A model generated the notes under the pieces. It was not told the DNA's origin. It made no database searches and worked only from the letters and a program-made list of their open reading frames with translations. Of a stretch of DNA of 64,000 nucleotides, positions 1-64,000 are shown piece by piece; within the stretch, counting starts at the first letter, position 1; the number at the start of each line of letters is the position of its first letter. The position numbers and the translations under genes were made by a program. The stretch comes from Calditrichia bacterium (GTDB lineage Bacteria > Calditrichota > Calditrichia > JAJRVZ01). Location: the NCBI GenBank assembly GCA_963777955.1, contig CAVZSQ010000022.1, positions 641,020-705,019 on the forward strand, in the 5' to 3' direction.

Positions 1-443
1 ATTGAGCATTTCGCTTTAAGGTTACAAGTTGCCTGGTGTTATGGATTACCTCTTCAAAAATAGTTTTGTCAACTCCCGTCAATCGCTGAAAGTCTTCCTG
101 GTTATACCCTTTTATACTGATTGAGATCGAATCCAGGCCACTGTTCAGCAAAAGTCTCATTTTATTTTCATTAAAAAGTCCATTGGACAGAGAAGTAACT
201 CTGGTATGTCGTACAGTTTTGGCATAGTTTACCATTTTAAAAAAGTCCGCATTTAATAATGGTTCACCCGAGCCAACCAGAGATATATTTACAGCTTCTT
301 TATAATAATCGACAATATTTTTAAACACTTCGAAAGACATATCTGGCAAGGATTTATGTCTCCCGTAAAAGGTGCTCAGGGTATCCGATTGACCCTGACA
401 CATTTGACACTTAAAAGGGCAAAGATCGGTGATCGCCATAAAC
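1..443 (-). CDS. radical SAM domain protein (partial; runs off the window start)
   Basis: Minus-strand reading frame with ATG at 441-443. It translates MAITDLCPFKCQMCQG..., which carries the CxxxCxxC iron-sulfur cluster motif of radical SAM enzymes. It is absent from the ORF track because the window edge truncates it. Confidence 0.55.
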
Positions 444-625
444 AGATACAATGGCTTATATTTTAAAACTTCTCGTTTAGGACTTACAAAATATTGCAGC
501 AGATTCTTATATTGGTTTATTTGGGGTTGTGTCTTAAAAAATTTGAGTATAGTAATGAGACGGGTATTATCATGCATCATTCGACGGATCCATATCCATT
601 TATGGTATTGTTTGGTATCTGAATA

Positions 626-1768
626 TCAGGTAAAAGAACTATAAATCTGTTGTATTTTTTTTTCTTCGTTTTCCCAGTTATAGAATGATTGAACTTTTAC
701 TACTTTTTCAGAATATTTTAAACTAGTATTTTTATCGACACTTTCAATTACTTCCTGGATACATTCAACAGTCAAATCATCAATCACTATTCCAATCCCA
801 TGTGTTCTTACCAGACGACTAATTTCCGGCATATTGGAAGAGATAATTGGAAGACCGGCAGAAATATAGTCAAATATTTTTGTCGGTAGGGAATAATAAT
901 AACTTAGACAGGTATTTTCAATCGAGAGTCTAACCCAAAATGTGCTTTAGAGATATAACTGGAAATATTATTATCTGACACGGCTGGATGAAAAAAAATG
1001 TTTTTGAAATATTTGGCAGCCTCTTTGATTTTGTGCTGGTAGTCACCAAAGCCAATAAAGAGAATAATTCGGTTTAATGAATTTATTCGTTTGAAAGACT
1101 TCTAACAATAAATCAATACCCCTTCCTGCTGATAGTGATCCCACATAAACAAAAATGGTAGAATTGGATGGTAAATGAAACCGATTGTGGATAGAATTCC
1201 AGTCTCCGGTTTGTTTTTGAGTACAGACCGTATTCAGTACCGTAGTCACCCTGATACCATAGGTATCTTCATACCATTTAGCTATTCCTGAACTCACCAC
1301 GATAACCTGATCGGCAAATGGGATGACCATTCTTTCGAAACATTTTGCAAGAATCTGACGATATCCCTTCCAGCCGAGTTTTTCAGTTTCGAGTTCGTGT
1401 ATATTGTAAATTAGTCCTGCCTTTTTAATGAACTTTAATATAATACCAACCGGTAGGGTTGAGAGTGTATGAATATTAATTATCCTGATATTCTTGAAAA
1501 GACAGGAAAATAGAACCTGCAAATTAAATTCGATTGCCTTAAATATTTTCAACAATGTAATAGAGGTAGGTAAACCGGAAAATAATCTGATTCTTTTTAT
1601 ACGAATATTATTAGAAATATATTCGATAGGTGCTTGTAGTTTTTCGTATGTACCTATGATTAAGATTTCATAATTGTTAATTTTCGATACGGTTTGGACG
1701 AATTTTTTGATTCTGCTCGCATGAATGATGGGATTAGGATAAACATGAATGTCGTAGAGTAATGGCAT
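626..1768 (-). pseudogene. GT4-family glycosyltransferase interrupted by frameshift(s) between about 833 and 1042
   Basis: ORF 1043-1768 encodes a GT4 N-terminal Rossmann half. ORF 626-832 encodes the matching C-terminal motif (...NMPEISRLVRTHGIGIVIDD), in another frame and separated by stops. Confidence 0.55.
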
Positions 1769-1864
1769 AATATTACAGGTAACTCAAATCCGGTTATGAT
1801 ATTTTATTGATCGGATAATTTAGCATAAATAGATTATTTTTAAATTTAAACGTCTGTAATAACT

Positions 1865-2773
1865 TTATTCGGATTTTATGACCAGGGCTTCTAGTTGAAT
1901 TTGCTTTATTAATATAACCGAGATTAAACCCAATGGATACAACAATAATTCTTTTATATACGCTCTAGAAAAAAAAGGGTGCATCCGAAAATATTGATGT
2001 TTCCCACCAAAAGTTCTTAAATGCATTAATTCCAGACCAACCAGCTTAAACGCTGATCCAAGTGATTTTTTGTTAAATCCCTGAATATGATAAGGACTGA
2101 CAAACGGTTTAATGCGTCCATACAACTTTGTCTTAAAAGCAATTTTATAAGCGATCTTGAGAAAATCGTTCTGCAGGCAATCTTCATTCGGTACCACTAG
2201 AAATAGTGTACCTTTTGGTTTTAAAATTCGTTTCAGTTCCACTAAGGTTTCTTTAGGATTTACCACATGTTCTAAAACCGAATCCATATAGATGGCTTCA
2301 AAGTAATTATCCGGATAGTTTGCCTCAAAGAGATTGCCATGAAAGAATTTAACGATATCTTTTTTTAATTCAGGCAGAAGATTATCCGCAACATCCAGAC
2401 CAAAACTATTCCAGCCACGGCGTAAAGCCTCATTAAGAACATATCCTTGTCCACAGCCGAAATCCAGAAAATTTTTAATTGGTACGACGGTCAGACGCTC
2501 GATTAAATTCAGCCTGGTAATCCTTTCCCGTTCATGCAAATTTTGCATCCATTCGGATTCGCGTCCTGAAAAATATTCGGAATTGTACAATGATTTCCAC
2601 TCTATTTCGGTAAGATCAATCTCCGGTTCGATATAATAGAAATTACATTTGCAGCATTGTACTATTTTATAATCTCTTAATTTAATTCGCGGGAAATCAT
2701 TATTTATTCTGGGGTTACCAATTATTTTATAATCTCGTGAAGAACACAATTTGCAACTCATGATGACACTCAT
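1865..2773 (-). CDS. class I SAM-dependent methyltransferase with an N-terminal Cys4 zinc ribbon
   Basis: N-terminus carries CKLC...CCKC. The LDFGCGQGY stretch is the glycine-rich SAM-binding motif I. The gene sits inside the glycan locus. Confidence 0.7.
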   Translation of the reverse strand: MSVIMSCKLCSSRDYKIIGNPRINNDFPRIKLRDYKIVQCCKCNFYYIEPEIDLTEIEWKSLYNSEYFSGRESEWMQNLHERERITRLNLIERLTVVPIKNFLDFGCGQGYVLNEALRRGWNSFGLDVADNLLPELKKDIVKFFHGNLFEANYPDNYFEAIYMDSVLEHVVNPKETLVELKRILKPKGTLFLVVPNEDCLQNDFLKIAYKIAFKTKLYGRIKPFVSPYHIQGFNKKSLGSAFKLVGLELMHLRTFGGKHQYFRMHPFFSRAYIKELLLYPLGLISVILIKQIQLEALVIKSE

Positions 2774-2922
2774 TCCACTGATAAAGGTTCAAAAGCGGTT
2801 ACTTTAATATGTCGAATGTGCCCTACTATATATTTTTCTTTGATTGTGTTAAGATATAATTTATAATAAATTTATGCAATTTTAAATTAAAGAATATGGA
2901 GTAGCTCGACTTTAAATCTGAT

Positions 2923-3981
2923 ATGGTTATATCTATCTTAATTCCCTGTCGCAATGAAGAAAGGCACATAGAAAAGTGCATCCAGAGTGTGCAGTCTTTC
3001 AATCTTCCCACTGATGTCAGCAGCGAAATATTTTTCATTGATGGCCATTCTAGTGACAAGACCCGTGCTATAATTCTCGAATATTGTAAAAAAGATCTGC
3101 GGATACATTTATTGGATAATCCGGGTAAAATTCAAGCGACTGCGCTAAATATTAGTGCCAAGCAGGCTCATGGAGAATTTATCCTAAGATTAGATGCTCA
3201 TTCACAATATCCACCTGATTATTTAATGAATATATTTGAAACCTATTATAGAATTAAAGCAGAAAACGTGGGAGGTATATTATTAACCCAACCTGGTAAT
3301 AAAAGTTATTCGGCAGCTGTGGTCCAGGCGATTACAACCCATCCCTTCGGCGTAGGAAATGCCGGCTTCCGAACCGGAGCAGGCGAAGGACCTGCGGATA
3401 CTGTCCCGTATGGTTTTTATAAAAGAAAGTTATTTGAACAAATAGGTTTTTTTGATGAGCGTCTGGTTCGTGCCCAGGATTATGAATTCAACCGACGAAT
3501 AATTAAATCCGGTGGAAAGATCTGGCGGAATCCCGATATTCAGGTGTATTATTATAACCAGACCAGTTTTTTAAAATTTCTGAAAAAACAAATCAGATTT
3601 GAAGCGCCCTATAATGCCTATATGTGGTACCTGGCACCTTATACTTTTGCCTTTAGGCACATGATTACAGGAGTTTTTGCTCTGGGAGTCATCGGCGGCC
3701 TGGTTTTGTCTCCGCTATACGATTGGATCAAATGGACATTTTTAACGGTCATGATTCTATATTTTATTCTGGCCTTTTGCTCTTCCCTGCAGCAGGCACA
3801 CAGATATAAATATATTCTTCATGTGATTACCTTGCCACCCTGTTTCTTTTTATATCATTTTCTCCATGGGATCGGTGTTCTGTATGGTTTATTACGTTTA
3901 TTGACCAGAACTTCACCGGTTCAGCAGAAACGTGAGCCGTGGCCCGGTGCCGGCCGTTTCCGGGCCTGGCCGCTAAAATAA
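2923..3981 (+). CDS. GT2-family glycosyltransferase with a C-terminal membrane segment
   Basis: N-terminus ISILIPCRNEE...DGHSSD...RLDAHSQYPPDY is a GT-A fold signature. Several hydrophobic helices lie at the C-terminus. Confidence 0.75.
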   Translation: MVISILIPCRNEERHIEKCIQSVQSFNLPTDVSSEIFFIDGHSSDKTRAIILEYCKKDLRIHLLDNPGKIQATALNISAKQAHGEFILRLDAHSQYPPDYLMNIFETYYRIKAENVGGILLTQPGNKSYSAAVVQAITTHPFGVGNAGFRTGAGEGPADTVPYGFYKRKLFEQIGFFDERLVRAQDYEFNRRIIKSGGKIWRNPDIQVYYYNQTSFLKFLKKQIRFEAPYNAYMWYLAPYTFAFRHMITGVFALGVIGGLVLSPLYDWIKWTFLTVMILYFILAFCSSLQQAHRYKYILHVITLPPCFFLYHFLHGIGVLYGLLRLLTRTSPVQQKREPWPGAGRFRAWPLK

Positions 3982-4026
3982 ATAATCATGCCGCTTCATT
4001 GGTCAGATTAATACATATATGCTAAT

Positions 4027-4821
4027 TTGATGGACAAGAAAATAGTCGAACAAGGCCACTATGACCGCAAAGCCAGTCGAATGGCCAGTACCGAAGATAT
4101 CAATCCGGAACTATTAAAATCCTCAGCCGATAAAACTTTAAGACTGGCCCATGTTCATTTCGACCAAGCGGTCAATAAAGTTATGCAGGATAAAATATCC
4201 GGTACCATACTGGATTACGGTTGCGGCCCGGGTATCAGAACCTTAAAATTCATAAATGATCAATGGCAACTTACCGGCATCGATGTTTCCGATAAATCGC
4301 TGAAGATAGCCAGATCTATGGCTGAAAGAAACAATATCAAAGCAACGTATCTGAATATGGATTGTGAACAGACCAGTTTCTCTGACAATACGTTTGATCT
4401 GATCCTCGATTATGGTACTTTTTCCAGTCTCGATATGCAGAAAGCCTTGCCGGAGATAATCCGAATATTAAAAAATGACGGTACTTTAATTGCTATTGAG
4501 ACGTTAGGTCACAATCCTTTGTTTAATTTAAACCGGTATTTTAATGTAATTTTTCAAAAACGTACCAGATGGGCTGCTGAACACATCATGAAAATCCAGG
4601 ATTGGGAACAAATCCGTAAATATTTTAACGAATTTGATCTGCATTATTTTGGATTATTGACACCCTTTTGTGCTATTATGCTGAAAATCGCTCCGGAGAA
4701 AATAGTAAAAAAAATAATTTCTTTATTCGAAAGAATTGATGAATATTTGTTAAAATATAAGATATTTAAAAGATTCTCATTTAAAACAGTCGGTATTCTC
4801 AGTAAACCGATAAAAATTTAA
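4027..4821 (+). CDS. class I SAM-dependent methyltransferase
   Basis: LDYGCGPGIRT motif I, followed by an acidic motif II and a Methyltransf_11/12-like layout. Confidence 0.7.
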   Translation: MMDKKIVEQGHYDRKASRMASTEDINPELLKSSADKTLRLAHVHFDQAVNKVMQDKISGTILDYGCGPGIRTLKFINDQWQLTGIDVSDKSLKIARSMAERNNIKATYLNMDCEQTSFSDNTFDLILDYGTFSSLDMQKALPEIIRILKNDGTLIAIETLGHNPLFNLNRYFNVIFQKRTRWAAEHIMKIQDWEQIRKYFNEFDLHYFGLLTPFCAIMLKIAPEKIVKKIISLFERIDEYLLKYKIFKRFSFKTVGILSKPIKI

Positions 4822-4845
4822 TACTTTTGTAGAAAGTGCCAGTCA

Positions 4846-5430
4846 GTGAAACGACTAGCGGATATAATAATAAGTTCTATTGCTGTTATTTTATTATCTC
4901 CCATCTTAATTACTATTGCCATCTGTATTAAGATTCTTGATCCGGGTCCGGTTCTTTATAAAGCCCAACGTATCGGTCTGCATGGTGAAATATTCCGCAT
5001 GTTCAAGTTCCGGACTATGGTAGTCAACGCCGATAAGATCGGCGGATCCAGCACACCGGATAATGATCCGCGTATCACCGCTGTCGGCAGGTTTCTGCGG
5101 AAATTTAAACTGGATGAATTGCCGCAGTTATTCAATGTACTCTGCGGCGAAATGAGCATAGTAGGCCCCAGACCAGAAGTTAAAGAGTATGTAGATATGT
5201 ACAGCCAGGAAGAGAAGATAATTTTAAGTGTACGGCCCGGTATAACCGACTGGGCCTCCATCTGGAATCCGGATGAAGGCAAAATTTTACAGGGCAGCAA
5301 CGATCCGGATAAGACTTATCTGGAAATAATCCGGCCGGAAAAAATCAGGTTGCAGATGAAATATGTGCGGGAAAGATCATTCTGGGCCGACCTTAAAATC
5401 ATCTGGGCAACTTTAAAAATAATGTTTTGA
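4846..5430 (+). CDS. small PglC/WbaP-C-terminal-type phosphoglycosyl (bacterial sugar) transferase
   Basis: One N-terminal TM helix, then the conserved KFRTM...DELPQL...SIVGPRPE catalytic motifs of polyprenyl-phosphate sugar-1-phosphate transferases. Confidence 0.8.
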   Translation: MKRLADIIISSIAVILLSPILITIAICIKILDPGPVLYKAQRIGLHGEIFRMFKFRTMVVNADKIGGSSTPDNDPRITAVGRFLRKFKLDELPQLFNVLCGEMSIVGPRPEVKEYVDMYSQEEKIILSVRPGITDWASIWNPDEGKILQGSNDPDKTYLEIIRPEKIRLQMKYVRERSFWADLKIIWATLKIMF

Positions 5431-5471
5431 CGAATATATTTTAATATACCACAGAATTCGAAAGGTTTTCG

Positions 5472-6452
5472 GTGAAATATTCAAAAGAGTTCCTGAAAAA
5501 GTTATATTTGACGATGCTGCGTATCAGAATTTGCGAGGAAAGTTTTATTGATCCGATTCTGACCAAAGAAATACACTGTCCGGTCCATCTCTACTCGGGC
5601 GAAGAAGCTATTGCGACCGGCATCAGTGCCGCGTTGAAAAAGACGGACTATATCTTTGGGGGACATCGTTCCCATGGACATTACCTGGCCAAGGGCGGGA
5701 ACATGAATGAACTGGTCGCGGAAGTGTTCTGCAAGGAAGGGGGCTGTTCGCACGGCCGGGGGGGATCAATGCATCTGATCGATCCGGACAACGGATTATT
5801 AGGCTCGGCGCCAATTGTTGCCGGCACCATAGCGCTGGCAGTGGGGGCGGCCCTGGCCAGCCGGATCAGAAAAGATAAAAGGGTGGTGGTCAGTTATTTC
5901 GGTGACGGAGCTACAGGAGAGGGTGTGTTATATGAATCGCTGAACTTTGCCGCCCTGAAAAACCTGCCGATCATTTTTGCCTGTGAGAACAATTTGTATT
6001 CCACGCATCTGCCGATTCACGAAATACGGGTTGATAAAAAAATTTCGGATGTTGCCAAACCTTTTGGAATTGTAAGTTATACCATCGATGGCAATGATGT
6101 CCTGGCCATATATGAGCTTGCCAAAAAGTCGGTTGATCTGTGCAGGCGATCGAAGGGCCCTGTTTTTATTGAATTTTTAACTTATCGCCAGAGAGGACAT
6201 GTGGGACCTGATGACAATATACAGGGATCACATACCGATATCCGCCCGAAAAAGGAAATTGAAAAATGGCTGAAAAAGGATCCGCTAAAAAGATTTGAAC
6301 GTTATTTAATCCGAAACCGTGTCCTTACTGTTCCAGAAACTAAACTAATAAAGGCAGAAATTGAAAATGAAGTTCAGCAGGCTCACCAATTTGCCCGGCA
6401 GAGTCCTTACCCTAAACCTGAAGAGTTAAATCATTATGTCTACGCGAAATAG
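5472..6452 (+). CDS. thiamine-diphosphate-dependent dehydrogenase E1 component, alpha subunit (PdhA/AcoA-like)
   Basis: GTG start. HGHY...YFGDGATGEG...ACENNLY matches E1-alpha TPP-binding signatures. It is translationally coupled to the beta subunit. Confidence 0.8.
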   Translation: MKYSKEFLKKLYLTMLRIRICEESFIDPILTKEIHCPVHLYSGEEAIATGISAALKKTDYIFGGHRSHGHYLAKGGNMNELVAEVFCKEGGCSHGRGGSMHLIDPDNGLLGSAPIVAGTIALAVGAALASRIRKDKRVVVSYFGDGATGEGVLYESLNFAALKNLPIIFACENNLYSTHLPIHEIRVDKKISDVAKPFGIVSYTIDGNDVLAIYELAKKSVDLCRRSKGPVFIEFLTYRQRGHVGPDDNIQGSHTDIRPKKEIEKWLKKDPLKRFERYLIRNRVLTVPETKLIKAEIENEVQQAHQFARQSPYPKPEELNHYVYAK

Positions 6453-7425
6453 AAGTTTAAAATACAGTCTGGCCATCAATGAAGCCTTATATCAGATGAT
6501 GAAAAAGGATCGTTCTGTTTTTGTCATCGGGCAGGGGGTTAAAAGTCCATGGTATGTCGGGAATACCTGCATGGATTTGCTGGAAAAATTCGGCAGCGAC
6601 CGGGTGATCGATACTCCGGTTTCGGAGAATGCCATGACCGGCGCTGCAGTCGGCGCGGCAATCAGCGGTATGAAACCGATTGTCATTCATCCGCGGATGG
6701 ATTTTATGCTGTATGCCTTCGATCCTATCATTAATCAGGCGGCCAACTGGTCGTACATGAATGGCGGGAAAGTAAATGTGCCGGTAGTGATCTGGGGAAT
6801 TATCAATCGCGGTGGCGAGCAGGCAGCGCAGCATTCGCAAGCCCTGCATGCCTTATTTGCCCATATCCCTGGTTTAAAAGTGGTCATGCCTTCCACACCT
6901 TATGATGCTAAAGGTTTGATGGTTGCTGCGATTAATGATAAAAATCCGGTGGTATTTATTGATGATCGCTGGTTGTACAACATCGGATCAGATGTCCCTT
7001 CAGACTTATATGAAATAGAGATCGGCAAAGGGGTAGTCAGAAGAACAGGTTCAGATGTAACCCTGGTATCGGCTTCTTATATGATGTTAGAATCAATCAA
7101 GGCAGCTGAGGAATTATCCAGGGAAAATATTGATGTTGAGGTTATCGATCTGAGGAGCATTAAGCCTTTTGATCGCGGTCTCATCTTAGAATCTGTGAAA
7201 AAAACGGGTAAATTGGTAGTGGTCGATTGCGGATGGAAATCGTTTGGGATAGGAGCGGAAATCGCTGCGTCAGTGATGGAAGAAGGATATACTTATCTGA
7301 AAAAGCCGGTTAAAAGGATCGCACTTCCGGATATCCCGGCGCCGGCTAGCAGGTCATTGGAAAAGGTTTATTTCAATACCAGCAGTGATATAATCAGGGT
7401 AGTAAAAGAATTAATGCAATTGTAA
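6436..7425 (+). CDS. thiamine-diphosphate-dependent dehydrogenase E1 component, beta subunit (transketolase-like)
   Basis: E1-beta/transketolase pyrimidine-binding and C-terminal domains (...IGQGV...PVSENAMTGAAVGAA...). It overlaps the alpha gene by 17 nt. Confidence 0.8.
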   Translation: MSTRNRSLKYSLAINEALYQMMKKDRSVFVIGQGVKSPWYVGNTCMDLLEKFGSDRVIDTPVSENAMTGAAVGAAISGMKPIVIHPRMDFMLYAFDPIINQAANWSYMNGGKVNVPVVIWGIINRGGEQAAQHSQALHALFAHIPGLKVVMPSTPYDAKGLMVAAINDKNPVVFIDDRWLYNIGSDVPSDLYEIEIGKGVVRRTGSDVTLVSASYMMLESIKAAEELSRENIDVEVIDLRSIKPFDRGLILESVKKTGKLVVVDCGWKSFGIGAEIAASVMEEGYTYLKKPVKRIALPDIPAPASRSLEKVYFNTSSDIIRVVKELMQL

Positions 7426-7442
7426 TCTACGGAGTACCAGGT

Positions 7443-8561
7443 ATGACCAGGATGAAAGTACCCTTTGTTGCACCTTCACGTGTGTACCAATTATTGAAGA
7501 ATGAACTCGATGCAGCTTATTTCGACGTAATGACCAAAGGTGCATTGATCGACCGTGATCATTTGAAAAGTTTTGAAAACAATCTGGCAAAATACGTTGG
7601 TACCAAGTATGCCGTAGGCTTGAACAGCGGTTATGATGCCTTGCATATTTCTCTGCAGGCTGCGGGTGTAGGTCCCGGTGATGAGGTCATAGTTCCTGCG
7701 CACACATTTGTAGCCACCTGTTCGGGTGTAGTAAACGTTGGTGCAACACCAGTTTTAGTTGATGTGACTAAAGATTTTAATATTGACGTAAACCTGATCG
7801 AACCGGTTATCACCAAAAAGACAAAAGGAATAATCCCGGTACATTTGAGTGGCTACATGGCCGATATGCCCCGGATCATGGAAATTACTAAAAAGTATAA
7901 TCTGATAGTTATCGAAGATGCCTGTCAGAGTTTAGGTTCAAATATAAATGGTAAAGCAGCCGGTTCGTGGGGCTTAACCGGATGCTGGAGTTTTTATCCA
8001 TTTAAAATTTTAGGTGGGTATGGTGATGGCGGCGCTATTACAACCAACGATCCTGATGTTGCTTTGTTCGCCCGGCGAATGAGATATAATGGAGAAGACC
8101 GTGATACAGGTGAGTACCATGGTCATGGTTTTACCTGTTTGTTGGATAATCTCCAGGCGGCCTTTCTTGATGTAAAATTGAAATATTTACCAGAATGGAT
8201 AAAAAAAAGGAAAAAAATTGCCAACAGGTATAAAGAAGAGTTAGGTGACATACGGAATTTATTGCTTCCTCATTATAGTAAACCGGGATTCGATCACGTC
8301 TATCAAAACTATACACTTAGGTCCAAACAGGGTAATGAGTTTTCAGAATATATGAAAAAAAATGGTGTAGAGGTATTAACGCAATTCCGCAAACCTTATT
8401 ACCGGCATGAGGCGCTTAAACTAACTGATCGTGGCTTTCCAGAAACTGAAGCGTTAAGCCGGGAAGTATGCTCCCTGCCGATGAATATTGAAATCACGGA
8501 TGAGGAGGTTGATTATGTGATCAAAGTGGTACGCTCATTTTACGGATTGTCAAAATTATAA
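7443..8561 (+). CDS. DegT/DnrJ/EryC1/StrS-family PLP-dependent sugar aminotransferase
   Basis: Family-typical length and motifs (GTKYAVGLNSGYDALHISL..., internal lysine region), in glycan-locus context. Confidence 0.8.
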   Translation: MTRMKVPFVAPSRVYQLLKNELDAAYFDVMTKGALIDRDHLKSFENNLAKYVGTKYAVGLNSGYDALHISLQAAGVGPGDEVIVPAHTFVATCSGVVNVGATPVLVDVTKDFNIDVNLIEPVITKKTKGIIPVHLSGYMADMPRIMEITKKYNLIVIEDACQSLGSNINGKAAGSWGLTGCWSFYPFKILGGYGDGGAITTNDPDVALFARRMRYNGEDRDTGEYHGHGFTCLLDNLQAAFLDVKLKYLPEWIKKRKKIANRYKEELGDIRNLLLPHYSKPGFDHVYQNYTLRSKQGNEFSEYMKKNGVEVLTQFRKPYYRHEALKLTDRGFPETEALSREVCSLPMNIEITDEEVDYVIKVVRSFYGLSKL

Positions 8562-8575
8562 ACCGGGATGAACAA

Positions 8576-9757
8576 ATGAAAGAACTCTCACACATTACGG
8601 AAAAATTCACGGAATCGGTAATCAGGGAAATGACCAGGATCTGCGATGCCGCCGGGGGATTGAATCTTTCCCAGGGCTTCCCCGATTTTGAGAGTCCGGA
8701 GAAAATAAAGAAAGCTGCTATTCAGGCGATCAATGAGGAGTACAATCAATATCCTGTGACCTTCGGGGAGGAAATACTTAGAAAGGCTATCAGTGAAAAA
8801 GCTCAGAGATATAACCGGATAAAATGCAATCCTGAAACCGATATAACAGTGACCTGCGGCGCTACGGAGGCAATGATTGCGACACTCAAAGCTATCATTA
8901 ATCCGGGGGACGAGATCATCATCTTTGAACCATTTTACGAGAATTACGGTCCTGACGGTATCCTGTCCGGTGCAAAGCCGAAATACGTGACGCTTCACAC
9001 ACCTGATTGGCATTTTGACTTTGACGAATTGCGTAAAGCATTTAATAAAAAAACCAAAGCGATTATCATTAATACACCTAATAATCCAACCGGCAAGGTT
9101 TTTTCAGCGCTTGAACTCAGATATATCGCCGGATTATGCCGGCAGTGGGATGTTTACGCCATTACCGATGAGATTTATGAGCATATTCTTTACGATAATG
9201 AAAAGCATATTTCTATCGCTTCCCTGCCGGGCATGGAGGATCGAACCATTACTATCAACTCCATTTCTAAAACATATTCTGTAACCGGATGGAGGGTAGG
9301 CTGGGCTATCGCCGCGGAGAGAATTACGAAACGGATTAGGAAGGTGCATGATTTTCTAACCGTAGGTGCACCGACCCCTTTCCAGCATGCTGCTGCGGTT
9401 GCACTGCATTTTCCTGCCAGCTACTATTTACAATTACAAAAGAATTATCTGGAACGGCGTGATTTTTTATACAATGTATTGTGTGATGCGGGTTTTATTC
9501 CTTATTTACCGAAAGGTTCCTATTATATGATTACCAACGTCCAGAAGTTGATTCCCTTACTGAAGAGCAAGGACGATTTTGATTTCAGCAGAATATTATT
9601 GAAAGTTACAGGTGTGGCAACGGTTCCCGGATTTTCTTTTTATGCCAATCAGAAAAAAATCAGAAAGCAGGTACGTTTTGCTTTTTGCAAAAGATGGGTA
9701 ACTATCCAAAGCGTGAAAGAACGCATGCGGAAAATCAAAAATATGCAAGTGAAATAA
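8576..9757 (+). CDS. class I/II PLP-dependent aminotransferase (AAT-like fold type I)
   Basis: NLSQGFPDF N-terminal signature, the SISKTYSVTGWRVGW lysine region and about 390 aa. Confidence 0.7.
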   Translation: MKELSHITEKFTESVIREMTRICDAAGGLNLSQGFPDFESPEKIKKAAIQAINEEYNQYPVTFGEEILRKAISEKAQRYNRIKCNPETDITVTCGATEAMIATLKAIINPGDEIIIFEPFYENYGPDGILSGAKPKYVTLHTPDWHFDFDELRKAFNKKTKAIIINTPNNPTGKVFSALELRYIAGLCRQWDVYAITDEIYEHILYDNEKHISIASLPGMEDRTITINSISKTYSVTGWRVGWAIAAERITKRIRKVHDFLTVGAPTPFQHAAAVALHFPASYYLQLQKNYLERRDFLYNVLCDAGFIPYLPKGSYYMITNVQKLIPLLKSKDDFDFSRILLKVTGVATVPGFSFYANQKKIRKQVRFAFCKRWVTIQSVKERMRKIKNMQVK

Positions 9758-9807
9758 GGTTTAACTCAGTAAACATAATTATAAATCTCGCTATCAGAAA
9801 TAAGAAT

Positions 9808-10816
9808 ATGATAAATGTAGGTGTCATTGGTGTCGGTTACTGGGGTCCTAACCTGATCCGCAATTTTGTGGCTAATCCTGATACGGACATACAAATCTGC
9901 TGTGACCTGAACAGGGATCGGCTGAAATATATTTCCAGTCTGTATCCTGCCTTATCGACCACCGGTGACTTTAAGGAAGTCATCAAAGATAATGATCTTA
10001 ATCTGGTCGCCATCTGTACACCGGTCAATACGCATTTCGATATCGCCAAAGCAGCGTTGGAAAATGGAAAACATGTTTTGATCGAAAAACCGATGACGGC
10101 CACTTCAAAACAGGCGGAAGAGTTGATCCAGCTGGCCCAAAAACAAAGCAGGCGTATTTTCGTTGATCATACCTTTATCTATACCGGAGCCGTGAGAAAA
10201 ATTAAGGAATATATCCAAAACGGGGAACTGGGAGATCTGTTCTATTTTGATTCAGTACGAGTCAACCTGGGTATGTTTCAGCATGATGTGAATGTCCTGT
10301 GGGATCTGGCTCCTCATGATGTATCTATTATGAATTTTTTACTGGGGGAAAAGGCAGAAAGCGTGGTAGCCACCGGTTCGGTTCATCTGAATAATGAACT
10401 CGAAGACGTTGCTTATCTTACTATTTATTATCCCAATAATCTCATTGCCCACATTCATACCAGACTGGCTATCACCGGTGAAAATACGTCAGACTTTGAT
10501 TGCCGGCAGTAAAAAAATGATCATCTGGGATGATAATCAACCTAGTGAAAAAGTCAGGATGTATGATAAGGGAATCGATGTGATCCAAAATGCTGATCAG
10601 GTGTACAATATGTTAATACAGTATCGAACGGGTGATATGTATTCTCCACATCTGGATTCAACGGAAGCTCTGGTGGTGGAAGTTAATCATATCATTGAAT
10701 GCCTAAATCAAAATAAACCATCCCCGGCCGACGGCGAAACGGGACAGATGGTGGTGAGGATTCTTGAAGCTGCCCAGGGATCGATTAAGAACAGGGGTAA
10801 GGAAATCAGATTATAA
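9808..10816 (+). CDS. Gfo/Idh/MocA-family NAD(P)-dependent sugar oxidoreductase (WbpB-like), with an internal frameshift near 10440-10470
   Basis: N-terminus VGVIGVGYWGPNLIRNF is the Rossmann motif. The C-terminal half continues in another frame (ORF 10394-10816: ...SPVKIRQTLIAGSKKMIIWDD...). The two ORFs together reach the normal family length. Confidence 0.7.
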
Positions 10817-10929
10817 AATATGTGTCGATTGCTCCGGATGTTCAACTGGGAAAGAGTGTTAAAATTTTCGATTTTGTAAATTTATGATGAATGGAATTCA
10901 AAACGGCGCCATAACGCCAAATTGTATAA

Positions 10930-11100
10930 TCATTATTTTAAAGATATAGTAGAAGTAATTACGCCTGCGGTCCCTGAGTGGGTCAGACCGGCCTGGCAGT
11001 TTTATTTCATTCGGGTGCGAGATCGTGAGGGCTTGTAGAAATATTTGCAGGATAACGGTATCAGCAAAGGCCGCAACTTCAGGACGCTGGGGAGTATCAT
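10930..11100 (+). pseudogene. remnant of a DegT-type aminotransferase C-terminus
   Basis: Translation ...PEWVRPAWQFYFIRVRDREGL*KYLQDNGISKG... resembles the conserved C-terminal block of DegT/EryC1 aminotransferases. The frame is broken by an internal stop and there is no N-terminus. Confidence 0.4.
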
Positions 11101-11103
11101 CCG

Positions 11104-12977
11104 ATGAACGTGCTTAAGAAAATTTTTCAAAGTGTTACACCGCTTAAACGGACCATCTTCTTTGTTATCGCTGATGGAATTATTTTTATTATTTCCCTGT
11201 ATCTTTCCTATGCGTTGAAATTCGGACTAAAACTGCAAAGCCACCCCTTCCCGTATGATTTCGTACTCAACGCTATTCCGTTATTCCTGGTCGTTAAATT
11301 CCTGGTCTATTTCAAACTGCATTTATACCAGTTCACCTGGCAATACGTGGGGCTGAATGAATTATATAACCTGCTCAAAGCTAATACGATCAGTGCAGCG
11401 ATCATTTTTCTGGTTTATTTCATCGGCTTTAGTTACGTCCCTAACTGGCTGCCCAAGAGTGTAATCATTTCCGATTATTTTATTTCCTTCATTCTGGCCG
11501 GCTCGCTGCGTATCATTAAACGCTTGTTCATTGAGATCTTCAAACCGGCACGGACCAAACGGGGTAAAACAACTATTATTATTGGTGCCAACAGCACAGG
11601 CGAAATGATCATGCGTGACCTGCGCCGGGAGAATTTCGAAAATTACTTGCCGGTAGCCTTCCTGGACGAGGATCGCCGCAAGTGGAATACCTATATTCAT
11701 GATATAGCAGTGTTAGGCGATGTCAGCGTTCTGGAGACTGTAGCCAGGAAAATGGATGTGAAGGCCTTGCTGATAGCTGACCATTCGCTGAACCTGCGAG
11801 AGATTAAAAATATCTATACCACGGCGAACAAGCTGGGAATCAAGGAAATAAAAATCGTTCCCAAGTTGTACTCGATTACCAATGCGGAAGTCACGGTGAA
11901 AAAACTGGAAGATATCCACGTGGAGGAGTTGATCAACCGGCAGGAAATCCAGGTTGAAGCCGAGAAGATAGGCCAGTTCCTGAAACAAAAAACCATCCTG
12001 ATCACCGGTGCGGCCGGTTCGATCGGATCCGAAATCGTGCGCCAGGTTATGATATTTAATCCTGCCAGGGTAATTATTTTCGAAATAGATGAGACTGAGA
12101 TTTTCAATCTGGAAAAACAACTGGACGAGCGATTTCCTGAAGTTGATCGACCGGGTCATCTACATCAGTTGTCGGTGATGTAAAAGATAAAAATAAAGTT
12201 TTCACAGTTTTCGAAAAATATAGACCGGAGATCGTATTCTCGACCGCAGCATATAAACATGTACCATTGATGGAATCCAATCCGGATGAAGCAATCAAAG
12301 TAAATCTGTTCGGAACCTATCATCTCTGCGCTGCAGCGGATAAATTCGGTGTCCAGAAATTTATCAATATTTCCACGGATAAAGCGGTCAATCCGCGCAG
12401 CGTGATGGGTATGACCAAGCGGATCGGGGAATATATCGCCCAGGCTTTCAACGAGACCAGCAAGACCCGCTATATATCGGTGCGTTTCGGCAACGTATTC
12501 GGTTCGCGCGGCAGCGTGATCCCGGTTTTCCTGGAACAGATCCGCAAAGGGGGGCCGGTAACGGTAACCCATCCCGATATGCAGCGTTATTTTATGACCA
12601 TCCCGGAGGCGGTAACGCTGGTACTGCAGGCCAGCGTACTGGGACAGGGGGGCGAAGTGATGATCCTGGATATGGGCGAGCCGATTCATATCACCAAAAT
12701 GGCCGAAGAACTGATCAAACTGCATGGCCTTACTCCGGGACAGGATATTGAAATCACTTATACCGGTATTCGTCCCGGTGAAAAAATATTCGAAGAGATC
12801 CTGACCGCCGAAGAGGGAACAACCAAGACCACCCATGAACGGATCTATGTGGCTATCGTGTCAAATCGCTATAACCGCCAGGAAATCGATAAACTGATGG
12901 AAAGTTTTAATGTAGCACTCAATAATGGGATATCGCTGGATCAGTTGAAGCAGAGGATTGTGGAGGCGGTGAGGTAA
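11104..12977 (+). CDS. CapD/PglF/WbpM-type membrane-anchored NAD-dependent nucleotide-sugar 4,6-dehydratase, with an internal frameshift near 12165
   Basis: N-terminal TM helices plus the ILITGAAGSIGSEI Rossmann motif sit in ORF 11104-12183. The conserved ...VGDVKDK...VFHAAAYKHVPLMESNP... continues in other frames into ORF 12267-12977. Confidence 0.75.
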
Positions 12978-13424
12978 ATGAGGGACAGAGGGACAAAGAG
13001 ACAAAGGGACAAAGGGAAAACGATATTTAGGAGTTATTAAGTAGGAGGCGCTTCCCAGCGCCGATTAACGGTAGCCGCAATCTTTAGATTGCGGAAGAGT
13101 ATTATAACGAAATGCCAGTAGCCGCGACTTGTGTCGCGGCGAAGGAATCAGATTCCTGCCCTAATGCGGGCAAGCCTGCAATATGAAATGCAGGAATGAC
13201 GGTGCGGTAGATTTATAGTTTGTGCACCCAAAGATTCCTCCTCGTCCCGGTAAATCGGGTCTTGTCGGAATGACAGTTTGGATAGAATTTTACAAGGATA
13301 TAGTAGAGATTGTCTTGGAGGGTAAAGGGTAGAATGAAAACTAAGTACCTTATTGTCTTTCCTTTATCCTTTACCCTTTAGCCTTTATCCTTATATATTA
13401 ATACCGATCAATAAAATATTAATC
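12978..13424. repeat. intergenic 8-bp-period repeat element (locus 1): AGGGACAR x5 array, then a roughly 300-bp run of GC-rich hairpins, then inverted TAAAGGG-type repeats
   Basis: 12981-13020 reads agggacag|agggacaa|agagacaa|agggacaa|agggaaaa. Hairpins follow: ccgcaatc-ttta-gattgcgg, gccgcgac-ttgt-gtcgcggc, cctgca-atatgaaa-tgcagg and ggtgc...gcacc. 13321-13336 ggtaaagggtagaatg faces 13361-13390 cctttatcctttaccctttagcctttatcc. Confidence 0.6.
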
Positions 13425-14477
13425 ATGGAAAGCATTTTCATTTTCTCCGCATCAATGATCTGTTCCTTACTGGTGACCCGGTTAGTAATAACCATTGCTA
13501 CCCGTTTTAAAATCGGTTCGCTCCCCGATACACGGAAGATCCATGTGGGATTTGTCCCGACTCTGGGCGGACTGGGAATTTTTCTGGGAACGGTGGCCGG
13601 TATCCTGGTTTCCCTGTTGTGGAAAGATTATTACTGGCAGATGTTCTCGATTAAATATATCGGAATAACCCTGGGTGCCCTGATCATGCTGCTCACCGGT
13701 ATCATTGATGATATTTACCGGCTGAGCGCCAACCGCAAATTTATCGCCCAGATCCTGGCCGCAACTGTGGTGATTCTATTCGGTTGCAAAATGACTGTAC
13801 TCGTCAATCCATTCGGTGCACCGCTCGACCTGGGTATATTTTCAATTCCGCTAACCTATTTCTGGCTGCTGCTGGTAACAAATTCCATAAATTTGCTGGA
13901 TGGTCTGGATGGTCTGGCCGGGGGGGTTTCCCTGCTGGTTCTGGCTACCTTCTCCATCCTGGCTTTCAATCAGACGGATTGGATGACTTTTGCATTATGC
14001 CTGGCACTATTGGGCGGGATACTCGGTTTCCTGAAATATAATTATCATCCGGCCCGGATTTTTATGGGGGATACCGGCTCGTTATTTCTGGGATTTCTGA
14101 TCGCCACTATTTCCCTGGAAGGATTGCAGAAATCGGCAGGTAATGTATCCCTGTTGATACCTATAGTTGCTTTGTCTGTCCCGCTGGGTGATTCCACCGT
14201 CGCTTTTTTCCGGCGATTGAATCGCGGCCAGCATCCCTTCATTGCCGATAAGGATCATATCCATCATCGCCTGCTTTTCCTGGGCTTATCGCACCGGCAG
14301 GCTGTGCATACCATATATATTTTCAGTTTGTTGTTTGGATTATCCGCTTACCTGATTTCCACGGACCTGCGCGTCTACGGAATCATCCTGCTGGCAGTGA
14401 TTACACTGATAGTCTCTGACCAGCCTGTTTCGCCTGGGTTATCTGGAAGCAGAAAAAATCAAGACTTACCTTGGTGA
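13425..14477 (+). CDS. WecA/WbpL/MraY-family (GT4 polyprenyl-phosphate N-acetylhexosamine-1-phosphate transferase)
   Basis: About 10 TM helices and the conserved INLLDGLDGLA and FMGDTGS motifs of the MraY/WecA superfamily. The likely start is ATG 13425; the track ORF starts upstream at 13353. Confidence 0.8.
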   Translation: MESIFIFSASMICSLLVTRLVITIATRFKIGSLPDTRKIHVGFVPTLGGLGIFLGTVAGILVSLLWKDYYWQMFSIKYIGITLGALIMLLTGIIDDIYRLSANRKFIAQILAATVVILFGCKMTVLVNPFGAPLDLGIFSIPLTYFWLLLVTNSINLLDGLDGLAGGVSLLVLATFSILAFNQTDWMTFALCLALLGGILGFLKYNYHPARIFMGDTGSLFLGFLIATISLEGLQKSAGNVSLLIPIVALSVPLGDSTVAFFRRLNRGQHPFIADKDHIHHRLLFLGLSHRQAVHTIYIFSLLFGLSAYLISTDLRVYGIILLAVITLIVSDQPVSPGLSGSRKNQDLPW

Positions 14478-14505
14478 CCAGACCATAATCCAGGTCAAGA
14501 AAGAG

Positions 14506-15858
14506 ATGGCGCCGCTGTCCATGCGCCGTTTCTGGCATAAATTTGTACTGATACTGGCTGATTTTCTGACCATTAATATCACCTTAGTGCTGACCTACTG
14601 GTTCCGGTTTCAGACGGGTGTTTTTACCGAAACGGGAACCGTTTCGCTACAACTATACATAACATCCGGTGTGTGGTTGATTCTGGCCACCTATTTTATT
14701 TTTCTGTTCTACATGAACGATTTGTACCAAATGCGCTGGGATATTTCCCGTTTTGACCAGTTGCTGCGCACCAGCCGGGTAATCATATTCGGAGCGGCTT
14801 TGCTGTTTCTGATCACGCTTGATCCCAGCCGTTTGTTTTCCAGCAGCCGGCTGACCCTGATCTTTTATGCGCTGTTATTACTGCTGCTGGTAAATACCGG
14901 CCGCCTGCTGGTGATCTATTTTGAAAAAAAATTTGCTGTTCTGGAATATGCACCCCATAAGACAATTTTAGTCGGAACAGGAGAAAAGGCACGCAAAATA
15001 TTAAAGGAGATCAGGGGTAATCCTCATTTATTATATGATCTGGTCGGCGTTATCGATACACCCGAGCCAAAAACCGCCTTAGGTAATCTGACTTATCTGG
15101 GAGTTTACGAGCAGTTACCCAGGGCCATCCGTGACAATGGTGTGGAAGAAGTGATCATTGCCATCAGTGAACGCTCCCGGGATGAAATCCTGAACATTGT
15201 TTCTTATGGTGAAAATATGGGTGTGTCTTTCAAACTGATCCCGGAGATGTACGATGTCATTTCAGGACACAAGACAGAAGAGATCCTGGGACATCCTTTA
15301 ATCCGGATCTTTCCTGATCAGATGAAATCCTGGCAATGGTTGGTCAAACGCCTGATCGATATTATAGCCGGTCTGATTTTATTTGCAGTATGTATCCCCT
15401 TCTTTTTGCTGGTCATCTTTCTGCAGGTTATCAAAGGCATTTATCCTTACCTGCGGGTGGAAGACCGGGTCGGCCGGCAGGGTAAATTATTCGGATTATT
15501 GATGTTCAATTCCGGGGCAGGACAGGAAAAATTTGAATCCTTTTTAGGGCGAACCCGGCTGTATAAAATTCCACAATTATTAAATTTGATCCTCGGTTCG
15601 ATATCACTGGTCGGACCCAGACCGGAGTCGAGAACAAATGTCGAAGAATTGCGCTCGCGGATAAAATTTTATAATCGCCGCTTTATGGTTCGTCCGGGTC
15701 TGACCGGCTGGGGCCAGATGAAGGTACGTGATTTGACCTCATTCAAGCATCAAAAAGAAGAATTCAAACAGGATCTTTTTTACCTGGAAAATATGTCCCT
15801 GAGTTTTGATTTCCGGATCTTATTACGGTCTTTTCTGTCTTTTATCTTTGGAAAGTGA
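14506..15858 (+). CDS. polyprenyl glycosylphosphotransferase (full-length WbaP/EpsB-type sugar transferase)
   Basis: N-terminal TM helices, a central CoA/NAD-like domain, and the C-terminal bacterial sugar transferase domain with ...SLVGPRPE.... Confidence 0.8.
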   Translation: MAPLSMRRFWHKFVLILADFLTINITLVLTYWFRFQTGVFTETGTVSLQLYITSGVWLILATYFIFLFYMNDLYQMRWDISRFDQLLRTSRVIIFGAALLFLITLDPSRLFSSSRLTLIFYALLLLLLVNTGRLLVIYFEKKFAVLEYAPHKTILVGTGEKARKILKEIRGNPHLLYDLVGVIDTPEPKTALGNLTYLGVYEQLPRAIRDNGVEEVIIAISERSRDEILNIVSYGENMGVSFKLIPEMYDVISGHKTEEILGHPLIRIFPDQMKSWQWLVKRLIDIIAGLILFAVCIPFFLLVIFLQVIKGIYPYLRVEDRVGRQGKLFGLLMFNSGAGQEKFESFLGRTRLYKIPQLLNLILGSISLVGPRPESRTNVEELRSRIKFYNRRFMVRPGLTGWGQMKVRDLTSFKHQKEEFKQDLFYLENMSLSFDFRILLRSFLSFIFGK

Positions 15859-15861
15859 TCC

Positions 15862-17112
15862 ATGGACAAGCGGCTGCAGATTTCGGTAATAATTGTCAAT
15901 TATAATGCCCATGAGTACATTTTATTGACCCTTGAATCGGTTTTTCGTGCAGTCAAAAATTTTACAGCGGAAGTTATCGTTGTTGATAACGCTTCAAGCG
16001 ATGGATCGGTCGGACAGATAAGTCAATATTATCCGCAGACTACCATAATTCAAAATCCCCGCAATGCAGGTTTTGCCGCGGCCAATAATATCGGCCTGCG
16101 CCGGGCCCGGGGGGATTTTGTCCTGCTGCTCAATCCGGATACCATGGTGCCCGAGGATGTCTTTGAACTTCTCCTCGAATTTATGAACCGGACACCTGCT
16201 GCCGGAGTTGCCGGGTGTAAGATCCTGAATGCCGACGGCAGTTTTTCTGTTGATTCCAGGCATAGCGTACCATCACCCATGACCGCTCTGTGGAAACAGT
16301 TGGGATTTAACCGGCTGTTTCCCAAAAGCAAGATATTCGGCAGGTACAACCTGACTTATCTGGATCCGGATAAAACCTATCCTGTCGATGCAATTTCCGG
16401 TTCATTCATGTTTCTGCGCCGGCAAGTTATCGAACAGGCCGGCCCGGGGGCCGGATTACTGGACGAGAAATATTTCATGTATGGCGAGGACCTGGATTAT
16501 TGCTACCGGATAAATCAGACCGCCTGGAAAGTTTATTATTATGCCGGAACGGCTATTTTACATTACAAAGGGGAAAGTACAAATAAAAATGCTTTCGGTT
16601 ACAGTTGGAATTTCAGCCGCTCGTTATTCTTGTTTTACCGAAGGCATTTTCATTATCACTTCAGTTTTCTGATGCATGGAATCGTCCTGCTGGGTGTAAT
16701 TCTGCGCAGTGTGCTGGTGTTTCTGAAAAATAACATCAAAAATATTTTTGAGTTTATCCGGCACGGTTTAGATAAGTTCAGGCCAGCAGAGAAGAAAATG
16801 ATCTGGATGGGATCATTAAAAGGTCTGCAGGATTCACGGGCGCTGTTTAAATTATCGGGGTATCAGATCAGCGGTATAATATCCGTCGGACCACCGGATG
16901 GTTCAGTTTCGGATATTCCGGTTTTGGGCAACGTGCAGAAGATCGAAGAATTTATTCCTCCGGCCGGCAGCCATGATCTGATTTTCGATGCGGATGCAAA
17001 GACACTTTCATTTAAGAGCATAATTAGTACCATGTCAATTCTGAGAAAATGGAAAATGAATTATAGAATCTATCTTGCCGGGAAGAATATTTTAATAGGT
17101 AAATCATTGTAA
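15862..17112 (+). CDS. GT2-family glycosyltransferase with a C-terminal extension
   Basis: SVIIVNYNAHEY...VVDNASSDGS...LLNPDT are GT2 (GT-A) motifs. It is the last gene of the glycan operon. Confidence 0.75.
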   Translation: MDKRLQISVIIVNYNAHEYILLTLESVFRAVKNFTAEVIVVDNASSDGSVGQISQYYPQTTIIQNPRNAGFAAANNIGLRRARGDFVLLLNPDTMVPEDVFELLLEFMNRTPAAGVAGCKILNADGSFSVDSRHSVPSPMTALWKQLGFNRLFPKSKIFGRYNLTYLDPDKTYPVDAISGSFMFLRRQVIEQAGPGAGLLDEKYFMYGEDLDYCYRINQTAWKVYYYAGTAILHYKGESTNKNAFGYSWNFSRSLFLFYRRHFHYHFSFLMHGIVLLGVILRSVLVFLKNNIKNIFEFIRHGLDKFRPAEKKMIWMGSLKGLQDSRALFKLSGYQISGIISVGPPDGSVSDIPVLGNVQKIEEFIPPAGSHDLIFDADAKTLSFKSIISTMSILRKWKMNYRIYLAGKNILIGKSL

Positions 17113-17123
17113 TTGCAGGGCGA

Positions 17124-17160
17124 GGATTGTAGGGGCGAGGTTACCTCGCCCCTACAATCC
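17124..17160. terminator. 17-bp perfect stem hairpin after the glycan operon (putative terminator or RNA structure)
   Basis: ggattgtaggggcgagg-tta-cctcgcccctacaatcc. The downstream tract is A-rich rather than T-rich, so intrinsic-terminator status is uncertain. Confidence 0.35.
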
Positions 17161-17259
17161 CAAATAAAACCGGCCAAATTTGATCAAACATGTGCATTTG
17201 TGTAAATTCATTTTGTCATAATTGTATGTGCAATACAAAATATTCAAACGGGAAAAAAT

Positions 17260-18543
17260 ATGTTGGATTTGAAATTCATCCGGGAAAACCCGGACAAGGT
17301 AAAAGAGGGTATCCGTCTAAAAAATGAAAACGGTGATGTGGATGCTCTGTTAGATCTGGATAAACAGCGCCGCAACTGGATTTTTGAAGTCGAAAATCTG
17401 AAGAAAGAACGGAACGAGAACAGCCGGCTGGTGGCAGAATTGAAGAAACAAAAGAAAGATGCGGCTGAATTAATCGAAAAGACCCGCTTGATTTCGGATC
17501 GTATCAGGACTCTGGATGATCAAGTCGCTGAAGTCGAAGGAACTATTAAAAAAGCACTGGATCGCATTCCCAATATGCCGCATTCATCGGTGCCGCCCGG
17601 CAAAGATCCAGCTGCCAATGTGGAAATTAAATCATGGGGCGTCATACCCAAATTCGATTTCAAAGTCAAAGACCATCTGGCTCTGGGCGAAGACCTGGAT
17701 ATACTCGATTTTAAGCGGGGCAGTAAAATCAGCGGCAGCGGGTTTCCGGTATATAAAGGTCCGGGCGCCCGGTTGGAGCGGGCTCTGATCAATTTCATGC
17801 TGGATATTCATATCAAAGACCATGGCTATACCGAAATATTTCCTCCTTTCCTGGTGAATCGTGACAGCATGTATGGCACCGGTCAATTGCCTAAACTGGA
17901 AGATGATATGTACTGTGCCGAGAAAGATGACCTGTTCCTGATTCCCACCGCCGAGGTACCACTGACCAATCTGCACCGCAATGAAACTGTTCCCGTTGAG
18001 AAACTGCCTTTGAAATATGTTGCTTATACCGCCTGTTTTCGCCGCGAAGCCGGTTCATACGGAAAAGAAACAAAAGGTTTCTTACGGGTTCACCAGTTCA
18101 ATAAAGTGGAGTTGGTGAATTTTACTCTACCTGAAAATTCATATACAGCCCACGAAAAGTTGCTGGTTGAGGCCACCCGGATTTTACAGTTGCTGGAGAT
18201 TCCTTACCGGGTACTGCTGCTTTGTTCCGGGGATCTCAGTTTTGCCGCGGCCAAATGCTACGATATTGAAACGTGGTCTCCGGCTGAACAAAAATGGCTG
18301 GAAGCATCCAGTGTCAGCAATTTCGAAGATTTCCAGGCCCGGCGTGCCAATATTCGTTTTCGCCGCGAACAGAATAAATCACTGGAATTCGTGCATACAC
18401 TCAACGGTTCAGGACTGGCCACCTCCCGTCTGATGGTATCACTGCTGGAGATCAATCAGACGGATGAGGGCACCATAGTAGTTCCGCCGGTGCTGAGACC
18501 TTATCTGGATGGGCTGGCGGTAATAAAAAGGGAATACAAATGA
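17260..18543 (+). CDS. serS: seryl-tRNA synthetase
   Basis: N-terminal coiled-coil tRNA-binding arm, then the class II aaRS core with motifs 2 and 3 (...FRREAGSYGKETKG..., ...GSGLATSRL...). Length is 427 aa. Confidence 0.9.
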   Translation: MLDLKFIRENPDKVKEGIRLKNENGDVDALLDLDKQRRNWIFEVENLKKERNENSRLVAELKKQKKDAAELIEKTRLISDRIRTLDDQVAEVEGTIKKALDRIPNMPHSSVPPGKDPAANVEIKSWGVIPKFDFKVKDHLALGEDLDILDFKRGSKISGSGFPVYKGPGARLERALINFMLDIHIKDHGYTEIFPPFLVNRDSMYGTGQLPKLEDDMYCAEKDDLFLIPTAEVPLTNLHRNETVPVEKLPLKYVAYTACFRREAGSYGKETKGFLRVHQFNKVELVNFTLPENSYTAHEKLLVEATRILQLLEIPYRVLLLCSGDLSFAAAKCYDIETWSPAEQKWLEASSVSNFEDFQARRANIRFRREQNKSLEFVHTLNGSGLATSRLMVSLLEINQTDEGTIVVPPVLRPYLDGLAVIKREYK

Positions 18544-19274
18544 TCCGCACATTCTTCGGTATGATCACGGTGGTAATTATGACGTTGATCAGCGGATTGG
18601 GCGCGGTGCTGGCCGGTGCGTTTAATCCTTATTCACGGGCGGTCTATTATCTGGGCTTGATCTGGGCCCGCAGCATATTGTGGGTCGCCGGAGCCAGACT
18701 CATTGTCGAAGGTCTGCAGAATATCGACCTTAAACAGCAATATGTTTTTATCGGCAATCACCAAAGCCATTTTGATGTGCTGACTGTATTCAGCGCCATC
18801 CCCATGATGATGCGTTTTCTGACCAAAAAAGAATTATTCAAGATACCGGTATTCGGCTGGGCCCTTAGTGCCGTCGGCATGATCAAGATTGACCGTGCCA
18901 ATCATGAAGAATCGGTCAAAACGATGAACCAGGCCCTGGAAGTTATGCACCGGAATAAAATTTCTGTGGTAGTATTTCCGGAGGGAACCCGCAGTCCGGA
19001 CGGAAACCTGGGGGTATTCAAAAAAGGCGGATTTATTATTGCGATCAAGGGGAAAATTCCGATAGTCCCTATTTCGATTTCGGGAAGTCGTTTCGTGCTG
19101 CCCAAGCATAGTTCGCGGGCCAAACCGGGTCCAATTAAAATGGTTATTGGCAAACCGATCGAAACCCGTAATTATACTTATCTGAACAGGGATGAACTAA
19201 TGACCAGGACAATCGACACTATCAAAAACAATATCGATCCTGTTTATAACGAGAAGACCTTCGACCGGAATTAA
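18540..19274 (+). CDS. plsC: 1-acyl-sn-glycerol-3-phosphate acyltransferase
   Basis: HxxxxD acyltransferase motif (NHQSHFD) and the FPEGTRS block. It shares a 4-nt ATGA overlap with serS. Confidence 0.8.
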   Translation: MIRTFFGMITVVIMTLISGLGAVLAGAFNPYSRAVYYLGLIWARSILWVAGARLIVEGLQNIDLKQQYVFIGNHQSHFDVLTVFSAIPMMMRFLTKKELFKIPVFGWALSAVGMIKIDRANHEESVKTMNQALEVMHRNKISVVVFPEGTRSPDGNLGVFKKGGFIIAIKGKIPIVPISISGSRFVLPKHSSRAKPGPIKMVIGKPIETRNYTYLNRDELMTRTIDTIKNNIDPVYNEKTFDRN

Positions 19275-19297
19275 ATGGATTTATTTGAAATGGTTTG

Positions 19298-20947
19298 TCA
19301 AACCAGACAAACTTGATTTCTGCCGCTCTCTTTAGCATGATATAGCGCTTCGTCTGCTTTTTTAAGCAAGGTATCCTCATTTTTGCCGTCTTCAGGAAAA
19401 CTGGCAATACCAAGACTGATAGTTAATTCAATCCTGGCAGTCTCTTTTTTAGTGGGGAGTTTGGTGCTTTTAATCAGCTTTACTAATTTTTGAGCCAGAG
19501 ACCCGGCTTGAATTTTACTCAATTCGGGTAAAATTAATACAAATTCATCACCGCCATACCGGCTGAGGATATCAGATTTACGGATATTATCCTTCAATTT
19601 CTGAGCAATTATTTTTAAGGCCTGATCACCGTTGCGGTGCCCCTGGCTGTCATTGAATTGCTTGAAATTATCGATATCGATCATGGCGATAGAAAAAATC
19701 TTATGATGCCGCGAGCCGCGCAAAAGTTCCCGTTCGATCTGGGATTGAAAATAGCGGTAGTTAAATACTTCGGTAAGCGGATCGGTAATAGCCTGTTGTT
19801 CTTTGATGTGTAATAATTTTAAAGAACGATGATACAGGACCATATTTTCATAAATGATACCGGCGGTCTGTAAAAATGATTTTAAGACACGGATTTCATA
19901 TGTAGCTAAGGGATTGTCAGGCGCCCGGCGGTCAAGCAGGATCAGGAGTTTGTCCGGGAAATCATGATCAGTTTCTTTTTCAGCTTCCAGCGTTCCCGGT
20001 TCTTTTTTGACAGCTGCTTCACGCCGTTGGTCGAAACCCGATAAACAACCGATTATAAAGGCCTGCGAATCGAGAATTCTGGCTGTCTGATTCAAGGAGT
20101 GATTCAGAATTTCAGATTGGTTCTTTATCCACAGGATTTTCGATTCCGCTTCAAGATCGGTATAAAAGGAATGCTCCAGATGCAAGGTATGATTCGACCA
20201 TTGCTGCTCGCTGAATCCAGTCCAGGTGATCGGTTTCATTTCTTCGGTTTCAGGATGATATTCAAATAGAATAGCGCGATCCAGGTCAAATCCATCCACC
20301 AGCATTTCCGGAAGCAGATCCAGCATCTGTAACGGCGACGCCTGTACGCGTAAACTGTTGGCCAGGTTGTTCATGGTGAACAGGCGGCTGTTATAAACAG
20401 TGAGTTGCTCTTCCGAGCGTTTGAATTGTTCGTTAATTATCTTCAGATTTTGATTTAATTTCTCCAGTTCTTCAATCTTGGCCCTTAACTTTTCGACCAG
20501 CCGTACATTATATTCGGTCAGGATTTTTTTCTCGACATCCTGAGCCACCAATTCTTTACGGCCGTGCAAATACTCATTTATAAGTTTGATAAATTCACTG
20601 ACATTGATCGGCTTGGAAATAAAGCCGTCGCATCCTGCCGCCAGTGTGCGTTCTTTGGCCTGGGCTTCCGCATCAACAGAAAGGGCAATAATCGGGGTGT
20701 GCTGCAGATTTTTTATGGATTTTAATAAAGTTGTGACTTCATAACCGTTCATATCCGGCAGATTAATATCCATGATGATCAGATCAGGTTTTTCAGCAGT
20801 GGCCAGGCGAATTCCTTCCAGACCCCTGGAGGCAGAGAGAAAAGTATAGCCATGGATACGCAGGATATCGGCCATCATCTCGCGTGATTCCGGATCGTCT
20901 TCGATGTACAGCAGTTTTTTGTGTTCATTTTCCATTGTAAAAGTCAC
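19298..20947 (-). CDS. response regulator receiver - coiled coil - GGDEF diguanylate cyclase
   Basis: N-terminal REC domain (LLYIEDD...IIMDINLPDMNG), a central coiled-coil/GAF-like region, and a C-terminal GGDEF domain with RYGGDEF. Confidence 0.8.
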   Translation of the reverse strand: MTFTMENEHKKLLYIEDDPESREMMADILRIHGYTFLSASRGLEGIRLATAEKPDLIIMDINLPDMNGYEVTTLLKSIKNLQHTPIIALSVDAEAQAKERTLAAGCDGFISKPINVSEFIKLINEYLHGRKELVAQDVEKKILTEYNVRLVEKLRAKIEELEKLNQNLKIINEQFKRSEEQLTVYNSRLFTMNNLANSLRVQASPLQMLDLLPEMLVDGFDLDRAILFEYHPETEEMKPITWTGFSEQQWSNHTLHLEHSFYTDLEAESKILWIKNQSEILNHSLNQTARILDSQAFIIGCLSGFDQRREAAVKKEPGTLEAEKETDHDFPDKLLILLDRRAPDNPLATYEIRVLKSFLQTAGIIYENMVLYHRSLKLLHIKEQQAITDPLTEVFNYRYFQSQIERELLRGSRHHKIFSIAMIDIDNFKQFNDSQGHRNGDQALKIIAQKLKDNIRKSDILSRYGGDEFVLILPELSKIQAGSLAQKLVKLIKSTKLPTKKETARIELTISLGIASFPEDGKNEDTLLKKADEALYHAKESGRNQVCLV

Positions 20948-21040
20948 AAATATATATACTTATTCATATTTATTATCGGATAATTTTAGTCCAAATCAAG
21001 TCCGGAAATGAAAATAGCAGGAAGTCGATCAGTTTAATTA

Positions 21041-21140
21041 AGGGACAAAGGGACAAAGAAATAACCCATTAAGGGGTGGTATTAGGCGTAAAATGATAAG
21101 GCACTGGTATTGGTACAAAGGGACTCAGTGCTTAACATCA
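21041..21140. repeat. intergenic 8-bp-period repeat element (locus 2, short)
   Basis: agggacaaagggacaaag at 21041-21058, followed by ggcactg...acaaagggactcagtgc, an inverted GCACTG/CAGTGC pair around an ACAAAGGGACTCAG unit. Confidence 0.5.
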
Positions 21141-21158
21141 GGTGACTAGTTCTTCTTT

Positions 21159-23039
21159 TTATGTATACTTCACAATCACAATGGTCAAATCATCATTGAA
21201 TTCTTGCATCCGGGTAAAGTTGTGAACTTCTTCCAGAATCAGGTTCTTCAATTGATAACTGTTCAAATGCCCGTTTTTTTTAAGAATCTGCAATAATCTT
21301 TCTTCTCCGAATTCAATACCATCAAGATTAATTGCTTCGGTCAATCCATCGGTATAGCAGAATAATATGTCCCCTTTTTGAAAAGATTTGGTGATTTGAG
21401 TATAAATTTGATTCGGCAGATAACCTATTATTATACCGCCGCCCATTAATTTTTCCGTCGAACCATCCGCATGCAACAGGATCGGGGGATTATGTCCGGC
21501 ATTGGTATAGATCATTTTATTTTCCCGGGTTGACAGGATCAGGTATACCAGGGTGGCATAATTACCTTCGCTTACACTTTCTTCCAGCAAATTATTCAGA
21601 CGTGCAACTATCTCGCAGACGGTCAGGGCCGATTTCTTGAATGCCCGGAATCCGGCCAGTATCAAGGACATCATGATCGCGGCATGGGCACCTTTGCCGG
21701 ATACATCGCCAATAATAACGCCGAGCATCTGGTCATCCATGGGCACCAGATCAAACAGATCACCGCTGACCATTTTACTGGCCAGGTGGGCAAAAGAGAT
21801 ATTCAAATTGTTAAAAGAGGGCGGATGACTGGGCAGCAGGACTTTCTGGACTTTGCCGGCTTTCAGTAATTCATGCTCGAGGGACTGTTTGGTCAGAAAG
21901 ATTTCAAACTGTTTGGCATTGTTCAGGGCACTGGCAGCCTGCATGGCAAAAATATTCAATAGTTCCAGGGAGCGGCTGGTAAAATAACCCAGTTGATTGC
22001 TCTCCAGGCATAAGACACCGATTAATTCATTCTGAAAGAGCAACGGTAAAGCGACCTGGGAGAGTGTCTCCTGGCGGACCGGATAGTATTGAGCTGATTT
22101 TTTGACATCTTCTAATAATGATATTTGTTTATGCTGGGCCACCCAGCCGCAGGCACCCTGCCCGACCTTAAGCGTTAAATCGACATCCTGGTCGTAGCCC
22201 TTGCTGACCTTGCGGAGCAGATTCCTGGAATCAGGATCAAACAGAAAAATGACCCCGGCATCAAAGGATACAACCTCTGATAAGGCCTGTAACAAAAAAT
22301 TCAGGATTTTTTCCGTATTCAGGGAGGATAAAATTTGTTGGCTCACTTCGAAAAGTTTATTGATCTGCAGATTTTTCTGAAAAACATCCAGGTACAATAG
22401 CGTATTTTCCAGTATCTGACCGGACTTCGTGATTACTCTCCCGGCCAGGGCTGCTGTTGATTTTTTAGTAATAAAATCAAAATTACGGGCCTTGCTGAAA
22501 ACCAGGGCGACCTTGCGGTTCTTACCCGGGATGCACAAAACTGTATCCAGATTTTCCTTTTTAAACAGTGAAACCTGGGGGGATTGAATCAGCAGACCTT
22601 CGGCTGACTGCAGCAGTCGCTGGTCACTATCCGTTTTTATCTCCAGTAGCGGAGGAAGCAGCTCGGCAAGAGTTTCGGGATAAGACCGGTATCGCTGAAA
22701 GCGATTTTCATTATTTATGTAAAGGATCCAGGGACCGTGTGCTAAAATCCTCTCAAACACGCTCTGGTACTTATTCAGTAACTCCTGGTGGTCCACAATT
22801 TGATTGAGCTGAAAATTAAATTCCTGCAAAGTATTTTCAATAGTGGTTATATGTGGATAAAACCTGCGGCTGATCAGAGAGCGGACCGGCGGTTGTATCC
22901 GTGATTGCAAAATAAGAAAAATAACAATAATAACCGCCACTGCCAGAAATCCGGGTATATGCAGGATATCTGCTACCAGCAAATAAATGGATAAATAGAT
23001 ACCAAACTGAAAAAATTTTTCTAAGTAAGGACGTATCAA
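21159..23039 (-). CDS. membrane-anchored GAF-PP2C (SpoIIE/RsbU-family) serine phosphatase
   Basis: Two N-terminal TM helices, a GAF domain, and a C-terminal PPM domain (GDVSGKG, NAGHNPP and YTDGLTEA blocks). Confidence 0.8.
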   Translation of the reverse strand: MIRPYLEKFFQFGIYLSIYLLVADILHIPGFLAVAVIIVIFLILQSRIQPPVRSLISRRFYPHITTIENTLQEFNFQLNQIVDHQELLNKYQSVFERILAHGPWILYINNENRFQRYRSYPETLAELLPPLLEIKTDSDQRLLQSAEGLLIQSPQVSLFKKENLDTVLCIPGKNRKVALVFSKARNFDFITKKSTAALAGRVITKSGQILENTLLYLDVFQKNLQINKLFEVSQQILSSLNTEKILNFLLQALSEVVSFDAGVIFLFDPDSRNLLRKVSKGYDQDVDLTLKVGQGACGWVAQHKQISLLEDVKKSAQYYPVRQETLSQVALPLLFQNELIGVLCLESNQLGYFTSRSLELLNIFAMQAASALNNAKQFEIFLTKQSLEHELLKAGKVQKVLLPSHPPSFNNLNISFAHLASKMVSGDLFDLVPMDDQMLGVIIGDVSGKGAHAAIMMSLILAGFRAFKKSALTVCEIVARLNNLLEESVSEGNYATLVYLILSTRENKMIYTNAGHNPPILLHADGSTEKLMGGGIIIGYLPNQIYTQITKSFQKGDILFCYTDGLTEAINLDGIEFGEERLLQILKKNGHLNSYQLKNLILEEVHNFTRMQEFNDDLTIVIVKYT

Positions 23040-23138
23040 GGATGACTCCGCTGAATTTTAAATATATTGAGGTTACAGAATAAATTCAAGCCGGAATACC
23101 TGAAAGGTGTATCGAAAAATATAAATAAGTGGCGGATT

Positions 23139-24908
23139 CTAACTGAGGATTTGCAGGGAGAGCAGGGTGATATCATCGCTTTGCTGGGCGCCGGCGGTAT
23201 ATTTTTTTAATTCGCCGATAATATTTTCATTGATCTGCCGGACATTGAGAGCAGCACATTGATTGATTAAAAAATCTTTTAAGCGGGCCTCACCGAATTC
23301 CTGATCATTGACATTCATGGCTTCACTCACTCCATCGGTATACATCAGCAGGGTATCGCCGCTGCTCAGGGTGCAGTTGCCGATTTCATAAGGCATTTCC
23401 GGCAGCATGCCCAGGATGATCCCGCCCTCATGCAATTCGCGGATGGATCTGTCTTTATGGATCAGAAATGGCGGATTATGACCGGCGTTTACAAATTGAA
23501 AATTAAGGGTTTGAACATTTAATTGACCGTAAAAAAATGTTATATATTTTTCAGGATCGGTATTATTATAAATGAGGTTGTTGATTCGTGATACCAGTTT
23601 GTCCAGGGGATAATTTTCGCGGATCAGTGAATGCAGGCTGGCCTGTAAATTTGACATTAACAATGAAGCAGGCATTCCTTTCCCGGAAACGTCTGCTATG
23701 GTCAGTCCATATACCTGGTCATCTATGCGGATCACGTCATAGTAATCGCCGCCCACCTGTTTACTGGGGACATTGGTGCCATGAATTTTAATCAACTCCA
23801 GCTCGGGCATGGATTTGGGAAACAACCGGTTCTGGATTTTACGGGCCAGGTTCATTTCTTCTTCCAGTCTCTGTTTTTCCAGGGTCTCCTGGAACAGCCG
23901 GGCATTCTCCAGAGATATGATGGCCACGTTACCCAGGGTCTGTAGAAACTCCAGATCGCTGGTGCTGTATTGTTGCTTGTTGATTTTTTCACTAAGGAAA
24001 ATAAAACCCTTGGTCTCGTTCTGGATCTGCATAGGCACCACCACCCTGACTCCCCGTTCCTTCAGGGCTTTATCGAATTCGTTAAGATCCTCCCGCAAAT
24101 AAGGTTTAGCCAGCAGCGCACTTTTATCGCACAGAGTCTTACACAATTCACCTTCCCGCAGCGCGAAAGTATTGCCTTTGATCAGCGCGGCCCGGAAGGT
24201 ATCGGTTTCCTTCAGAGCTATCAGAAAATTGTTGACGGTGACCTGGCCCATCAGCGCATACGATAACAGTTTCAATATTTTTTCCTTTTCCAGGGTCAGG
24301 TTCAATTCTTTGCCGATCTCGAACAGGGTATTTAATTCCTGGATTTTATGATCAAGTTGCCGGTTCACTCTTTTTATTTCTTCAAAGCCCAGAGCGTTTT
24401 CAATAGAGGTAGCCGCAATATTGGCCAGCGAGTTCAAAAATTCCAGTTCCGCTTCCAGGAAAGGTTGGCCATTAATCTTATTGCAAAATCCCATTATGCC
24501 TAAAATGTCGGCCCGGCTGATAAAAGGGATCAGAATTTCTATTTTTAAATCATTGAAAAATGACAGCCAGGGGGTTTGTGCCGACAGGTCTTTCACAAAC
24601 ACAGGGTGATCCGGCACATCGGCTAGTTGCACGGATTTTCCGTGCAGTGAAAGCGATAATCCTTTTATGGTTTCAACAACGAATTCAGAGTTTTCCTTTT
24701 TTAAAAGGATCAGTCCTTTACCGAGCATCATTCTACCCATGGGTACCAGCAGGATATTGTTTAAGATGGACTGCAAATTTAAAGAAGAGTTCAGGGTCAG
24801 GCTGATTTCGATCAGAGCGGAAAGTTCCAGCAAGCGGCGGTCCACGCTGGAAACATCGTTCGGATCAACGGATTGAAGCGGTCGATCCTGGTCAGGAATA
24901 TCCGACAT
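23139..24908 (-). CDS. tandem-GAF PP2C (SpoIIE/RsbU-family) serine phosphatase
   Basis: Two GAF domains and a C-terminal PPM domain (ADVSGKG, NAGHNPPF, YTDGVSEA). Confidence 0.8.
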   Translation of the reverse strand: MSDIPDQDRPLQSVDPNDVSSVDRRLLELSALIEISLTLNSSLNLQSILNNILLVPMGRMMLGKGLILLKKENSEFVVETIKGLSLSLHGKSVQLADVPDHPVFVKDLSAQTPWLSFFNDLKIEILIPFISRADILGIMGFCNKINGQPFLEAELEFLNSLANIAATSIENALGFEEIKRVNRQLDHKIQELNTLFEIGKELNLTLEKEKILKLLSYALMGQVTVNNFLIALKETDTFRAALIKGNTFALREGELCKTLCDKSALLAKPYLREDLNEFDKALKERGVRVVVPMQIQNETKGFIFLSEKINKQQYSTSDLEFLQTLGNVAIISLENARLFQETLEKQRLEEEMNLARKIQNRLFPKSMPELELIKIHGTNVPSKQVGGDYYDVIRIDDQVYGLTIADVSGKGMPASLLMSNLQASLHSLIRENYPLDKLVSRINNLIYNNTDPEKYITFFYGQLNVQTLNFQFVNAGHNPPFLIHKDRSIRELHEGGIILGMLPEMPYEIGNCTLSSGDTLLMYTDGVSEAMNVNDQEFGEARLKDFLINQCAALNVRQINENIIGELKKYTAGAQQSDDITLLSLQILS

Positions 24909-24929
24909 GAGGTTGTACCTGAAGTTGTA

Positions 24930-25358
24930 TCAATTTAAATATTTGGTCAATTGTACCTGGTTTTTTATGCCGGGATTGAATTCATAGCGGACATCATCCA
25001 TGAGAGTTTTGATCAGATATATTCCTAATCCGCCATGCCGTGATTCCTTGATATAGGTTTTTAGATCAGGATCCTGAAGTTTGGAAAAATCAAAACCGCG
25101 ACCTTTGTCGGTGATAGTGATTTTTATTTTTTGGGGATCTATCTGAATGGATATGTCGATCAAACGGCTGGCATTAAATTTATATGCATGTTTAATGACA
25201 TTGGTGCAGGCTTCGTCAACCGCCAGGGCAATCTGTTCCTGTTTTTCATTATTAAAACCTGCTTTTTCGGCAACTCTGCGGATGAAATCTCTGATCAGAT
25301 ATAAATTATCGGTCACACTGGGTACTTTTAATTTAAATTTCTGGACTCTATCGCTCAT
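24930..25358 (-). CDS. anti-sigma regulatory factor serine kinase (RsbW/SpoIIAB-like HATPase_c)
   Basis: 142 aa with DEACTNVIKHAY (N box), GRGF and GGLGIYLI (G boxes). Confidence 0.8.
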   Translation of the reverse strand: MSDRVQKFKLKVPSVTDNLYLIRDFIRRVAEKAGFNNEKQEQIALAVDEACTNVIKHAYKFNASRLIDISIQIDPQKIKITITDKGRGFDFSKLQDPDLKTYIKESRHGGLGIYLIKTLMDDVRYEFNPGIKNQVQLTKYLN

Positions 25359-25408
25359 ACAATTTCCATTCGCTTTTCCTGTTGACGAAGATCCTGCGGC
25401 AATTCAGT

Positions 25409-25786
25409 TTAATCAGCATGGTATTTAGTTGCCGCCTCATTTTCTTCCTTGAAAATCTGATAGAGCGCTGGAAAACCCAGTAAATCGAATACTTTATATA
25501 CTTTGTCGGGTAAATTCGACAATTTTATATCCCCTTTATTATCCCGTATTTCTTCAATGAAACCCATGAATACGCCTAAACCTGCACTGCTGATATAATT
25601 TAGATCCGACATACTGACGATAATTTTATATCTGCGCTCGGTCAGGAGTTGTTGAATGGCCTGTTCGAACTTAGGTGCGGTATGTGCATCCAGGAAACCT
25701 TTCAGCCGCAAGATACTTACATCTGAACGGTCTTCACGTGCTACTTCAAAATTCTCCATTAAATTTCCTCCGCATCTATAGATCAC
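25409..25786 (-). CDS. STAS-domain anti-sigma-factor antagonist (RsbV/SpoIIAA-like)
   Basis: STAS fold with the ...DLNYISSAGLGVF... phosphorylatable serine region. The likely start is M at 25759 (MENFEV...). Confidence 0.8.
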   Translation of the reverse strand: MIYRCGGNLMENFEVAREDRSDVSILRLKGFLDAHTAPKFEQAIQQLLTERRYKIIVSMSDLNYISSAGLGVFMGFIEEIRDNKGDIKLSNLPDKVYKVFDLLGFPALYQIFKEENEAATKYHAD

Positions 25787-25904
25787 ATTTTAAAATATTT
25801 ACTCAAACACATTCCGGCAGCGATATTAAACCCTAATTTAAAATCAGAAACGAACTAATCCAATTTAAATATTTCTGAATTTCTACTATACGCAAATTGA
25901 CAAT

Positions 25905-27986
25905 TTAAGTTTTGACCAATATCAGAGTCAGATCATCAGCCAGGCTCTGTCCATCCAAAAATTTCAAAATCGCTTCCATGACAACCTGTTTAATCTCACT
26001 GGCGGACTTCACTGCACTTTCCTGTATCAGTGCACAAAGTCTATCCTCGCCGAATTCTTCTCCGCTTTTATTGCGTGCTTCAGATAAGCCATCGGTGAAA
26101 AAAACGAATATATCTCCGGAATTGAGCGAAACAGACTCTTCAACCAGGGTCTGGGTAAATATCTGCCCCTTTTCTAAACCAACACCGATGCCCTGCGGTT
26201 GTAACAACCTGACTTGCTGCTGCTGATTATTGTAATACAGCAGCGGGCAGTGACCGGCACGGGCAAAGGTAATTTTCCGGTGCTTACAATCCAGACTGGC
26301 CATCAACATGCTGATAAATGTTTTACGCTCCAGTGTTTCGTAAAGTATTTCATTGGTGCGAATCAGCAGTTCGCGCGGATTGTTAAATGTTTTACTCAAT
26401 GATTGTACGACGCCCTTGGCCTCAGCCATATAAAAAGCCGCTGAAGTGCCTTTGCCGCTGACATCACCGATAATGAAGCCGATATGACCGTCGGGCAGAT
26501 ATACAAAATCATAGTAATCCCCGCCAACCTCGTATGCCGTGATAGTCAGGCATTCAATATCAATACCGTCCAGTTCTGGTTTTTTTTGCGGCAGCAACCG
26601 TTGCTGCACTTCCCTGGCTATACGCAGTTCTTCCTTCAGGCGTTCCTGCTCCAGGGATTCTCTTAGTAACATGGCATTATCCAGAGCGATAACAGCCTGA
26701 CTGGCATAGGCTTCGACCATTGCCAGATCATCGGGATCAAAACCGTAAGCGTGTTTTTTAGCGGCGTACAGAATTCCCAGCGGTTGATTGTTGCTGGAAA
26801 TCAGCGGCACACCGATCAGCGAGTGAATCTCATTTTTCCATTTTTTAAAGTAAGCATACGGGTGCGTTCTGGTGATCTGATTGAGCAGTAACGATTTTTT
26901 ACTCTCGAAAATCTGCGACCTGAAATCCTGCTGGGCGGGTTGATTAAATGATTGGATTTCTTTTTCGTTTAAATTATAATGCGCTACAATTTCCAATTGT
27001 TTCGATTCTTCCCGGTACATTTCCAGCCAGGTATAATCGCTGCCGATGACATAGCGGATCATTTCAGTCACCAGTCGCACCAGTTTGTCAAAATTGAATT
27101 CGGTACTGATGGCGCGGCTCAGGTCGTGTAAAGAGCCCACTTCTTTCATTTTGCGGTCAAAGGCCCGGGCTGTGGGCAGGTGCAATAACAGATACAGACA
27201 GGAGAAAATTGTATAACTGACCAGTAAATACCAGGTAATGTTGGCAAAAACAGCCACGGCCAGGCTATGGGCCGGTACAGCGAAAACAAAGGCAAAATCA
27301 AATAAATAAAAAACCGCCCAGATTAAAAACAGTGAAATAAAGAAATAGTATATTTTTTCCTTGCGCGAAAGATAAGAAATCCAGGAATTGCGGAAAGAAA
27401 GCAGGAAAATAAATACCAGTACGCCGATAAGAAAGGCATTGTTATAAATTCCGGGCCCCTGGAATTCCAGGTTAAAATTTGCCTTGGTAATGACGGTGGC
27501 GATAACTGTGGCGGCAGATAACAATATAAAACCGTTCATCAGAAAAATGGTGCGTTGTGTACGGCGATAGTAGATCAGGTTTTTCAGAATGATCAACAGC
27601 GGTGTCATCAGTGCGATGGCAATCAGGGAGATAATATTGGCATAGAATACACTGCCGAGATTTTCGGGTAAGGGTGGAAAAGAGGCCGGAGAAAAACTGT
27701 GACTGAACAGGAGTTGGCAGATGATCACCAGGATATACAGCAGGCCGAGCAGATAGACAAAAATTCTGAGATTTTCCTGAATTGTTTTATCCTGAAAATT
27801 ATATTCGTTGGTGATCAGGCGGTAAAATAACAGGCCTACGGCAATCATCATTATTTCGGCCAGATAGTCAAGGGTTGGAATATTGACATCACTGTTGAGC
27901 TTGAAAATATCGTAGAGCAGCGGCAGTACGATTAGTACGATCATTAACGGTACTATGATTTTCAGCGGAGTTAAGGATATCTTCAT
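25905..27986 (-). CDS. polytopic membrane sensor - GAF - PP2C (SpoIIE/RsbU-family) serine phosphatase
   Basis: About 8 N-terminal TM helices, a GAF domain, and a PPM domain (GDVSGKG, RAGHCP, FTDGLSEA). Confidence 0.8.
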   Translation of the reverse strand: MKISLTPLKIIVPLMIVLIVLPLLYDIFKLNSDVNIPTLDYLAEIMMIAVGLLFYRLITNEYNFQDKTIQENLRIFVYLLGLLYILVIICQLLFSHSFSPASFPPLPENLGSVFYANIISLIAIALMTPLLIILKNLIYYRRTQRTIFLMNGFILLSAATVIATVITKANFNLEFQGPGIYNNAFLIGVLVFIFLLSFRNSWISYLSRKEKIYYFFISLFLIWAVFYLFDFAFVFAVPAHSLAVAVFANITWYLLVSYTIFSCLYLLLHLPTARAFDRKMKEVGSLHDLSRAISTEFNFDKLVRLVTEMIRYVIGSDYTWLEMYREESKQLEIVAHYNLNEKEIQSFNQPAQQDFRSQIFESKKSLLLNQITRTHPYAYFKKWKNEIHSLIGVPLISSNNQPLGILYAAKKHAYGFDPDDLAMVEAYASQAVIALDNAMLLRESLEQERLKEELRIAREVQQRLLPQKKPELDGIDIECLTITAYEVGGDYYDFVYLPDGHIGFIIGDVSGKGTSAAFYMAEAKGVVQSLSKTFNNPRELLIRTNEILYETLERKTFISMLMASLDCKHRKITFARAGHCPLLYYNNQQQQVRLLQPQGIGVGLEKGQIFTQTLVEESVSLNSGDIFVFFTDGLSEARNKSGEEFGEDRLCALIQESAVKSASEIKQVVMEAILKFLDGQSLADDLTLILVKT

Positions 27987-28633
27987 TCCACCATAACCTT
28001 GATCGGAAAGTTCAAATTAAAATTAGTACCCAGCAGCTGATGGTGCCGGTCATAATGCACCACCCTCCTGTTTCCTGAATCAGCCACTAAAAGCGTTCCG
28101 TCGTATCGATTTATTTCGAGATCATACGGATTATAGAATCCCATCAATTCTAATGGACGAGTTCCGGAGGCAGAAAGTTGCATAACAGCTGAATCAAAAT
28201 CATCAAGATTCACGATCCAGAGCACAGCACTGTCGGCTGCGCAGGAAATATCACCGGCGATTTTTAAACTGTCCAGGCATTGAAAATCTTCCCCAGCATC
28301 GGTCCGGGCGTAAATTCGATCCCAGCTCCCCGTATCATCGACCAGCCAGTAATGTTTCAGATCCGGACTTTCTGCGTACCTTTCCGGTTGTACCAGCGGA
28401 TCGTTTCGCACGGTGCTGATTTCAGATATATAATTTCCATTGTGGTCAAGTTGAATGATTTTGTTCAAGCCCTGGTCGACGATATCGATGTGGCCGGCTT
28501 TGCCGGAAATCGAAATCTGCACCGGTTTGTCCAGGATGGACGGTAGCAGTTGTACCTGAAATGTCAGGGCGTCGACACGATAGAGATAACCTGTACTGTC
28601 AATCACCCAGAAACAGGCTAACTTCCTGATCAT
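27983..28633 (-). CDS. NHL-repeat beta-propeller domain protein (possibly the C-terminal part of the upstream lipoprotein)
   Basis: NHL-type motifs (WVIDSTGYLYRVD, LLVADSGNRRVVHY). It overlaps the upstream ORF by 35 nt, which is consistent with a frameshift or with a genuine overlapping start. Confidence 0.55.
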   Translation of the reverse strand: MIRKLACFWVIDSTGYLYRVDALTFQVQLLPSILDKPVQISISGKAGHIDIVDQGLNKIIQLDHNGNYISEISTVRNDPLVQPERYAESPDLKHYWLVDDTGSWDRIYARTDAGEDFQCLDSLKIAGDISCAADSAVLWIVNLDDFDSAVMQLSASGTRPLELMGFYNPYDLEINRYDGTLLVADSGNRRVVHYDRHHQLLGTNFNLNFPIKVMVE

Positions 28634-29291
28634 AGAGCACTTTAAGGGGATGCGTGATCGTGGTAATTTGTGCCAGTGATTGCAGGGAAAGCATATCGAA
28701 ACCTTCGATGATTCCGTAGTTGTTGTAAATGATTAATCCTTTCTGCAGGTCTGTGGCGATGGCCAGATCGGTAGGCGGCCAGTTGGTATAATAATTAGCC
28801 ACGACGTGCTCGACATCGTAGGTAGTGTGTACCAGCTGGTAGCCCCACTTATCCACAATCCACACATCTCCGGGTCCCGGCACAATGGATACGGTGTTGG
28901 AGGGCTTACTCTCTAACCCTTCGCTGACCACAGTCAAATAATAACTGTAACGCTCCAGGTAGGATGCATTCTTGTCGATATATTGCCGGGACCCGGGCGG
29001 CAGATTGGCCTCAATTATTTTAAAGGTGCTATCCACCTCTTCCCAGCGACGGTGTATTCTAAAACCGGAATATCCTTCCAAATTTGGCTGATCCCAACTT
29101 AATTCCACTCCCTGTTCACTGGAAGTCACGTTTAGATTAAGATTGAGTTGCCCGTTTGGATCAAAAGGATTTTGTTTGTCCCGTTCAGCACAAGACCAGC
29201 TGAGGCAAGACAATACACAGATCATTAAAAGCCGATACCCGATAACACCGTTATAATTTTTACTTGTCATATGAGCGGAAAATAAATTCAT
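28599..29291 (-). CDS. lipoprotein with an Ig/Fn3-like domain (possibly the N-terminal part of the NHL protein)
   Basis: Signal peptide with lipobox (LSWSCAE), followed by a beta-rich domain. Confidence 0.5.
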   Translation of the reverse strand: MNLFSAHMTSKNYNGVIGYRLLMICVLSCLSWSCAERDKQNPFDPNGQLNLNLNVTSSEQGVELSWDQPNLEGYSGFRIHRRWEEVDSTFKIIEANLPPGSRQYIDKNASYLERYSYYLTVVSEGLESKPSNTVSIVPGPGDVWIVDKWGYQLVHTTYDVEHVVANYYTNWPPTDLAIATDLQKGLIIYNNYGIIEGFDMLSLQSLAQITTITHPLKVLYDQEVSLFLGD

Positions 29292-29415
29292 TTTTTATCC
29301 GGATATTAAACCGGTTCCATTAGCAACAGGTTAATTTATGAATTTAAGCCTCTTTTTAAAAGTCAATTCCCATGTCAAATGACCGGCGGCAGGAAATAAA
29401 TGACGCAGTAGTTAC

Positions 29416-30057
29416 TTAATGCAGCAGGGAGAAAATGGCCTGCTGCACCTGTTCGATCCCCTGCATGCCATTTACGCTGAAAAAATGTCCTTTGGAGAGA
29501 TAATAGTCTTTTATAGGTTTGGTCACTTCATGGTAAACCTGCAGCCGGTGTGTAATGGTCTGTTCCTGATCATCCTGACGCTGGATAATATTGCCGCCGC
29601 AATGGGGACAGAGCAGTGTAGCCGGAGGAGGATTGGTAAGCAGATTGAAGTCCGTGGCGCAGCGTTCACAGGCACGCCGGTTGATCAGACGTTTGATTAA
29701 CTCCGAGTCGGGAACCACGATTTCAATACAATAAAAGGCAGGCAGTTTTAATTTAAGCATCAGGGCATCCAGCTCCTGCGCCTGGGTTATCGTGCGGGGA
29801 AATCCATCCAGAATAAATCCATGCTGGCAGTCTGGTTGTGTAATGCGCTGCCGGATCAATTCCAGGATTAGATCGTCCGGGACCAGTTTACCCTGTTTCA
29901 TCAGTTCCCCGGCTTTTTTCCCCAGGGGTGTATTAAGCCGCACCGCTTCCCGCAGCATATCACCGGTAGAGATCTGCGGTATCTGGTAATGTTTACTGAT
30001 TAATTTAGCCTGGGTGCCTTTACCAACACCGGGCGCACCAAAAAGAATCAAATACAT
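29416..30057 (-). CDS. adk: adenylate kinase
   Basis: GAPGVGKGTQ P-loop and a LID domain with Cys4 zinc knuckle (C..C...C..C). Length is 213 aa. Confidence 0.9.
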   Translation of the reverse strand: MYLILFGAPGVGKGTQAKLISKHYQIPQISTGDMLREAVRLNTPLGKKAGELMKQGKLVPDDLILELIRQRITQPDCQHGFILDGFPRTITQAQELDALMLKLKLPAFYCIEIVVPDSELIKRLINRRACERCATDFNLLTNPPPATLLCPHCGGNIIQRQDDQEQTITHRLQVYHEVTKPIKDYYLSKGHFFSVNGMQGIEQVQQAIFSLLH

Positions 30058-30076
30058 GATCCGGTTCTCCCCTTAA

Positions 30077-31225
30077 TTATTGTATCATTCTATTAATTTT
30101 AGACGAAGTTCCTATGCGTGTGCCAATTCTGACATCATGCTTGGCATACAATTGCCCGCAGGCAGCCTGGATTTCCCAGCCTTTTCTGAGACGGACCATG
30201 GCCGTACGCTGATGAGCATTCAGGTATTCCCGGAACCAGATGATTTTGTCCGGGGGCGGGGGCGGAAATTCCGGATCTGCGGAATTACATGGTATTAAAT
30301 TTATTTTACAGGGAATACGCGCAGTAAATTTTAATAGTTGCTCGGCATCGCGCCGGGTATCGTTTATATTATCGATCAGGATATACTCAAAAGTCACCCG
30401 CCGGCGGGTCCGCCGCACGTAATAATAGATTATTTTTTGCAGTTCAGCTAATGGCTGCAGAATAGACATGGGCATGATCTTCTGCCGCTTATCCTGGAAG
30501 ACAGCGTTGAGCGAGATAGCCAGCGAAAAGGGAGCGTTCAGATCAGCTAATTGACGTATACCGTTGATCATCCCACTGGTCGAGATGGTAATTTTTTTTC
30601 TGGAGAAGGTCAATCCTTCAGGATCCGCCAGCAGGTGACTGGCTTTTAATACGTTGCGCAAATTAAGCAGAGGTTCACCCATACCCATAAATACAATGTT
30701 CGTTGGCAGATTAGCGGAGACCTGCTCTTTCATTAACAGCACCTGTTCGACAATTTCACCGCTGGACAGATTCCTCAGGAATCCCATTTTACCGGTAGCA
30801 CAGAATTTACAATCCAGGGCACAGCCGACCTGAGAAGAGATGCAAAAAGTTATACGCTTGCCCTCATAAATAATCACACTTTCGATTTTCAGACCGTCAG
30901 CCAATTCCCACAGGAATTTAACCGTACCATCAAGGGCCGATGCCGTGCTGGTCACCGGTTTTAAAGAGCGTAAGCGTACACTGCGATCCAGTTCCTGGCG
31001 CAGGTTTTTGGGAATGGTGCTCAAATGAGCAAAATCGGCCAGATTTTCCACATAAATACCGCGAAAAATCTGCCTGGCGCGGAATTTTTCCAGTCCCAGG
31101 TTACCGACAAAAGTCAATAACTCTTCATACGAATGATCCAGCAAGTAAACCGTACGGTTTACCTTACGGTTTATCTTGTTTTGAATATCAGATTGCATAA
31201 ATTCGAATCGCTTTGTATAATTCAA
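30077..31225 (-). CDS. rlmN: 23S rRNA (adenine2503-C2)-methyltransferase, radical SAM (RlmN/Cfr family)
   Basis: GCALDCKFCATG radical SAM cluster motif, the C-terminal conserved Cys, and the RlmN-typical length of 382 aa. Confidence 0.8.
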   Translation of the reverse strand: MNYTKRFEFMQSDIQNKINRKVNRTVYLLDHSYEELLTFVGNLGLEKFRARQIFRGIYVENLADFAHLSTIPKNLRQELDRSVRLRSLKPVTSTASALDGTVKFLWELADGLKIESVIIYEGKRITFCISSQVGCALDCKFCATGKMGFLRNLSSGEIVEQVLLMKEQVSANLPTNIVFMGMGEPLLNLRNVLKASHLLADPEGLTFSRKKITISTSGMINGIRQLADLNAPFSLAISLNAVFQDKRQKIMPMSILQPLAELQKIIYYYVRRTRRRVTFEYILIDNINDTRRDAEQLLKFTARIPCKINLIPCNSADPEFPPPPPDKIIWFREYLNAHQRTAMVRLRKGWEIQAACGQLYAKHDVRIGTRIGTSSKINRMIQ

Positions 31226-31277
31226 TTAAAATTAAAATGTAAAGCTAATCAAAAAAACTAACAAGGAATTTAACTCG

Positions 31278-32276
31278 ATGAGCAAACAGGCAGGTCATAA
31301 TGATGTGGAGAGTATCCAGGAACTTACCCGGACATTCAAACTCATAAGAGCGGAAATTGCGAAAGTTATTGTGGGCCAGGATGAAGTAATCGAGCAACTG
31401 CTGATCTCCCTGTTCGCCCGGGGACATTGTCTGCTGATCGGTGTACCGGGACTGGCCAAAACCTTGTTGATAAAAACACTGGGTGAAATTCTGGATCTGC
31501 ATTTTTCACGTATTCAATTCACTCCGGATCTAATGCCGTCGGATATTACCGGAACCGAAATAATAGAAGAAGATCAATCCACAGGTAAGAAATTATTTAA
31601 ATTTGTCAGGGGTCCCATTTTCGCTAATATTATTCTGGCTGACGAAATCAACCGGACACCGCCCAAAACACAGGCAGCCTTACTGGAGGCCATGCAGGAA
31701 TACCGGGTAACCGCGGCGGGAGAAACCTACCCTTTACAGTTGCCGTTTTTTGTACTGGCGACCCAGAATCCGATAGAACAGGAGGGTACCTATCCGTTGC
31801 CGGAGGCTCAGCTGGACCGCTTTATGTTCAACCTCTGGCTGGATTATCCCACGGCCGATCAGGAAAAAACTATTGTGCAACAGACCACCGGGGCGATAAC
31901 CCGGACCGTTAATAAAATCCTTAACCGGGATCAAATATGTTTTTACCAGGATTTGCTGCGCCAGGTACCGGTGGCGGATAATGTGGTGGCCTATGCCGTA
32001 AAATTGGTTTCGGCCACGCGTCCGACCAATCCGGACGGCTTTAATTATATTAAAGAATGGATCCGCTGGGGTGCTGGTCCGCGTGCCTCGCAATACCTGA
32101 TTTTAGGTGCGAAAGTACGGGCCGCTTTACTGGGGAAAATTACACCGGATATTTCTGACGTCCAGATCATGGCATTGCCGGTTCTGCGGCATCGTATCGT
32201 TGTATCTTATAATGCCGAGGCAGAGAATGTATTTATCCATGATATCATCGGTCGTATCCTGAAAGATATTAAATAA
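31278..32276 (+). CDS. MoxR-family AAA+ ATPase
   Basis: Walker A GVPGLAKT, Walker B ILADEINR, and a MoxR-type C-terminus. It ends 2 nt before the protease ORF. Confidence 0.85.
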   Translation: MSKQAGHNDVESIQELTRTFKLIRAEIAKVIVGQDEVIEQLLISLFARGHCLLIGVPGLAKTLLIKTLGEILDLHFSRIQFTPDLMPSDITGTEIIEEDQSTGKKLFKFVRGPIFANIILADEINRTPPKTQAALLEAMQEYRVTAAGETYPLQLPFFVLATQNPIEQEGTYPLPEAQLDRFMFNLWLDYPTADQEKTIVQQTTGAITRTVNKILNRDQICFYQDLLRQVPVADNVVAYAVKLVSATRPTNPDGFNYIKEWIRWGAGPRASQYLILGAKVRAALLGKITPDISDVQIMALPVLRHRIVVSYNAEAENVFIHDIIGRILKDIK

Positions 32277-32322
32277 GTTGTATATTTTCGACAGACGGGT
32301 GTTAAAATTCTGTAATAGAAAT

Positions 32323-35300
32323 ATGAAAGTCGGCACTGCTAAAATAAAATCGATCTTAGTTTACAGCGGGACTTTCAGCGTTCTGTTCTGCTGGATAAAT
32401 GTACTCCAGGCGCAAAAACCTGCCAGTTATTCTGAGCGACTGGAACTCAACGCACAAGAACCAGCCAGGAATTATAAAACAGAGCACGGTAAAACAGACC
32501 GGACCAGCGGAGTGTTGCGTTATGTCTATCAGGAAAAATACAATACTGATCAACTAACCCCACAGGCTGTCGCCCGGGAGTATCTGCAGCTGCAGGGTCA
32601 AAGATTTGGAATTTCCTCTTTACAGCAGGAACTTCAATTTTTACGGGAGGTCAAAAGTCCGGCCGGACAGCAGTTGATTTATCAGCAGCTGTTTCAGGGT
32701 ATTCCCGTCTGTAATTCAGGGATTATACTGACCCTTGACTACCAAAACACTATCACTTTTGTCAGCAGTACCTTCCGGCCACAGTTGAAAGTCAAAGATC
32801 TTCGTGCTGCAATTTCAGCCGGGCAGGCTATACAATTCGCCGAAAAATATCTGTCCAGTGATTATTCAATTTCAGAAAAACCCAATGCAGAACTGATGAT
32901 TTTCAATCCGGTTGCGGCCGCAGGGATACTGGTTTACCGGATACAAATAATCATTCGCGAGCCCCGGGGTGACTGGGAACTGCTGGTGGATGCGGCAGAT
33001 GGCAGGGTATGGCAGGCCAGAAACCTGTTGCGTTTTCAAACAGGGGCTGACGGACGGGGATTAATCTGGGATCCGGATCCGCTGTCCAGTGCCGGGGTTT
33101 ACTATGGCGGATTTTTCATTGATAATAATGATGCGGATGCTGCTGTGCTTAATTCCCAGCGTGAATTCGTTATTTTGAATGATTTGAAATATGAAAATGG
33201 AAAGTATTATCTGGACGGACCATATGTTAAACTGGAAGATATCGATAATAATCCTGTAGATATATTTCCGGCTTTAAGCGACTCGAGCGGATTTAACTTT
33301 ACGCGGCATCAACAGGAATTCGAAGATGTAATGGTTTATTATAATCTCGATCGCGCCGGACGCTACCTGAATTATTTAGGATTTGAGATTGACAGTTTAC
33401 TGGCTTTTCGTGCCGATCCGCACGGTTTAAATGGCAGTGATAATTCTTATTACTCTCCTTTCGAAAATAATTGTGTTTTTGGCGAGGGGGGTGTTGATGA
33501 TGGTGAAGATGCAGACGTGATCTGGCATGAATTTGCGCATGCGATCATGGCTCAGATCCATTATCCGCTGCTGATGAATTATGAAGGTGAAACAGCCGCA
33601 CTGGAGGAGGGCAGTGCCGATTACTGGGCTGCCTCCAATTCACGGGCTGTATCTGATTTCGCCTGGGAGCAATTATATCTCTGGGATGCCGGCATCGGTT
33701 CAGCACAGAATGACCAGGGAATTTTCTGGTCGGGCCGGCGCTGTGACCTGAACTGGCATTATCCGGAAGATTATGATTTCGCTGCTGTCAAGGGACATAC
33801 CAACGGCCAGATCTGGTCGTCGGCTTTAATGCATATCTGGTCCGATCTTGGACGCGAAATCACCGACCGACTGTTCATCCAGGCAATATATCTGTGGGGG
33901 ACTTCACCCGATTTCCACGATGCCGCACAGGCTTTCGTCCAGGCCGACCGGCTTTTATACGGCGGTCAGCATCTTGCCGATATCGTCTACTGGTTCGGGT
34001 ATCACGGCTTGATCGATGCCGGGCAGACTTTTCCGGTGATAATTCACGAACCGCTTGCGGACAGTGAAGATTTAACCGGCCCTTATACCGTGCGGGTGGA
34101 AATTATTCCGGCCACAGCACCATTGGATACAAATAATCTGTGGCTGGTCTGGGGTTATAATGGAATATTTTCGGATTCTCTGCTGCTGACTGCTCTGGCA
34201 GAACCCAATGTATATAGGACAGAGATTCCCGGCGCGCAACAGGTAGTTTCGATCAATTATTATATTACGGCCGCCGATTCGGCAGGTTATTTTACGTCCG
34301 ACCCCGGTCGCGCTCCGCTGGAATATTATTCCTTCAAAGTCGGACCTGATATACAGGCGCCGGTAGTAGTACATACGCCGCTTAAAAACCAATCGTTCTG
34401 GCGCTGGCCTGCTATTTTGAATGTCTATGCCACCGATAATGTGGGTATTGCAGAAGTGCAGGTTTATTATTCTTTAAATCACTCCGCGGAAATGTACTCA
34501 GTCCAGCTTGCCCCGGCAGAGGTACCCGGCTGGTTCAGCGCTGCATTCGGTCTGGATACAAGCCAGGTCGAAATTGGCGATACGGTACATTATATGATCC
34601 AGGCCCGGGATAGATCGATTGCCGGAAACAGCACCGTCGCGCCTCTGAGCGGGTATTACAGTTTTGCAGTGACCGGCAGCGGCGCTGAAATTGTATTTGA
34701 TTTCGAAACTGATGATGGCGGGCTGGCAGCCGACGGCGATTGGCAATGGGGCAAGCCCGGCAGCGGTCCCCGGGCTGCACTAAGCGGCGAATATCTTTGG
34801 GCAACTAAACTGGACGGGAACTATAGCAATGGTCCGGGGCTTTCCACTCTGGCCCTGCCGGTCGTAGATTTGCAGGGCTTCGCGGTGGCTGCGCTGCAAT
34901 TGTGGCAGTGGTATGATATAAAAGCGAGCGGTGACGGCGGTAATGTTAAAGTATCGGCAGATGGTGGATTAACCTGGCAGGTTCTCCAGCCGTTATTCGG
35001 TTATGATGGGATGACGGATACGCTCTCCGGGAATCCGCTGCAGGGCGAGCAGGTATTTTTTGGCAACAGTGCCGGATGGGTAAAAACATTTTTTAATCTC
35101 GATTCCTATATTGAACAAAGTATACAGCTAAAATTTGAGTTCGCTGCTGATGCTGTTGAAACGGGATTCGGTTGGTATATTGATTCAGTTGCCATAGTGG
35201 AAAAATCGGCGAAATTATATCCGCCCGGAAGTATAACAGTTTTGGATAATCATGTTTATGTCAAATTAGGCTGGGATTACCTGAATATGCTTAAAACTCC

Positions 35301-35863
35301 GCCTGGATCAACTCCAATTTTAAAAGATTTATCAGGGCAGGCAGAGAATAATTCACTCCTGCCGGAAGAATTGATATTTAATGTATACCGGCAGGCAGAC
35401 CTTGGTAATTTCAATCTGATCGGGCAAACGGTGCAGTACTCTTATACAGATTCAGACTGTCGAACAAGGTCGGTCATATACATACTACCTTACCTCGCAG
35501 GCAGGTACTTTGGAGAGTGAACCGTCGGATACTATCCAGGTCACAGTTCAGGCCGTAATCGATGTGCGCAACGAACCTGCCGCCGCAGGTATGCTGCCGC
35601 AGGTTTATACCCTGGGGCAGAATTATCCAAATCCCTTCAATCCGCTCACAGTAATAAAGTATCAATTGCCTCGGTCTGATCAGGTTAAACTGAGTGTTTA
35701 TGATATTCTGGGTCGTGAACTGAAAGTATTGGTAAACAAAGAACAACAAGCCGGGTACTATCAAGTGGAGTTTGATGCTCGCAATCTGGCCAGCGGCATC
35801 TATATCTATAGCCTGCAGACAGGGAGATTTGTCTCGGTTAAAAAGATGATAGTGATAAGGTAA
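32323..35863 (+). CDS. secreted HExxH zinc metalloprotease (thermolysin/fungalysin-like active site) with a MAM-like domain and a T9SS C-terminal sorting domain; frameshift near 35470-35490
   Basis: Signal peptide after M at 32323. HEFAHAIM...(18 aa)...EEGSADYW resembles the M4/M36 HExxH...ExxxD arrangement. ORF 35510-35863 carries a Por/T9SS CTD (NYPNPFNPLTVIKYQLP...) and reads in frame with the upstream sequence (...YTYYLTSQAGTLESEPSD...) after a 1-nt shift. Confidence 0.65.
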
Positions 35864-35922
35864 TGTTTGTTCAGGATTAAAAATTAATTCCCGACCTACT
35901 ATAAATATGATTCAATGTAAAC

Positions 35923-35957
35923 AAAAAAGGCGTTCCGGGGAACGCCTTTTTATTTTT
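35923..35957. terminator. bidirectional intrinsic terminator between the convergent protease and OMP genes
   Basis: aaaaaaggcgttcc-gggg-aacgcc-tttttattttt: a GC stem flanked by an A-tract and a T-tract. Confidence 0.7.
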
Positions 35958-35970
35958 CATTAAGACCGAC

Positions 35971-36531
35971 TTATTTTCCCAGATTGAAATACATACCGAC
36001 GGTAATTTCGATGGTATTCAGATCAGAGATAATATTGTATTTGCCCTGAACGAAACCAGTGCTGCCGCCGAAAGGCATTTCATAACCGGCCAGTAATCCA
36101 AAACCAATTTTAGATTCGGAATCACTTTCGGTGGTGCTTTCCAGGGTGAAAGGATTGTAAGACGGGAATTCGATGGAGAGCATATTAAATGATAATCCAC
36201 CGCCAACATATAAACCCTGCATACTGGCGATATGATAATGAACATCAGCGCCAATCTGAATGTTGGAGAGTTTAAGATCTTCATTAAGATCAAATGCGTC
36301 GTAGGTATATTTACTTGACCAGTAACCGACGAATGGGTACAAACCTAAATTTTCAGCCAATTCCCCCATATTGATCTTGGCACCAATATGAAAACCCATG
36401 TCCCATGGATCTTCCGGCATGACCAGACCAAGTTGCGGTGCAATCGCCTTAAAACCCAGCCCCTGAGCTGAGCTTGAAGTAATAAAACCAAAAGCCAGCA
36501 CGAGAAGCAGAATTGTGAATAATTTTTTCAT
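35971..36531 (-). CDS. small outer-membrane beta-barrel protein (OmpW/OmpA-TM-like)
   Basis: Signal peptide, alternating amphipathic beta-strands, and a C-terminal aromatic residue region. Length is 186 aa. Confidence 0.6.
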   Translation of the reverse strand: MKKLFTILLLVLAFGFITSSSAQGLGFKAIAPQLGLVMPEDPWDMGFHIGAKINMGELAENLGLYPFVGYWSSKYTYDAFDLNEDLKLSNIQIGADVHYHIASMQGLYVGGGLSFNMLSIEFPSYNPFTLESTTESDSESKIGFGLLAGYEMPFGGSTGFVQGKYNIISDLNTIEITVGMYFNLGK

Positions 36532-36604
36532 GTGTCCCTCCTGTAAAGGTGTAATTAAATGTATATTTTATATATTTTAATCAGATTAGAACTAATATCC
36601 AAGT

Positions 36605-36870
36605 GTTTTTTATTCCCGGATAGTATCGAAGTACCTTAGTTCCTTAGTCCCTGAGTTCCTTAGTCCCTTAGTACCTGAGTTATTCCCGCTGAGCGATTGG
36701 TACGCCTGATCGTATGTTGGCGGTAATCTTTAATGAAGGATATACGTTCATAAGAAGGCGCTTACTAACACCCGAACACGGGCTAGTGTAGCGCGGATTG
36801 CAGGAATGATAGATTTGATGAAAGGTACTCAGGTACTCAGGGACTAAGGAACTTAGGTACTAAGGTACTA
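36605..36870. repeat. intergenic 8-bp-period repeat element (locus 3): inverted arms of about 50 bp (TNCCTNAG x6 and AGGNACTN x6) flanking a roughly 140-bp GC-rich core
   Basis: Left arm 36631-36682 reads taccttag|ttccttag|tccctgag|ttccttag|tcccttag|tacctgag. Right arm 36824-36870 (ggtactcaggtactcagggactaaggaacttaggtactaaggtacta) is its imperfect reverse complement. The core contains ATTCCCGC...GGCGGTAAT, AGGCGCTT and TGCAGGAATGA. Confidence 0.7.
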
Positions 36871-36955
36871 TATTTAGAATAAAATCCCTCTTTTGCTTAA
36901 CATATTTTTGTGGTAATTTTCCTGAGAACAAAAGATAGCAGCAGGGAGGCGCATA

Positions 36956-38149
36956 ATGACTAAAATCAATTTAAAAAAAGCAAATTTTGCCACATTGTGC
37001 GTACACGGCAGTGGAGGTGTAGATGTAACGACCGGTGCACTCTCTATTCCCATCTATCAAAGTTCCACTTTTGCTTTTCATAATGCCCGTGAAGGGGCCC
37101 AGATCTTTGCCGGAGAGAAAGAGGGGTATGTTTATACCCGCCTCGGAAATCCCACCCAGGCTGCGCTGGAACGGGAAATCGCCTTTCTGGAAAATGGTGA
37201 GGCCGGTCTGGCTTTTGCCTCCGGAATGGCTGCTATAGCGGGGGTAGTGCTGTCCCTGTGCAAACAGGGCAGCAACCTGGTATCGAGCAATACACTTTAT
37301 GGCGGTACCCATCAACTGTTCATGGAAACATTACCGGATTACGGCATAGAAGTTCGGGAGGTCGATGGTCGTGATCTGCCCGCCATCGAAAAAAGTATCG
37401 ATAAGAATAGCAGGTGTCTATATATCGAGACGCCGGCTAACCCCACGCTGGCGATCATTGATATAGAAGGGTGTGTCCGAATTGCCCGTAAACATAAGAT
37501 TCCGCTGATCGTGGATAATACTTTTCCCACCCCATATTTTCAACGGCCCCTGGAACTGGGAGCTGATCTGGTGATTCACTCAGCTACAAAATATATTGGC
37601 GGGCACGGCGATACAGTGGCCGGGCTGGTGATCGGCCGTAAAAAATATATCGATGAACTGCGCGGGACGATTTTACGCGATATCGGCGGGATTATCAGTC
37701 CGCTAAACGCCTGGTTGCTGGTACGCGGATTAAAAACCCTGGCTATCCGTATGGAACGGCACCAGGAAAATGCTTTCGAGATTGCCAAATATCTTACTTT
37801 TCATCCCAAGATAGAGCGGGTCTGGTATCCCGGGCTGACCACACATCCTCAATATGAACTGGCCAGGAAGCAAATGAGCGGATTCGGCGGCATAGTATCC
37901 TGCGAGGTTAAAGGGGGGCGTAAAGCGGGAGAAAAATTCATGAACAATGTCCAGATCTTTACATTAGCTGTGAGCCTGGGTGACGTGGATTCCCTGATCG
38001 AACACCCTGCTTCGATGACCCATTCGACCTACAGTGCCGAGGATCTGAAAAAAACAGGCATTTCCGCAGGATTTGTGCGTCTGTCGGTCGGAATTGAAGA
38101 CAGCCATGACTTGATCGAAGATCTCTCTCAGGCTTTACGTAGAGTGTAA
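36956..38149 (+). CDS. PLP-dependent Cys/Met-metabolism enzyme (methionine gamma-lyase / O-acetylhomoserine sulfhydrylase / cystathionine gamma-synthase family)
   Basis: Family signature around the PLP lysine (SATKYIGGHGD), a 397-aa length, and an AGGGAGG SD sequence upstream. Confidence 0.8.
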   Translation: MTKINLKKANFATLCVHGSGGVDVTTGALSIPIYQSSTFAFHNAREGAQIFAGEKEGYVYTRLGNPTQAALEREIAFLENGEAGLAFASGMAAIAGVVLSLCKQGSNLVSSNTLYGGTHQLFMETLPDYGIEVREVDGRDLPAIEKSIDKNSRCLYIETPANPTLAIIDIEGCVRIARKHKIPLIVDNTFPTPYFQRPLELGADLVIHSATKYIGGHGDTVAGLVIGRKKYIDELRGTILRDIGGIISPLNAWLLVRGLKTLAIRMERHQENAFEIAKYLTFHPKIERVWYPGLTTHPQYELARKQMSGFGGIVSCEVKGGRKAGEKFMNNVQIFTLAVSLGDVDSLIEHPASMTHSTYSAEDLKKTGISAGFVRLSVGIEDSHDLIEDLSQALRRV

Positions 38150-38353
38150 GATTAATTTTCCGGAACTTTTTTTTGACAAAGGCATGCAATTCCCATTGAT
38201 CTGTAGTAATTAACTGTATAATAATATGATTATTTTAATCCATTTGTGGTCGAGGCAATGCTTGATTTTATATTTATAATAATATAAATTTTCTATCTTT
38301 TTAGTGAAATACTGTGGTTAATCATATACCGTTTTAAACCAGAGAGGTCTACT

Positions 38354-38755
38354 ATGCATAAACACGTTATGATTGGTCTGCTGATCCTGCTTTTGGTATT
38401 CACAGCATGTTCCAAGAAAAAGTCTGAGTCGGAATATTTTCAGACGGCTTATGATCAGTATAATAAAGAACAGTATCAGGAAGCCATCCAGAATTTTGAA
38501 AAGGTTCTGAAGTATTATCCAGAAGGCAGCAATGCTTCCAAGGCTATGTTTATGATTGGATTTATCCACGCTAACAATACTAAAAATCTTGAGGAAGCTA
38601 AAAAGTATTATACAATGTTTATTGAGAAGTATCCTCAGCACGAACTGGTTAGCAGTGCAGACTATGAACTGAAACACCTGGGCCAGGATGTAAACCTGTT
38701 GCCGATGTTCCATGATTCAGACAAAGATACGCTTTCTACAGGAATCCAGAAATGA
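38354..38755 (+). CDS. TPR-repeat lipoprotein (YbgF-like)
   Basis: Lipoprotein signal (LVFTAC), then TPR-like helices. Confidence 0.6.
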   Translation: MHKHVMIGLLILLLVFTACSKKKSESEYFQTAYDQYNKEQYQEAIQNFEKVLKYYPEGSNASKAMFMIGFIHANNTKNLEEAKKYYTMFIEKYPQHELVSSADYELKHLGQDVNLLPMFHDSDKDTLSTGIQK

Positions 38756-38824
38756 TTATAAATGAGAGGCGAGTCTGTCCATCAGGCCGGCTGACAATGC
38801 TCCGGGTAAATTAAGGGTGCTGCT

Positions 38825-39751
38825 ATGATTAATTCTGTAAGCATTATTGCACTTGTTTTAGTTGTCGGCAATGCCTGGGCTCAGGATCCGGGAACAACTG
38901 TCAATAATAATATTACTCTGCGCACTTTTGTTGAAGCTGAACAGGTTCCGCTCAACCGTGAGGTAGTATATCATGTGGAACTGCAGTGGTCCGGCGATTT
39001 GAGTTTATACAGGATAAACGAAATCAGCGAACCGCAGGTAGTCAACCTGATCATGCGCGGCAGCGGCTCTTCTAACCGGGTCAGCACGGACCAGGCAGGA
39101 AATCCGGTTTCGATTAAGCGGATAACCTACTATTTCCGTCCGCTGGAAATGGGTATGGCTTATATTGAAGCCGTCACCATCAGGTATGAAGATACTGCGG
39201 CTCAACTGCAGGAAAGCCTGCTCTCCGGCAGACTGGGGATCAAAATAGTTGAGCCTTTGGCGGAGCCGGGGAAGAAGGGAAAAACAGTATTGTTCTGGGC
39301 TGGTCTGGTGGTCGTGGCGGTGTTGCTGGCGCTGCTGTATTTTTATTATCGCACTTATTTGCGAAAACAACGCGAAGCAGCCCGGCTGGCTGTACAAAAA
39401 TATGAAACAATTGAAGAACGTTACCGGCGGGTATTGAAAGAAACGATTCACTTCACCTCGGGTAATTTGAAGGAAAATCTGGTCGATCTATCCCGCCTGA
39501 TCACCGCTTATTTTTCCGAACGCTATGACTTTCCCGCCATGAATTTATCTACGGAAAATCTGTTGCAGGTATTGCGTGAAAAATTAAGTGATGATAGTTA
39601 TGCACGAATGCAGGATTTTTATCAGCGTGCGGATATGATCAAGTTTGCCGGGGATCTGCTCACGGACACTGAATTTCACCGTCTTTTCGATACCGTTGAA
39701 CTGGTTCTGGAGAATCAAAAAGAATTTTTTGCCGACAAGGAGGGAAGATGA
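38825..39751 (+). CDS. BatD-N-like periplasmic domain - TM - DUF4381-like cytoplasmic domain protein
   Basis: Signal peptide, a beta-rich domain resembling the BatD N-terminus, a single TM helix (WAGLVVVAVLLALLYFYY), and a helical C-terminus. It precedes MoxR-DUF58, as DUF4381 genes usually do. Confidence 0.5.
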   Translation: MINSVSIIALVLVVGNAWAQDPGTTVNNNITLRTFVEAEQVPLNREVVYHVELQWSGDLSLYRINEISEPQVVNLIMRGSGSSNRVSTDQAGNPVSIKRITYYFRPLEMGMAYIEAVTIRYEDTAAQLQESLLSGRLGIKIVEPLAEPGKKGKTVLFWAGLVVVAVLLALLYFYYRTYLRKQREAARLAVQKYETIEERYRRVLKETIHFTSGNLKENLVDLSRLITAYFSERYDFPAMNLSTENLLQVLREKLSDDSYARMQDFYQRADMIKFAGDLLTDTEFHRLFDTVELVLENQKEFFADKEGR

Positions 39752-40737
39752 ATCCGGATATTAAAGCGATTCATGAGAAAATTATAAAAGAAAGCGAATT
39801 CGTTGATAAAATTATCAACGAGATAAGCAAAGTTATTGTTGGTCAGATCTATATGATCGAACGACTGCTGATCGGTCTTCTGGCTAACGGGCATATCTTA
39901 CTGGAAGGTGTTCCCGGTCTGGCAAAAACTCTGACCGTTAAGGTTCTTTCCAGTACCATTAAAACCAAATTTCAACGGATTCAGTTTACGCCCGATCTGC
40001 TGCCGGCGGATTTGATCGGAACCCTGATCTATAATCAGCGGGATGGAAACTTCACTACCAAGAAGGGACCTATTTTCGCCAATTTAATCCTGGCCGATGA
40101 AATCAACCGCTCGCCGGCCAAGGTACAAAGCGCGCTGCTGGAAGCAATGCAGGAACGCCAGGTCACGATCAGCGAGAATACTTTCAAGCTGGAGGATCCA
40201 TTCCTGGTCCTGGCCACCCAGAATCCGATCGAGCATGAAGGAACCTATCCGTTGCCGGAGGCCCAGGTTGATCGCTTTATGCTCAAACTAAGTATCGGCT
40301 ATCCCACCCCGGAAGAAGAATTGGAAATAATCCGGCGGGTTACCAAAACCGACGAATTTAAGGTAGATGCGGTCGTTACACCGGCGGAAATTGTAAAAGC
40401 CCGCCAGGTAGTCAAAGAAGTTTACATCGATGAAAAGATTGAAAAATATATTGTCGATCTGGTTTTTGCCACACGGAACCCGGAAAATTATGGACTGAAA
40501 GAATTAAAAGACCTGATCAATTATGGCGCTTCACCGCGTGCTTCAATTTATTTAGCCCTGGCTGCCAAAGCACATGCCTTCCTGCGCCGCCGCGGATATG
40601 TGACACCGGAAGATGTGCGTTCCATCGGTATGGATGTCCTGCGGCACCGGATCATTCTTTCTTATGAAGCGGAAGCCGAGGAATTGACCACCGAAGATGT
40701 GGTGCGCAAAGTGCTCAACCGTGTAGAAGTTCCATGA
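39748..40737 (+). CDS. MoxR-family AAA+ ATPase (second copy)
   Basis: Walker A GVPGLAKT, Walker B ILADEINR, 329 aa. It overlaps both the upstream and downstream genes by 4 nt. Confidence 0.85.
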   Translation: MNPDIKAIHEKIIKESEFVDKIINEISKVIVGQIYMIERLLIGLLANGHILLEGVPGLAKTLTVKVLSSTIKTKFQRIQFTPDLLPADLIGTLIYNQRDGNFTTKKGPIFANLILADEINRSPAKVQSALLEAMQERQVTISENTFKLEDPFLVLATQNPIEHEGTYPLPEAQVDRFMLKLSIGYPTPEEELEIIRRVTKTDEFKVDAVVTPAEIVKARQVVKEVYIDEKIEKYIVDLVFATRNPENYGLKELKDLINYGASPRASIYLALAAKAHAFLRRRGYVTPEDVRSIGMDVLRHRIILSYEAEAEELTTEDVVRKVLNRVEVP

Positions 40738-41615
40738 TCCCGCGCGAAATATTAAAAAAAGTAAAACGCATTGAGATGATCACCCGCGGACTGGTGAACG
40801 AGGTTTTCTCCGGTGAATATCACTCGGTCTTTAAGGGCAGGGGCATGGAGTTCTCCGAAGTACGGGAATACCAGTTGGGGGACGATATCCGCAGCCTGGA
40901 TTGGAACGTATCGGCCCGCATGGGTCATCCTTATGTCAAGGTGTTCGAGGAAGAACGGGAATTAACGGTAATGTTGCTGGTCGATGTATCTTCCAGCGGT
41001 AATTTTGGAACCTTTAATCAGATGAAAGGGGAGATCGCCGCGGAATTATGTGCCGTGCTGGCTTTTTCAGCAATTAAAAACAATGACAAGGTCGGCCTGA
41101 TCATTTTTTCCGATAAAATTGAAAAATTCATCCCGCCCCGCAAAGGGCGCAGTCATGTACTGCGGGTGATCCGCGAAATTCTGTATTTTAAACCGGAAGA
41201 TCTGAAAACCGATTTAAATGTGGCCCTGGAATTTCTAAGCAAGGTGATCAAACGCCGCAGTATAGTTTTCCTGATTTCTGATTTTCTGACTGCCGATTAT
41301 CACAAATCTTTACAGGTGGCTAATAAAAAACATGATATAATTGCTATTGAGATTACCGATCCGCGGGAAGTGGAACTGCCCGCCGTGGGATTTATCGAAC
41401 TGGAGGATGCCGAGTCCGGCGAAGCCATCCTGGTCGATTCCAGCAGTCCACAGATCCGCGGAACTTTTTTTGCCAAATCGCAGGCTGGCCGGGAAGAACG
41501 CAACCGCTTCTTTAAATCAATCGGGATGGATAATATAAATATTTTTACCCATGTGTCTTATGTGGAACCGATCATCAGGTTTTTCCGTATGCGGGCCAGG
41601 AGGTTGGCGGTATGA
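40734..41615 (+). CDS. DUF58 protein (MoxR-associated)
   Basis: The conserved position immediately after MoxR and a degenerate vWA-like fold (...LLVDVSSSG...), typical of the DUF58 family. Confidence 0.7.
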   Translation: MIPREILKKVKRIEMITRGLVNEVFSGEYHSVFKGRGMEFSEVREYQLGDDIRSLDWNVSARMGHPYVKVFEEERELTVMLLVDVSSSGNFGTFNQMKGEIAAELCAVLAFSAIKNNDKVGLIIFSDKIEKFIPPRKGRSHVLRVIREILYFKPEDLKTDLNVALEFLSKVIKRRSIVFLISDFLTADYHKSLQVANKKHDIIAIEITDPREVELPAVGFIELEDAESGEAILVDSSSPQIRGTFFAKSQAGREERNRFFKSIGMDNINIFTHVSYVEPIIRFFRMRARRLAV

Positions 41616-41616
41616 T

Positions 41617-41790
41617 AAAAAGGGACAAAGAGACAAAGGGACAGAGGGACAAAGAAGGCACTGAGGCACTGAGCAAAAAGTACCTGAGTCCCTGAGTCCC
41701 TAGAGAAAAATACAGGACACGGGGTCATTCCCGCTAAACGGGTGCTTTGTTTGATCGTATATGGGCGGGAATCTCTGCTAATAAAGGACA
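41617..41790. repeat. intergenic 8-bp-period repeat element (locus 4)
   Basis: 41621-41656 agggacaaagagacaaagggacagagggacaaag. Then ggcactgaggcactgag. Then 41673-41704 tacctgagtccctgagtccctagag in inverted sense. The core is ATTCCCGCtaaacgggtgctttgtttgatcgtatatgGGCGGGAAT, a 9-bp stem. Confidence 0.65.
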
Positions 41791-41813
41791 TAAACAGAAA
41801 CACATGATTTAGG

Positions 41814-42788
41814 ATGAATATGGATTTCAGAAATATGTCAGAAGAATATCTAGAACACAATATGCGCTTTTCATTTCTAACCTGTCTCGTATTGATGATC
41901 ATCCTGGCAGGGTGTTCAAAACAATCCGGACCTGTTGTACCGGAAGACAAAAAGGTTGAGCTGGCCAATAAGTATTATGAGGCCTATTTATATGAAGCAG
42001 CCATCACTGAATATCTGGATTATGTAAATACTTATCCCCTGGATCAAAACCGGCAGGCTAACATATATTATACCATCGCTAATATTTATTTTGAAAAGGC
42101 CAGAGATTACAACAAAGCCCTGGAATTCTTCTACCGTGTTAAATATCTGTACCCGCAAAGTAATTTGCAGGGTGACGTGGGTAAGCGGATCGTCAATTGC
42201 CTGGAAAGGTTGCAACGTTCGCAGGATGCCCAGCGAACCCTGGAAAAAGAAGCGGCGCTGCAACCGGAAAAAGTCCAGGAGCACCGGCCGGGTGAAATCG
42301 TAGCAACCATGGGCAATAAAAATATTACCCTGGGTGACCTGGAATTCGAGATCAGCCAGTTACCCCCTTACCTGCAAACCCAGTTCACGGCCAGAGATAA
42401 GAAACTGGAATTCCTGCAGCAGTATATCGTCGGAGAATTGCTTTATGATTCCGCCAGGCGTAAGGGTCTGGAAAATGATAAGGAAATTATCGAAGGTGCC
42501 TTCCAGGCTCAAAAACGCCTGATGGCCCAGAAAATTCTTGGCGAGGAAATTCAGAGCAAAATCAACATCACCCAGGCGGATGTGGAATTGTACTATAAAG
42601 CCAACAAAGATAAATACACTGAAAAAGATGATCAAGGCAAGGTTATCCGGCAAAAATCATTTCAGGAGACAGCACAACAGGCCGCGCAAGACCTGTCACT
42701 GGAAAAACAACAGGAAGCCTATCAACAACTGGTTGCCCGGTTGATGCAATCTGAGAACGTAACTATTTTCGAACAAAGGATTAAATAA
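41814..42788 (+). CDS. lipoprotein with TPR-like and SurA-N/PpiD-N-like chaperone domains
   Basis: Lipobox (LAGCSKQ), TPR-like helices, and a C-terminal region resembling the SurA N-terminal chaperone domain (...ADVELYYKANKDKY...). Confidence 0.45.
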   Translation: MNMDFRNMSEEYLEHNMRFSFLTCLVLMIILAGCSKQSGPVVPEDKKVELANKYYEAYLYEAAITEYLDYVNTYPLDQNRQANIYYTIANIYFEKARDYNKALEFFYRVKYLYPQSNLQGDVGKRIVNCLERLQRSQDAQRTLEKEAALQPEKVQEHRPGEIVATMGNKNITLGDLEFEISQLPPYLQTQFTARDKKLEFLQQYIVGELLYDSARRKGLENDKEIIEGAFQAQKRLMAQKILGEEIQSKINITQADVELYYKANKDKYTEKDDQGKVIRQKSFQETAQQAAQDLSLEKQQEAYQQLVARLMQSENVTIFEQRIK

Positions 42789-42808
42789 ATAATACTGGAT
42801 TCAGGTCA

Positions 42809-43822
42809 TTGAGAATCGCATTCTGCCAGAAGACTACAGCCGGCATCGTATTATTGATGCTGGTATTGATTTGGACGCCGTCAGCAGCCCAGACGGTTAA
42901 AGCGCTGATTGAGGTCAATTCGGCCGTCGATACTGCGGTAATAACGATTGGCGACCGCATTAAATATACCCTGACCATCGAACACAAAACAGGTATGCGG
43001 GTTGAACAACCCGGTGCCGGAATTAATCTGGGCCAGTTTGAAATAAAAGATTACAAGATATATGAACCGGTCAAAAAAGATGATTATCTGTTGCTCAAAT
43101 ATGAATATGTAATCAGTGTTTTTGATACCGGCACTTTCACCATTCCACCGTTCCCGGTGGCATATTTCCCGACCGATTCACTGAGTGCGTATAAGATCAT
43201 TGAAGCCAGTCCTATAAACATTTATGTCCGTTCAGTTATTCATGATGATAAACGGGAACTGCGCGATATTAAACCGCCCATTGAAATTCCGTTTAATTAT
43301 TTCTTTTGGTTCTCCATGTCAGCGGTGGCGGTTTTACTGGCAGTAGCTGCCTACTTTGGTTACCTGTTTTATAAACGTCATAAGCAGGAGGGACATCTGT
43401 TCCGGGCCCCGGCACCCCCGCGTCCGGCTGACGAGGTGGCCCTGGCAGCAATCGAGGATCTGGTAAAACGAAACCTGCCGGAACAGGGCGCATATAAGCA
43501 ATTCTATATCGAGATATCCGAGATAATCCGCCGGTATATTGAAGACCGATATTTTGTACAGGCACTGGAAGAAACAAGTTTTGAGATATTGCAGGATATG
43601 AAAAAGCAGGATCTGGCCGAAGAATTATATCCATTACTGGGGGAATTTTTAAATCTATCCGATCTGGTTAAATTTGCCAGATATATTCCGGATCAGCAGG
43701 AAAACGAAAAGATCATCATGCAGGCACGACGCTTTGTGGAAGAGACCAGGGTGATACTGGAACCGGAAGTCCAGGAAGGCAATAACGTACCGCAAGTCAT
43801 AACAGCAAAAGAAGCAAATTAA
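42809..43822 (+). CDS. BatD-N-like periplasmic domain - TM - DUF4381-like protein (second copy)
   Basis: Same architecture as 38825-39751: signal peptide, beta-rich domain, TM helix (FWFSMSAVAVLLAVAAYFGYLFY), then a helical C-terminus. Confidence 0.5.
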   Translation: MRIAFCQKTTAGIVLLMLVLIWTPSAAQTVKALIEVNSAVDTAVITIGDRIKYTLTIEHKTGMRVEQPGAGINLGQFEIKDYKIYEPVKKDDYLLLKYEYVISVFDTGTFTIPPFPVAYFPTDSLSAYKIIEASPINIYVRSVIHDDKRELRDIKPPIEIPFNYFFWFSMSAVAVLLAVAAYFGYLFYKRHKQEGHLFRAPAPPRPADEVALAAIEDLVKRNLPEQGAYKQFYIEISEIIRRYIEDRYFVQALEETSFEILQDMKKQDLAEELYPLLGEFLNLSDLVKFARYIPDQQENEKIIMQARRFVEETRVILEPEVQEGNNVPQVITAKEAN

Positions 43823-43842
43823 ATAAGCAGGGAGGATTTACT

Positions 43843-44775
43843 GTGATAGAAGTTAAGGAACTGACCCGGTATTACGGTCCCAAGCAGGCTATCTCCAATG
43901 TTTCCTTTAAAGTCAATAAAGGGGAGATACTTGGTCTGTTAGGACCCAACGCTGCGGGTAAAACTACCACCATGCGTATCTTGACCTGTTATATGCCTCC
44001 GACCAGCGGCACGGCTACGGTTGGCGGTTATGACATTTTTGAACAGAGTCTGGATATACGCAAAATTACAGGTTATCTGCCGGAAAATCCGCCGCTCTAT
44101 ACCGACCTGACCGTAGAGGATTATCTGAGGTTTGTGGCCAAGATTAAAGGAATTGAAAAAAAGCGCATCAAAGCCGAAGTGGATTCGGTTGTGGAAAAAA
44201 CTACCATAGGTGATGTCCGCAGCCGGGTTATCGGTAAACTCTCCAAAGGATTCAAACAACGGGTGGGTCTGGCCCAGGCCCTGCTGAACAATCCGCAGGT
44301 GGTGATTTTTGATGAACCGACTGTTGGACTGGATCCCAAGCAGATCATCGAGATCCGTGAACTGATTAAAAGATTAAAAGGGGAACATACCATCATTTTA
44401 AGCTCACACATTTTACCGGAGGTTGAGCAGACCTGCGAACGGGTGGTGATTATATCCGAGGGCAAGGTGGTGGCTGAAGACACCCCGGAAAACCTGATGT
44501 CCCGCATGCGGGGAGTGGAACGGATCATCCTGGAAGTGGATAGCGCTGAACAAAACCTGCGCCAGGTTTTAAAAACCTTCGCTGAAATCAAATCGGTTCG
44601 GGTTGACAAGGGCAATAAAGGATTGTTAAAGGTTACGGTTGAAAGCGATCGCGATCTGCGCAAGGATCTGGCCAGGGCACTGGTCAATGGCAATATCGGT
44701 TTATATGAGATCTACACGGACCGGGTGACGCTGGAGGATATCTTCCTGCAACTGACCACGAAAGAGGAGGCCTGA
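43843..44775 (+). CDS. gldA: ABC transporter ATP-binding protein (GldA-like)
   Basis: Walker A GPNAAGKTT, ABC signature LSKGFKQRV, Walker B VIFDEPT. It is followed by ABC-2 permease and GldG-like genes. The symbol is assigned from this gene triad. Confidence 0.6.
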   Translation: MIEVKELTRYYGPKQAISNVSFKVNKGEILGLLGPNAAGKTTTMRILTCYMPPTSGTATVGGYDIFEQSLDIRKITGYLPENPPLYTDLTVEDYLRFVAKIKGIEKKRIKAEVDSVVEKTTIGDVRSRVIGKLSKGFKQRVGLAQALLNNPQVVIFDEPTVGLDPKQIIEIRELIKRLKGEHTIILSSHILPEVEQTCERVVIISEGKVVAEDTPENLMSRMRGVERIILEVDSAEQNLRQVLKTFAEIKSVRVDKGNKGLLKVTVESDRDLRKDLARALVNGNIGLYEIYTDRVTLEDIFLQLTTKEEA

Positions 44776-44777
44776 TC

Positions 44778-45560
44778 ATGAGAAAAACTTTGGCTATTTT
44801 TGAGAAAGAATTTAAATCATTCTTCTTTTCGCCTATGGCCTATATCGTTATTGGATTCTTCACAATATTAGCTGGTTTCTTCTTCTATCTGTATTTATCA
44901 AATTTCATTGAATCGGCTATGAGGGATCAGATGATGGCCCAGCAATATCAGCAGATGCCTCAACGGTTTAATATCAACCTGATGCTGATCCGGCCTTATT
45001 TTTGGAATATTGCGCTGATATCCCTGTTCATTCTGCCGGCTGTTACCATGCGTCTATATTCGGAAGAAAAAAAACAGGGTACCATTGAATTATTGTATAC
45101 CACACCATTGACGACGCTGCAGATCATTCTGGGCAAATTTTTAGCAGGTCTGGCTTTTTATGTCGTATTATTAATTCCAACAATGTTTTTTCAATCTTTG
45201 TTATTCGTCTATGGTGATCCTGAGTTTCTGCCGGTCCTGTCCGGATATCTGGGCCTGCTGTTATTGGGCAGTGCTTTTATATCCATTGGCTTATTAATTT
45301 CGACAACGACCGAAAACCAGATTATCGCCGCCATTGCAGGTTTTGCCACATCATTACTTCTATGGTTGATCGGCTGGGGTGCAAACTATACCGGCCCGGT
45401 TTTTGCCCCGATATTGCAATATATATCGATTATTACCCATTTTGAAGATTTCGCACAGGGGATAATCGACAGCACCCATGTGATCTATTATATTCTCTTC
45501 GCGTTTCTGGGCATATACTTGTCTCTGAAATCAGTTGAATCAATCAAATGGCGAACCTGA
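44778..45560 (+). CDS. gldF: ABC-2 family permease (GldF-like)
   Basis: Six TM helices, 260 aa, translationally coupled to the ATPase. Confidence 0.55.
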   Translation: MRKTLAIFEKEFKSFFFSPMAYIVIGFFTILAGFFFYLYLSNFIESAMRDQMMAQQYQQMPQRFNINLMLIRPYFWNIALISLFILPAVTMRLYSEEKKQGTIELLYTTPLTTLQIILGKFLAGLAFYVVLLIPTMFFQSLLFVYGDPEFLPVLSGYLGLLLLGSAFISIGLLISTTTENQIIAAIAGFATSLLLWLIGWGANYTGPVFAPILQYISIITHFEDFAQGIIDSTHVIYYILFAFLGIYLSLKSVESIKWRT

Positions 45561-45600
45561 GCAAGAGTGTAAAAGGTGAAAAAAGAGATGGAGATCTACG

Positions 45601-47124
45601 ATGAAATTAGTTGATAAAATAATTGGTGGAATTGCCCTGCTGGCGCTACTGTTCAGCCTGGTATTCTATTCTATCCGCAATATCTGGAATCTGGTAAACT
45701 GGATAACCATAAGCCTGGGCATAATTGGTCTGGCATATTTCCTGTATATTTATTTTACCAAAAGGGAAAAGGCCATATCGATCCGAAATCTGCAATATGG
45801 TTCAAGCGTACTGGTCCAGGGGCTGATAGTTTTCGGTATTGTGGCACTGCTGGCTTTTATTACAGTACGGCAACATTTCCGCAGCGATTGGACTAAAAAT
45901 AAACTCTACAGTCTGGCCGATCAGACTGATAAAATACTGGAAGGGCTTGACAAAGATGTACAGATCCTGGCTTTTTATAAAGGGGCCGATCAAGCGGCGG
46001 TGCGGGACATTCTCGAGGAATATGCTTTCCGTTCACCGAAACTAAAATATAAGTTTGTAGATCCGGACCAGCAGGTACAATTGATCCGGCAATATGAGAT
46101 CAGGAATTATAATACCATCGTAGTCGAGTGTGGCCTGAAACGCGAAAAGGTTGAAGAATTCAATGAATCCAATCTGACCAATGCGATTCTGAAGGTAACC
46201 CGCGAACAGGAGAAGGTGGTATATTTTCTCAGCGGACACGGAGAACGCTCGATCACGGATGCCGGAGTTGAGGGATATAAATCAGCTGCCGAAGCGATTC
46301 AGAAAGAAAACTATCAGGTACGTGACCTGAATTTGATCATGAATATTGCTCAGGGGAAAGGAATTCCCGACTCCTGTACGGTTCTGGCTATTGTCAATCC
46401 TCTGAGCAATCTGCTGCCGGTCGAGTTCGATACGATTAAATCTTATCTTGACCGGGGCAATAAGGCGATTATTCTGCTGGATCCGGAACATCAGGATGAT
46501 CTGGCCGCGTTTCTGGCCGGGTATAAAGTCAGTGTCGGCAGAGATCTGGTGGTGGATGCCAGTGGTATGGGACAAATCGTCGGCACCGGTCCGGGCATGC
46601 CGCTGGTGGCAGAATATGATCAGAGTATAGCTATCACCAAAGGTTTCGGCGTCATGACCTTTTATCCTTATACTTCTTCGATAACTCCCATGGCCGCTGC
46701 CGGGGGATACGACATTAAAACTCTGTTAAAAACCTCTCCTAACAGCTGGGCCGAGGTTGATTTTGCTGCTACGTCCAAAGAAGTTTCATTCGATGAAAAT
46801 AAAGATAAAGCGGGTCCCATTACCATCGGTGTGTTGATTGAAAAATCCATTGGCAATAAAAAACTTAGCCTGGTCGTCATAGGCGATTCGGATTTTGCCA
46901 AGAATGGATACTGGGGTAAACTGGGTAACGCTGATCTGTTCCTGAACATCATTAATTTTCTGGCTGAGGAAGAAGATCTTATCTCTATCCGTCCCAAAGA
47001 TCTCGATGACAGCCGTTTAAACATGACAGCGGCGAACGTCAAGACTGTTTTTTACCTGATCTTTGCAATTCCTGTGCTGGTTATTATTGGTGGTGTTGTG
47101 TTTTATATTAAAAGATCCAGGTAA
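45601..47124 (+). CDS. gldG: GldG-like ABC-transporter-associated protein (ABC-type uncharacterized transport system domain)
   Basis: About 500 aa with N- and C-terminal TM anchors and a large periplasmic domain. It occupies the position after the A/F-like genes. Confidence 0.55.
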   Translation: MKLVDKIIGGIALLALLFSLVFYSIRNIWNLVNWITISLGIIGLAYFLYIYFTKREKAISIRNLQYGSSVLVQGLIVFGIVALLAFITVRQHFRSDWTKNKLYSLADQTDKILEGLDKDVQILAFYKGADQAAVRDILEEYAFRSPKLKYKFVDPDQQVQLIRQYEIRNYNTIVVECGLKREKVEEFNESNLTNAILKVTREQEKVVYFLSGHGERSITDAGVEGYKSAAEAIQKENYQVRDLNLIMNIAQGKGIPDSCTVLAIVNPLSNLLPVEFDTIKSYLDRGNKAIILLDPEHQDDLAAFLAGYKVSVGRDLVVDASGMGQIVGTGPGMPLVAEYDQSIAITKGFGVMTFYPYTSSITPMAAAGGYDIKTLLKTSPNSWAEVDFAATSKEVSFDENKDKAGPITIGVLIEKSIGNKKLSLVVIGDSDFAKNGYWGKLGNADLFLNIINFLAEEEDLISIRPKDLDDSRLNMTAANVKTVFYLIFAIPVLVIIGGVVFYIKRSR

Positions 47125-47141
47125 AGGGATAGGATACAGTT

Positions 47142-48515
47142 ATGAAATGGCTGAAGAATCTGTTTTTATTTATTTTACTTCTGGCACTGGCGGCCTATGT
47201 GTATTTCTATGAGATCAAGGGGGGAGAAAAACGGGAGCAGGAAAAACAGGAGGCCGATCTGGTCTTTCAATTTGAACCGGACAGCGTGAAATCGCTGGAA
47301 GTTCGCAGTGCCCTGGCTGACTTTTTCTTCCGGCGCGAAGGGGAACAATGGCAAATCCTGAAACCGGTTATAACCGATGCAGAAAAAAGCACTATTACCA
47401 GCGCTTTAAACACTCTCAAAAGTCTGAAGAAAGAGCGGGAATTTACCATACAAAGGAATGAATTGAAATCATACGGCCTGGTGGGTACCTCCATGCTGGT
47501 GATCTTCGAGTCAACCAATGGCCAGAGGGATTCGGTCCGCTTCGGGGATGATACACCTATCGGCAGTAATGCCTTCGCCAATAAAGTGGATACCGCGGTC
47601 TTCATGGTACCCAATTATGCCAAGCGCAATTTTATTAAAACCCTGTTTGACTGGCGCGAAAAATCGGTCAGCAAGGTGAAACAAGCGGATGTACAGGAAT
47701 TTATTTTACAGAATCCCCAGGGTAAATTTCACCTGGTCAAAGAGGGCAGCGATTGGCAACTGAAAGCACCGCTGTCCACCCGGGCCGATAACAGCACCGT
47801 CAGTTCAATCCTGAGCAAGCTGGAATTCGGCCGGGCCACCGGAGTTGTCACTGAAACATTCGATCAACCGTCTCAGTACCGTTTGAGTAAACCTGCTTAC
47901 CGGATCGAGCTGCTGGTAGGCGAGGCCAGGGCACAGAAAAACATTATTATTTCCGATTTACAGGACAATGTTGCCTATGTCAATGATATGAGCCGGTCCC
48001 CGGTATTTACGATCGATTCTACTTTTATCAAAGAAATCAATAAATCATTGTTTCAATTACGTTATAAAAAAATCTCCGAATTTGACCGCGACGGCGCCGA
48101 TAGCCTGGTAGTCAATCAAGGGGATTCTGTTTTCATTTTCAATAAAGATACCAGTTCAGCCTGGTATCTTTCCGGAAATAAAAGAGTCAAAACCTGGAAG
48201 ATGAATTCATTGCTGACCACCCTGAATAATCTAAGCGCCAAAAAGTTTCTGCTGGAGAATGTGTCATCTACCAGCGAGTATGGTTTGTCAAAACCCGAAC
48301 GGACTATCACCCTTTACCGGAGCGGAGAAAAAATCCAGCAGGTCCTTTTTGCCGCAGCTGCTAAAAATTTGAAAGTGGCCTTTTCTCCGTATTCCCGGCA
48401 GGTGGCCGAAATTGAAGAAAGCGCCTATGACAATACAAAAATCAGTTCCGGCGATTTTATAGATGTTCCACCACCGCCGGCACCGCCGGCTCAGACTGAC
48501 GCAGAGGTCCAGTAA
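47142..48515 (+). CDS. DUF4340 domain protein
   Basis: N-terminal TM helix plus repeated DUF4340-like modules. This family commonly follows gldG-like genes. Confidence 0.5.
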   Translation: MKWLKNLFLFILLLALAAYVYFYEIKGGEKREQEKQEADLVFQFEPDSVKSLEVRSALADFFFRREGEQWQILKPVITDAEKSTITSALNTLKSLKKEREFTIQRNELKSYGLVGTSMLVIFESTNGQRDSVRFGDDTPIGSNAFANKVDTAVFMVPNYAKRNFIKTLFDWREKSVSKVKQADVQEFILQNPQGKFHLVKEGSDWQLKAPLSTRADNSTVSSILSKLEFGRATGVVTETFDQPSQYRLSKPAYRIELLVGEARAQKNIIISDLQDNVAYVNDMSRSPVFTIDSTFIKEINKSLFQLRYKKISEFDRDGADSLVVNQGDSVFIFNKDTSSAWYLSGNKRVKTWKMNSLLTTLNNLSAKKFLLENVSSTSEYGLSKPERTITLYRSGEKIQQVLFAAAAKNLKVAFSPYSRQVAEIEESAYDNTKISSGDFIDVPPPPAPPAQTDAEVQ

Positions 48516-49510
48516 TGTTCCGGTTCGCCGATCCGCAATATCTGTATCTGTTATTGCTGCTGCCCTTGCTGGTTTACTGGTACTGGAAACAGTATCCCCG
48601 CGGCAGCGGGAAAATACGTTTTTCCGATATCAACATAATTAAAAAAGTCGGTAAGACGACCAAGCAGCAGTTGCGGCATAGTTTATTCGCCTTAAGAATT
48701 CTGTTTCTGGCCTTGCTGATAACAGCATTTGCCCGGCCCCAGTCCAGCAGCAAGATGCACGAAACCTCCACCGAAGGTATCGATATCATCATGGCGCTGG
48801 ATGTTTCGTCCAGTATGCTGGCCGAGGACTTTAAACCCAAAAACCGTCTGGAAGCTGCCAAAAAAGTCGCCGAGGAATTTATTCAGGGCCGGCAGAATGA
48901 CCGCATCGGTATGGTCATCTTCGCCGCGGAAAGTTTTACGCAATGCCCGCTGACCCTGGATTACGGAGTGCTGCTGACCCTGCTCAACGAAACAAAAGTT
49001 GCCGACCAGGACTGGGACGGCACGGCCATCGGTATGGGAATTATCAATGCCGTCAACCGGCTGCGGGACAGCAAGGCCAAGAGTAAAGTGATCATCCTGC
49101 TGACCGACGGCGTTAACAACCGCGGTGAAGTGGATCCGCTCACCGCTTCCAAAATTGCCGCGGCTCTGAAGATAAAAATATACACTATCGGCGCCGGGAC
49201 CAAGGGTACGGCCATGTATCCGGTTGATGATCCGTTGTTCGGACGGAGATTCGTAGCCATGCCGGTGGAGATCGATGAAGATATCCTGAAAAAAATTGCC
49301 CAAAACACAACCGGACAATATTTCCGGGCTACCAATACGGAAAAACTTGCGGAGATTTACCGCGAGATAGGTGAACTGGAAAAAACCAAGATCGAGGTCA
49401 AGGAATTTACCCGCTATGATGAGTATTTTAAATATTTTTTAGCAGGCGGACTGTTGCTGTTTATAGTTGAAATTGTATTGGCCCAGACATATTTCAGGAA
49501 GATACCTTAA
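48515..49510 (+). CDS. batA: vWA-domain aerotolerance protein BatA
   Basis: N-terminal TM helices plus a vWA domain with a MIDAS motif (DVSSSM). It lies in a BatA-BatB-BatC-BatD-BatE series. Confidence 0.75.
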   Translation: MFRFADPQYLYLLLLLPLLVYWYWKQYPRGSGKIRFSDINIIKKVGKTTKQQLRHSLFALRILFLALLITAFARPQSSSKMHETSTEGIDIIMALDVSSSMLAEDFKPKNRLEAAKKVAEEFIQGRQNDRIGMVIFAAESFTQCPLTLDYGVLLTLLNETKVADQDWDGTAIGMGIINAVNRLRDSKAKSKVIILLTDGVNNRGEVDPLTASKIAAALKIKIYTIGAGTKGTAMYPVDDPLFGRRFVAMPVEIDEDILKKIAQNTTGQYFRATNTEKLAEIYREIGELEKTKIEVKEFTRYDEYFKYFLAGGLLLFIVEIVLAQTYFRKIP

Positions 49511-49646
49511 GGAAGGGACAAAGGGACAGAGATCGGAGGCCGGGCGAAACCAGGCCGGAGACCTGCCAATAGGCAGGGACAAAGGGACAAAGTAATGACT
49601 AAGGGACTAAGGGACTAAGGAACTAAGGAACTCAGGTACTAAAAGG
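49511..49646. repeat. intergenic 8-bp-period repeat element (locus 5): all units in the GGA sense
   Basis: aagggaca|aagggaca|gag, then a hairpin insert (ggccgggcgaaaccaggccgg; cctgcc-aata-ggcagg), then agggacaa|agggacaa|agtaatga|ctaaggga|ctaaggga|ctaaggaa|ctaaggaa|ctcaggta|ctaaaagg. The array is contiguous in one 8-nt register. Confidence 0.7.
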
Positions 49647-49714
49647 ATATAAGATTAAAGATGAAAGATTAAAGAAATAAAGTATGCAGGTACTTAAGAT
49701 TTGAAAATCCGGAA

Positions 49715-50722
49715 TTGCTTCAGCTGCTGTGGGGAGTATTATTGTTACTCGGTTTTTTTATCAGCATGAACCGCTATAAAAAACAATTGCTCAAACATTT
49801 CGGTAATCTGGAGATTCTGCACAAACTAATGCGCAGTTATAGTCCCGGCCGCCGGAATCTGAAGATCCTGTTACTCTTATTGAGTTACGTTTTTTTTGTA
49901 ATTGCACTGGCTAATCCGCAGATTGGCACCAGGTTGGAAGAAGTGAAGCGGGAAGGGGTTGATATCATCATCGCCATCGATGTTTCCAAGAGCATGCTGG
50001 CCGAGGATATTACGCCAAATCGTCTGGAAAAAGCCAAACATGCAGTCAGCAGGTTTCTTGACTTACTGCAGGGGGACCGTATTGGTCTGGTCGCTTTTGC
50101 CGGTATTGCCCATGTACAATGTCCCCTTACTCTCGATTATAGCGCGGCCAAATTATTTCTGAGTATCATTGATCCGGGCCTGATTCCGCAGCCCGGCACC
50201 GCGATCGGTGAAGCGATTAAAGTGTCCGCAGCGGCATTCAACGTCAAGGAGCGTAAATCTAAAGTTTTGATCTTGATTACCGATGGTGAAGAACATGAAG
50301 GGGATCCGGTAGAAGCCGCCACGGAAGCAGAAAAACAAGGGGTCATTATTTATACGGTCGGTATCGGTTCACCCGAAGGGGTACCGATTCCGGAATACAG
50401 TCAATCCGGGGCACAAACTGGATTTAAAAAAGACCGGCAGGGCAGCGTGGTGACCACCAAACTGGATGTTTATACTTTACAGAAAATTGCCTATGAAACC
50501 GGCGGTAAATATTATCTGGCCAGCAGCAGCGAATCCGAACTGGACGATATCTATGATGAAATCCTGGCCATGGAGAAAAAAGAACTGGTTTCCAAACAAT
50601 TCTCCCAGTATGAAGACCGTTTTCAGATCTTTCTGGCTATCGGTCTGTTTTTTCTGATCGCTGAAATTCTGATCCCGGAACGCAGGAAAGTAAAGGCGGA
50701 ATGGGAAGGGAGGTTCGTGTGA
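49715..50722 (+). CDS. batB: vWA-domain aerotolerance protein BatB
   Basis: TM helices plus a vWA MIDAS motif (DVSKSM). The TTG start at 49715 is uncertain. Confidence 0.7.
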   Translation: MLQLLWGVLLLLGFFISMNRYKKQLLKHFGNLEILHKLMRSYSPGRRNLKILLLLLSYVFFVIALANPQIGTRLEEVKREGVDIIIAIDVSKSMLAEDITPNRLEKAKHAVSRFLDLLQGDRIGLVAFAGIAHVQCPLTLDYSAAKLFLSIIDPGLIPQPGTAIGEAIKVSAAAFNVKERKSKVLILITDGEEHEGDPVEAATEAEKQGVIIYTVGIGSPEGVPIPEYSQSGAQTGFKKDRQGSVVTTKLDVYTLQKIAYETGGKYYLASSSESELDDIYDEILAMEKKELVSKQFSQYEDRFQIFLAIGLFFLIAEILIPERRKVKAEWEGRFV

Positions 50723-51423
50723 TCCGTATATATTTCGTACTGATTGTTTCTTTATTTACGGTCTCTGCCGGATTTGCTCAATCCATGCGCGGAAAAATAA
50801 ATGCCGGCAATAAAATGTATCACCAGGAAAAGTATGATGAAGCCCTGAACAAATATAAGGATGCCCTGCTGGATGATCCCAAAAATGAGATTGCCACTTT
50901 TAACCAGGGTGACGCTTCCTATAAAATACAAAAGTACGATGAGGCCATCGAATCTTTTCAGAAAGTGATGGGCAGCAAGGATTTAAAGTTGGAAGAACAG
51001 GCTCATTTCAATATTGGTAATTCCTGGTTCAAGCAGGATAAATTACAGGAGAGTATTCAGGCCTATAAAATGGCGCTGGACCTTGATCCTGATGATCAGG
51101 ACGCTAAATATAATCTGGAACTGGCCCGGGCAAAATTAAAAGAGCAGGCACAGAAACAACCGATGCAGCAACAGCCGCAACAACAGCAGCAAGACGGGCA
51201 AAATCAGCAGCAACAGAACCAGCAAAGTCAGCAGCAGGAACAACAACAGCAACAACAACAGCAGCAGGCTCAGCCGCAAAACCAGGAGCAGGTCGACAAA
51301 GATAAAATGTCAAAAAAAGATGCCGAACGTATTCTGGATGCCCTGAAAAACCAGGAAAAAGAAAAACAAAAACGGCGGCGCATGGTTCCCCCGACCAGGC
51401 GCCAGGTGGATAAAGACTGGTAA
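50719..51423 (+). CDS. batC: TPR-repeat protein BatC with a Gln-rich low-complexity tail
   Basis: A GTG start overlaps the batB stop (GTGA), with a GGAAGGGAGG SD upstream. TPR repeats are followed by a poly-Q/CAG-CAA tract. Confidence 0.65.
   Translation: MIRIYFVLIVSLFTVSAGFAQSMRGKINAGNKMYHQEKYDEALNKYKDALLDDPKNEIATFNQGDASYKIQKYDEAIESFQKVMGSKDLKLEEQAHFNIGNSWFKQDKLQESIQAYKMALDLDPDDQDAKYNLELARAKLKEQAQKQPMQQQPQQQQQDGQNQQQQNQQSQQQEQQQQQQQQQAQPQNQEQVDKDKMSKKDAERILDALKNQEKEKQKRRRMVPPTRRQVDKDW
51148..51290. repeat. CAG/CAA trinucleotide repeat tract encoding poly-Gln in BatC
   Basis: cagcaacagccgcaacaacagcagcaa...caacaacagcaacaacaacagcagcag. Confidence 0.7.
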
Positions 51424-51426
51424 TAT

Positions 51427-53251
51427 ATGATGCGTATCCGGCAGATAATATTTTTATTAATCCTGGCAATAAGTACCGGGTTTGCCCAGGATGTGCAGAT
51501 AACCGCTGTGGTGAACAGTAATCGGGTCGGATTGAATGAAACTTTTGAATATAAAGTTGAAATCAACGGCCAGAGCAGCGGTTTGCCCGATCCATCTTTT
51601 CCCGCTTTCAATCCGTTCAGTGTTCTTTCAGGACCCAACACTTCCACCAGTATCCAGATCATCAATGGACGCATGTCGTCATCCAAGGGATATAGTTTCT
51701 ATTTGCAGGCAGTGCAGGAGGGCCAATTCACCATCCCGCCGGCTACCATTACGGTAGATGGTAAAGCCATATCCTCCAATGAGATTACCATGACAGTGGT
51801 CAAGAGGCCAGGCACAATCCGGCGGCACACAACCGGCTCCGGGACAAACGCGTTCGACCAGGGATGCAGAAATCGCCGGTGAGAATTTGTTCCTGAAAGC
51901 AGAGGTGGATAAACGGAATGTATATCAGAATGAGCAGGTAACGGTAATCTATAAATTGTATTTCCGGGTAAACGTACGCAGTTATAATTACGAGAAAATG
52001 CCCGCCAATACCGGATTCTGGACCGAAGAATATGCACAGCCGTCACAACCACCCATAAATAATGAAGTAGTCAATGGAATTACCTATCAGGTAGCCACGC
52101 TGCGTAAAATAGCCCTTTTCCCTACGCAGAACGGCGTGCTTACCATCGAGCCGCTGGTGGTTTCGGTGGATGCCCTGGTAAAACGGCAAAACCGTTCCAG
52201 AAGTTTTTTTGACAGTTTCTTCGATGATCCGTTCGGACAGACGGTACGAACCTCGCTGTCTTCAAAACCTGTAACAATCCATGTAAAACCACTGCCGGAT
52301 AGTAACCGTCCTGCCGGCTTCGCTAATGATGTCGGACGGTATACGCTGACAGCAACTTTAGATAAAAAAGAACTTAAGGTGAATGAAGCAGCCTCAATTA
52401 AAATGACGATTAACGGGGAAGGCAATCTTAAACTGCTCAGACCACCGGCTATTGACTTACCGCCAGATCTGGAAGTCTATGAACCAAAAGAAGCCACCAC
52501 CATTAAACGTGACGCCGGTGCTATTTCCGGAACCAAGTCAATCGAGTATATAATTGTACCGCGTCTGGCCGGAGAATATCAGATAAAGCCTATCACCCTG
52601 AGTTATTTTGATCCAAAATTGGGGAAATATAAAACCATATCTACCGCAGCTTTAAAACTCAGAGTATTGCCCGGTGCTGCCGGCAGCGGGATGATGGCCA
52701 GCGGCAGCAGTTTATCCAAACAGGAAGTGGCTTTATTGGGTGAAGATATCCGTTTTATTAAAGAGACGGCAAAATTTTTTACTGCCGGAAGAACTATCTA
52801 TTCAAAATGGTGGTATCTGGGTACCTATCTGTTGCCCATTGCCGGTCTGGTTCTAACTATAATATATGTTCGCCAGCGGGATAAACTGCGCAGCGATCTG
52901 CGCCTGGCCCGCAGGCGAAAAGCAGGAAAAATTGCCGCCAAGCATCTGACGGCCGCCAGGAAAGTTTTAAAGACAGGTTCACAGAACGAGTTTTATCGCA
53001 GAATTTCGCAGGCCTTACAGGGTTTTGTGAGCGACCGGCTGAATTTACAAATGACCGATTTTAATGTGGTAACCGTGCAGAAAAACCTGGAACAGGTGGG
53101 AGTAGGTCCGGAAGAAATAACGGAATACCAGGAATGCCTGACCGAAAGTGATTTTCGCCAGTTTGCCGGCACCAATGTGAATCTGCAACAGATGAAGGAT
53201 TTTTACGAGCGGGTGAAGAGGATTTTAACGAGGTTGGAGAGGTATATTTAA
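51427..53251 (+). CDS. batD: aerotolerance protein BatD, with a frameshift near 51817
   Basis: ORF 51427-51882 encodes the signal peptide and BatD N-domain. ORF 51887-53251 encodes the remainder. An alternate frame reads through as ...VVKR-QAQSGGTQPAPGQTRSTRDAEIAGENLFLKAEVDK..., which indicates a 1-nt indel. Confidence 0.65.
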
Positions 53252-53252
53252 G

Positions 53253-53505
53253 ACACAAAGTAAGGGACAAAGAGACATAGAGACAAAGGGACAAAGAAAG
53301 GCACAAGGTACAAAGTAAAAAGTAACTGAGTTCCTTAGTCCCTGAGTACCTGAGTAATGCACTTAGCATAATCATCCCGGGCATGTCGGAGACCTGGCGC
53401 AGACAGGACCCGGGATCTATATGTGTCAAATTATAGCTTGATTCCCGCCTTTGGCGGGAAGACGAGTGTGTGGTTCTATCGAAGGCTAAAGGGTAAAGGG
53501 AAAAG
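53253..53505. repeat. intergenic 8-bp-period repeat element (locus 6)
   Basis: 53253-53320 gacacaaagtaagggacaaagagacatagagacaaagggacaaagaaaggcacaaggtacaaag. Then 53323-53358 in inverted sense, taactgagttccttagtccctgagtacctgagt. The core has cccgggcatgtcggagacctggcgcagacaggacccggg and ATTCCCGCctttgGCGGGAA. Then ggctaaagggtaaagggaaaagg. Confidence 0.7.
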
Positions 53506-53544
53506 GATAGTAGATTGTTGGAAATAAATTTAAATACAAATATT

Positions 53545-54297
53545 GTGAAACGATTAATTACAATATTAATTCTGTACTGCATTGCGCTGCTTCCTGGTTC
53601 CGTCTCAGCAGAACAGGCCGGTACACTCTTTGCCTTAGGCAATAAGGCTTACGCTGATGGTAAATATCAGCAGGCTGTCGAATTTTATGAACAGATCCTG
53701 CAGAAAAGACAGGCCAGCGGCGAGGTCTATTTTAATCTTGGCAATGCCTATTATAAATTAAATCAGATCGGCAAGGCAATTCTTTACTATGAAAAGGCCG
53801 AAGTCTATCTATCGGGTGACGAAGCGCTTGAACAGAATTTGAAGATTGCGCGTCTGAAAATAGTTGATAAAATTGAACCGTTGCCTGTATTATTCCTGAC
53901 GGAATGGTGGACTACAGCGATCAATGCGTTCGCTTTTACCACTATCGCCTGGCTGTGTTTTGGATTTTTTGGTTTAACTTTGATCTGGCTGGCAATCTAT
54001 CTGTTAGTAAACCGCCGAATATTTATACGACTGACCTGGATCGCAGCAGCGGTTTTTCTTATCCTGCTGGTGCTCTTCATTGGAAAAATATATCAATTTG
54101 AATCTTCTCAATATGGTATTATATTTACAGATAAGATCTCGGTGGTTGGTGAACCTACGTTGACCGGACAGGAACTCTTTATCCTGCACGAGGGCACCAA
54201 GGTAAAGATCAATCGCAGTCTGGATGGTTGGTATGAAATTTCACTGGCAGATGGGAAAACAGGGTGGATCAAGGCAGATGGTCTGGAAATCATCTAA
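53545..54297 (+). CDS. batE: TPR + SH3b domain protein BatE-like
   Basis: Signal peptide after a probable GTG start at 53545, TPR repeats, TM helices, and a C-terminal SH3-like region (GWYEISLADGKTGWIKADGLEI). Confidence 0.6.
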   Translation: MKRLITILILYCIALLPGSVSAEQAGTLFALGNKAYADGKYQQAVEFYEQILQKRQASGEVYFNLGNAYYKLNQIGKAILYYEKAEVYLSGDEALEQNLKIARLKIVDKIEPLPVLFLTEWWTTAINAFAFTTIAWLCFGFFGLTLIWLAIYLLVNRRIFIRLTWIAAAVFLILLVLFIGKIYQFESSQYGIIFTDKISVVGEPTLTGQELFILHEGTKVKINRSLDGWYEISLADGKTGWIKADGLEII

Positions 54298-54805
54298 GCG
54301 GACAGTCGTATTCCGGATTGGGATTCTGTTAAGCCTGAGTCTGGCGCTGTTGAATTGCGGCGGCAGCCGGGAGACGATCAGAAAGGACCTGCCGCAGCAA
54401 AATCCTGCGGCGGCCGGCCGTTATGATGAATCTTTTGATCCGTTAACTCTCCAGGACGATGATCTGGTCATTGCTGCAGATAGCATACGGACATCAAGCA
54501 ACACGGGAGAAAGCAGTTCCGACCTGCCAGGACAATCATCGATTCCCAACGAAACTGAGGGATTTCGTGTTCAGATCATGGCTACCAATAATATCGGCAC
54601 GGCGTCTTTAACCGAGCAGGAAGCCACCGCACGATTCGGCCCGCAGGGTTTTAAAGTTTATCTGGTATTTGAAGCACCTTTATATAAAATCCGGGTTGGG
54701 GATTGCCTGGAACGTAATACTGCTGAAGAATTGCGCGATAAGGCGAAAGATTTCGGTTATGGCGGTGCGTTTGTGGTAAAAAGCAAAATCAATCTCGGTA
54801 ACTAG
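54278..54805 (+). CDS. SPOR-domain lipoprotein
   Basis: Lipobox (LLNCGG), then a C-terminal SPOR-like domain (...GFRVQIMATNN...YKIRVGDCLERNTAEELRDKAKDFGYGGAFVV). Confidence 0.55.
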   Translation: MVWKSSKRTVVFRIGILLSLSLALLNCGGSRETIRKDLPQQNPAAAGRYDESFDPLTLQDDDLVIAADSIRTSSNTGESSSDLPGQSSIPNETEGFRVQIMATNNIGTASLTEQEATARFGPQGFKVYLVFEAPLYKIRVGDCLERNTAEELRDKAKDFGYGGAFVVKSKINLGN

Positions 54806-54808
54806 AAC

Positions 54809-56264
54809 TCATCCTTTAATCACACCCAGCGGTTTTAAACGGGCGACTTTCCGGCTGATGCCGGAATGGTGCATTACGTCCACAACCATGGCCACATCTT
54901 TATAGGCATAAGGCATTTCTTCGGCGATGGTGGCCCGTCCCTTAGCCTGCACGGTCACTCCCATTTTTGACATTTCAGCGAAGAGATCACGGCCGCGACC
55001 TGTATCCAGCGCCCGCTTGCGGCTTTGCAATCTTCCGGCGCCGTGACAGGTACTGCCAAAGGTTTCATCCATGGCTACCTTTGTTCCCAGGCAGATAAAA
55101 GAGTACCGCCCCATGTCTCCCGGCACCAGTACCGGCTGTCCGATTTGCCGATAGGCCGGAGGCAATTCAGGACTGCCGGGGCCAAAGGCGCGGGTAGCTC
55201 CTTTACGGTGCAGGCACAGTTTTTTTTCTTTACCGTCTATTACATGAGTTTCAATTTTAGCAATGTTATGACAAACGTCGTAGATCAATCTGAATTCCAG
55301 CTGGGCGGGAGAGATGGACAGGATTTGCATGATAGTATCTTTTGCCAGGCTCATGATCACCTGGCGGTTGGCCCAGGCAAAATTGGCCGCTGCAGCCATC
55401 GCCCCTAAATATTCCTGTCCTTCCGGCGACTTTACCGGGGCACAGGCCAACTGCCGGTCGGGCAGGGCGATCCCGTAGCGCTGCGAAGCCTGGCCCAGTA
55501 ATTTCAGAAAATCATCACAGATCTGATAACCGCATCCGCGGGAACCGGTATGAATCTGGATAACAATCTGATTCAGAAATAATCCCAGTATTTCCGCTTC
55601 CTCCGGTAGAAAGATATGGTCGACCACATCCACTTCCAGAAAATGATTACCGGAACCCAGGGTCCCTACCTGCGGGCTCCCGCGCTCAATCGCCCGCTTG
55701 CTGACGTATCTGGGTTCGGCCCAGTCTAAGACGGCCGTTCTCTTCGGTATAAACCAGATCTTCTTTGTCACCGAAGCCCTGCTCCACGGCCCAGTGTGCT
55801 CCCTTATGCAGCAGATTGTTCATTTCTGCCTGGTTCAGTTTGCGGATGGCGCCTTCCGAACCAACGCCTGTGGGGATATTCCTGAACAAAGCAGTGATCA
55901 ATTCCGGTAACCGGGATTGTACATCATTGCGGATCAGCGAGGTACGGGCCAGGCGTACACCACAATTAATATCGTAACCAACGCCGCCCGGCGAAATAAC
56001 CCCTTCATCATAATCGGTTGCTGCCACGCCGCCAATCGGAAAACCATAACCCCAGTGAATATCCGGCATACCCAGCGAATATTTCTGTATACCCGGCAGA
56101 TGGGCCACATTGATCACTTGCTGGATGCTCTCGTCCTCGGCAATAATGGTTTCCATCATCTTTTCCGAAGCATAGATCCGGCCGGGGACACGCATGTTAC
56201 CGGTAGCAGGTATTTCATATAAGTGATCATGGATCTTTTCTATATCTATATTTTTGTAATGCAT
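54809..56264 (-). CDS. rtcB: RNA-splicing ligase RtcB, with a frameshift within 55686-55771
   Basis: ORF 55686-56264 holds the RtcB N-terminus and ORF 54809-55771 the C-terminus, with conserved His/Cys metal ligands. The two halves overlap by 86 nt in different frames. Confidence 0.7.
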
Positions 56265-56307
56265 GGTGGTCTCCGTATATAGCCTTTCTCAGGCGGACGG
56301 TAGATTG

Positions 56308-56751
56308 TCAGATATCAAATATGATGCGGACCCAGTATCCTTCTTCGTTCCGGTCCAGTTCCAGCTGGTGATAGGTCACCGCTTTTATCTCGGTACGTAT
56401 TATTTCCTGCTGATGGGTACTGACGCAACCGGCAATCACTGCCTGTAAATTATAATTCTGATTTATTTCTTTTAGCTGCAGTTGTAGAATGTGCACAGGC
56501 AGAAAATGATGTACTGTCAGCATGAAATTAATCTCGCTCAACCAGCGTACTAATAATTCAACTAAATCTGATTCCTGCAGTTCCACAGTCTGGCTGCCGT
56601 AGGCCTGCCGGGGAAACTCGTGATATATAATACTCAGCATTCCGAAAGCGGCATTAGCAAAGAGGTCTTCCAGCGAGCTGCCGGTAGCCATAATACCGGT
56701 ATCGGCAGTATGTTCGATTTCATGGAATTTGCTTTTATCAAGTTTGTACAT
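56308..56751 (-). CDS. archease (RtcB activator)
   Basis: 147 aa. The N-terminal ...EIEHTADTGI... stretch is the archease signature. Confidence 0.7.
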   Translation of the reverse strand: MYKLDKSKFHEIEHTADTGIMATGSSLEDLFANAAFGMLSIIYHEFPRQAYGSQTVELQESDLVELLVRWLSEINFMLTVHHFLPVHILQLQLKEINQNYNLQAVIAGCVSTHQQEIIRTEIKAVTYHQLELDRNEEGYWVRIIFDI

Positions 56752-56760
56752 ATGTTTAAA

Positions 56761-56980
56761 AGTAGCTTAGTTCCTGAGTACCTGAGTTCCTTAGTCCCTT
56801 AGTTTCTGAGTGATTCTTATTTAGTTTATCTCCTGTTATTAATATAAGATTCATGTTAATATATGGTCAAGTGTGGCTGCGATTTAAGTCAGAAATAAAA
56901 GAAAATCTTCAGGGTTAAAAAGAGTATGGATAAAAAATCAATTTACTCAGGTACTCAGGTACTCAGGGACTCAGTGCCTT
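56761..56980. repeat. intergenic 8-bp-period repeat element (locus 7): inverted arms flanking a roughly 130-bp AT-rich core
   Basis: Left arm 56761-56811 agtagcttagttcctgagtacctgagttccttagtcccttagtttctgagt. Right arm 56945-56978 actcaggtactcaggtactcagggactcagtgcc is its inverse, followed by TTTT. Confidence 0.7.
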
Positions 56981-56984
56981 TTAT

Positions 56985-58292
56985 TCATTTAATCTTCACT
57001 ATTTTACCCTTATAATCCCCGATACGATAAAAGAAACATCCGCTGCCGGAACATTCTGCATTCCAGATAAAATCAGAGCCCATCCTATGTATATGCTCAA
57101 CTTCCTGCCCGCTAATATTATAAATATACATAATTTGACCGGTAATACCGAAGGTACTGAATTTTATACTGTTGTTAAACGGATTTGGATAAGCAGAGAC
57201 ATATTTATCTCCGGCAATTTTTATTTCTGCCTCGAACACTTTTTCACCGGTCAGGGAGACACTCTCCAGCCGGTAATAATATACACCGGAAGTTGATTGG
57301 TGAAATTCGTCTGTAAAGCAATAAGATTGGCCGGTCGCCGAATAAACCAGACCGGGAATCCGACTGCAGTCTGCAATCAGGGTCCAATCTGATTTGTCCA
57401 TCGAACGGTATAAATTAAATCCCAGGTTCTCAACTTCACTGGCAGTGGTCCATTCCAGCATAACTTTATTTTTAGAGGCAGTCCCCTTAAACTGCATGAC
57501 AAAAACAGGGAGGGGTTGGTCGTTTACATAATGCGACATTAACACCCACAAGGCTTTAATCAATAGTTCAACACCTATGGCATTAGGATGGCCTCCGTCA
57601 GTAGTATAGGAATCCTGCATCTTTAAATAAGTGCCACCCTGATATTCGAAGGTAGTAAATGAACCGTTATACCAGCTTTCAATAGCAGCGATATCAAATA
57701 TACCATCTTCCGCAGAGGAATATTCAGCCAGAAGGAGATCCCTGTACTTGCTGCGTTCGGCGTTTAGAGCGTCGGTGGTATTTTTTAATGGCATGGTACT
57801 GTGTACCAGATACATATTATGATTCTGTGCTTTATAGTTGGCAACATCTAATTTGTACTGGGCAAATAAGGAACTGGCAGTTTGACCTCCATACATATCC
57901 TCATAACAACGTTTTATAATTCCGATAACAATGATATCATCATTCTGGGAGGCAAAATCAAAAAATTCCGTTAGGGCACTCTGGTTTTGATGACCAAAAA
58001 GGGGACCATAGTTCAGATAGTCTGTTCTGGTAACATCATCGCTCCAGTTGGATGCAGGGGGAATGAATTCGAAGGCGAACATGCCGTTCATTATACCCAG
58101 TTGTTCCAGTCCGAATAGAATGGTTCTGCCGACGCTGCGGTGGCTGAACAGGATATTCGTGGCCCTGACATTTGCAGCCTGCTGTGGAGTTATATTATTG
58201 AATTCAGCAACGGAAGTGTGATTGGCGATCAATCCGGCCGTTGCTGCGACAGGCAGAAGTATAATTATAAAGATGCTGATATGGATTTTCAT
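56985..58292 (-). CDS. secreted SGNH/GDSL-like hydrolase - Fn3-like domain - T9SS C-terminal sorting domain protein
   Basis: Signal peptide, an SGNH-like block (TDGGHP), and a C-terminal Por/T9SS CTD (YPNPFNNSIKFS...). Confidence 0.5.
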   Translation of the reverse strand: MKIHISIFIIILLPVAATAGLIANHTSVAEFNNITPQQAANVRATNILFSHRSVGRTILFGLEQLGIMNGMFAFEFIPPASNWSDDVTRTDYLNYGPLFGHQNQSALTEFFDFASQNDDIIVIGIIKRCYEDMYGGQTASSLFAQYKLDVANYKAQNHNMYLVHSTMPLKNTTDALNAERSKYRDLLLAEYSSAEDGIFDIAAIESWYNGSFTTFEYQGGTYLKMQDSYTTDGGHPNAIGVELLIKALWVLMSHYVNDQPLPVFVMQFKGTASKNKVMLEWTTASEVENLGFNLYRSMDKSDWTLIADCSRIPGLVYSATGQSYCFTDEFHQSTSGVYYYRLESVSLTGEKVFEAEIKIAGDKYVSAYPNPFNNSIKFSTFGITGQIMYIYNISGQEVEHIHRMGSDFIWNAECSGSGCFFYRIGDYKGKIVKIK

Positions 58293-58410
58293 AATTTATA
58301 TATTTTAAAAAACAACGGATTTATGATTGTATTCAAAATCACAATCTACTGATAAAAATTCGTTGAATTTTATGACATTACTTGACTATGGGTGAAGGGA
58401 AAAGTCGTGG

Positions 58411-58445
58411 ACCTGGCGATAGATATGTCGGAGATCTATCGCCAG
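58411..58445. promoter_or_regulatory. 13-bp perfect inverted repeat with a 9-bp spacer in a divergent promoter region
   Basis: CCTGGCGATAGAT-atgtcggag-ATCTATCGCCAGG. The spacer and flanks (atgtcggagatct) resemble the GTCGGAGACCTGGCGC submotif of the locus-6 repeat core. Confidence 0.4.
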
Positions 58446-58669
58446 GTAGAGGTAAAGAGTAAAACAAATACTATTGAATATCGCCAAACAATTAGTTATT
58501 ATTTAAGCGTGCCAATAAATAGTCTACCCTAATTGAACTAATAACAGACATATTGACTAAGCATAAAACAATTTTAATTTTTCGTAAACGATCATAAGTA
58601 ATCGTCTCTAATCAGAAGTATACTATGATATATGAGATATATTTTGTGTACTATTTTGAGGAGTCTGAC

Positions 58670-61186
58670 ATGAAACATTTACTGGTGATATTTATAATGC
58701 TTGGTATCATAGCAATGTTGGATTATGCCTGGGCTCAGGACGACCAGCCGCAAATGTGGAGAAATATAATTCGTGCAGATGGAACTCTCCGCAGCGGGAT
58801 TTCGGGTAGTTTTAATTCGCAGGGCTTCAGGTTGAATTCTGGTCAAAAGGGCAAGCCGATATTTATCGCCTCTGATAGTGGTTACTGGGAGCCTCTGGGT
58901 GGGAATCCGCATATTGGATATGCCTACATCAGAGCGGTTGCTGTATCGGGAACGGATGTCTATATAGGAGGTGAATTTACTGATGTCTGTTTAGTGGATA
59001 ATACCAATAATATTGCCAAATGGAATGGGACTACCTGGGAACCTTTAGGACAGGGCTTGAATGCTCCTGTTTATGCCATCACTGTATTTGGAACCGATGT
59101 CTATGCAGGAGGAGAATTCTATGAGGTTGATGGGATGCATGGAATAAACGGGATAGCCAAATGGAATGGAGAAAACTGGGAAGCTCTCGGCCAAGGTTTG
59201 AACAGCGATGTGTATGCTCTCGCCAGTGCTAATGGCGCTGTATATGCGGCGGGAGCTTTTACTGATGCGGGAGGAGTTGATAGCGCGGATGGAATTGCTA
59301 AATGGAACGGAACAAGCTGGGAAGCACTGGGCCATGGATTGAATGGTGCAATAAATGCAATGACTGTCTCTGGTAATGATTTATATGTTGGCGGCAGTTT
59401 CACTGATCCTAGTGGAGGTATGAAAACCATTAATATAGCCAAATGGAATGGAACAAGTTGGGAATCTATGTGTTCGGGTATAACTGAAGATATTTATGCC
59501 ATTGCTGTCTCTGACAGTGATGTATATGTAGGTGGAGACTTTTCGTATGTTGATGGTAACGAAAATGCTAATAGTATCGTCAAGTGGAACGGCGCCCATT
59601 GGGAAACGCTGGGATCGGGAACATCTGGCAGGGAGTTCCCTTTTGGATTCGTTTTTGCTATTGCTATCTTGGACAGTGATATATATGTCGGTGGATATTT
59701 TTATGAAGCCGGTGGAGTAAGTAATACCAATGCTATTGCCAGGTGGAATGGAACTGATTGGGAAGCGCTGGGACTGGGAATAAGCGGAGATGTACAAGTT
59801 AATGCGCTTGCCGTTTCCGATAGTGCTGTGTATGTGGGAGGTTCATTTACAAATGCAGGCGGAAATGTCAATGCAGATTGTATTGCTGGGTGGAATGGAT
59901 CTGCTTGGGAAGCGCTGGGCACCGGATTGAGTGATGGTATTTCTGCCATGGCACTCTGGGGCAATGATTTGTTTATCGGGGGAGGATTTAATGACGCTGG
60001 CGGAGACGCAAATGCAGACTATATTGCCAAATGGAAAGAAAATGGCTTTGAAGCAATAGGATCGGGATTAAATAGCGATGTCATAGCTATGGTCTCTTCT
60101 GCTGGTGGTATATATGTCGGAGGATATTTTACCGATGCTGGTGGCTTACCTGGCGCAGATCATATTGCCAGGTGGAATGGAACTGACTGGGAAGCGCTGG
60201 GTAACGGATTGAATGGATCTGTGACGTCAATCGCTATTTCGGGTCCTGATGTATATGCCGGAGGATCTTTTACTGATGCTGGTGGAATCGATTTGGCGGA
60301 TTGTATAGCCAAATGGAATGGAAATAATTGGGAAGCTCTGGGGCCAGGATTAATGTATTACGTAAATACCATTGCTGTTTCTGGTAGTGATGTATATGTT
60401 GGAGGACATTTAATTAATAACGCTGAAGATAATCCTGTCAAGTATATCACCAAATGGAATGGAGCAAGCTGGGAAGCACTGGGATCGGGAGTGAATGGTG
60501 TCGTTAATGTGATAACTATCTTCGATAATGATGTGTATGTAGGGGGATATTTCACTGACGCTGGTGGAATTCCGAATACTGGTCATATTGCCAAATGGAA
60601 TGGAGAAAGTTGGGAAGCATTTGGTCCGGGATTAAATGGCTATGTTGATGTTATCGCGTTCTCTGGCAGTGATGTGTATGTGGGAGGCGGATTTGAAGAT
60701 GCCGGCGGAAATCCAGATACAGATCATATCGCCAAGTGGAATGGAATTAACTGGGAAGCGCTGGGTACAGGAGTGAATGGCGATGTTGTTGCCTTTACTA
60801 TCTCGGGCAGTGATATCTATATGGGCGGAGGATTTACCTTTGCCGGAGGACTACCTTCATCATATTTCGCTTGCTGGCATCGGCTGGGGCTAGAACCAGT
60901 GGAGGAAAAACGGACTACACCCCATCAATTTGCACTTTACCAGAATTATCCAAATCCTTTTAATCCGTTAACACAGATCAATTACCAGCTGCCGGTAAAT
61001 TGTTGCATCTTATTGAAAATCTATGATACCCTGGGCCGGGAAGTCCGGACCTTGGTCAACGAATATCAGCATGCCGGAAATCATTCTGTGACTTTGAATG
61101 GCAGTAATCTACCTAGTGGAGTATATTTCTGCCGGCTGCAAGCCGGTGCTTTTGTCCAAACGAAAAAATTAGTGATGATTAAATAG
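58670..61186 (+). CDS. T9SS cargo protein with about 14 tandem 47-aa WNG-type repeats (predicted beta-propeller) and a C-terminal sorting domain
   Basis: Signal peptide after the likely start at 58670 (GAGGAG SD). The repeat consensus is IAKWNGxxWEALGxGLNGxVxAxxVSGxDVYVGGxFTDAGG. The C-terminal CTD reads YQNYPNPFNPLTQINYQLP.... Confidence 0.7.
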   Translation: MKHLLVIFIMLGIIAMLDYAWAQDDQPQMWRNIIRADGTLRSGISGSFNSQGFRLNSGQKGKPIFIASDSGYWEPLGGNPHIGYAYIRAVAVSGTDVYIGGEFTDVCLVDNTNNIAKWNGTTWEPLGQGLNAPVYAITVFGTDVYAGGEFYEVDGMHGINGIAKWNGENWEALGQGLNSDVYALASANGAVYAAGAFTDAGGVDSADGIAKWNGTSWEALGHGLNGAINAMTVSGNDLYVGGSFTDPSGGMKTINIAKWNGTSWESMCSGITEDIYAIAVSDSDVYVGGDFSYVDGNENANSIVKWNGAHWETLGSGTSGREFPFGFVFAIAILDSDIYVGGYFYEAGGVSNTNAIARWNGTDWEALGLGISGDVQVNALAVSDSAVYVGGSFTNAGGNVNADCIAGWNGSAWEALGTGLSDGISAMALWGNDLFIGGGFNDAGGDANADYIAKWKENGFEAIGSGLNSDVIAMVSSAGGIYVGGYFTDAGGLPGADHIARWNGTDWEALGNGLNGSVTSIAISGPDVYAGGSFTDAGGIDLADCIAKWNGNNWEALGPGLMYYVNTIAVSGSDVYVGGHLINNAEDNPVKYITKWNGASWEALGSGVNGVVNVITIFDNDVYVGGYFTDAGGIPNTGHIAKWNGESWEAFGPGLNGYVDVIAFSGSDVYVGGGFEDAGGNPDTDHIAKWNGINWEALGTGVNGDVVAFTISGSDIYMGGGFTFAGGLPSSYFACWHRLGLEPVEEKRTTPHQFALYQNYPNPFNPLTQINYQLPVNCCILLKIYDTLGREVRTLVNEYQHAGNHSVTLNGSNLPSGVYFCRLQAGAFVQTKKLVMIK
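59012..60870. repeat. tandem array of roughly 141-bp coding repeats (WNG repeats) within the T9SS cargo gene
   Basis: Recurring attgccaaatggaatgg...tgggaagc(a/g)ctggg at a period of about 141 nt. Confidence 0.7.
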
Positions 61187-61293
61187 CAATAACCGGCCGG
61201 GCGTTTCACTGATGTTCTTGAACGCAGCGCTTAAATAAATTGTCCTTGACAAAAGTACAAAGAGTGCATATATTATCCTTAAATAAATGACAA

Positions 61294-62596
61294 ATGCGAG
61301 ACTTAATAAGGCAAAAAATTGTAGACTCACTGGCTTCACCACTTCCGGCATTCACACTTCGCGATATACAATTACCCGCCATCCGGGGTAAAGCATTTGC
61401 TATTATCGGAATGCGTCGTACAGGTAAGTCCACTTACCTGTGGCAGGTACTGAACGAAAGGTTGCAACAAGGATTCGAGCGCGAAAGTTTGCTTTTTTTT
61501 GGTTTTGAAGACGAACGTCTTGCCGGTATGAAGGTATCTGATCTCCAGATAATGCTGGAGGAATATTACCGCTTATATCCGAATTTGAGAGACAAAGGCC
61601 GTACTGTATTCTTCTTAGACGAGATACAGGTGGTGCCTGGCTGGGAGATTTTTGCACGGCGTTTATTGGAAACTGAAAAGATCGAACTATTCTTATCCGG
61701 CTCGTCAGACTCGACTGTTATCACGTGAAGTGGCCACCAGTATGCGTGGCAGGGCTATGGAGGTTTTAGTACATCCGTTCAGTTTTCGTGAGTATCTGCG
61801 GCATCTTGGCAGGGAGCCTGTTTCTAACCCTGAGCGTTTACCTAAAGCATCACGGTCAGCCCTGGAAAAAGATTTACGTGAATACCTAACCAGGGGTGGA
61901 TTCCCTGAATCTGTGGGAACCATAGCCCGCGACCGTTTTGACCTGCTGCGTGGATACGTCGATACTGCTTTACTTCGTGATGTAATAGAAAGACATAGGG
62001 TGTCTCACCCGGTGGCCCTACGCTGGATGATTCGTCAGTTGCTGGCGAATGCCTCAGGATATTTCAGTATTAATAAATTTTACTGTGATCTCAAATCGCA
62101 GAGTATACCGATAGCAAAAGACACGCTTCATGAATACCTTAGTCACCTCGAGGATGCTTTTCTGATTAGAACAGTTTCATTGTCAACTAGGTCGGAACGA
62201 CGACGTATGGTGAATCCACGTAAAGTATATCCGGTAGATCCCGGTTTAATACCAATTTTTAGTGTAAGTGGAGAACCTGATCTGGGTCATGCGTTAGAGA
62301 CTTGTGTTATGTTGGAATTAGAACGGCGTGGTGCTGATATCTCTTATGTCCGTAATAAAAGCGGATCCGAGGTGGATTTCCTGGTGCGATACCCGGATGG
62401 TCACCGGGAACTGCTGCAGGTCTGTACCCATATGGATAGTGCAGATGTGATGAAGCGTGAACTCCGTGGATTGGTCGAGGCACGCGCAGAAAATAGAAAT
62501 GTCACAGCTCATATAATAATGCTTGAGCCAGAGCGACCTGCAAATCTACCTGAATCGGTCAAATTTCATGCGGCAAGTGACTGGCTTCTATCCTGA
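61294..62596 (+). CDS. AAA+ ATPase of the AAA_14/DUF4143 family (COG1373-like), with a frameshift within 61652-61728
   Basis: Walker A GMRRTGKST, Walker B FFLDEIQ, and a C-terminal DUF4143-like region. ORFs 61294-61728 and 61652-62596 overlap in different frames. Confidence 0.6.
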
Positions 62597-62599
62597 ACT

Positions 62600-63154
62600 A
62601 TGGGAAAGTTAAAAGTAAATACTACCATTCAGAAACCATCGGCAAGTCCTTCAAAAAGCAATTTACGACGTGTAAAACCGCTCTGGTATGTCTATGCCAT
62701 CGAATGTGATAATGCCAGTGTCTATATCGGCCAGACCCGTGACCTGACCCGGCGCTGGGCCCAACATCTGAAGGGACATGGCGCCCGCTGGACCAGAAAA
62801 TATAAACCGTTACGCTTGTTTTACAGCGAAGAATGTAAAAGTTATCTGGCTTCGCGAAAGAGGGAACGGGAACTGAAAAAAACCAAAGGCAGAAATTTTT
62901 TAAAAACCATATTAAAAAAGACTGATCTGCAGGCTGGTAAATCGATCAAAAAAGTACATTCAGGAGGTATTATTATGGCAGAATCAAAATCAGAATTGCT
63001 CACCGCCGGGAATATCGCCAAGGTATTGTCGGTATCCGATGCTAAAGTAAAAAAGGTAATTCAGGAATTAGCGATTAAACCTGCGGCCAAGAAGGGGGTA
63101 TGTAACTATTATTCCAAGGATACTGTATCCAGGATAAAGGCGGCTCTGAAATAA
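62600..63154 (+). CDS. GIY-YIG nuclease-domain protein with a C-terminal basic, possibly DNA-binding, region
   Basis: WYVYAIEC...VYIGQTRDLTRRWAQH matches GIY...YIG plus the conserved Arg of GIY-YIG endonucleases. It starts 4 nt after the ATPase gene. Confidence 0.55.
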   Translation: MGKLKVNTTIQKPSASPSKSNLRRVKPLWYVYAIECDNASVYIGQTRDLTRRWAQHLKGHGARWTRKYKPLRLFYSEECKSYLASRKRERELKKTKGRNFLKTILKKTDLQAGKSIKKVHSGGIIMAESKSELLTAGNIAKVLSVSDAKVKKVIQELAIKPAAKKGVCNYYSKDTVSRIKAALK

Positions 63155-63176
63155 ATTAAGGCTGTTGCCCGGATTC

Positions 63177-63368
63177 TTAACGGTTCCGTAAGAAATAATC
63201 CGGTGCATCTTTTAAAACAACCTTTGTCTCGGCACGGACTTTCTGCCAGAATTTTGTTTTAAGATTATAACAGATATTATCCCATTCTTTGTCACTGAGA
63301 GTTCTCTGGTAGATTGTTTCAGCTTCCTCTTTGTCCAGGATATCGGTCAGATCAAAATATTCGCCCAT
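63177..63368 (-). CDS. small hypothetical protein (63 aa)
   Basis: ORF only; acidic, with no recognisable motif. Confidence 0.3.
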   Translation of the reverse strand: MGEYFDLTDILDKEEAETIYQRTLSDKEWDNICYNLKTKFWQKVRAETKVVLKDAPDYFLRNR

Positions 63369-63452
63369 GGATGACTCCTATATCAAGAGATAAAAAAGTT
63401 GACTGGTCGTATAGAAAATTTACAGAATAAACTGAAAATCTAGATGCACTTT

Positions 63453-64000
63453 TTATTTCGTCAAGTGCAGATAATCGAAGTAAATGATTCTCGGTGCGGG
63501 CAGCTCGATCGAATAAAAACAGATTAAATCTATTTTATGAATATCCATTTGTCTTGATTTCGGTGCTGCTATAATCTCGCTGAGCGGTATGCTGTAATCA
63601 TTCCAGCCCGGCGCCAGCTGCAGGCGGCGGTTATAGCGGTCGTTATAATGCTGACCCAGTGGATAGTAATCGCGATCATTAATCCGGCAGTTCAACAGCA
63701 GCGTGTCATCCTGGTTGTTAAATATGCTGAAGTGCAGATCTGCGTACCCGCTCCAATCGGAGGGAAAAAAGCGCATCGATACTGCTGAATATTGTGCGTT
63801 CGTCAACTGTACCTGTAGGGATTTCTGGCCGTGACGTACAATACTTTTTTCCAGAGGTAATTCCCAGGCCGAATACCAGCGATTAGCTTCGAAGGGAGTT
63901 TCAAAATCGCATAATACTGGAAATTGTATTCTGGCGATCCATTCATCAGCTAAGGCGCGGAGCAGGGGAATGGCTTCCAGTAAGATAGCAGCAATTAATA
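63453..64000 (-). CDS. hypothetical protein (the frame may continue upstream beyond the window end)
   Basis: Track ORF 63453-63806 starts at TTG. The frame remains open upstream for at least part of 63807-64000. No motif was recognised. Confidence 0.3.
   Translation of the reverse strand, partial: LIAAILLEAIPLLRALADEWIARIQFPVLCDFETPFEANRWYSAWELPLEKSIVRHGQKSLQVQLTNAQYSAVSMRFFPSDWSGYADLHFSIFNNQDDTLLLNCRINDRDYYPLGQHYNDRYNRRLQLAPGWNDYSIPLSEIIAAPKSRQMDIHKIDLICFYSIELPAPRIIYFDYLHLTK

What the first reader, a model, noticed from the sequence alone, without database searches (positions are those of the whole stretch)
13021..13424. A 450-bp hairpin-laden non-coding insert inside the polysaccharide operon between the CapD-like dehydratase and the WecA-like transferase
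At least six consecutive short GC stems with 4-8 nt loops follow the AGGGACAR array: ggcgc-ttccca-gcgcc, ccgcaatc-ttta-gattgcgg, gccgcgac-ttgt-gtcgcggc, cctgca-atatgaaa-tgcagg, ggtgc...gcacc and cccg-gtaaat-cggg. Inverted TAAAGGG-type repeats lie at 13321-13336 and 13361-13390, the latter overlapping the ribosome-binding region of the WecA-like gene. The insert could be a structured sRNA, an internal terminator or attenuator that splits the operon, or a degenerate copy of the repeat-element family.
Basis: seen in the sequence. Interest (0 to 1): 0.5.

Follow-up and report, generated by a model that had tools for sequence, protein, structure and literature searches.

The report
Repeat-and-hairpin filler between two sugar genes
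The 447-base gap between two cell-envelope sugar genes of this Calditrichota bacterium is a fast-changing pile-up of short repeated DNA (tandem 8- and 7-base arrays plus small GC hairpins), not a dedicated RNA switch, although its arrays are of the type that frames a small mystery gene in many other bacteria.

Summary
Window 12978-13424 is 447 nt of non-coding DNA between a CapD-like gene (Polysacc_synt_2) and a WecA-like gene (Glycos_transf_4). It carries more perfect GC hairpins than any other same-sized tile of the window: 5, against 0.7 in shuffles.

The riboregulator readings are not supported:
- No Rfam match, no terminator-like site and no ORF.
- The syntenic spacer in a relative (L178) is 89 nt and has no repeats.
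- In the closest relative (L001, WecA 93% identical) the spacer is 722 nt, and only about 76 nt (two hairpins prefixed by GTAG) can be aligned.
- Other L001 modules match different intergenic regions of this window.

The spacer is therefore a lineage-specific, modular pile-up of repeats. It has an AGGGACAR octamer array 3 nt after the CapD stop, REP-like palindromes (including an ATTCCYGC...GCRGGAAT family seen in three other spacers here), and a heptamer-array palindrome.

Six other spacers in the window carry the same octamer arrays. The same array type occurs in metagenome contigs of 26-67% GC, often as inverted pairs. It hugged all six 23S-rRNA-IVS-protein gene loci that could be checked for it. 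Paired tandem octanucleotide sites were already described in Geobacter metallireducens.

Verdict: new member of a known kind; function unproven.

The parts
12267..12977 (+). C-terminal part of the CapD-like gene (Polysacc_synt_2). It forms the upstream boundary, with stop codon TAA at 12975-12977.
   Evidence: Pfam E=6.4e-81. 73% identical to the intact L178 CapD. The N-terminal part (11104-12183) lies in another reading frame.
12981..13023 (+). Purine-rich octamer array (AGGGACAR, about 5 units) that begins 3 nt after the stop codon.
   Evidence: Tandem Repeats Finder: period 8, 4.6 copies. The family gives 25 matches in the window against 1.7 expected.
13047..13062 (+). Hairpin 1: GGCGCT/TCCC/AGCGCC. 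Its stem base resembles the longer hairpin at 36768-36806.
   Evidence: -10.5 kcal/mol, z -3.8; listed. The resemblance to 36768-36806 was judged by reading.
13071..13094 (+). Hairpin 2: GTAG followed by CCGCAATC/TTTA/GATTGCGG (REP-like form).
   Evidence: -12.3 kcal/mol. Orthologous copy at L001 468-491, with one compensatory U-A to A-U change.
13118..13140 (+). Hairpin 3: GTAG overlapping GCCGCGAC/TTGT/GTCGCGGC. It is a paralogue of hairpin 2 and shares GTAGCCGC with it.
   Evidence: -17.4 kcal/mol, z -4.65. Direct repeat D5. The L001 copy keeps every pair, two of them as G-U.
13150..13205 (+). Unit E1: AGATTCCTGC...GCAGGAATGACGG, enclosing two inner hairpins (13157-13172 and 13175-13194).
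   Evidence: Inverted repeat I16 and direct repeats D4/D6. Member of the ATTCCYGC...GCRGGAAT family.
13201..13228 (+). Imperfect hairpin GGTGC...GCACC.
   Evidence: -8.9 kcal/mol, z -1.7. It is weak when taken alone.
13232..13279 (+). Unit E2: AGATTCC...GGAATGACAG, enclosing CCCG/GTAAAT/CGGG (13246-13259). It is a second copy of E1's ends.
   Evidence: Direct repeats D4 (spacing 74) and D6 (spacing 82).
13319..13336 (+). Purine-rich heptamer array (AGGGTAA-type). It forms the 5' arm of a local array palindrome.
   Evidence: Inverted repeats I4/I6, 92% complementary to 13365-13384. Duplex energy -26.5 kcal/mol, z -3.5.
13356..13392 (+). Pyrimidine-rich heptamer array (TCCTTTA x 4.7). It forms the 3' arm of the local palindrome and a weak partner of the 12981 octamer array.
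   Evidence: Duplex with 12978-13025 is -30.2 kcal/mol, z -2.2 only.
13393..13424 (+). AT-rich 32-nt stretch before the WecA-like start codon. It has no Shine-Dalgarno sequence and is not conserved in L001, L178 or L181.
   Evidence: Sequence read. One promoter-like match at 13370-13399, which is no more than chance gives.
13425..14477 (+). WecA-like glycosyl-1-phosphate transferase (Glycos_transf_4). It forms the downstream boundary.
   Evidence: Pfam E=9.3e-43. 93% identical to the L001 protein.

Best explanation
The CapD-WecA spacer is a lineage-specific pile-up of short repetitive DNA, not a dedicated regulatory RNA.

Its three components are:
- A solo purine-rich octamer array (AGGGACAR) directly after the CapD stop codon.
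- A core of small GC palindromes of REP-like form. These comprise two GTAG-prefixed hairpins and two ATTCC...GGAATGAC units that belong to a hairpin family dispersed in this genome's spacers.
- A heptamer-array palindrome just upstream of WecA.

Shown here: the anatomy, the excess of hairpins, the absence of the insert from a syntenic relative, the rapid modular turnover, and the recurrence of the same arrays and hairpin family in other spacers.

Inferred: the arrays grow and shrink by replication slippage, and the palindromic units are inserted or duplicated at the DNA level. The whole spacer is probably co-transcribed with the co-directional gene cluster. In that transcript it would fold into several stable stem-loops without U-tracts. 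Such stem-loops should not terminate transcription. As shown for REP/BIME elements in E. coli (established knowledge), they could slow 3' exonucleases or offer double-stranded sites for RNase III, and so uncouple the stability of the upstream and downstream cistrons.

The arrays are of the same RGGNAC-type class that bounds intergenic cassettes in many other bacteria. Some of those cassettes carry a four-helix-bundle '23S rRNA IVS protein' gene.
For: 1. Hairpin excess and fold z-scores.

2. The insert is lineage-specific.
- L178 has the same gene order, with CapD 71-73% and WecA 64% identical. Its spacer is 89 nt and AT-rich, and the locus has no arrays.
- In L179 the transferase overlaps the upstream gene.

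3. Turnover is fast.
- L001 coding DNA is 83-88% identical to the window, but its spacer is 722 nt.
- Only window 13068-13143 aligns with L001 464-541.

4. Modules are shared between different loci.
- L001 888-985 matches window 36621-36728 on the - strand.
- L001 370-401 matches window 49649-49680.

5. The repeat families are dispersed.
- Octamer arrays lie in 7 spacers of the window; there are 25 matches against 1.7 expected.
- 7 of the 12 ATTCC[CT]GC sites lie in the 11% of the window that is non-coding, and all 7 are in array-bearing spacers.

6. The signals expected of a dedicated RNA are missing.

7. The array class extends beyond this lineage.
- The strict motif AGGNACnnAGGNAC gives 0 hits in 464 kb of unrelated loci and 29 in this window.
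- More than 120 metagenome contigs of 26-67% GC carry the array, and 41 of 120 have an inverted partner.
- The arrays show no orientation bias relative to flanking ORFs, which argues for a DNA-level element.
Against: - Only 64 kb of this genome and 3.6 kb of one close relative were available. The copy number of the GTAG-CCGC hairpins outside this locus is therefore unknown. In the window they occur only here.
- The two orthologous hairpins keep all 16 base pairs across the two genomes, with one compensatory change and two G-C to G-U changes. This hints at selection on the hairpins, and the G-U pairs hint at + strand RNA. With two sequences the test has no power (252 of 500 shuffles do as well).
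- No transcription data exist, so co-transcription and any RNA-level effect are inferred.
- No transposase was found that could move the units (a weak test with a single query).
Confidence: 0.7

Rival explanations
1. IVS-like processing cassette. The inverted arrays pair in the polycistronic RNA into a long imperfect duplex. RNase III cleaves it, as in 23S rRNA intervening sequences, and this separates the CapD and WecA cistrons as a selected function.
For: - Array-array duplexes are strong in other spacers: -69.7 kcal/mol at 36532, -44.4 at 56752 and -45.1 in the orthologous L001 spacer.
- The minimum-free-energy fold of this spacer closes it with the 5' and 3' arrays.
- The same array type hugs the gene for the protein named after rRNA intervening sequences in six of six independent loci checked.
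Against: - In this spacer the outer arrays have different periods (8 and 7 nt). They pair weakly: 77% over 22 nt, -30.2 kcal/mol, z -2.2.
- In metagenome loci the arrays show no orientation bias relative to genes, and some appear to lie inside ORFs.
- There is no experimental evidence that RNase III cleaves such arrays.
- The syntenic relative L178 manages without any such element.
Confidence: 0.12
2. Protein-binding arrays. The tandem octamers and heptamers are multivalent binding sites for a DNA- or RNA-binding protein. Candidates are a nucleoid protein, as proposed for the Geobacter paired sites; a CsrA-like GGA binder; or a four-helix-bundle IVS protein. The spacer would then be a regulatory landing pad.
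For: - The octamer is conserved across contigs of 26-67% GC.
- Purine-rich units contain GGA and Shine-Dalgarno-like AAGG (sequence).
- Geobacter paired tandem repeats were interpreted as IHF/HU sites (PMC2700814).
- The arrays are tightly associated with IVS-protein genes.
Against: - No candidate binding protein was identified in the window.
- No IVS-protein gene or remnant lies in the 64 kb.
- Array sequence, copy number and polarity differ even between the orthologous spacers of the window and L001. That is not what a tuned operator would show.
- This reading explains the arrays but not the hairpin core.
Confidence: 0.08
3. Internal terminator or attenuator. One or more of the GC stems stop or modulate transcription between CapD and WecA, so that WecA and the downstream genes form a separately controlled unit.
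For: - Stable GC stems of -10 to -17 kcal/mol.
- One promoter-like match, TTTACC-18-TATATT, at 13370-13399.
- CapD carries a frameshift here and a premature stop in L001, while WecA is intact. WecA may therefore need its own expression signal.
Against: - No stem is followed by a T-run on either strand; the scan finds no terminator-like site within 12978-13424.
- No alternative mutually exclusive pairings or leader peptide were found.
- The element is not conserved in L178.
- The count of promoter-like sites is below the shuffle mean.
Confidence: 0.05
4. An independent structured small RNA gene lies in the spacer, on either strand.
For: Significant fold z-scores on both strands, stronger on the - strand at -7.06.
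Against: - No Rfam family matches even at E<=10; the only hits are chance matches to plant and animal miRNA models.
- No promoter-plus-terminator pair was found.
- Only 76 of the 447 nt are conserved in the closest relative, and none in L178.
- The strong - strand score comes from array-array pairing, not from a compact fold.
Confidence: 0.03
5. ops/JUMPStart-like antitermination signal. The conserved GGTAGCCGC in both hairpins recruits a specialised NusG paralogue, as GGCGGTAG does for RfaH in enterobacterial polysaccharide operons. The ops consensus is recalled from memory.
For: - GGTAGC is shared with the ops consensus.
- The motif is the best-conserved part of the spacer between the window and L001.
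- The location, within a polysaccharide gene cluster upstream of the initiating transferase, is the expected one.
Against: - No NusG-like gene was found among the 16 cluster ORFs scanned against Pfam.
- The motif is absent from the syntenic L178 spacer.
- A six-base resemblance noticed after the fact is weak evidence.
- RfaH itself is proteobacterial (established knowledge).
Confidence: 0.02

Closest known systems
Paired tandem octa-/hepta-/nona-nucleotide repeat sites of Geobacter metallireducens (Aklujkar et al. 2009, PMC2700814)
   Same: Both consist of three to five tandem units of 7-9 nt, present as pairs on opposite strands at variable distance. Both are multicopy and mostly intergenic, including between genes of one operon, and both are species-specific in content. 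The Geobacter class 2 consensus TCTCCGTS[Y] resembles the arrays seen in metagenome locus L088.
   Different: The unit sequences differ: AGGGACAR, AGGTACTN and AAAGGGT here. The phylum is Calditrichota. In this spacer the outer pair is mismatched in period, and a 230-nt hairpin core lies between the arrays. The Geobacter sites were interpreted, without a test, as IHF/HU binding sites.
REP / BIME / REPIN elements (repetitive extragenic palindromes of Enterobacteria and Pseudomonas; PMC3116915 and classical literature)
   Same: Both are short GC-rich imperfect palindromes. Both are extragenic, often lie between co-transcribed genes, and occur clustered in mosaics. Two units here are preceded by GTAG, the tetranucleotide conserved 5' of REPs (from memory). 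The inner stem bases vary with compensation between copies.
   Different: Neither a genome-wide copy number nor a RAYT transposase could be shown. The GTAG hairpins occur only at this locus within 64 kb. The ATTCC...GGAAT family has a conserved stem base but a highly variable, insertion-prone interior. The units are embedded between tandem arrays, which REPs are not.
Cyanobacterial STRR heptamer arrays and the TAACTGA direct repeats of Beggiatoaceae, Cyanobacteria and Bacteroidetes (PMC4679880)
   Same: Both are short tandem arrays of a 7-8 nt unit, of 2-6 or more copies. Both are abundant in intergenic regions, sit close to start or stop codons, and show a patchy cross-phylum distribution. 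Their function is unknown.
   Different: The unit here is mostly 8 nt and purine-rich. The arrays frequently come as inverted pairs able to form long stems. They are associated with IVS-protein genes, which those papers do not report.
23S rRNA intervening sequences that carry the S23p / four-helix-bundle ORF (Leptospira, Coxiella; established knowledge)
   Same: Both are cassettes bounded by inverted repeats that can form a stem. The same protein family (PF05635) sits inside array-bounded cassettes in L177, L182, L192, L194, L195 and L196.
   Different: This spacer contains no such ORF or any remnant of one. It is not in an rRNA gene. Its outer arms pair only weakly.

Membership tests
REP / REPIN | Short GC-rich imperfect palindrome in an extragenic position | tested here: met
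   Hairpins 13075-13094 and 13121-13140 have 8-bp stems and energies of -12.3 and -17.4 kcal/mol. They lie in a non-coding gap.
REP / REPIN | Conserved GTAG tetranucleotide at the 5' side of the palindrome (feature recalled from the REP/RAYT literature) | tested here: met
   GTAG lies at 13071-13074 and 13118-13121. It is invariant in all four copies, two in the window and two in L001.
REP / REPIN | Tens to hundreds of dispersed copies per genome | tested here: inconclusive
   GTAGCCGC hairpins occur only at this locus within the 64 kb. The ATTCCYGC family has copies in 4 spacers plus L001. The whole genome was not available.
REP / REPIN | A cognate RAYT (Y1 transposase) gene in the genome | not testable with these tools
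   tblastn with one Y1 transposase found nothing in the window. However, 64 kb is about 1% of a genome.
Paired tandem-oligonucleotide sites (Geobacter type) | Three or more tandem units of 7-9 nt | tested here: met
   Array at 12981-13017: period 8, 4.6 copies. Array at 13360-13392: period 7, 4.7 copies.
Paired tandem-oligonucleotide sites (Geobacter type) | A second array of the same unit on the opposite strand at variable distance | tested here: inconclusive
   The inner heptamer pair 13319-13336 / 13356-13392 meets this (92% complementary). The outer octamer array has only a weak partner of a different period (z -2.2). The feature is clearly met in the sister spacers at 36532, 41616, 53252 and 56752, and in L001.
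Paired tandem-oligonucleotide sites (Geobacter type) | Multicopy and mainly intergenic | tested here: met
   Seven spacers of the window carry the arrays: 25 matches against 1.7 expected, and 29 strict double units against 0 in 464 kb of control loci.
Intrinsic terminator / attenuator | GC stem followed by a U-tract; for an attenuator, alternative pairings or a leader peptide | tested here: not met
   No terminator-like site lies within 12978-13424 on either strand. The tails after the stems are A/G-rich. There is no leader ORF.
Any curated RNA family (Rfam 15) | Covariance-model match at the gathering score | tested here: not met
   There are 0 matches in the whole window. At E<=10 only sub-threshold hits to miRNA models appear.
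IVS-protein cassette (array-bounded PF05635 gene) | Purine-rich RGGNAC array upstream and its inverse downstream, inserted between co-directional genes | tested here: inconclusive
   The polarity and position are the same as in L182, L194 and L196. However, the downstream array here is a heptamer of a different sequence.
IVS-protein cassette (array-bounded PF05635 gene) | Encodes a 23S_rRNA_IVP / four-helix-bundle protein | tested here: not met
   tblastn found nothing. A profile built from 120 IVS proteins was searched against six-frame translations of all large spacers and the whole window, and every hit had E>0.8.
MITE | Terminal inverted repeats plus a target-site duplication, and several near-identical copies | tested here: not met
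   The end arrays are only 77% complementary over 22 nt. No duplication is seen at the junctions (reading). No other copy of the core exists in the window or in 1.2 Mb of fetched loci.

The most novel reading that the evidence does not exclude
The spacer is a cargo-less or decayed member of a cross-phylum family of 'foldback' cassettes. Their ends are inverted arrays of RGGNAC-type octamers, and their full versions carry a four-helix-bundle 23S-rRNA-IVS-protein gene, a relative of the DGR protein Avd. These cassettes insert precisely between genes of operons, for example between cas1 and cas2. On this reading the arrays are the functional ends of a mobile or RNA-processed element, rather than slippage products. 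The abundant, unexplained 'four helix bundle protein' genes of bacteria would be its cargo.
Probability: 0.2. Interest if true: 0.7.

Novelty: new member of a known kind. Interest (0 to 1): 0.4.

Why it matters
For this locus the result is mostly a warning. A long, strikingly structured spacer inside a polysaccharide gene cluster is not a riboswitch, an sRNA or a terminator. It is fast-evolving repeat filler that differs even between genomes whose coding DNA is 83-88% identical.

Two wider points follow.
- A Calditrichota lineage turns out to be very rich in short tandem arrays and palindromic units: 29 strict double units in 64 kb, against none in 464 kb of control loci. The Caldithrix abyssi genome paper does not report such arrays; it describes only an 18-nt palindrome, which is absent here.
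- The same octamer arrays occur in contigs of 26-67% GC, and they tightly flank the six independent 23S-rRNA-IVS-protein gene loci that could be checked for them. I found no paper describing this link. If the link is general, it gives a handle on a very common gene family of unknown function, and on repeat pairs first noted in Geobacter in 2009.

Tried and rejected
- **Rfam.** The whole window at gathering score and the gap at E<=10 gave nothing usable. L001 gave nothing either.
- **tRNA and tmRNA.** None found.
- **Promoter and terminator scan.** No terminator in the gap, and promoter-like sites are not enriched.
- **Small ORFs.** None longer than 36 aa lies inside the gap.
- **Exact-protein look-up of the WecA-like protein.** It is not on record, so the source genome is not in that collection.
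- **Close WecA relatives in the 5.8-billion-protein set.** The best is 64% identical. Short contigs L180 and L181, and a third with no DNA held, did not reach the upstream spacer.
- **Self-BLAST of the gap against the window.** Only the arrays recur as near-exact matches. The hairpin core has no second copy.
- **The C. abyssi 18-nt palindrome AACCGTTnnAACGGTT.** Absent from the window.
- **Decayed IVS-protein gene in the core.** Rejected.
- **Larger cores between paired arrays in metagenome loci.** No IVS-protein gene or other recognisable gene apart from L177; the core ORFs were not searched against Pfam.
- **Y1 transposase in the window.** None found.
- **NusG paralogue near the cluster, to support an ops-like reading of GGTAGC.** None among the 16 ORFs scanned.
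- **Orientation bias of the arrays relative to flanking ORFs.** None seen, but the ORF calling was crude.
- **Literature searches.** Searches for the array sequence and for a link between IVS-protein genes and flanking repeats found nothing relevant.
- **Covariation test on the two orthologous hairpins.** All pairs are kept, but with two sequences the test has no power.
Full report
**1. What is there**

The finding lies in a long run of co-directional (+ strand) sugar-metabolism genes. By Pfam these include aminotransferases, a GFO/IDH/MocA oxidoreductase, a CapD-like Polysacc_synt_2 protein, a Glycos_transf_4 (WecA-like) transferase, a Bac_transf protein and a family-2 glycosyltransferase. 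Seryl-tRNA synthetase and an acyltransferase follow. The CapD-like ORF stops at 12977, and the WecA-like ORF starts at ATG 13425. The longer TTG-initiated ORF from 13353 is not supported, because L001 and L181 begin with the same MESIF... residues at their ATG. The gap is therefore 12978-13424, 447 nt, with no ORF above 36 aa inside it, no tRNA and no Rfam match.

**2. Checking the observation**

- A count of perfect stems (at least 5 bp, at least 3 G-C pairs, loops of 3-8 nt) gives 5 in the gap.
- 500 dinucleotide shuffles give 0.69 +/- 0.79, and none reaches 5.
- The tile holding the gap is the densest of 143 equal tiles of the window.
- The hairpin core 13040-13285 folds at -92.5 kcal/mol, z -4.0.
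- The whole gap has z -4.25 on the + strand and -7.06 on the - strand.
- The three best single hairpins are -10.5, -12.3 and -17.4 kcal/mol.

The octamer array (12981-13017) and the heptamer array (13360-13392) are confirmed by Tandem Repeats Finder. So is the inverted relation between 13319-13331 and 13365-13384. One detail is wrong: the pyrimidine array ends 32 nt before the start codon, so it does not overlap the ribosome-binding region.

**3. Anatomy**

From 5' to 3' the gap contains:
- a purine-rich octamer array that begins 3 nt after the stop codon;
- hairpin 1 (13047-13062);
- two paralogous hairpins that share GTAGCCGC (13071-13094 and 13118-13140; D5);
- two units with the same ends, AGATTCCT...GGAATGACRGT (13150-13205 and 13232-13279; D4 and D6), each enclosing small inner hairpins, with a weak hairpin between them;
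- a heptamer-array palindrome, AGGGTAA-type at 13319-13336 against TCCTTTA-type at 13356-13392, with a duplex energy of -26.5 kcal/mol and z -3.5;
- 32 AT-rich bases with no Shine-Dalgarno sequence.

None of the stems is followed by a T-run on either strand, and the scan reports no terminator-like site within the gap.

**4. The same building blocks fill other spacers of this window**

Octamer arrays of the type [ACT]AGG[GTA]AC[AT] occur in seven spacers, at about 12981, 21040, 36630/36822, 41619/41679, 49513-49642, 53262/53321 and 56769/56944. That is 25 matches to a 13-mer with up to 2 mismatches, against 1.7 expected.
- In four co-directional spacers the array starts within a few bases of the upstream stop codon.
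- Several spacers have arrays in inverted pairs that could form very stable duplexes: -69.7 kcal/mol at 36532, -44.4 at 56752 and -25.3 at 41616.
- In the finding's spacer the outer arrays differ in period, and the duplex is only -30.2 kcal/mol, z -2.2.

The ATTCC[CT]GC...GC[AG]GGAAT hairpin also recurs.
- 7 of the 12 occurrences of the 8-mer, counted on both strands, lie in the 10.9% of the window that is non-coding.
- All 7 are in array-bearing spacers at 13.1, 36.7, 41.7 and 53.4 kb.
- A binomial chance of this is about 1e-4 by my own arithmetic.
- Aligned, the family has a conserved stem base and an interior that ranges from a 4-nt loop (53441) to about 30 nt.

**5. Comparison with relatives**

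The organism belongs to Calditrichota. The best genomic match, L001, is from an uncultured Calditrichota MAG with a WecA protein 93% identical.

L001 coding DNA is 83-88% identical to the window, yet its CapD-WecA spacer is 722 nt.
- Only window 13068-13143 can be aligned, with L001 464-541. This stretch holds the two GTAG hairpins and the 22 nt between them, and matches at about the coding-DNA level of identity.
- Across the two genomes all 16 stem pairs are kept, with one compensatory U-A to A-U change and two G-C to G-U changes. With two sequences this has no statistical power.
- Other parts of the L001 spacer match different spacers of the window. L001 888-985 (an ATTCCCGC hairpin plus array) matches 36621-36728 on the opposite strand. 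L001 370-401 (an AAGATTA heptamer array) matches 49649-49680.

A more distant syntenic locus, L178, has the same order CapD, WecA, Bac_transf, GT2, SerRS, acyltransferase. Its CapD is 71-73% and its WecA 64% identical. It has an 89-nt AT-rich spacer and no arrays anywhere in 10.7 kb. In L179 the transferase overlaps the upstream epimerase gene.

The long spacer is thus a lineage-specific insertion or expansion, and its content turns over much faster than the flanking genes.

**6. Beyond this lineage**

- In 41 of the 120, an inverted partner lies within 1.5 kb.
- In 39 of those the purine-rich array comes first, and the core between the arrays is mostly 14-140 nt.
- A crude ORF classification shows no orientation preference: 15 sense and 16 antisense in tandem gene pairs, 13 divergent and 9 convergent. 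This argues for a DNA-level element rather than a strand-specific RNA signal.

One paired array, in L177, encloses a 123-aa gene that matches Pfam 23S_rRNA_IVP at E=4e-41. I followed this up by fetching homologues of that protein.
- They sit as single-gene inserts between co-directional genes: between cas1 and cas2 in L182-L191, between a kinase and a nucleotidyltransferase in L192/L193, and between two radical-SAM genes in L194. L195 (Aquimarina) and L196 (Desulfobulbaceae) show the same arrangement.
- In every case the ORF is hugged by purine-rich RGGNAC-type units upstream and their inverse downstream.
- The strict pattern AGGNACnnAGGNAC has 0 hits in 464 kb of 58 unrelated loci.
- It has 29 hits in this 64-kb window.
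- In the loci chosen only for their IVS-protein gene, it occurs in three of five, only within about 40 nt of the IVS-protein ORF and in the expected orientations.
- A seventh IVS-protein gene, in L114, is flanked by tandem arrays of another sequence.

The window itself has no such gene or any remnant of one. tblastn found nothing, and a profile of 120 homologues searched against six-frame translations gave only hits with E>0.8.

**7. What it most likely is and does**

The best-supported reading (confidence about 0.7) is that the spacer is a mosaic of repetitive DNA and not a dedicated riboregulator. It combines tandem arrays of the class just described with REP-like palindromic units.

Shown: the anatomy, the statistical excess, the lineage specificity, the modular sharing between loci and the rapid turnover.

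Inferred: growth by slippage and by insertion or duplication of palindromes; co-transcription with the cluster; and RNA stem-loops without U-tracts, which would not terminate transcription but might act as exonuclease barriers or RNase III substrates. The last point rests on analogy with REP/BIME elements (established knowledge), not on a test.

The rival readings, with their evidence, are given in the rival-explanations section. They are a selected IVS-like RNase III processing cassette (0.12), protein-binding arrays (0.08), a terminator or attenuator (0.05), an sRNA (0.03) and an ops-like antitermination signal (0.02).

**8. Comparison with what is known**

- The closest described architecture is the paired tandem octa-, hepta- and nonanucleotide sites on opposite strands in Geobacter metallireducens. 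They number 24, 21 and 8 pairs and were proposed, untested, as IHF/HU sites (PMC2700814).
- Cyanobacterial STRR arrays and the TAACTGA repeats of Beggiatoaceae are further analogues (PMC4679880).
- The hairpins have the form of REPs, including a 5' GTAG. Copy number and a RAYT gene could not be tested, so I do not file them as REPs.
- The Caldithrix abyssi genome paper describes only an 18-nt palindrome (PMC5317091), which is absent from this window.
- I found no paper that gives the AGGGACAA array or that links IVS-protein genes to flanking arrays. The library searched is incomplete, so this is absence of evidence only.

**9. Verdict**

The novelty class is a new member of a known kind. Interest is moderate (0.4): the locus itself is ordinary repeat filler, but the arrays tie it to a widespread and unexplained cassette type.

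Noticed in passing
L177 716-1334; L182 1452-1885; L192 1464-1922; L194 1435-1930; L195 1130-1600; L196 1150-1660; L114 10500-11300: Genes for the 23S-rRNA-IVS / four-helix-bundle protein (PF05635) sit as single-gene inserts between co-directional genes, for example between cas1 and cas2. They are tightly flanked by a purine-rich RGGNAC-type octamer array upstream and its inverse downstream; in L114 the flanking arrays have another sequence. Most contigs carrying such genes are only 1-2 kb long, as if the arrays break assemblies.
   Followed up: partly
window 12144-12177 (CapD-like gene 11104-12977): The CapD orthologue is split by one frameshift, from frame +1 to frame +3, when compared with the intact 632-aa L178 protein.
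   Followed up: yes
L001 44-58 (orthologous to window 12750-12752): The L001 CapD gene has an in-frame TAA where the window has GAA. CapD therefore carries a different inactivating change in each of the two closest genomes.
   Followed up: partly
window 10394-10520 and 10817-11103: The GFO/IDH/MocA oxidoreductase gene is also frameshifted. The 287-nt 'spacer' before CapD holds stop-interrupted fragments that read like the end of a hexapeptide acyltransferase and the C-terminus of a DegT-type aminotransferase. This identification is by eye and was not checked against Pfam. The upstream part of the cluster looks decayed.
   Followed up: partly
window 20948-21158, 36532-36955, 41616-41813, 49511-49714, 53252-53514, 56752-56984: Six further spacers carry octamer arrays. 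Four of them carry strongly complementary inverted pairs (up to -69.7 kcal/mol at 36621-36872), several carry GC hairpins, and three carry the ATTCCCGC...GCGGGAAT family.
   Followed up: partly
L105 5298-5319, 5688-5719, 6539-6560: In a 66% GC contig, octamer arrays (GGCACGAA x3, AGGGACAA x4) lie inside one long stop-free frame (4507-7698) that, read by eye, looks like a purine-biosynthesis FGAM synthase gene. Arrays of this class may therefore also be tolerated within coding sequence. By a crude ORF call, 18 of 73 interior arrays were 'inside a long ORF'.
   Followed up: no
window 13071-13079 and 13118-13126; L001 468-476 and 514-522: GGTAGCCGC (AGTAGCCGC in one copy) is the best-conserved motif of the spacer. 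It shares GGTAGC with the enterobacterial ops/JUMPStart element of polysaccharide operons. No NusG paralogue was found among the 16 cluster ORFs scanned.
   Followed up: partly
window 54298-54808 and 61187-61651: Two spacers of 511 and 465 nt contain none of the arrays and were not examined. The first lies between convergent genes. None of the five convergent spacers of the window has arrays.
   Followed up: no
window 60444-60780 and 51165-51267: There is a 141-nt tandem repeat (2.4 copies) inside the 853-aa ORF 58625-61186. There is also a CAG/CAA-rich tract (period 3, 9 or 12) inside ORF 50701-51423. Both look like repetitive protein-coding sequence.
   Followed up: no
L139 3857-3876: A minimal ATTCCCGC-GAAG-GCGGGAAT hairpin, identical in its stem to the window's family, occurs in an unrelated 55% GC metagenome contig that also has an octamer array.
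   Followed up: no

What the first reader, a model, noticed from the sequence alone, without database searches (positions are those of the whole stretch)
21159..27986. Partner-switching module with three paralogous GAF-PP2C input phosphatases but no cognate sigma factor
Three consecutive minus-strand genes encode SpoIIE/RsbU-type PP2C phosphatases. Each has a different sensory N-terminus: a 2-TM anchor plus GAF, tandem GAF, and an 8-TM module plus GAF. An RsbW-like HATPase kinase (24930-25358) and an RsbV-like STAS antagonist (25409-25786) sit between the second and third phosphatase. Canonical RsbW targets are SigB or SigF, but no sigma factor is encoded nearby. The kinase output may therefore be another target, and three sensor phosphatases may converge on one antagonist.
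Basis: partly seen in the sequence, partly recalled or inferred. Interest (0 to 1): 0.55.

Follow-up and report, generated by a model that had tools for sequence, protein, structure and literature searches.

The report
Partner-switching cassette without linked sigma
A Calditrichota operon encodes a familiar bacterial phosphorylation switch (one small STAS protein, its kinase and three sensor phosphatases) with no sigma-factor gene beside it; 80 related species also lack a plausible partner sigma there, so the design is ordinary but its output is still unknown.

Summary
Five intact minus-strand genes encode three paralogous GAF-PP2C phosphatases, one RsbV-like STAS protein and one RsbW-like kinase. 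All catalytic and phospho-acceptor motifs are present. No sigma-factor domain occurs anywhere in the 64-kb window.

Upstream is a lipoprotein gene that overlaps the first phosphatase and is frameshifted in this window. Downstream is a REC-GAF-GGDEF diguanylate cyclase that stays attached to the cluster throughout Calditrichota.

In 80 other species (Calditrichota, KSB1, Ignavibacteria, Bacteroidota, Acidobacteria) a core persists: large, mostly membrane-bound PP2C, then STAS, kinase and tandem-GAF PP2C. The phospho-loop YISSAGLGVFM is invariant in 78 species. None has a SigB/SigF-type sigma within 10 kb. Only Ignavibacteria carry an ECF sigma nearby, and it appears to have its own anti-sigma factor.

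The system is therefore a real multi-input partner switch whose output is not encoded beside it. A sigma factor encoded elsewhere (about 35%) and the adjacent cyclase (about 20%) are the leading candidates. Sigma-unlinked Rsb-like modules, multi-phosphatase inputs, tandem-GAF phosphatases and STAS-to-cyclase outputs are all already documented. This is a new member of a known kind, of modest interest.

The parts
27983..29291 (-). Lipoprotein gene ('Lipo427': lipobox Cys, FN3-like region, NHL/beta-propeller-like C-terminus). In this window it is split into two ORFs (28599-29291 and 27983-28633) by a 1-nt insertion near 28618. Its stop overlaps the start of the first phosphatase by 4 nt. It is a probable extracytoplasmic co-sensor.
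   Evidence: Relatives carry a single 403-433-aa gene at this position. The frameshift was located by alignment to L001. Orthologues have a signal peptide, a Cys and a conserved C-x-[DE]-R-x3-N-P-x-D-P motif. There is a weak NHL hit. The gene precedes the cassette in 21 of 80 species, all Calditrichota or KSB1-type loci.
25905..27986 (-). P1: membrane phosphatase with about 8 TM segments (residues 1-270), a GAF domain (about 285-445), a helical linker and a PP2C/SpoIIE domain (498-692).
   Evidence: Pfam, hydropathy and metal-binding motifs GGDYYD, GDVSGKG, TDG and DDLT. Orthologues sit two genes upstream of the kinase. A large PP2C occupies that position in 56 of 61 species, and 43 of them have the same TM module.
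25409..25759 (-). STAS-only antagonist (RsbV/SpoIIAA-like, 116 aa). The predicted phospho-acceptor is Ser58 in YISS*AGLGVFM.
   Evidence: Pfam STAS 1.6e-18. TIGR00377 scores 76 bits, above its 53-bit cut-off. It aligns to RsbV, with its Ser58 opposite the Ser of the RsbV motif YMDSTGLGVF; that this RsbV residue is phospho-acceptor Ser56 is from my own knowledge. The loop is invariant in 78 species. It lies directly upstream of the kinase in 78 of 78 loci.
24930..25358 (-). RsbW-like GHKL serine kinase / anti-sigma-type protein (142 aa).
   Evidence: HATPase_c_2 6.4e-31. The best NCBIfam model is RsbW at 107 bits, below the 145-bit equivalog cut-off. 6m36_A RsbW E 5.6e-22, 37% identity. N-box E49/N53/H57, G1 D84xG86 and G2 G110-L-G112 are invariant or nearly so.
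23139..24908 (-). P2: soluble tandem-GAF PP2C phosphatase (589 aa), 21 nt after the kinase. It occupies the operon position that sigB or sigF holds in Bacillus.
   Evidence: Pfam. Both GAF halves align to the P3 GAF. A tandem-GAF PP2C lies directly downstream of the kinase in 66 of 70 species. Kinase-to-P2 gaps are 2-21 nt in public gene calls.
21159..23039 (-). P3: phosphatase with a 2-TM hairpin anchor, an uncharacterised region of about 180 aa, a GAF domain and a PP2C domain (626 aa). It is a Calditrichota-specific paralogue closest to P2.
   Evidence: Pfam, hydropathy, 33% identity to P2 over GAF and PP2C. Orthologues occur only in Calditrichota loci.
19298..20935 (-). REC, coiled coil, GAF-like domain and GGDEF diguanylate cyclase (545 aa from ATG 20935). 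It is the last gene of the same-strand cluster and is a candidate output or integration point.
   Evidence: Pfam Response_reg 3.5e-25 and GGDEF 2.3e-49. The AF2 model has pLDDT 86.6 with domains REC 1-123, helix 132-196, alpha/beta domain 201-345 and GGDEF 385-545. Foldseek hits include PleD, WspR, DgcR and Dcsbis. D56, K108, the RxxD I-site (R452, D455) and the GG(D/E)EF motif are conserved. Orthologues down to 44% identity always sit immediately after P3 or P2.

Best explanation
This is a genuine, intact Rsb/SpoIIA-type partner-switching phospho-switch. It is one lineage's elaboration of an ancient four-gene cassette: membrane GAF-PP2C, STAS, RsbW-like kinase, tandem-GAF PP2C. The cassette is conserved in Calditrichota, KSB1, Ignavibacteria, Bacteroidota and Acidobacteria, with no candidate partner sigma gene linked to it.

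Working model, with every biochemical step inferred from homology:
1. The kinase phosphorylates STAS Ser58 and keeps it inactive.
2. P1 probably reads an envelope or membrane signal through its 8-TM module and the co-translated lipoprotein. P2 reads cytoplasmic ligands through two GAF domains. P3 is membrane-anchored with one GAF.
3. Each phosphatase is switched on through its GAF-to-PP2C helical linker and dephosphorylates STAS-P. Three inputs therefore converge on one antagonist.
4. Dephospho-STAS captures the kinase, which releases the kinase's other partner.

That partner is not encoded in the locus. My single most likely candidate is a sigma factor encoded elsewhere (sigma-A-type, FliA or an ECF), as proposed for Chlamydia RsbW and sigma-66. 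In Calditrichota the REC-GAF-GGDEF cyclase at the 3' end adds a c-di-GMP branch.

Confidence that this is a working partner switch with convergent phosphatases is about 0.8. Confidence in the trans-encoded sigma output is about 0.35, and that is the figure given as the confidence score.
For: Parts and motifs:
- All domains are present with strong scores.
- The kinase matches B. subtilis RsbW over its full length (E 5.6e-22, 37% identity) and has intact N, G1 and G2 boxes.
- The STAS protein aligns to RsbV and SpoIIAA with the acceptor Ser conserved. The loop is invariant in 78 species.
- All three PP2Cs keep the metal-binding Asp motifs.
- The window holds exactly one STAS, one kinase and three PP2Cs.

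Operon-like layout:
- Gaps of 50 and 21 nt separate STAS, kinase and P2. The lipoprotein and P1 genes overlap by 4 nt.

Conservation:
- STAS is upstream of the kinase in 78 of 78 loci. A tandem-GAF PP2C is downstream in 66 of 70. A large PP2C is two genes upstream in 56 of 61.
- STAS and kinase are the most conserved genes of the neighbourhood. In L006 they are 82% and 70% identical, against serS 71% and adk 59%. Across phyla they are 53-64% and 47-56%. This fits a switch with many obligatory partners.

Literature:
- The linker-mediated activation mechanism and a tandem-GAF PPM (C. difficile RsbZ) acting on RsbV are documented (PMC12143880).
- A sigma-unlinked RsbW acting on the housekeeping sigma is reported for Chlamydia (PMC8256260).
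Against: - No sigma gene lies in the 64-kb window.
- No group-1 or group-3 sigma lies within 10 kb in 80 related species. In canonical systems the target sigma is co-operonic with RsbW or SpoIIAB.
- The kinase scores below the RsbW and SpoIIAB equivalog cut-offs.
- From my own knowledge, not tested here: Bacteroidota that carry the cassette are not known to have SigB/SigF-type sigmas.
- Relatives of the kinase are often fused to PP2C sensor phosphatases. In SypE and HsbR this architecture goes with STAS being the effector.
- No phosphorylation, binding or expression data exist for any member.
Confidence: 0.35

Rival explanations
1. c-di-GMP output. The co-located REC-GAF-GGDEF cyclase is the direct target of the switch. 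Dephospho-STAS (as with HsbA-HsbD) or the kinase binds and activates or localises the cyclase. The three phosphatases, plus a histidine-kinase input through REC, would then gate c-di-GMP synthesis.
For: - The cyclase is the last gene of the same-strand cluster.
- Orthologues down to 44% identity always follow P3, with a gap as short as 17 nt in L088. Where P3 is absent and the downstream genes differ (L009, L013), they follow P2.
- The protein looks active: GG(D/E)EF, the RxxD I-site, and REC D56 and K108 are conserved, and the fold is confident.
- Precedents exist. The STAS protein HsbA binds the neighbouring cyclase HsbD (PMC5085249). SiaC activates SiaD (PDB 7e6g; PMC7647112).
Against: - Linkage is confined to Calditrichota (3-4 of 80 species loci), so the cyclase cannot be the ancestral output of the conserved core.
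- The whole neighbourhood, including rlmN, adk and serS, is syntenic in most of these genomes. Adjacency is therefore weak evidence.
- The spacer is 223 nt in the window and about 480 nt in L001, which suggests the cyclase has its own promoter.
- The cyclase has its own REC input.
- NCBIfam scores for SiaD and SiaA are far below their cut-offs.
Confidence: 0.2
2. STAS is the effector for some other non-sigma target encoded elsewhere, as with Vibrio SypA or Bordetella BtrV. The kinase and the phosphatases only write and erase Ser58 phosphate, and the kinase sequesters nothing.
For: - The absence of a linked candidate partner sigma is conserved across 80 species.
- Close relatives of the kinase occur fused to sensor PP2Cs, and sometimes to several STAS domains. 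They behave as a single writer/eraser unit.
- STAS is extremely conserved across phyla.
- Non-canonical STAS outputs are reviewed in PMC8256260.
Against: - All strongly conserved STAS blocks (GxLDxxTA, YISSAGLG, KGD-I, FDLLGF) coincide with the generic motifs that RsbV and SpoIIAA use to contact their kinase. No extra conserved surface is evident.
- No candidate target is identified.
Confidence: 0.2
3. RsbT-RsbU-like logic. The partner that the kinase releases or activates is the tandem-GAF phosphatase P2, which sits in the 'sigma slot' directly after the kinase. This would make the four-gene core a self-contained feedback switch.
For: - P2 follows the kinase in 66 of 70 species, with gaps of 2-21 nt.
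- Kinase-PP2C fusions recur.
- RsbT activates RsbU by binding it (PMC12143880).
Against: - The kinase matches RsbW, not RsbT. No RsbT model or structure is among its hits.
- There is no RsbR-type co-antagonist and no RsbU_N domain in P2.
- Gene adjacency of a kinase and a phosphatase that share a substrate needs no further explanation.
Confidence: 0.08
4. The cluster is decaying or non-functional in this organism, or the genes are merely neighbours without a shared pathway.
For: At least six genes in the window are split by frameshifts, including the lipoprotein gene at the head of the cluster.
Against: All five switch genes and the cyclase are full-length, with every catalytic motif intact. 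They are collinear with orthologues.
Confidence: 0.02

Closest known systems
Bacillus subtilis RsbU/RsbP - RsbV - RsbW - sigma-B (and SpoIIE - SpoIIAA - SpoIIAB - sigma-F)
   Same: - STAS antagonist with the same phospho-Ser loop.
- A small GHKL kinase 37% identical to RsbW.
- SpoIIE-family PP2C phosphatases.
- More than one sensor phosphatase feeding one STAS (RsbU and RsbP).
- The gene order PP2C - STAS - kinase - X - PP2C mirrors rsbU-rsbV-rsbW-sigB-rsbX.

   Different: - No sigma gene follows the kinase. A tandem-GAF phosphatase sits there instead, in 66 of 70 species.
- The kinase is below the RsbW equivalog cut-off.
- The sensory modules are GAF and multi-TM rather than RsbU_N or PAS.
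Clostridioides difficile RsbZ (tandem-GAF PPM phosphatase of the sigma-B pathway)
   Same: P2 has the same architecture: two N-terminal GAF domains, a helical linker and a PPM domain. The activation mechanism is presumably the same, through a coiled-coil linker (PMC12143880).
   Different: RsbZ acts in a sigB-linked system. P2 belongs to a sigma-unlinked cassette and is accompanied by membrane-bound paralogues.
Chlamydia trachomatis RsbU - RsbV1/V2 - RsbW
   Same: A partner switch in a genome without SigB, with a membrane sensor phosphatase. The proposed target is encoded elsewhere (the housekeeping sigma-66) (PMC8256260).
   Different: Chlamydia has two STAS proteins and one phosphatase with a periplasmic domain. 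Here there is one STAS and three GAF phosphatases. The target here is unknown.
Pseudomonas aeruginosa HptB - HsbR - HsbA - HsbD
   Same: A STAS antagonist whose gene cluster lies next to a diguanylate cyclase gene. The STAS protein binds the cyclase (PMC5085249).
   Different: - HsbR is a single REC-PP2C-kinase protein controlled by an Hpt relay.
- HsbD is a different cyclase architecture.
- Here the kinase and phosphatases are separate proteins, no Hpt is present, and no interaction has been tested.
Pseudomonas aeruginosa SiaABCD
   Same: A PP2C phosphatase, a kinase and a small phospho-protein control a co-encoded diguanylate cyclase (PMC7647112; SiaD-SiaC complex 7e6g).
   Different: From my own knowledge, SiaC is not a Pfam STAS protein. 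The NCBIfam SiaA and SiaD models score far below their cut-offs (38 against 700 bits and 154 against 290 bits).
Stressosome module RsbR - RsbS - RsbT (with variable outputs, including GGDEF)
   Same: The STAS - GHKL kinase - PP2C gene order. Outputs in other bacteria can be diguanylate cyclases (MtG, PMC12143880).
   Different: There is no RsbR-type sensor-STAS protein. The kinase and STAS match RsbW and RsbV rather than RsbT and RsbS.

Membership tests
Rsb/SpoIIA-type partner-switching system | STAS-only antagonist with a conserved phosphorylatable Ser in the DS[ST]G-like loop | tested here: met
   Pfam STAS 1.6e-18. TIGR00377 scores 76 bits against a 53-bit cut-off. Ser58 aligns to the Ser of the RsbV motif YMDSTGLGVF, which from my own knowledge is phospho-acceptor Ser56. 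The loop is invariant in 78 species.
Rsb/SpoIIA-type partner-switching system | Small GHKL (HATPase_c_2) serine kinase with N, G1 and G2 boxes | tested here: met
   HATPase_c_2 6.4e-31. E49/N53/H57, D84xG86 and G110-L-G112 are conserved. Full-length match to RsbW 6m36_A.
Rsb/SpoIIA-type partner-switching system | SpoIIE/PPM-family phosphatase(s) with metal-binding Asp residues | tested here: met
   Three SpoIIE domains at E 1e-45 to 1e-49. The motifs GGDYYD (VSGDLFD in P3), GDVSGKG, TDG and DDxT are present in all three.
Rsb/SpoIIA-type partner-switching system | A cognate sigma factor sequestered by the kinase, normally encoded in the same operon | tested here: not met
   No Sigma70 domain in the 64-kb window. 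No group-1 or group-3 sigma within 10 kb in 80 species. A sigma elsewhere in the genome could not be tested, because the source contig could not be retrieved.
Rsb/SpoIIA-type partner-switching system | Demonstrated phosphorylation and dephosphorylation of STAS, and mutually exclusive binding of the kinase | not testable with these tools
   This needs biochemistry or multimer structure prediction. Only single-chain prediction was available.
RsbW (anti-sigma-B) equivalog, NCBIfam PRK04069 / TIGR01924 | Score at or above the curated equivalog cut-off | tested here: not met
   107.3 bits against 145, and 98.8 against 155. RsbW is the best-matching family, but the protein is not an equivalog.
SpoIIAB (anti-sigma-F) equivalog, TIGR01925 | Score at or above the curated cut-off | tested here: not met
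   65.9 bits against 135.
Stressosome RsbR-RsbS-RsbT module | An RsbR-type protein (N-terminal sensor plus C-terminal STAS) together with an RsbS STAS protein and an RsbT kinase | tested here: not met
   Only one STAS-only protein is present in the window. The kinase hits RsbW and SpoIIAB models and structures, none of RsbT.
HsbR-HsbA-HsbD type (STAS controls a diguanylate cyclase) | A diguanylate cyclase gene adjacent to the partner-switch genes | tested here: met
   A REC-GAF-GGDEF gene lies at 19298-20935 on the same strand. The position is conserved in Calditrichota.
HsbR-HsbA-HsbD type (STAS controls a diguanylate cyclase) | A tri-domain REC-PP2C-kinase protein (HsbR) and an Hpt relay | tested here: not met
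   The kinase and phosphatases are separate proteins. No Hpt domain is found in the window.
HsbR-HsbA-HsbD type (STAS controls a diguanylate cyclase) | Physical STAS-cyclase interaction | not testable with these tools
   This needs two-hybrid, pull-down or multimer modelling.
SiaABCD | SiaA and SiaD equivalog scores | tested here: not met
   SiaA 38.5 and 31.9 bits against 700. SiaD 153.6 bits against 290.
RsbZ-type tandem-GAF PPM phosphatase | Two N-terminal GAF domains, a helical linker and a PPM domain | tested here: met
   P2 residues 27-189 and 210-391 both align to a GAF domain, followed by a SpoIIE domain at 397-586. The architecture is described for RsbZ in PMC12143880.

The most novel reading that the evidence does not exclude
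The four-gene core (membrane GAF-PP2C, STAS, RsbW-like kinase, tandem-GAF PP2C) would be a sigma-independent phospho-switch of the FCB and Acidobacteria lineages. Its read-out would be protein-protein control of a non-sigma effector. In Calditrichota this would be direct gating of the co-transcribed REC-GAF-GGDEF cyclase by dephospho-STAS or by the kinase. Three envelope or metabolite inputs and one two-component input would then be integrated into c-di-GMP. A related version has the kinase's sequestered partner being the phosphatase that occupies the 'sigma slot'.
Probability: 0.25. Interest if true: 0.55.

Novelty: new member of a known kind. Interest (0 to 1): 0.3.

Why it matters
The result identifies a very strongly conserved signalling cassette in poorly studied phyla (Calditrichota, KSB1, Ignavibacteria, Bacteroidota, Acidobacteria). 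Its STAS phospho-loop is invariant in 78 species. Its output is not a co-encoded sigma factor.

This gives a clean comparative handle on an old question: what do Rsb-like modules do in bacteria that lack SigB or SigF? In Calditrichota it nominates one testable candidate, the neighbouring diguanylate cyclase.

For this particular window it mainly corrects the annotation. The unit runs from the lipoprotein gene to the cyclase. Only the third phosphatase is lineage-specific. The design principles are already known, so the value is incremental.

Tried and rejected
1. An ECF sigma as the missing target.
- In 15 of 80 loci, all Ignavibacteria or Melioribacter types, an RpoE-like ECF sigma lies just upstream of the cassette (Pfam-confirmed).
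- The next gene overlaps it by 4 nt and has a borderline N-terminal zf-HC2 anti-sigma motif. The ECF therefore probably has its own anti-sigma factor.
- RsbW-type proteins have never been reported to bind ECFs (PMC7406223).
- I kept this only as a side note.

2. A domain swap between the REC-GGDEF cyclase (Calditrichota) and the REC-PP2C found at the same position in KSB1-type loci.
- The REC domains are not specially related: E about 1e-7, against 1e-14 for unrelated stand-alone RECs. Rejected.

3. A stressosome or RsbT reading. Rejected on the profile and structure hits.

4. A 'second partner switch' divergent from the Ignavibacteria ECF. The neighbouring genes are purA and a histidine kinase, and only an extra STAS gene is real.

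5. Regulatory RNA or a c-di-GMP riboswitch. There are no Rfam hits and no tRNAs in the window.

6. Promoter and terminator scans, and a TAnnTTTG motif scan of the spacers. These were uninformative, with counts at or below shuffled expectation.

7. Retrieving the source contig of about 1 Mb for a sigma inventory. Exact look-ups failed or returned only a 1.7-kb contig.

8. The Caldithrix abyssi genome paper has no information on sigma factors. Literature searches for this cassette in Bacteroidetes or Ignavibacteria found nothing.

They were used only to fish for candidates, and one of the hits (the L043 ECF) was then verified with Pfam.

Full report
**Observation**

The minus strand between 21159 and 27986 carries exactly the five ORFs described.
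- Pfam gives SpoIIE/PP2C domains at E 1e-45 to 1e-49, plus GAF domains, in the 693-, 589- and 626-aa proteins.
- It gives STAS (1.6e-18) in the 125-aa ORF and HATPase_c_2 (6.4e-31) in the 142-aa ORF.
- A hydropathy scan finds about eight hydrophobic segments in the first 270 residues of the 693-aa protein (P1). It finds a two-helix hairpin at residues 9-45 of the 626-aa protein (P3) and none in the 589-aa protein (P2).
- P2 has two GAF-like halves, both of which align to the GAF of P3.
- The three phosphatases are 27-33% identical over GAF plus PP2C, so they are true paralogues. All keep the metal-binding Asp motifs.
- The STAS gene more likely starts at ATG 25759. The 116-aa form is the one on record and matches all orthologues.

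**Is the kinase RsbW-like?**

Yes.
- Its best NCBIfam models are the two RsbW equivalogs, at 107 and 99 bits. Both are below their cut-offs of 145 and 155. SpoIIAB comes next.
- Its best solved relative is B. subtilis RsbW, aligned end to end at E 5.6e-22 and 37% identity.
- The N, G1 and G2 ATP-binding boxes are invariant or nearly so in a 28-sequence alignment.
- The STAS protein aligns to RsbV and SpoIIAA, with the acceptor Ser conserved.

**No sigma nearby**

- None of about 59 ORFs in the 64-kb window has a Sigma70 domain.
- A six-frame scan with four sigma seeds finds nothing at E<=1. The same scan recovers exactly one STAS, one kinase, three PP2Cs and one GGDEF.

- Upstream, two ORFs (28599-29291 and 27983-28633) are the halves of one lipoprotein gene. 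It is intact (403-433 aa) in relatives and is broken here by a 1-nt insertion near 28618.
- Its stop overlaps the P1 start by 4 nt. Its orthologues have a lipobox Cys followed by a conserved C-x-[DE]-R-x3-N-P-x-D-P motif.
- Downstream, on the same strand and followed by convergent genes, lies a 545-aa REC-GGDEF protein.
- An AlphaFold2 model of it (pLDDT 86.6) shows a REC domain, a 65-residue helix, a GAF-like alpha/beta domain, a second helix and a GGDEF domain.
- Its nearest solved folds are PleD, WspR, DgcR and Dcsbis. The phospho-acceptor Asp56, Lys108, the RxxD I-site and the GG(D/E)EF motif are conserved among 55 homologues.

**Organism**

- The closest homologues of the kinase and the cyclase are all from Calditrichia or Calditrichales MAGs.
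- The window also contains T9SS sorting domains and a Bat-type operon typical of the FCB group.
- A 100%-identical cyclase sits on a 1,023,020-bp public contig, but its DNA could not be retrieved.

**Comparative genomics**

One scan of species-representative genomes, using a kinase alignment, returned 80 loci. They come from Calditrichota, KSB1, Ignavibacteria/Melioribacter, Bacteroidota and Acidobacteria. I called ORFs and annotated them with the window's own domains.

The conserved core:
- STAS lies directly upstream of the kinase in 78 of 78 loci.
- A tandem-GAF PP2C lies directly downstream in 66 of 70.
- A large PP2C lies two genes upstream in 56 of 61. In 43 of these it carries the same multi-TM module as P1.
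- P1 and P2 therefore have orthologues in every phylum sampled.
- P3 has orthologues only in Calditrichota, and its closest paralogue is P2.

Lineage-specific additions:
- Other lineages add different extras: an 800-aa multi-TM PP2C, a REC-PP2C, or an 850-aa PDZ/TM-GAF-PP2C.
- Thirty of 80 loci have three to five phosphatases near the kinase.

Conservation:
- STAS and kinase are the most conserved genes of the neighbourhood. Against L006 they are 82% and 70% identical, compared with 71% for serS and 59% for adk. Across phyla they are 53-64% and 47-56%.
- The STAS loop L-x-Y-I-S-S-A-G-L-G-V-F-M is invariant in all 78 species.

**Sigma factors near the cassette**

- No group-1 or group-3 sigma lies within 10 kb in any locus.
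- Fifteen loci, all of Ignavibacteria type, have an RpoE-like ECF sigma just upstream.
- The gene after it overlaps it by 4 nt and has a borderline zf-HC2 anti-sigma motif. This looks like a self-contained ECF/anti-sigma pair.
- RsbW-type proteins have not been reported to bind ECFs (PMC7406223).
- The absence of a linked partner sigma is therefore a property of the whole cassette family, not a peculiarity of this window.

**The cyclase**

- Its orthologues (44-100% identity, all Calditrichota) always sit immediately after P3, with a gap as short as 17 nt.
- In L009 and L013, P3 is absent and the downstream genes differ. There the cyclase sits immediately after P2.
- This supports membership of the unit in Calditrichota.
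- Three observations weaken the case. Linkage is confined to that phylum. Most of these genomes are also syntenic for the flanking housekeeping genes. The spacer is 223 nt here and about 480 nt in L001.
- Its REC domain is not specially related to the REC of the REC-PP2C that occupies the same slot in KSB1-type loci.

**Mechanism**

Shown directly:
- Gene content, motifs, order and conservation.

Inferred from the RsbV/RsbW/RsbU and SpoIIAA/AB/E paradigm:
- The kinase phosphorylates Ser58.
- The three PP2Cs dephosphorylate it when their sensor modules are triggered. A GAF-to-PP2C helical linker is present in all three. Linker-mediated dimerisation is proposed as a general mechanism for PPM phosphatases, including the tandem-GAF RsbZ (PMC12143880).
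- Dephospho-STAS then titrates the kinase.

The output is unresolved. My estimates are:
- a sigma factor encoded elsewhere, about 0.35;
- the neighbouring cyclase, about 0.2;
- another non-sigma target of STAS, about 0.2;
- an RsbT/RsbU-like kinase-P2 relationship, about 0.08.

A Rosetta-stone check showed that 38-46%-identical kinase domains are often fused to sCache/HAMP-PP2C proteins, some of which also carry HTH and triple STAS domains. This fits a writer/eraser unit but does not name a target.

**Comparison with known systems**

Every individual feature has a precedent.
- Sigma-unlinked partner switches are known in Chlamydia (sigma-66), Bordetella (T3SS) and Vibrio (PMC8256260).
- STAS-to-cyclase coupling is known for HsbA-HsbD (PMC5085249) and for SiaC-SiaD (7e6g; PMC7647112).
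- Multiple phosphatases act on one STAS in B. subtilis (RsbU and RsbP).
- A tandem-GAF PPM is known (RsbZ).
- Membership tests: the module meets the three structural criteria of a partner-switching system. It fails the 'co-encoded cognate sigma' criterion and the RsbW, SpoIIAB, SiaA and SiaD equivalog cut-offs.

**Verdict**

- The finding is a new member of the known class of sigma-unlinked Rsb-like partner switches.
- The useful additions are a corrected extent (lipoprotein gene to cyclase) and the recognition of an ancient, very conserved four-gene core.
- Interest is about 0.3.
- The most novel reading not excluded is a sigma-independent switch that gates c-di-GMP or its own phosphatase. 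I give it a probability of about 0.25.

Noticed in passing
window 54809-56264; 11104-12977; 13353-15858; 32278-35863; 61294-62596; 27983-29291: At least six genes are each split into two adjacent or overlapping ORFs, although relatives carry single genes. They are RtcB, a CapD-like Polysacc_synt_2 gene, an 810-aa Glycos_transf_4/Bac_transf gene, an InhA-like protease with a T9SS tail, an AAA_14/DUF4143 ATPase, and the lipoprotein gene heading the cluster. This density suggests indel errors in the assembly rather than six pseudogenes. The one site examined (near 28618) is not in a homopolymer.
   Followed up: partly
L043 4777-7446; likewise L047, L055, L061-63, L066-67, L071, L074, L079-82: In Ignavibacteria/Melioribacter-type genomes the cassette is preceded by an RpoE-like ECF sigma. 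In most of them a translationally coupled membrane protein follows the ECF and has a borderline zf-HC2 motif. In most of these loci, though not in L063, a second STAS-only gene is transcribed divergently. The ECF may transcribe the cassette. It is unlikely to be the kinase's target.
   Followed up: partly
proteins P0166, P0193, P0199, P0228, P0232, P0233, P0237, P0238: Close relatives of the kinase (38-46% identity) occur as N-terminal domains of large fusion proteins. The architecture is kinase, sCache, HAMP and PP2C, sometimes followed by an HTH domain and three STAS domains. These are all-in-one partner switches.
   Followed up: partly
window 20936-21158 (spacer between P3 and the cyclase): The spacer contains three copies of a CCCTTTGT motif (once as GTCCCTTTGTACC, then GTCCCTTTGTCCCTT). 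A TAnnTTTG motif lies 11 nt before the cyclase ATG. The 88-90%-identical relative L001 has about 270 extra bases here.
   Followed up: no
window 38825-53251: A Bat/aerotolerance-type operon (MoxR, DUF58, BatA-like VWA, VWA, TPR, BatD x3) is interrupted by an ABC_tran / ABC-2 permease / ABC_transp_aux / DUF4340 transporter set at 43843-48515. From my own knowledge this set resembles GldA/F/G. A second MoxR gene (31278-32276) sits divergent from rlmN, next to the secreted protease.
   Followed up: no
L022, L030, L031, L033, L039 (about 13.5-14.9 kb in each locus): In KSB1-type loci the REC-PP2C gene after P2 is followed by a conserved protein of about 450-470 aa. Its sequence in L022 looks radical-SAM-like, but this was not profile-tested. 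In some loci another GAF-PP2C follows, giving up to five phosphatases around one STAS-kinase pair.
   Followed up: no
window 58001-60000: GC skew jumps to 0.27 over the gene for an 853-aa Rax2-like beta-propeller protein with a T9SS sorting domain (58625-61186).
   Followed up: no

What the first reader, a model, noticed from the sequence alone, without database searches (positions are those of the whole stretch)
36605..36870. Recurrent family of intergenic elements built from 8-bp-period degenerate tandem repeats (AGGGAC[A/T]A / TNCCTNAG), often as inverted arms around hairpin-rich cores
The same repeat appears at seven intergenic loci in 64 kb: 12978-13424, 21041-21140, 36605-36870, 41617-41790, 49511-49646, 53253-53505 and 56761-56980. 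Units keep a strict 8-nt register while drifting in sequence (agggacaa, agagacaa, agggacag, ctaaggga, ctaaggaa, ctcaggta). Opposite-sense arrays at loci 3 and 7 form inverted arms of about 50 bp that could fold into long imperfect hairpins. The cores share diagnostic submotifs across loci: ATTCCCGC...GCGGGAAT stems at loci 3, 4 and 6; GGAGACCTGGC at loci 5 and 6 and near 58427; TGCAGGAATGA and AGGCGCTT at loci 1 and 3. This pattern does not look like REP/BIME elements or CRISPR to me. It looks like either a novel MITE-like repeat or a family of structured regulatory RNAs or protein-binding arrays. All seven copies lie at operon boundaries or inside operon gaps.
Basis: seen in the sequence. Interest (0 to 1): 0.75.

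Follow-up and report, generated by a model that had tools for sequence, protein, structure and literature searches.

The report
Mosaic octamer-repeat elements between genes
The gaps between genes in this Calditrichota genome hold a real, recurrent family of 8-base tandem repeats and small hairpins that appear, vanish and flip between close relatives; it is an unnamed variant of the known bacterial intergenic repeat mosaics, not a new kind of system.

Summary
Seven of 21 intergenic gaps carry strict period-8 arrays of the unit AGGNACWN. A 3-unit pattern gives 16 hits against 0 in shuffles, and a relaxed 2-unit pattern hits only once in 58 kb of coding DNA. At loci 3 and 7, inverted arrays fold into long hairpins (z = -8.4 and -4.4).

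The window comes from a Calditrichota bacterium. The cores hold hairpin modules GTCATTCCYGC-N30-GCRGGAATC. These share head and stem with the Neisseria NTS/dRS3 repeats, but they fail the published SRM pattern.

At orthologous sites in relatives the elements are present, absent, or built from other units. In a relative whose flanking gene is 97% identical, 217 bp of the focal element is exactly inverted, with the crossovers inside the arms. Both promoters lie outside the arms.

AGRGACWA arrays also occur in many other phyla. There, 29 of 123 start within 8 nt of a stop codon on the sense strand, against 7 of 123 antisense.

Best reading: a BIME/NIME-like mosaic of STRR-like tandem arrays and REP-like hairpins. 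It is non-coding, it turns over at the DNA level, it recombines, and its effects on RNA are secondary. I did not determine its function. Novelty: new variant of a known kind. Interest: about 0.5.

The parts
36620..36681 (-). Focal locus, left arm: about 6.5 octamer units (AGGTACTA, AGGGACTA, AGGAACTC ...) that read AGGNAC on the minus strand.
   Evidence: It pairs with the right arm (I3/I7). An arm is present at the same site in relatives L128, L129, L130, L132 and L254.
36821..36871 (+). Focal locus, right arm: six octamer units on the plus strand, inverted relative to the left arm.
36682..36820 (.). Focal locus, core: hairpin modules between the arms. No promoter-like site was found inside it.
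   Evidence: The core content differs in every relative examined.
36679..36728 (+). Hairpin module GTTATTCCCGC-N30-GCGGTAATC, with an NTS/dRS3-like head and stem.
   Evidence: The same module is in L128 and, at another locus, in L129. Stem covariation in metagenome copies.
36800..36811 (-). Solitary inverted 'head' (reverse complement CTATCATTCCTGC). Together with the module at 36679 it makes the core a REPIN-like doublet.
   Evidence: it pairs in the fold.
36646..36862 (.). Segment found in inverted orientation in relative L128.
   Evidence: 94.9% identity over 217 nt in reverse orientation, while both flanks align directly (88.9% and 90.0%). Sequences shown.
12977..13025 (+). Locus 1: A-type array (AGGGACAA). 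The first AGGGAC starts 3 nt after the stop codon at 12975-12977.
13151..13200 (-). Locus 1: hairpin module GTCATTCCTGC-N30-GCAGGAATC, with a compensated stem. A second GTCATTCC...GGAAT module is at 13234-13273 (-). There are also two GTAG-headed palindromes at about 13072-13145.
13360..13392 (-). Locus 1: heptamer array (TCCTTTA on the plus strand, i.e. TAAAGGA on the minus strand).
   Evidence: I22 (90% complementary to 53482-53510).
21040..21135 (+). Locus 2: a short A-type array (2.4 units) plus a stray unit at 21119-21134. It is antisense to both flanking genes.
41616..41703 (+). Locus 4: A-type array starting 5 nt after the stop codon, then AGGCACTG units, then an inverted B-type array (41679-41701).
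   Evidence: Collinear with locus 6 (D10).
41724..41773 (+). Locus 4: hairpin module GTCATTCCCGC-N30-GCGGGAATC.
49511..49675 (+). Locus 5: two short A arrays around a GC hairpin, then a 5-unit B array, then an AAGATTA heptamer array. The first AGGGAC starts 3 nt after the stop codon.
   Evidence: About 120 nt of this is absent at the orthologous site of L121, whose BatA is 95% identical.
53252..53506 (+). Locus 6: A array, an inverted B array (53325-53357), a TCATCCCGGG...CCCGGGATC hairpin, the TTCCCGCCTTTGGCGGGAA hairpin (53442-53460), and an AAGGGTA heptamer array (53482-53506).
   Evidence: The orthologous gaps in L123 and L125 are only 51-53 nt.
56761..56981 (.). Locus 7: inverted B-type arms (56766-56807 minus sense, 56939-56981 plus sense) around an AT-rich core. 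One arm ends 4 nt from the stop codon of the upstream gene.
58385..58450 (+). A further related hairpin (14-bp stem ACCTGGCGATAGAT/ATCTATCGCCAGGT) flanked by AAGGG-type fragments.
62600..63154 (+). GIY-YIG nuclease-domain gene. It is a possible partner of the NTS-like hairpins, but the link is unproven.
   Evidence: Pfam PF01541, E = 1.3e-16. Best solved relatives are UPF0213 proteins. No NTS-like hairpins flank it.

Best explanation
The focal element and its six sister loci are non-coding mosaic intergenic repeats of a Calditrichota genome. They are built from two kinds of module. The first is tandem arrays of an octamer AGGNACWN (with heptamer relatives), comparable to cyanobacterial STRR, to 'long simple sequence repeats', and to the TAACTGA repeats of Beggiatoaceae. 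The second is GC-rich stem-loops with a GTCATTCC head, which belong to the widespread NTS/dRS3/REP-like hairpin repeats.

**Shown.**
- The modules are confined to DNA between genes.
- Composite blocks have been copied between loci.
- Whole elements are present, absent or replaced at orthologous sites in relatives.
- At the focal locus, the two inverted arrays have served as crossover sites for an inversion of the 217 bp between them.

**Inferred.**
- The family lives mainly at the DNA level. Arrays grow and shrink by slippage in 8-nt steps.
- Inverted arrays extrude as hairpins in single-stranded DNA. That makes the loop a hot spot for template switching, for breakage and repair, and for insertion of hairpin modules. 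This would explain why the cargo between conserved arms differs in every relative.
- New copies persist only where they do no harm: just after stop codons and between divergent promoters.
- Where they are transcribed (loci 1, 4-7), the hairpins probably act secondarily as 3'-end or intercistronic structures that affect mRNA stability or read-through, as REP/BIME elements do.
- The invariant A1, G2, A5 and C6 of the unit suggest that some factor reads the unit, most likely on a single strand. I have not identified that factor.
For: - **Intergenic restriction and significance:**
- **Strict register with position-specific constraint:**
- **Duplication of composite blocks:** loci 4 and 6 are collinear (D10).
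- **Hairpin modules:** they recur with a fixed 30-nt loop and a compensated stem. Among 82 distinct metagenome copies the variable stem pair is C-G in 60, T-A in 19 and mismatched in 3.
- **Turnover at orthologous sites:**
  - Locus 5 is absent in L121 (BatA 95% identical).
  - Locus 6 is absent in L123 and L125.
  - Locus 4 is absent in L123, degenerate in L122, L130 and L133, and retained with the same hairpin in L129.
  - L129 has a hairpin insert between moxR and DUF58, where the window genes overlap.
- **Inversion:** one search shows 217 nt at 94.9% identity in reverse orientation, with direct flanks and inner arm units exchanged. The longest exact inverted match between the arms is 15-19 nt, shorter than usual assembly k-mers.
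- **Cargo between the arms:** it differs in L128, L129, L130, L132 and L254.
- **Promoters outside the arms, none inside:**, plus conservation of the flanks.
- **Hairpin potential:**
- **No coding or RNA-family signal:**
- **Strand:** all five A-type arrays lie on the G-rich strand, including the one antisense to its genes. In other genomes the AGGGAC strand is the G-rich strand of its surroundings in 69 of 101 loci.
Against: - I found no transposase, RAYT or recombinase among the roughly 50 window ORFs scanned.
- I found no clear target-site duplication.
- The mobilising activity is therefore inferred, not seen.
- In other phyla the arrays start within 8 nt of a stop codon far more often in sense than in antisense orientation (29 of 123 against 7 of 123, p = 1e-4). 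That points to an RNA-level, translation-linked or transcription-linked role, which a purely selfish DNA model does not predict.
- The invariant positions in the unit also suggest function.
- The inversion rests on a single short metagenome contig (L128).
- Only 64 kb of this genome was available.
Confidence: 0.5

Rival explanations
1. The octamer arrays are arrays of binding sites for an oligomeric single-strand (RNA) binding protein, in the manner of TRAP, HutP or CsrA targets. On this view they act after transcription, at the 3' ends of coding regions or in intercistronic spacers, on termination, re-initiation or stability. The hairpins and inversions would be incidental.
For: - Four unit positions are invariant and three vary freely, in strict 8-nt spacing. 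A similar pattern appears in 589 non-seed units from other phyla.
- Arrays in the sense orientation abut stop codons: 29 of 123 against 7 of 123 antisense. In the window, the first AGGGAC of four of the five A arrays starts 3-11 nt after a stop codon.
- An 8-nt period does not keep sites on one face of duplex DNA. That favours a single-stranded ligand (general knowledge).
- B units contain TAAGGA/TAAGGG, which resemble a Shine-Dalgarno sequence (read from the sequence).
Against: - In the window, arrays occur in both orientations relative to transcription. Antisense examples are at locus 2, at 41679-41701, at 53325-53357 and at 56939-56981.
- The focal arms lie upstream of both predicted promoters and so may not be transcribed.
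- Orthologous sites lack the arrays or carry unrelated units. That is unexpected for a conserved regulator.
- No candidate protein was identified.
Confidence: 0.2
2. The focal element is a phase-variable invertible switch (an inverton). It would control the divergent outer-membrane-protein gene (35971-36531, -) and the methionine gamma-lyase-like gene (36956-38149, +), with the octamer arms as recombinase sites.
For: - Both orientations of the same 217-bp segment exist in near relatives.
- The crossover zones are only about 16-28 nt long (overlaps of the alignments). That is short for RecA-type recombination.
- The location between divergent genes, one of which encodes a surface protein, is typical of invertons.
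Against: - There is no promoter-like site inside the segment. The promoter-like sites, and the conserved flanks that contain them, lie outside the arms.
- The cargo is not conserved. It is replaced in L129 and L254 and is short in L132.
- I found no recombinase gene among the ORFs scanned in the window.
- The two orientations come from different lineages (about 90% nucleotide identity in the flanks), not from one population.
Confidence: 0.1
3. The arrays are ordinary neutral microsatellite-like products of replication slippage that arise independently at each locus. Their co-occurrence with hairpins would then be coincidence in AT-poor intergenic DNA.
For: - Relatives carry many other 7-10-nt arrays in their intergenic DNA.
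- Unit numbers differ between orthologous arms.
- Arrays are usually stand-alone in other phyla: only 9 of 123 have an inverted partner, and the hairpin head is not enriched near them.
Against: - The same unit family appears at seven loci, and loci 4 and 6 share a composite order of modules (D10). This implies copying, not independent birth.
- The units are degenerate, yet constrained at fixed positions. That is not the pattern of recent slippage followed by uniform decay.
- There are strong orientation and stop-codon biases.
Confidence: 0.15

Closest known systems
STRR (short tandemly repeated repetitive heptamers of heterocystous cyanobacteria) and 'long simple sequence repeats' (Mrazek et al. 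2007, as cited in PMC4679880)
   Same: - Short (5-11 nt) units repeated in tandem.
- Many intergenic loci per genome.
- Lineage-specific unit sequence.
- Function unknown.
   Different: - The unit is 8 nt and the host is Calditrichota.
- The units are degenerate but constrained at fixed positions.
- The arrays often occur as inverted pairs around hairpin modules.
- The description of STRR here rests on my own knowledge. The library search for STRR found only passing mentions.
Intergenic TAACTGA direct repeats of marine Beggiatoaceae, some Cyanobacteria and Bacteroidetes (MacGregor 2015, PMC4679880)
   Same: - Short direct repeats confined to intergenic DNA.
- Found in distant phyla with no evident transfer mechanism.
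- Orthologous intergenic regions in relatives lack them.
   Different: - TAACTGA sets lie within a few nucleotides upstream of start codons in forward orientation.
- The octamer arrays here lie at the other end of genes, abutting stop codons.
- The arrays here also occur in inverted pairs.
REP/BIME elements and REPIN-RAYT systems (E. coli, Pseudomonas, Neisseria; bioRxiv 10.1101/2021.07.10.451892)
   Same: - Extragenic, GC-rich imperfect palindromes combined into mosaics.
- Inverted doublets with a variable spacer.
- Located after stop codons and inside operons.
- Persist in a lineage with slow turnover.
   Different: - No RAYT gene was seen in the window.
- The conserved flanks are tandem octamer arrays rather than single REPs.
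- The cargo differs in every relative.
Neisseria dRS3/NTS repeats, NIMEs and the Ssn-related motif (SRM) cleaved by GIY-YIG Ssn nucleases (Nat Commun 2025, PMC11893778)
   Same: - The window hairpins carry the NTS head and stem: GTCATTCCCGC...GCGGGAATC against the NTS CGTCATTCCCGCGMAVGCGGGAATCYRG.
- The same hairpin is very common in metagenomes.
- A small GIY-YIG gene lies in the window.
   Different: - The loop is 30 nt, not 0-5 nt, so the published SRM expression gives 0 matches in the window.
- The GIY-YIG gene is not flanked by hairpins, and I could not resolve its subfamily.
- NTS repeats are not associated with tandem octamers.
Invertons (invertible promoter segments flanked by inverted repeats)
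   Same: - Inverted repeats flank a short segment that is found in both orientations.
- The location is intergenic, next to a surface-protein gene.
   Different: - No promoter inside the segment.
- No recombinase nearby.
- The cargo is not conserved.
MITEs (for example Correia elements of Neisseria, Nezha of cyanobacteria)
   Same: - Small, non-coding and intergenic.
- Terminal inverted repeats.
- Presence/absence polymorphism between strains.
   Different: - Copies are not of uniform length or sequence.
- The termini are tandem arrays.
- No target-site duplication was recognised.
- No parent transposon was seen.

Membership tests
STRR / long simple sequence repeats | Tandem head-to-tail copies of a 5-11-nt unit at many non-coding loci of one genome | tested here: met
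   14 arrays in 7 gaps; only 1 relaxed hit in coding DNA.
STRR / long simple sequence repeats | Heptanucleotide unit in heterocystous cyanobacteria (STRR in the strict sense) | tested here: not met
   The unit is 8 nt. The host is Calditrichota.
TAACTGA-type leader repeats (MacGregor 2015) | Repeats in forward orientation within a few nucleotides upstream of start codons | tested here: not met
   Only 2 of 53 sense arrays lie within 14 nt of a downstream start codon. The arrays abut stop codons instead.
REP / BIME / REPIN | Extragenic GC-rich imperfect palindromes, combined in mosaics and inverted doublets | tested here: met
   the hairpin modules, the GTAG-headed palindromes at locus 1, and the inverted heads at 36679 and 36800.
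REP / BIME / REPIN | A cognate RAYT (IS200/IS605-like Y1 transposase) in the genome | not testable with these tools
   None was found among the roughly 50 window ORFs scanned. The rest of the genome is not available.
NTS / SRM repeats with Ssn nuclease | Match to the SRM expression HGTCWYN(0-2)YYVSBRHN(0-5)WNVSBRGN(0-2)RNCYNB | tested here: not met
   0 matches in the window; shuffles give a mean of 0.2. The head and stem match, but the loop is 30 nt.
NTS / SRM repeats with Ssn nuclease | A single-domain GIY-YIG (cd10448) gene in the genome, typically flanked by the repeats | tested here: inconclusive
   There is a GIY-YIG gene at 62600-63154. Its nearest solved relatives are UPF0213 proteins. 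It has no flanking hairpins. CDD assignment is not available with these tools.
MITE | Terminal inverted repeats | tested here: met
   Loci 3 and 7.
MITE | Target-site duplication, and copies of near-uniform sequence | tested here: not met
   The filled-versus-empty site alignment shows no clear duplication. The cores differ between loci and between relatives.
Inverton | The same segment found in both orientations between inverted repeats | tested here: met
   The two orientations are in different lineages, not within one population.
Inverton | A promoter (or other oriented signal) inside the segment, and a dedicated recombinase | tested here: not met
   No promoter-like site lies in 36620-36870. 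No recombinase was found among the scanned ORFs.
Rfam RNA families / CRISPR / tRNA-derived elements | Match to a curated covariance model; repeat-spacer structure; tRNA-like fold | tested here: not met
   The repeats are contiguous, with no spacers.

The most novel reading that the evidence does not exclude
The octamer (AGGNACWN here, AGRGACWR elsewhere) could be a widespread, undescribed cis-signal read on a single strand by an unknown oligomeric factor. It sits immediately 3' of stop codons, on the sense and G-rich strand, in Bacteroidota, Acidobacteriota, Desulfobacterota, Planctomycetota, Verrucomicrobiota, Chloroflexota and others, and also in viral contigs. On this reading it acts in post-termination control or in genome maintenance. 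In Calditrichota, inverted pairs of such arrays would form a recombination-active cassette site whose cargo of hairpin modules is exchanged and flipped.
Probability: 0.2. Interest if true: 0.8.

Novelty: new variant of a known kind. Interest (0 to 1): 0.5.

Why it matters
**Repeat content of a poorly studied phylum.** If the reading is right, about a third of the longer intergenic gaps in this window are occupied by a two-component repeat mosaic. Its arms survive while the cargo between them is swapped and inverted. That would be a compact natural example of how inverted tandem arrays drive local genome rearrangement.

**Reach of the NTS-type hairpin.** The GTCATTCC hairpin, recently tied to Ssn single-strand nucleases, would extend to Calditrichota in a long-loop form.

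**A directly testable regularity.** Arrays of nearly the same octamer sit right after stop codons, on the sense strand, in many phyla. I found no paper that mentions these sequences. The claim can be tested with complete genomes and with RNA 3'-end maps.

**Practical consequences.** These elements can break short-read assemblies. They also create spurious ORFs, because the arrays are purine-rich and A-type units contain no stop codons.

Tried and rejected
- **Rfam.** Nothing relevant at gathering score or at E up to 5.
- **tRNA/tmRNA.** None found.
- **CRISPR.** Rejected: the units are contiguous, with no spacers.
- **Coding repeat.** Rejected: the period is 8, the arrays lie outside ORFs, and the relaxed pattern hits coding DNA once.
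- **Exact look-up of the window's own protein in public assemblies.** No record, so the source genome could not be retrieved.
- **Window genome among the genome-scan hits.** Not present.
- **Literature search for the array sequences.** Doubled units and single units in six rotations gave only unrelated primer hits.
- **CsrA-type GGA motif as the constrained core.** Rejected. AGAGAC and AGGTAC units lack GGA, while A1, G2, A5 and C6 are the invariant positions.
- **Strict SRM membership of the hairpins.** 0 matches.
- **Link between arrays and NTS-like heads in other phyla.** No enrichment: 16 of 123 arrays, against a background of 0.17 per kb.
- **Inverted partner arrays in other phyla.** Only 9 of 123. 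The inverted-arm architecture is mainly a feature of this lineage.
- **Metagenome scan with the hairpin pattern.** It mostly returned hairpins of other phyla. Only L229 looks like the Calditrichota subtype, so it gave no census of orientations at the focal locus.
- **More relatives for the focal site.** P0124 had no retrievable DNA.
- **Target-site duplication at locus 5.** The alignment was not informative.
Full report

Yes. Reading the seven loci shows tandem octamers at every one. Tandem Repeats Finder reports period-8 arrays at all of them. An independent period-8 autocorrelation scan recovers nine blocks of 33-53 nt.

A three-unit pattern, AGRGACWAAGRGACWAAGRGAC with up to two mismatches, matches 16 times, against none in 100 dinucleotide-preserving shuffles. 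Using the ORF map, 7 of the 21 gaps of at least 60 nt carry arrays. A relaxed two-unit pattern hits once in 58,178 coding bases.

The inverted arms at loci 3 and 7 are real:
- Locus 3: 50 nt at 86%, or 44 nt at 91% complementarity.
- Locus 3 as single-stranded DNA folds to -56.2 kcal/mol, against -25.6 for shuffles (z = -8.4).
- Locus 7 as RNA has z = -4.4.
- Locus 4 has z = -3.8.

The shared core submotifs are present. The site near 58427 is a related hairpin, not an exact match to the motif.

**2. Anatomy**

*The unit.* When the 51 units are put in register, position 1 is A in 51 and position 2 is G in 51. Position 5 is A in 50, position 6 is C in 50, and position 3 is G in 45. Positions 4, 7 and 8 vary freely. 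The unit is therefore AGGNACWN.

*Two flavours and two relatives.*
- A-type: AGGGACAA.
- B-type: AGG(G/A/T)ACT(A/C).
- Heptamer arrays of the AAAGGGT type lie at 13360-13392 and 53482-53506.
- An AAGATTA heptamer array lies at 49651-49675.

*Copying between loci.* Loci 4 and 6 are collinear. Each runs stop codon, A array, GGCAC units, AAAAAGTA, inverted B array, then a TCAT-headed hairpin. They are 80% identical over 82 nt (D10). Composite blocks have therefore been copied, rather than arising independently.

*The hairpin module.* The cores contain a module GTYATTCCYGC-N30-GCRGKAATC at 13151-13200 (-), 36679-36728 (+) and 41724-41773 (+). That is 3 matches against 0 in shuffles. One copy has a compensated stem, TTCCTGC/GCAGGAA. 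Shorter relatives lie at 13234-13273 and 53442-53460.

*Position relative to genes.*
- In four of the five A arrays, the first AGGGAC starts 3-11 nt after a stop codon. These are loci 1, 4, 5 and 6.
- One B arm at locus 7 ends 4 nt from a stop codon (coordinates read).
- At the focal locus, both arms lie between divergent genes, upstream of a promoter-like site for the minus-strand gene (36601 to 36574).
- They also lie upstream of the conserved TTGCTT...TAATTT stretch before the plus-strand gene.
- No promoter-like site lies inside 36620-36870.

**3. Where the window comes from**

Homologues of two window proteins reach 70-74% identity in Caldithrix abyssi and in Calditrichaceae MAGs. They reach up to 97% in unnamed metagenome contigs. 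T9SS sorting domains and a Bat/MoxR-type operon fit this placement.

The window's own sequence was not on record.

**4. Orthologous sites in relatives**

*Locus 5 (BatA to BatB).*
- The window gap is 204 nt.
- In L121 (BatA 95% identical) the gap is 86 nt. It lacks the arrays and the hairpin but keeps the downstream GATATAAGA...TAAAG tail.
- L123 also lacks them.
- L125 has inverted arms of a different octamer, AAATGTCA.

*Locus 6.* The window gap is 263 nt. In L123 and L125 it is 51-53 nt.

*Locus 4.*
- L123 has a 20-nt gap.
- L122, L130 and L133 have A-rich degenerate repeats.
- L129 (93%) keeps the A array, and its hairpin module is almost identical to the one in the window's locus 3.

*An insertion in the other direction.* L129 carries a roughly 200-nt hairpin insert between moxR and DUF58, where the window genes overlap.

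*Other units.* Relatives carry arrays of many other 7-10-nt units.

**5. The focal locus in relatives**

B-type arms are present at the same site in L128 (97%), L130 (92%), L254 (90%) and L132 (88%). In L129 (93%) the right arm is reduced to about 1.5 units. The cargo differs in each:

| Relative | Identity of flanking gene | Cargo between the arms |
|---|---|---|
| L130 | 92% | diverged versions of the same hairpin modules |
| L129 | 93% | other short arrays |
| L254 | 90% | an unrelated GC hairpin |
| L132 | 88% | a short core |
| L128 | 97% | the same core as the window, reverse-complemented |

For L128, window 36646-36862 aligns to L128 310-94 at 94.9% over 217 nt. The flanks align directly at 88.9% and 90.0%. 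The inner arm units have changed sides, as expected for crossovers inside the arms.

The longest exact inverted match between the arms is 19 nt in the window and 15 nt in L128. That is shorter than usual assembler k-mers. An assembly artefact is therefore unlikely, though I cannot exclude it.

**6. Beyond this lineage**

- My estimate, assuming uniform base composition, is about two chance matches in 596 Gb.
- The hits come from Bacteroidales, Terracidiphilus and other Acidobacteriota, Desulfobacteraceae, Planctomycetota, Opitutaceae, Chloroflexota and other phyla.
- They include cultured isolates.
- 39 IMG/VR viral contigs also carry such arrays.

*Context, using a simple ORF model.*
- 97 of 128 arrays are intergenic.
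- 29 of 123 start within 8 nt of the stop codon of an open frame of at least 100 codons on the same strand. In the antisense arrangement the figure is 7 of 123 (Fisher p = 1e-4).
- Few lie near start codons.
- The AGGGAC strand is the G-rich strand of its surroundings in 69 of 101 loci (p = 3e-4).
- In the window, all five A arrays are on the G-rich strand.

*Difference from the window.* Only 9 of 123 arrays have an inverted partner within 500 nt, and the TCATTCC head is not enriched near them. The array and the hairpin are therefore separate modules that happen to combine in Calditrichota.

*Unit constraint elsewhere.* In 589 units outside the search seed, positions 1, 2, 4, 5 and 6 are 84-90% conserved. 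Positions 3, 7 and 8 vary.

**7. The hairpins are a known kind**

A metagenome scan with the module pattern also hit its limit. It returned the very common GTCATTCCCGC...GCGGGAATC(CAG) hairpin. Among 82 distinct single-hairpin copies, the variable stem pair is C-G in 60, T-A in 19 and mismatched in 3. Pairing is therefore maintained.

The literature ties this sequence to two known systems:
- The Neisseria dRS3/NTS repeat, CGTCATTCCCGCGMAVGCGGGAATCYRG. It is cleaved in single-stranded DNA by the GIY-YIG nuclease SsnA, and it generalises to a degenerate 'Ssn-related motif' (PMC11893778).
- The Neisseria REPIN master sequence (bioRxiv 10.1101/2021.07.10.451892).

The window modules share the head and the stem. 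They have a 30-nt loop, so the published SRM expression gives no match.

A GIY-YIG gene lies at 62600-63154. Its nearest solved relatives are UPF0213 proteins, and no hairpins flank it. The link is a lead, not a result.

**8. The arrays have analogues but no name**

The closest descriptions are these:
- The TAACTGA direct repeats of Beggiatoaceae, some Cyanobacteria and some Bacteroidetes. These sit just upstream of start codons and are proposed to be post-transcriptional sites (PMC4679880).
- The long simple sequence repeats cited in that paper.
- Cyanobacterial STRR heptamers (my own knowledge; one search found only passing mentions).

No paper in the library contains the octamer arrays.

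**9. Mechanism**

*Shown.*
- Restriction to intergenic DNA.
- Copying of composite blocks.
- Gain, loss and replacement at orthologous sites.
- Inversion through the arms.
- Maintained pairing in the hairpin stem.
- Position-specific constraint in the unit.

*Inferred.*
- Arrays change length by slippage.
- Inverted arrays extrude as hairpins in single-stranded DNA. This exposes the loop to template switching, to repair and to insertion of hairpin modules.
- Copies persist only at harmless positions.
- Transcribed copies act secondarily as RNA structures, as REP/BIME elements do.

*Main tension.* The orientation-dependent association with stop codons and the invariant unit positions hint at a factor that reads the unit on one strand. 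I rank the rivals as follows:

| Explanation | Confidence |
|---|---|
| DNA-level mosaic repeat (best explanation) | 0.5 |
| RNA-binding-array model | 0.2 |
| Neutral slippage | 0.15 |
| True phase-variable inverton | 0.1 |

**10. Verdict**

It is a BIME/NIME-like mosaic whose repeat arms are STRR-like octamer arrays and whose cargo is NTS/REP-like hairpins.

Three results appear to be new:
- The combination of arrays and hairpins.
- The conserved arms with swapped and inverted cargo.
- The cross-phylum placement of near-identical octamer arrays just after stop codons.

Novelty: new variant of a known kind. Interest: 0.5.

Noticed in passing
window 11104-12183 + 12267-12977; 9685-10512 + 10394-10816; 32278-35520 + 35510-35863; 54809-55771 + 55686-56264; 61294-61728 + 61652-62596: Five genes look split into two overlapping or adjacent ORFs, each ORF carrying one part of a single Pfam architecture. 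The genes are a Polysacc_synt_2 protein, a GFO_IDH_MocA protein, an InhA-like protease with its T9SS tail, RtcB, and an AAA_14 + DUF4143 protein. Orthologues of the protease and RtcB genes in relatives are single genes. This suggests indel errors in the assembly, or pseudogenes.
   Followed up: partly
window 62600-63154 (+): A 184-aa ORF has a GIY-YIG nuclease domain at residues 29-98. Its in-frame C-terminal part has its own AGGAGG and ATG at about 62964-62976, so it may be two genes. It could be an Ssn-like nuclease matching the NTS-like hairpins, but I could not resolve the subfamily.
   Followed up: partly
window 58625-61186 (+): An 853-aa protein with a T9SS sorting tail is built from 13 copies of a 141-nt (47-aa) repeat at 60-75% identity. 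It has Rax2-like beta-propeller matches.
   Followed up: no
window 51165-51267: A CAG/CAA-rich (polyglutamine-like) low-complexity stretch lies inside the gene 50701-51423 of the Bat-type operon. A similar stretch is present in L125 at 12702-12763.
   Followed up: no
window 35924-35951: A 12-bp-stem hairpin with T runs on both sides, like a bidirectional terminator, lies between convergent genes. It is conserved in L129 and L132, although the surrounding spacer differs in length (107 against 270 nt).
   Followed up: partly
L129 13887-14091: The relative whose CysMet protein is 93% identical has a roughly 200-nt insert with a GTCATTGCGAG-headed GC-rich hairpin between moxR and DUF58. In the window these two genes overlap by 4 nt. 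Its DUF58 protein is 279 aa rather than 293 aa.
   Followed up: partly
L255-L293 (IMG/VR contigs): AGRGACWA arrays of three or more units occur in 39 viral or proviral contigs. By my estimate this is far above chance. I did not examine their context.
   Followed up: no
L138, L140, L141, L151, L155, L161 and many others: One 50-nt hairpin, GTCATTCCCGCGAAAAGCCTGCCCTGAGCGAAGCCGAATGGGCGGGAATC, recurs almost unchanged in dozens of metagenome contigs from different samples. It implies a very abundant, conserved long-loop NTS-like repeat in some environmental lineage.
   Followed up: no
window 38150-38353 and orthologues in L128-L132: The gap between the methionine gamma-lyase-like gene and the YfiO-like gene has no arrays. 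It is well conserved among relatives: TTTCCGGAACTTTTTT...GGCATG...GCAATGCTTGATTTTATA...ATAATA. This contrasts with the array-bearing gaps and suggests a real regulatory region.
   Followed up: no
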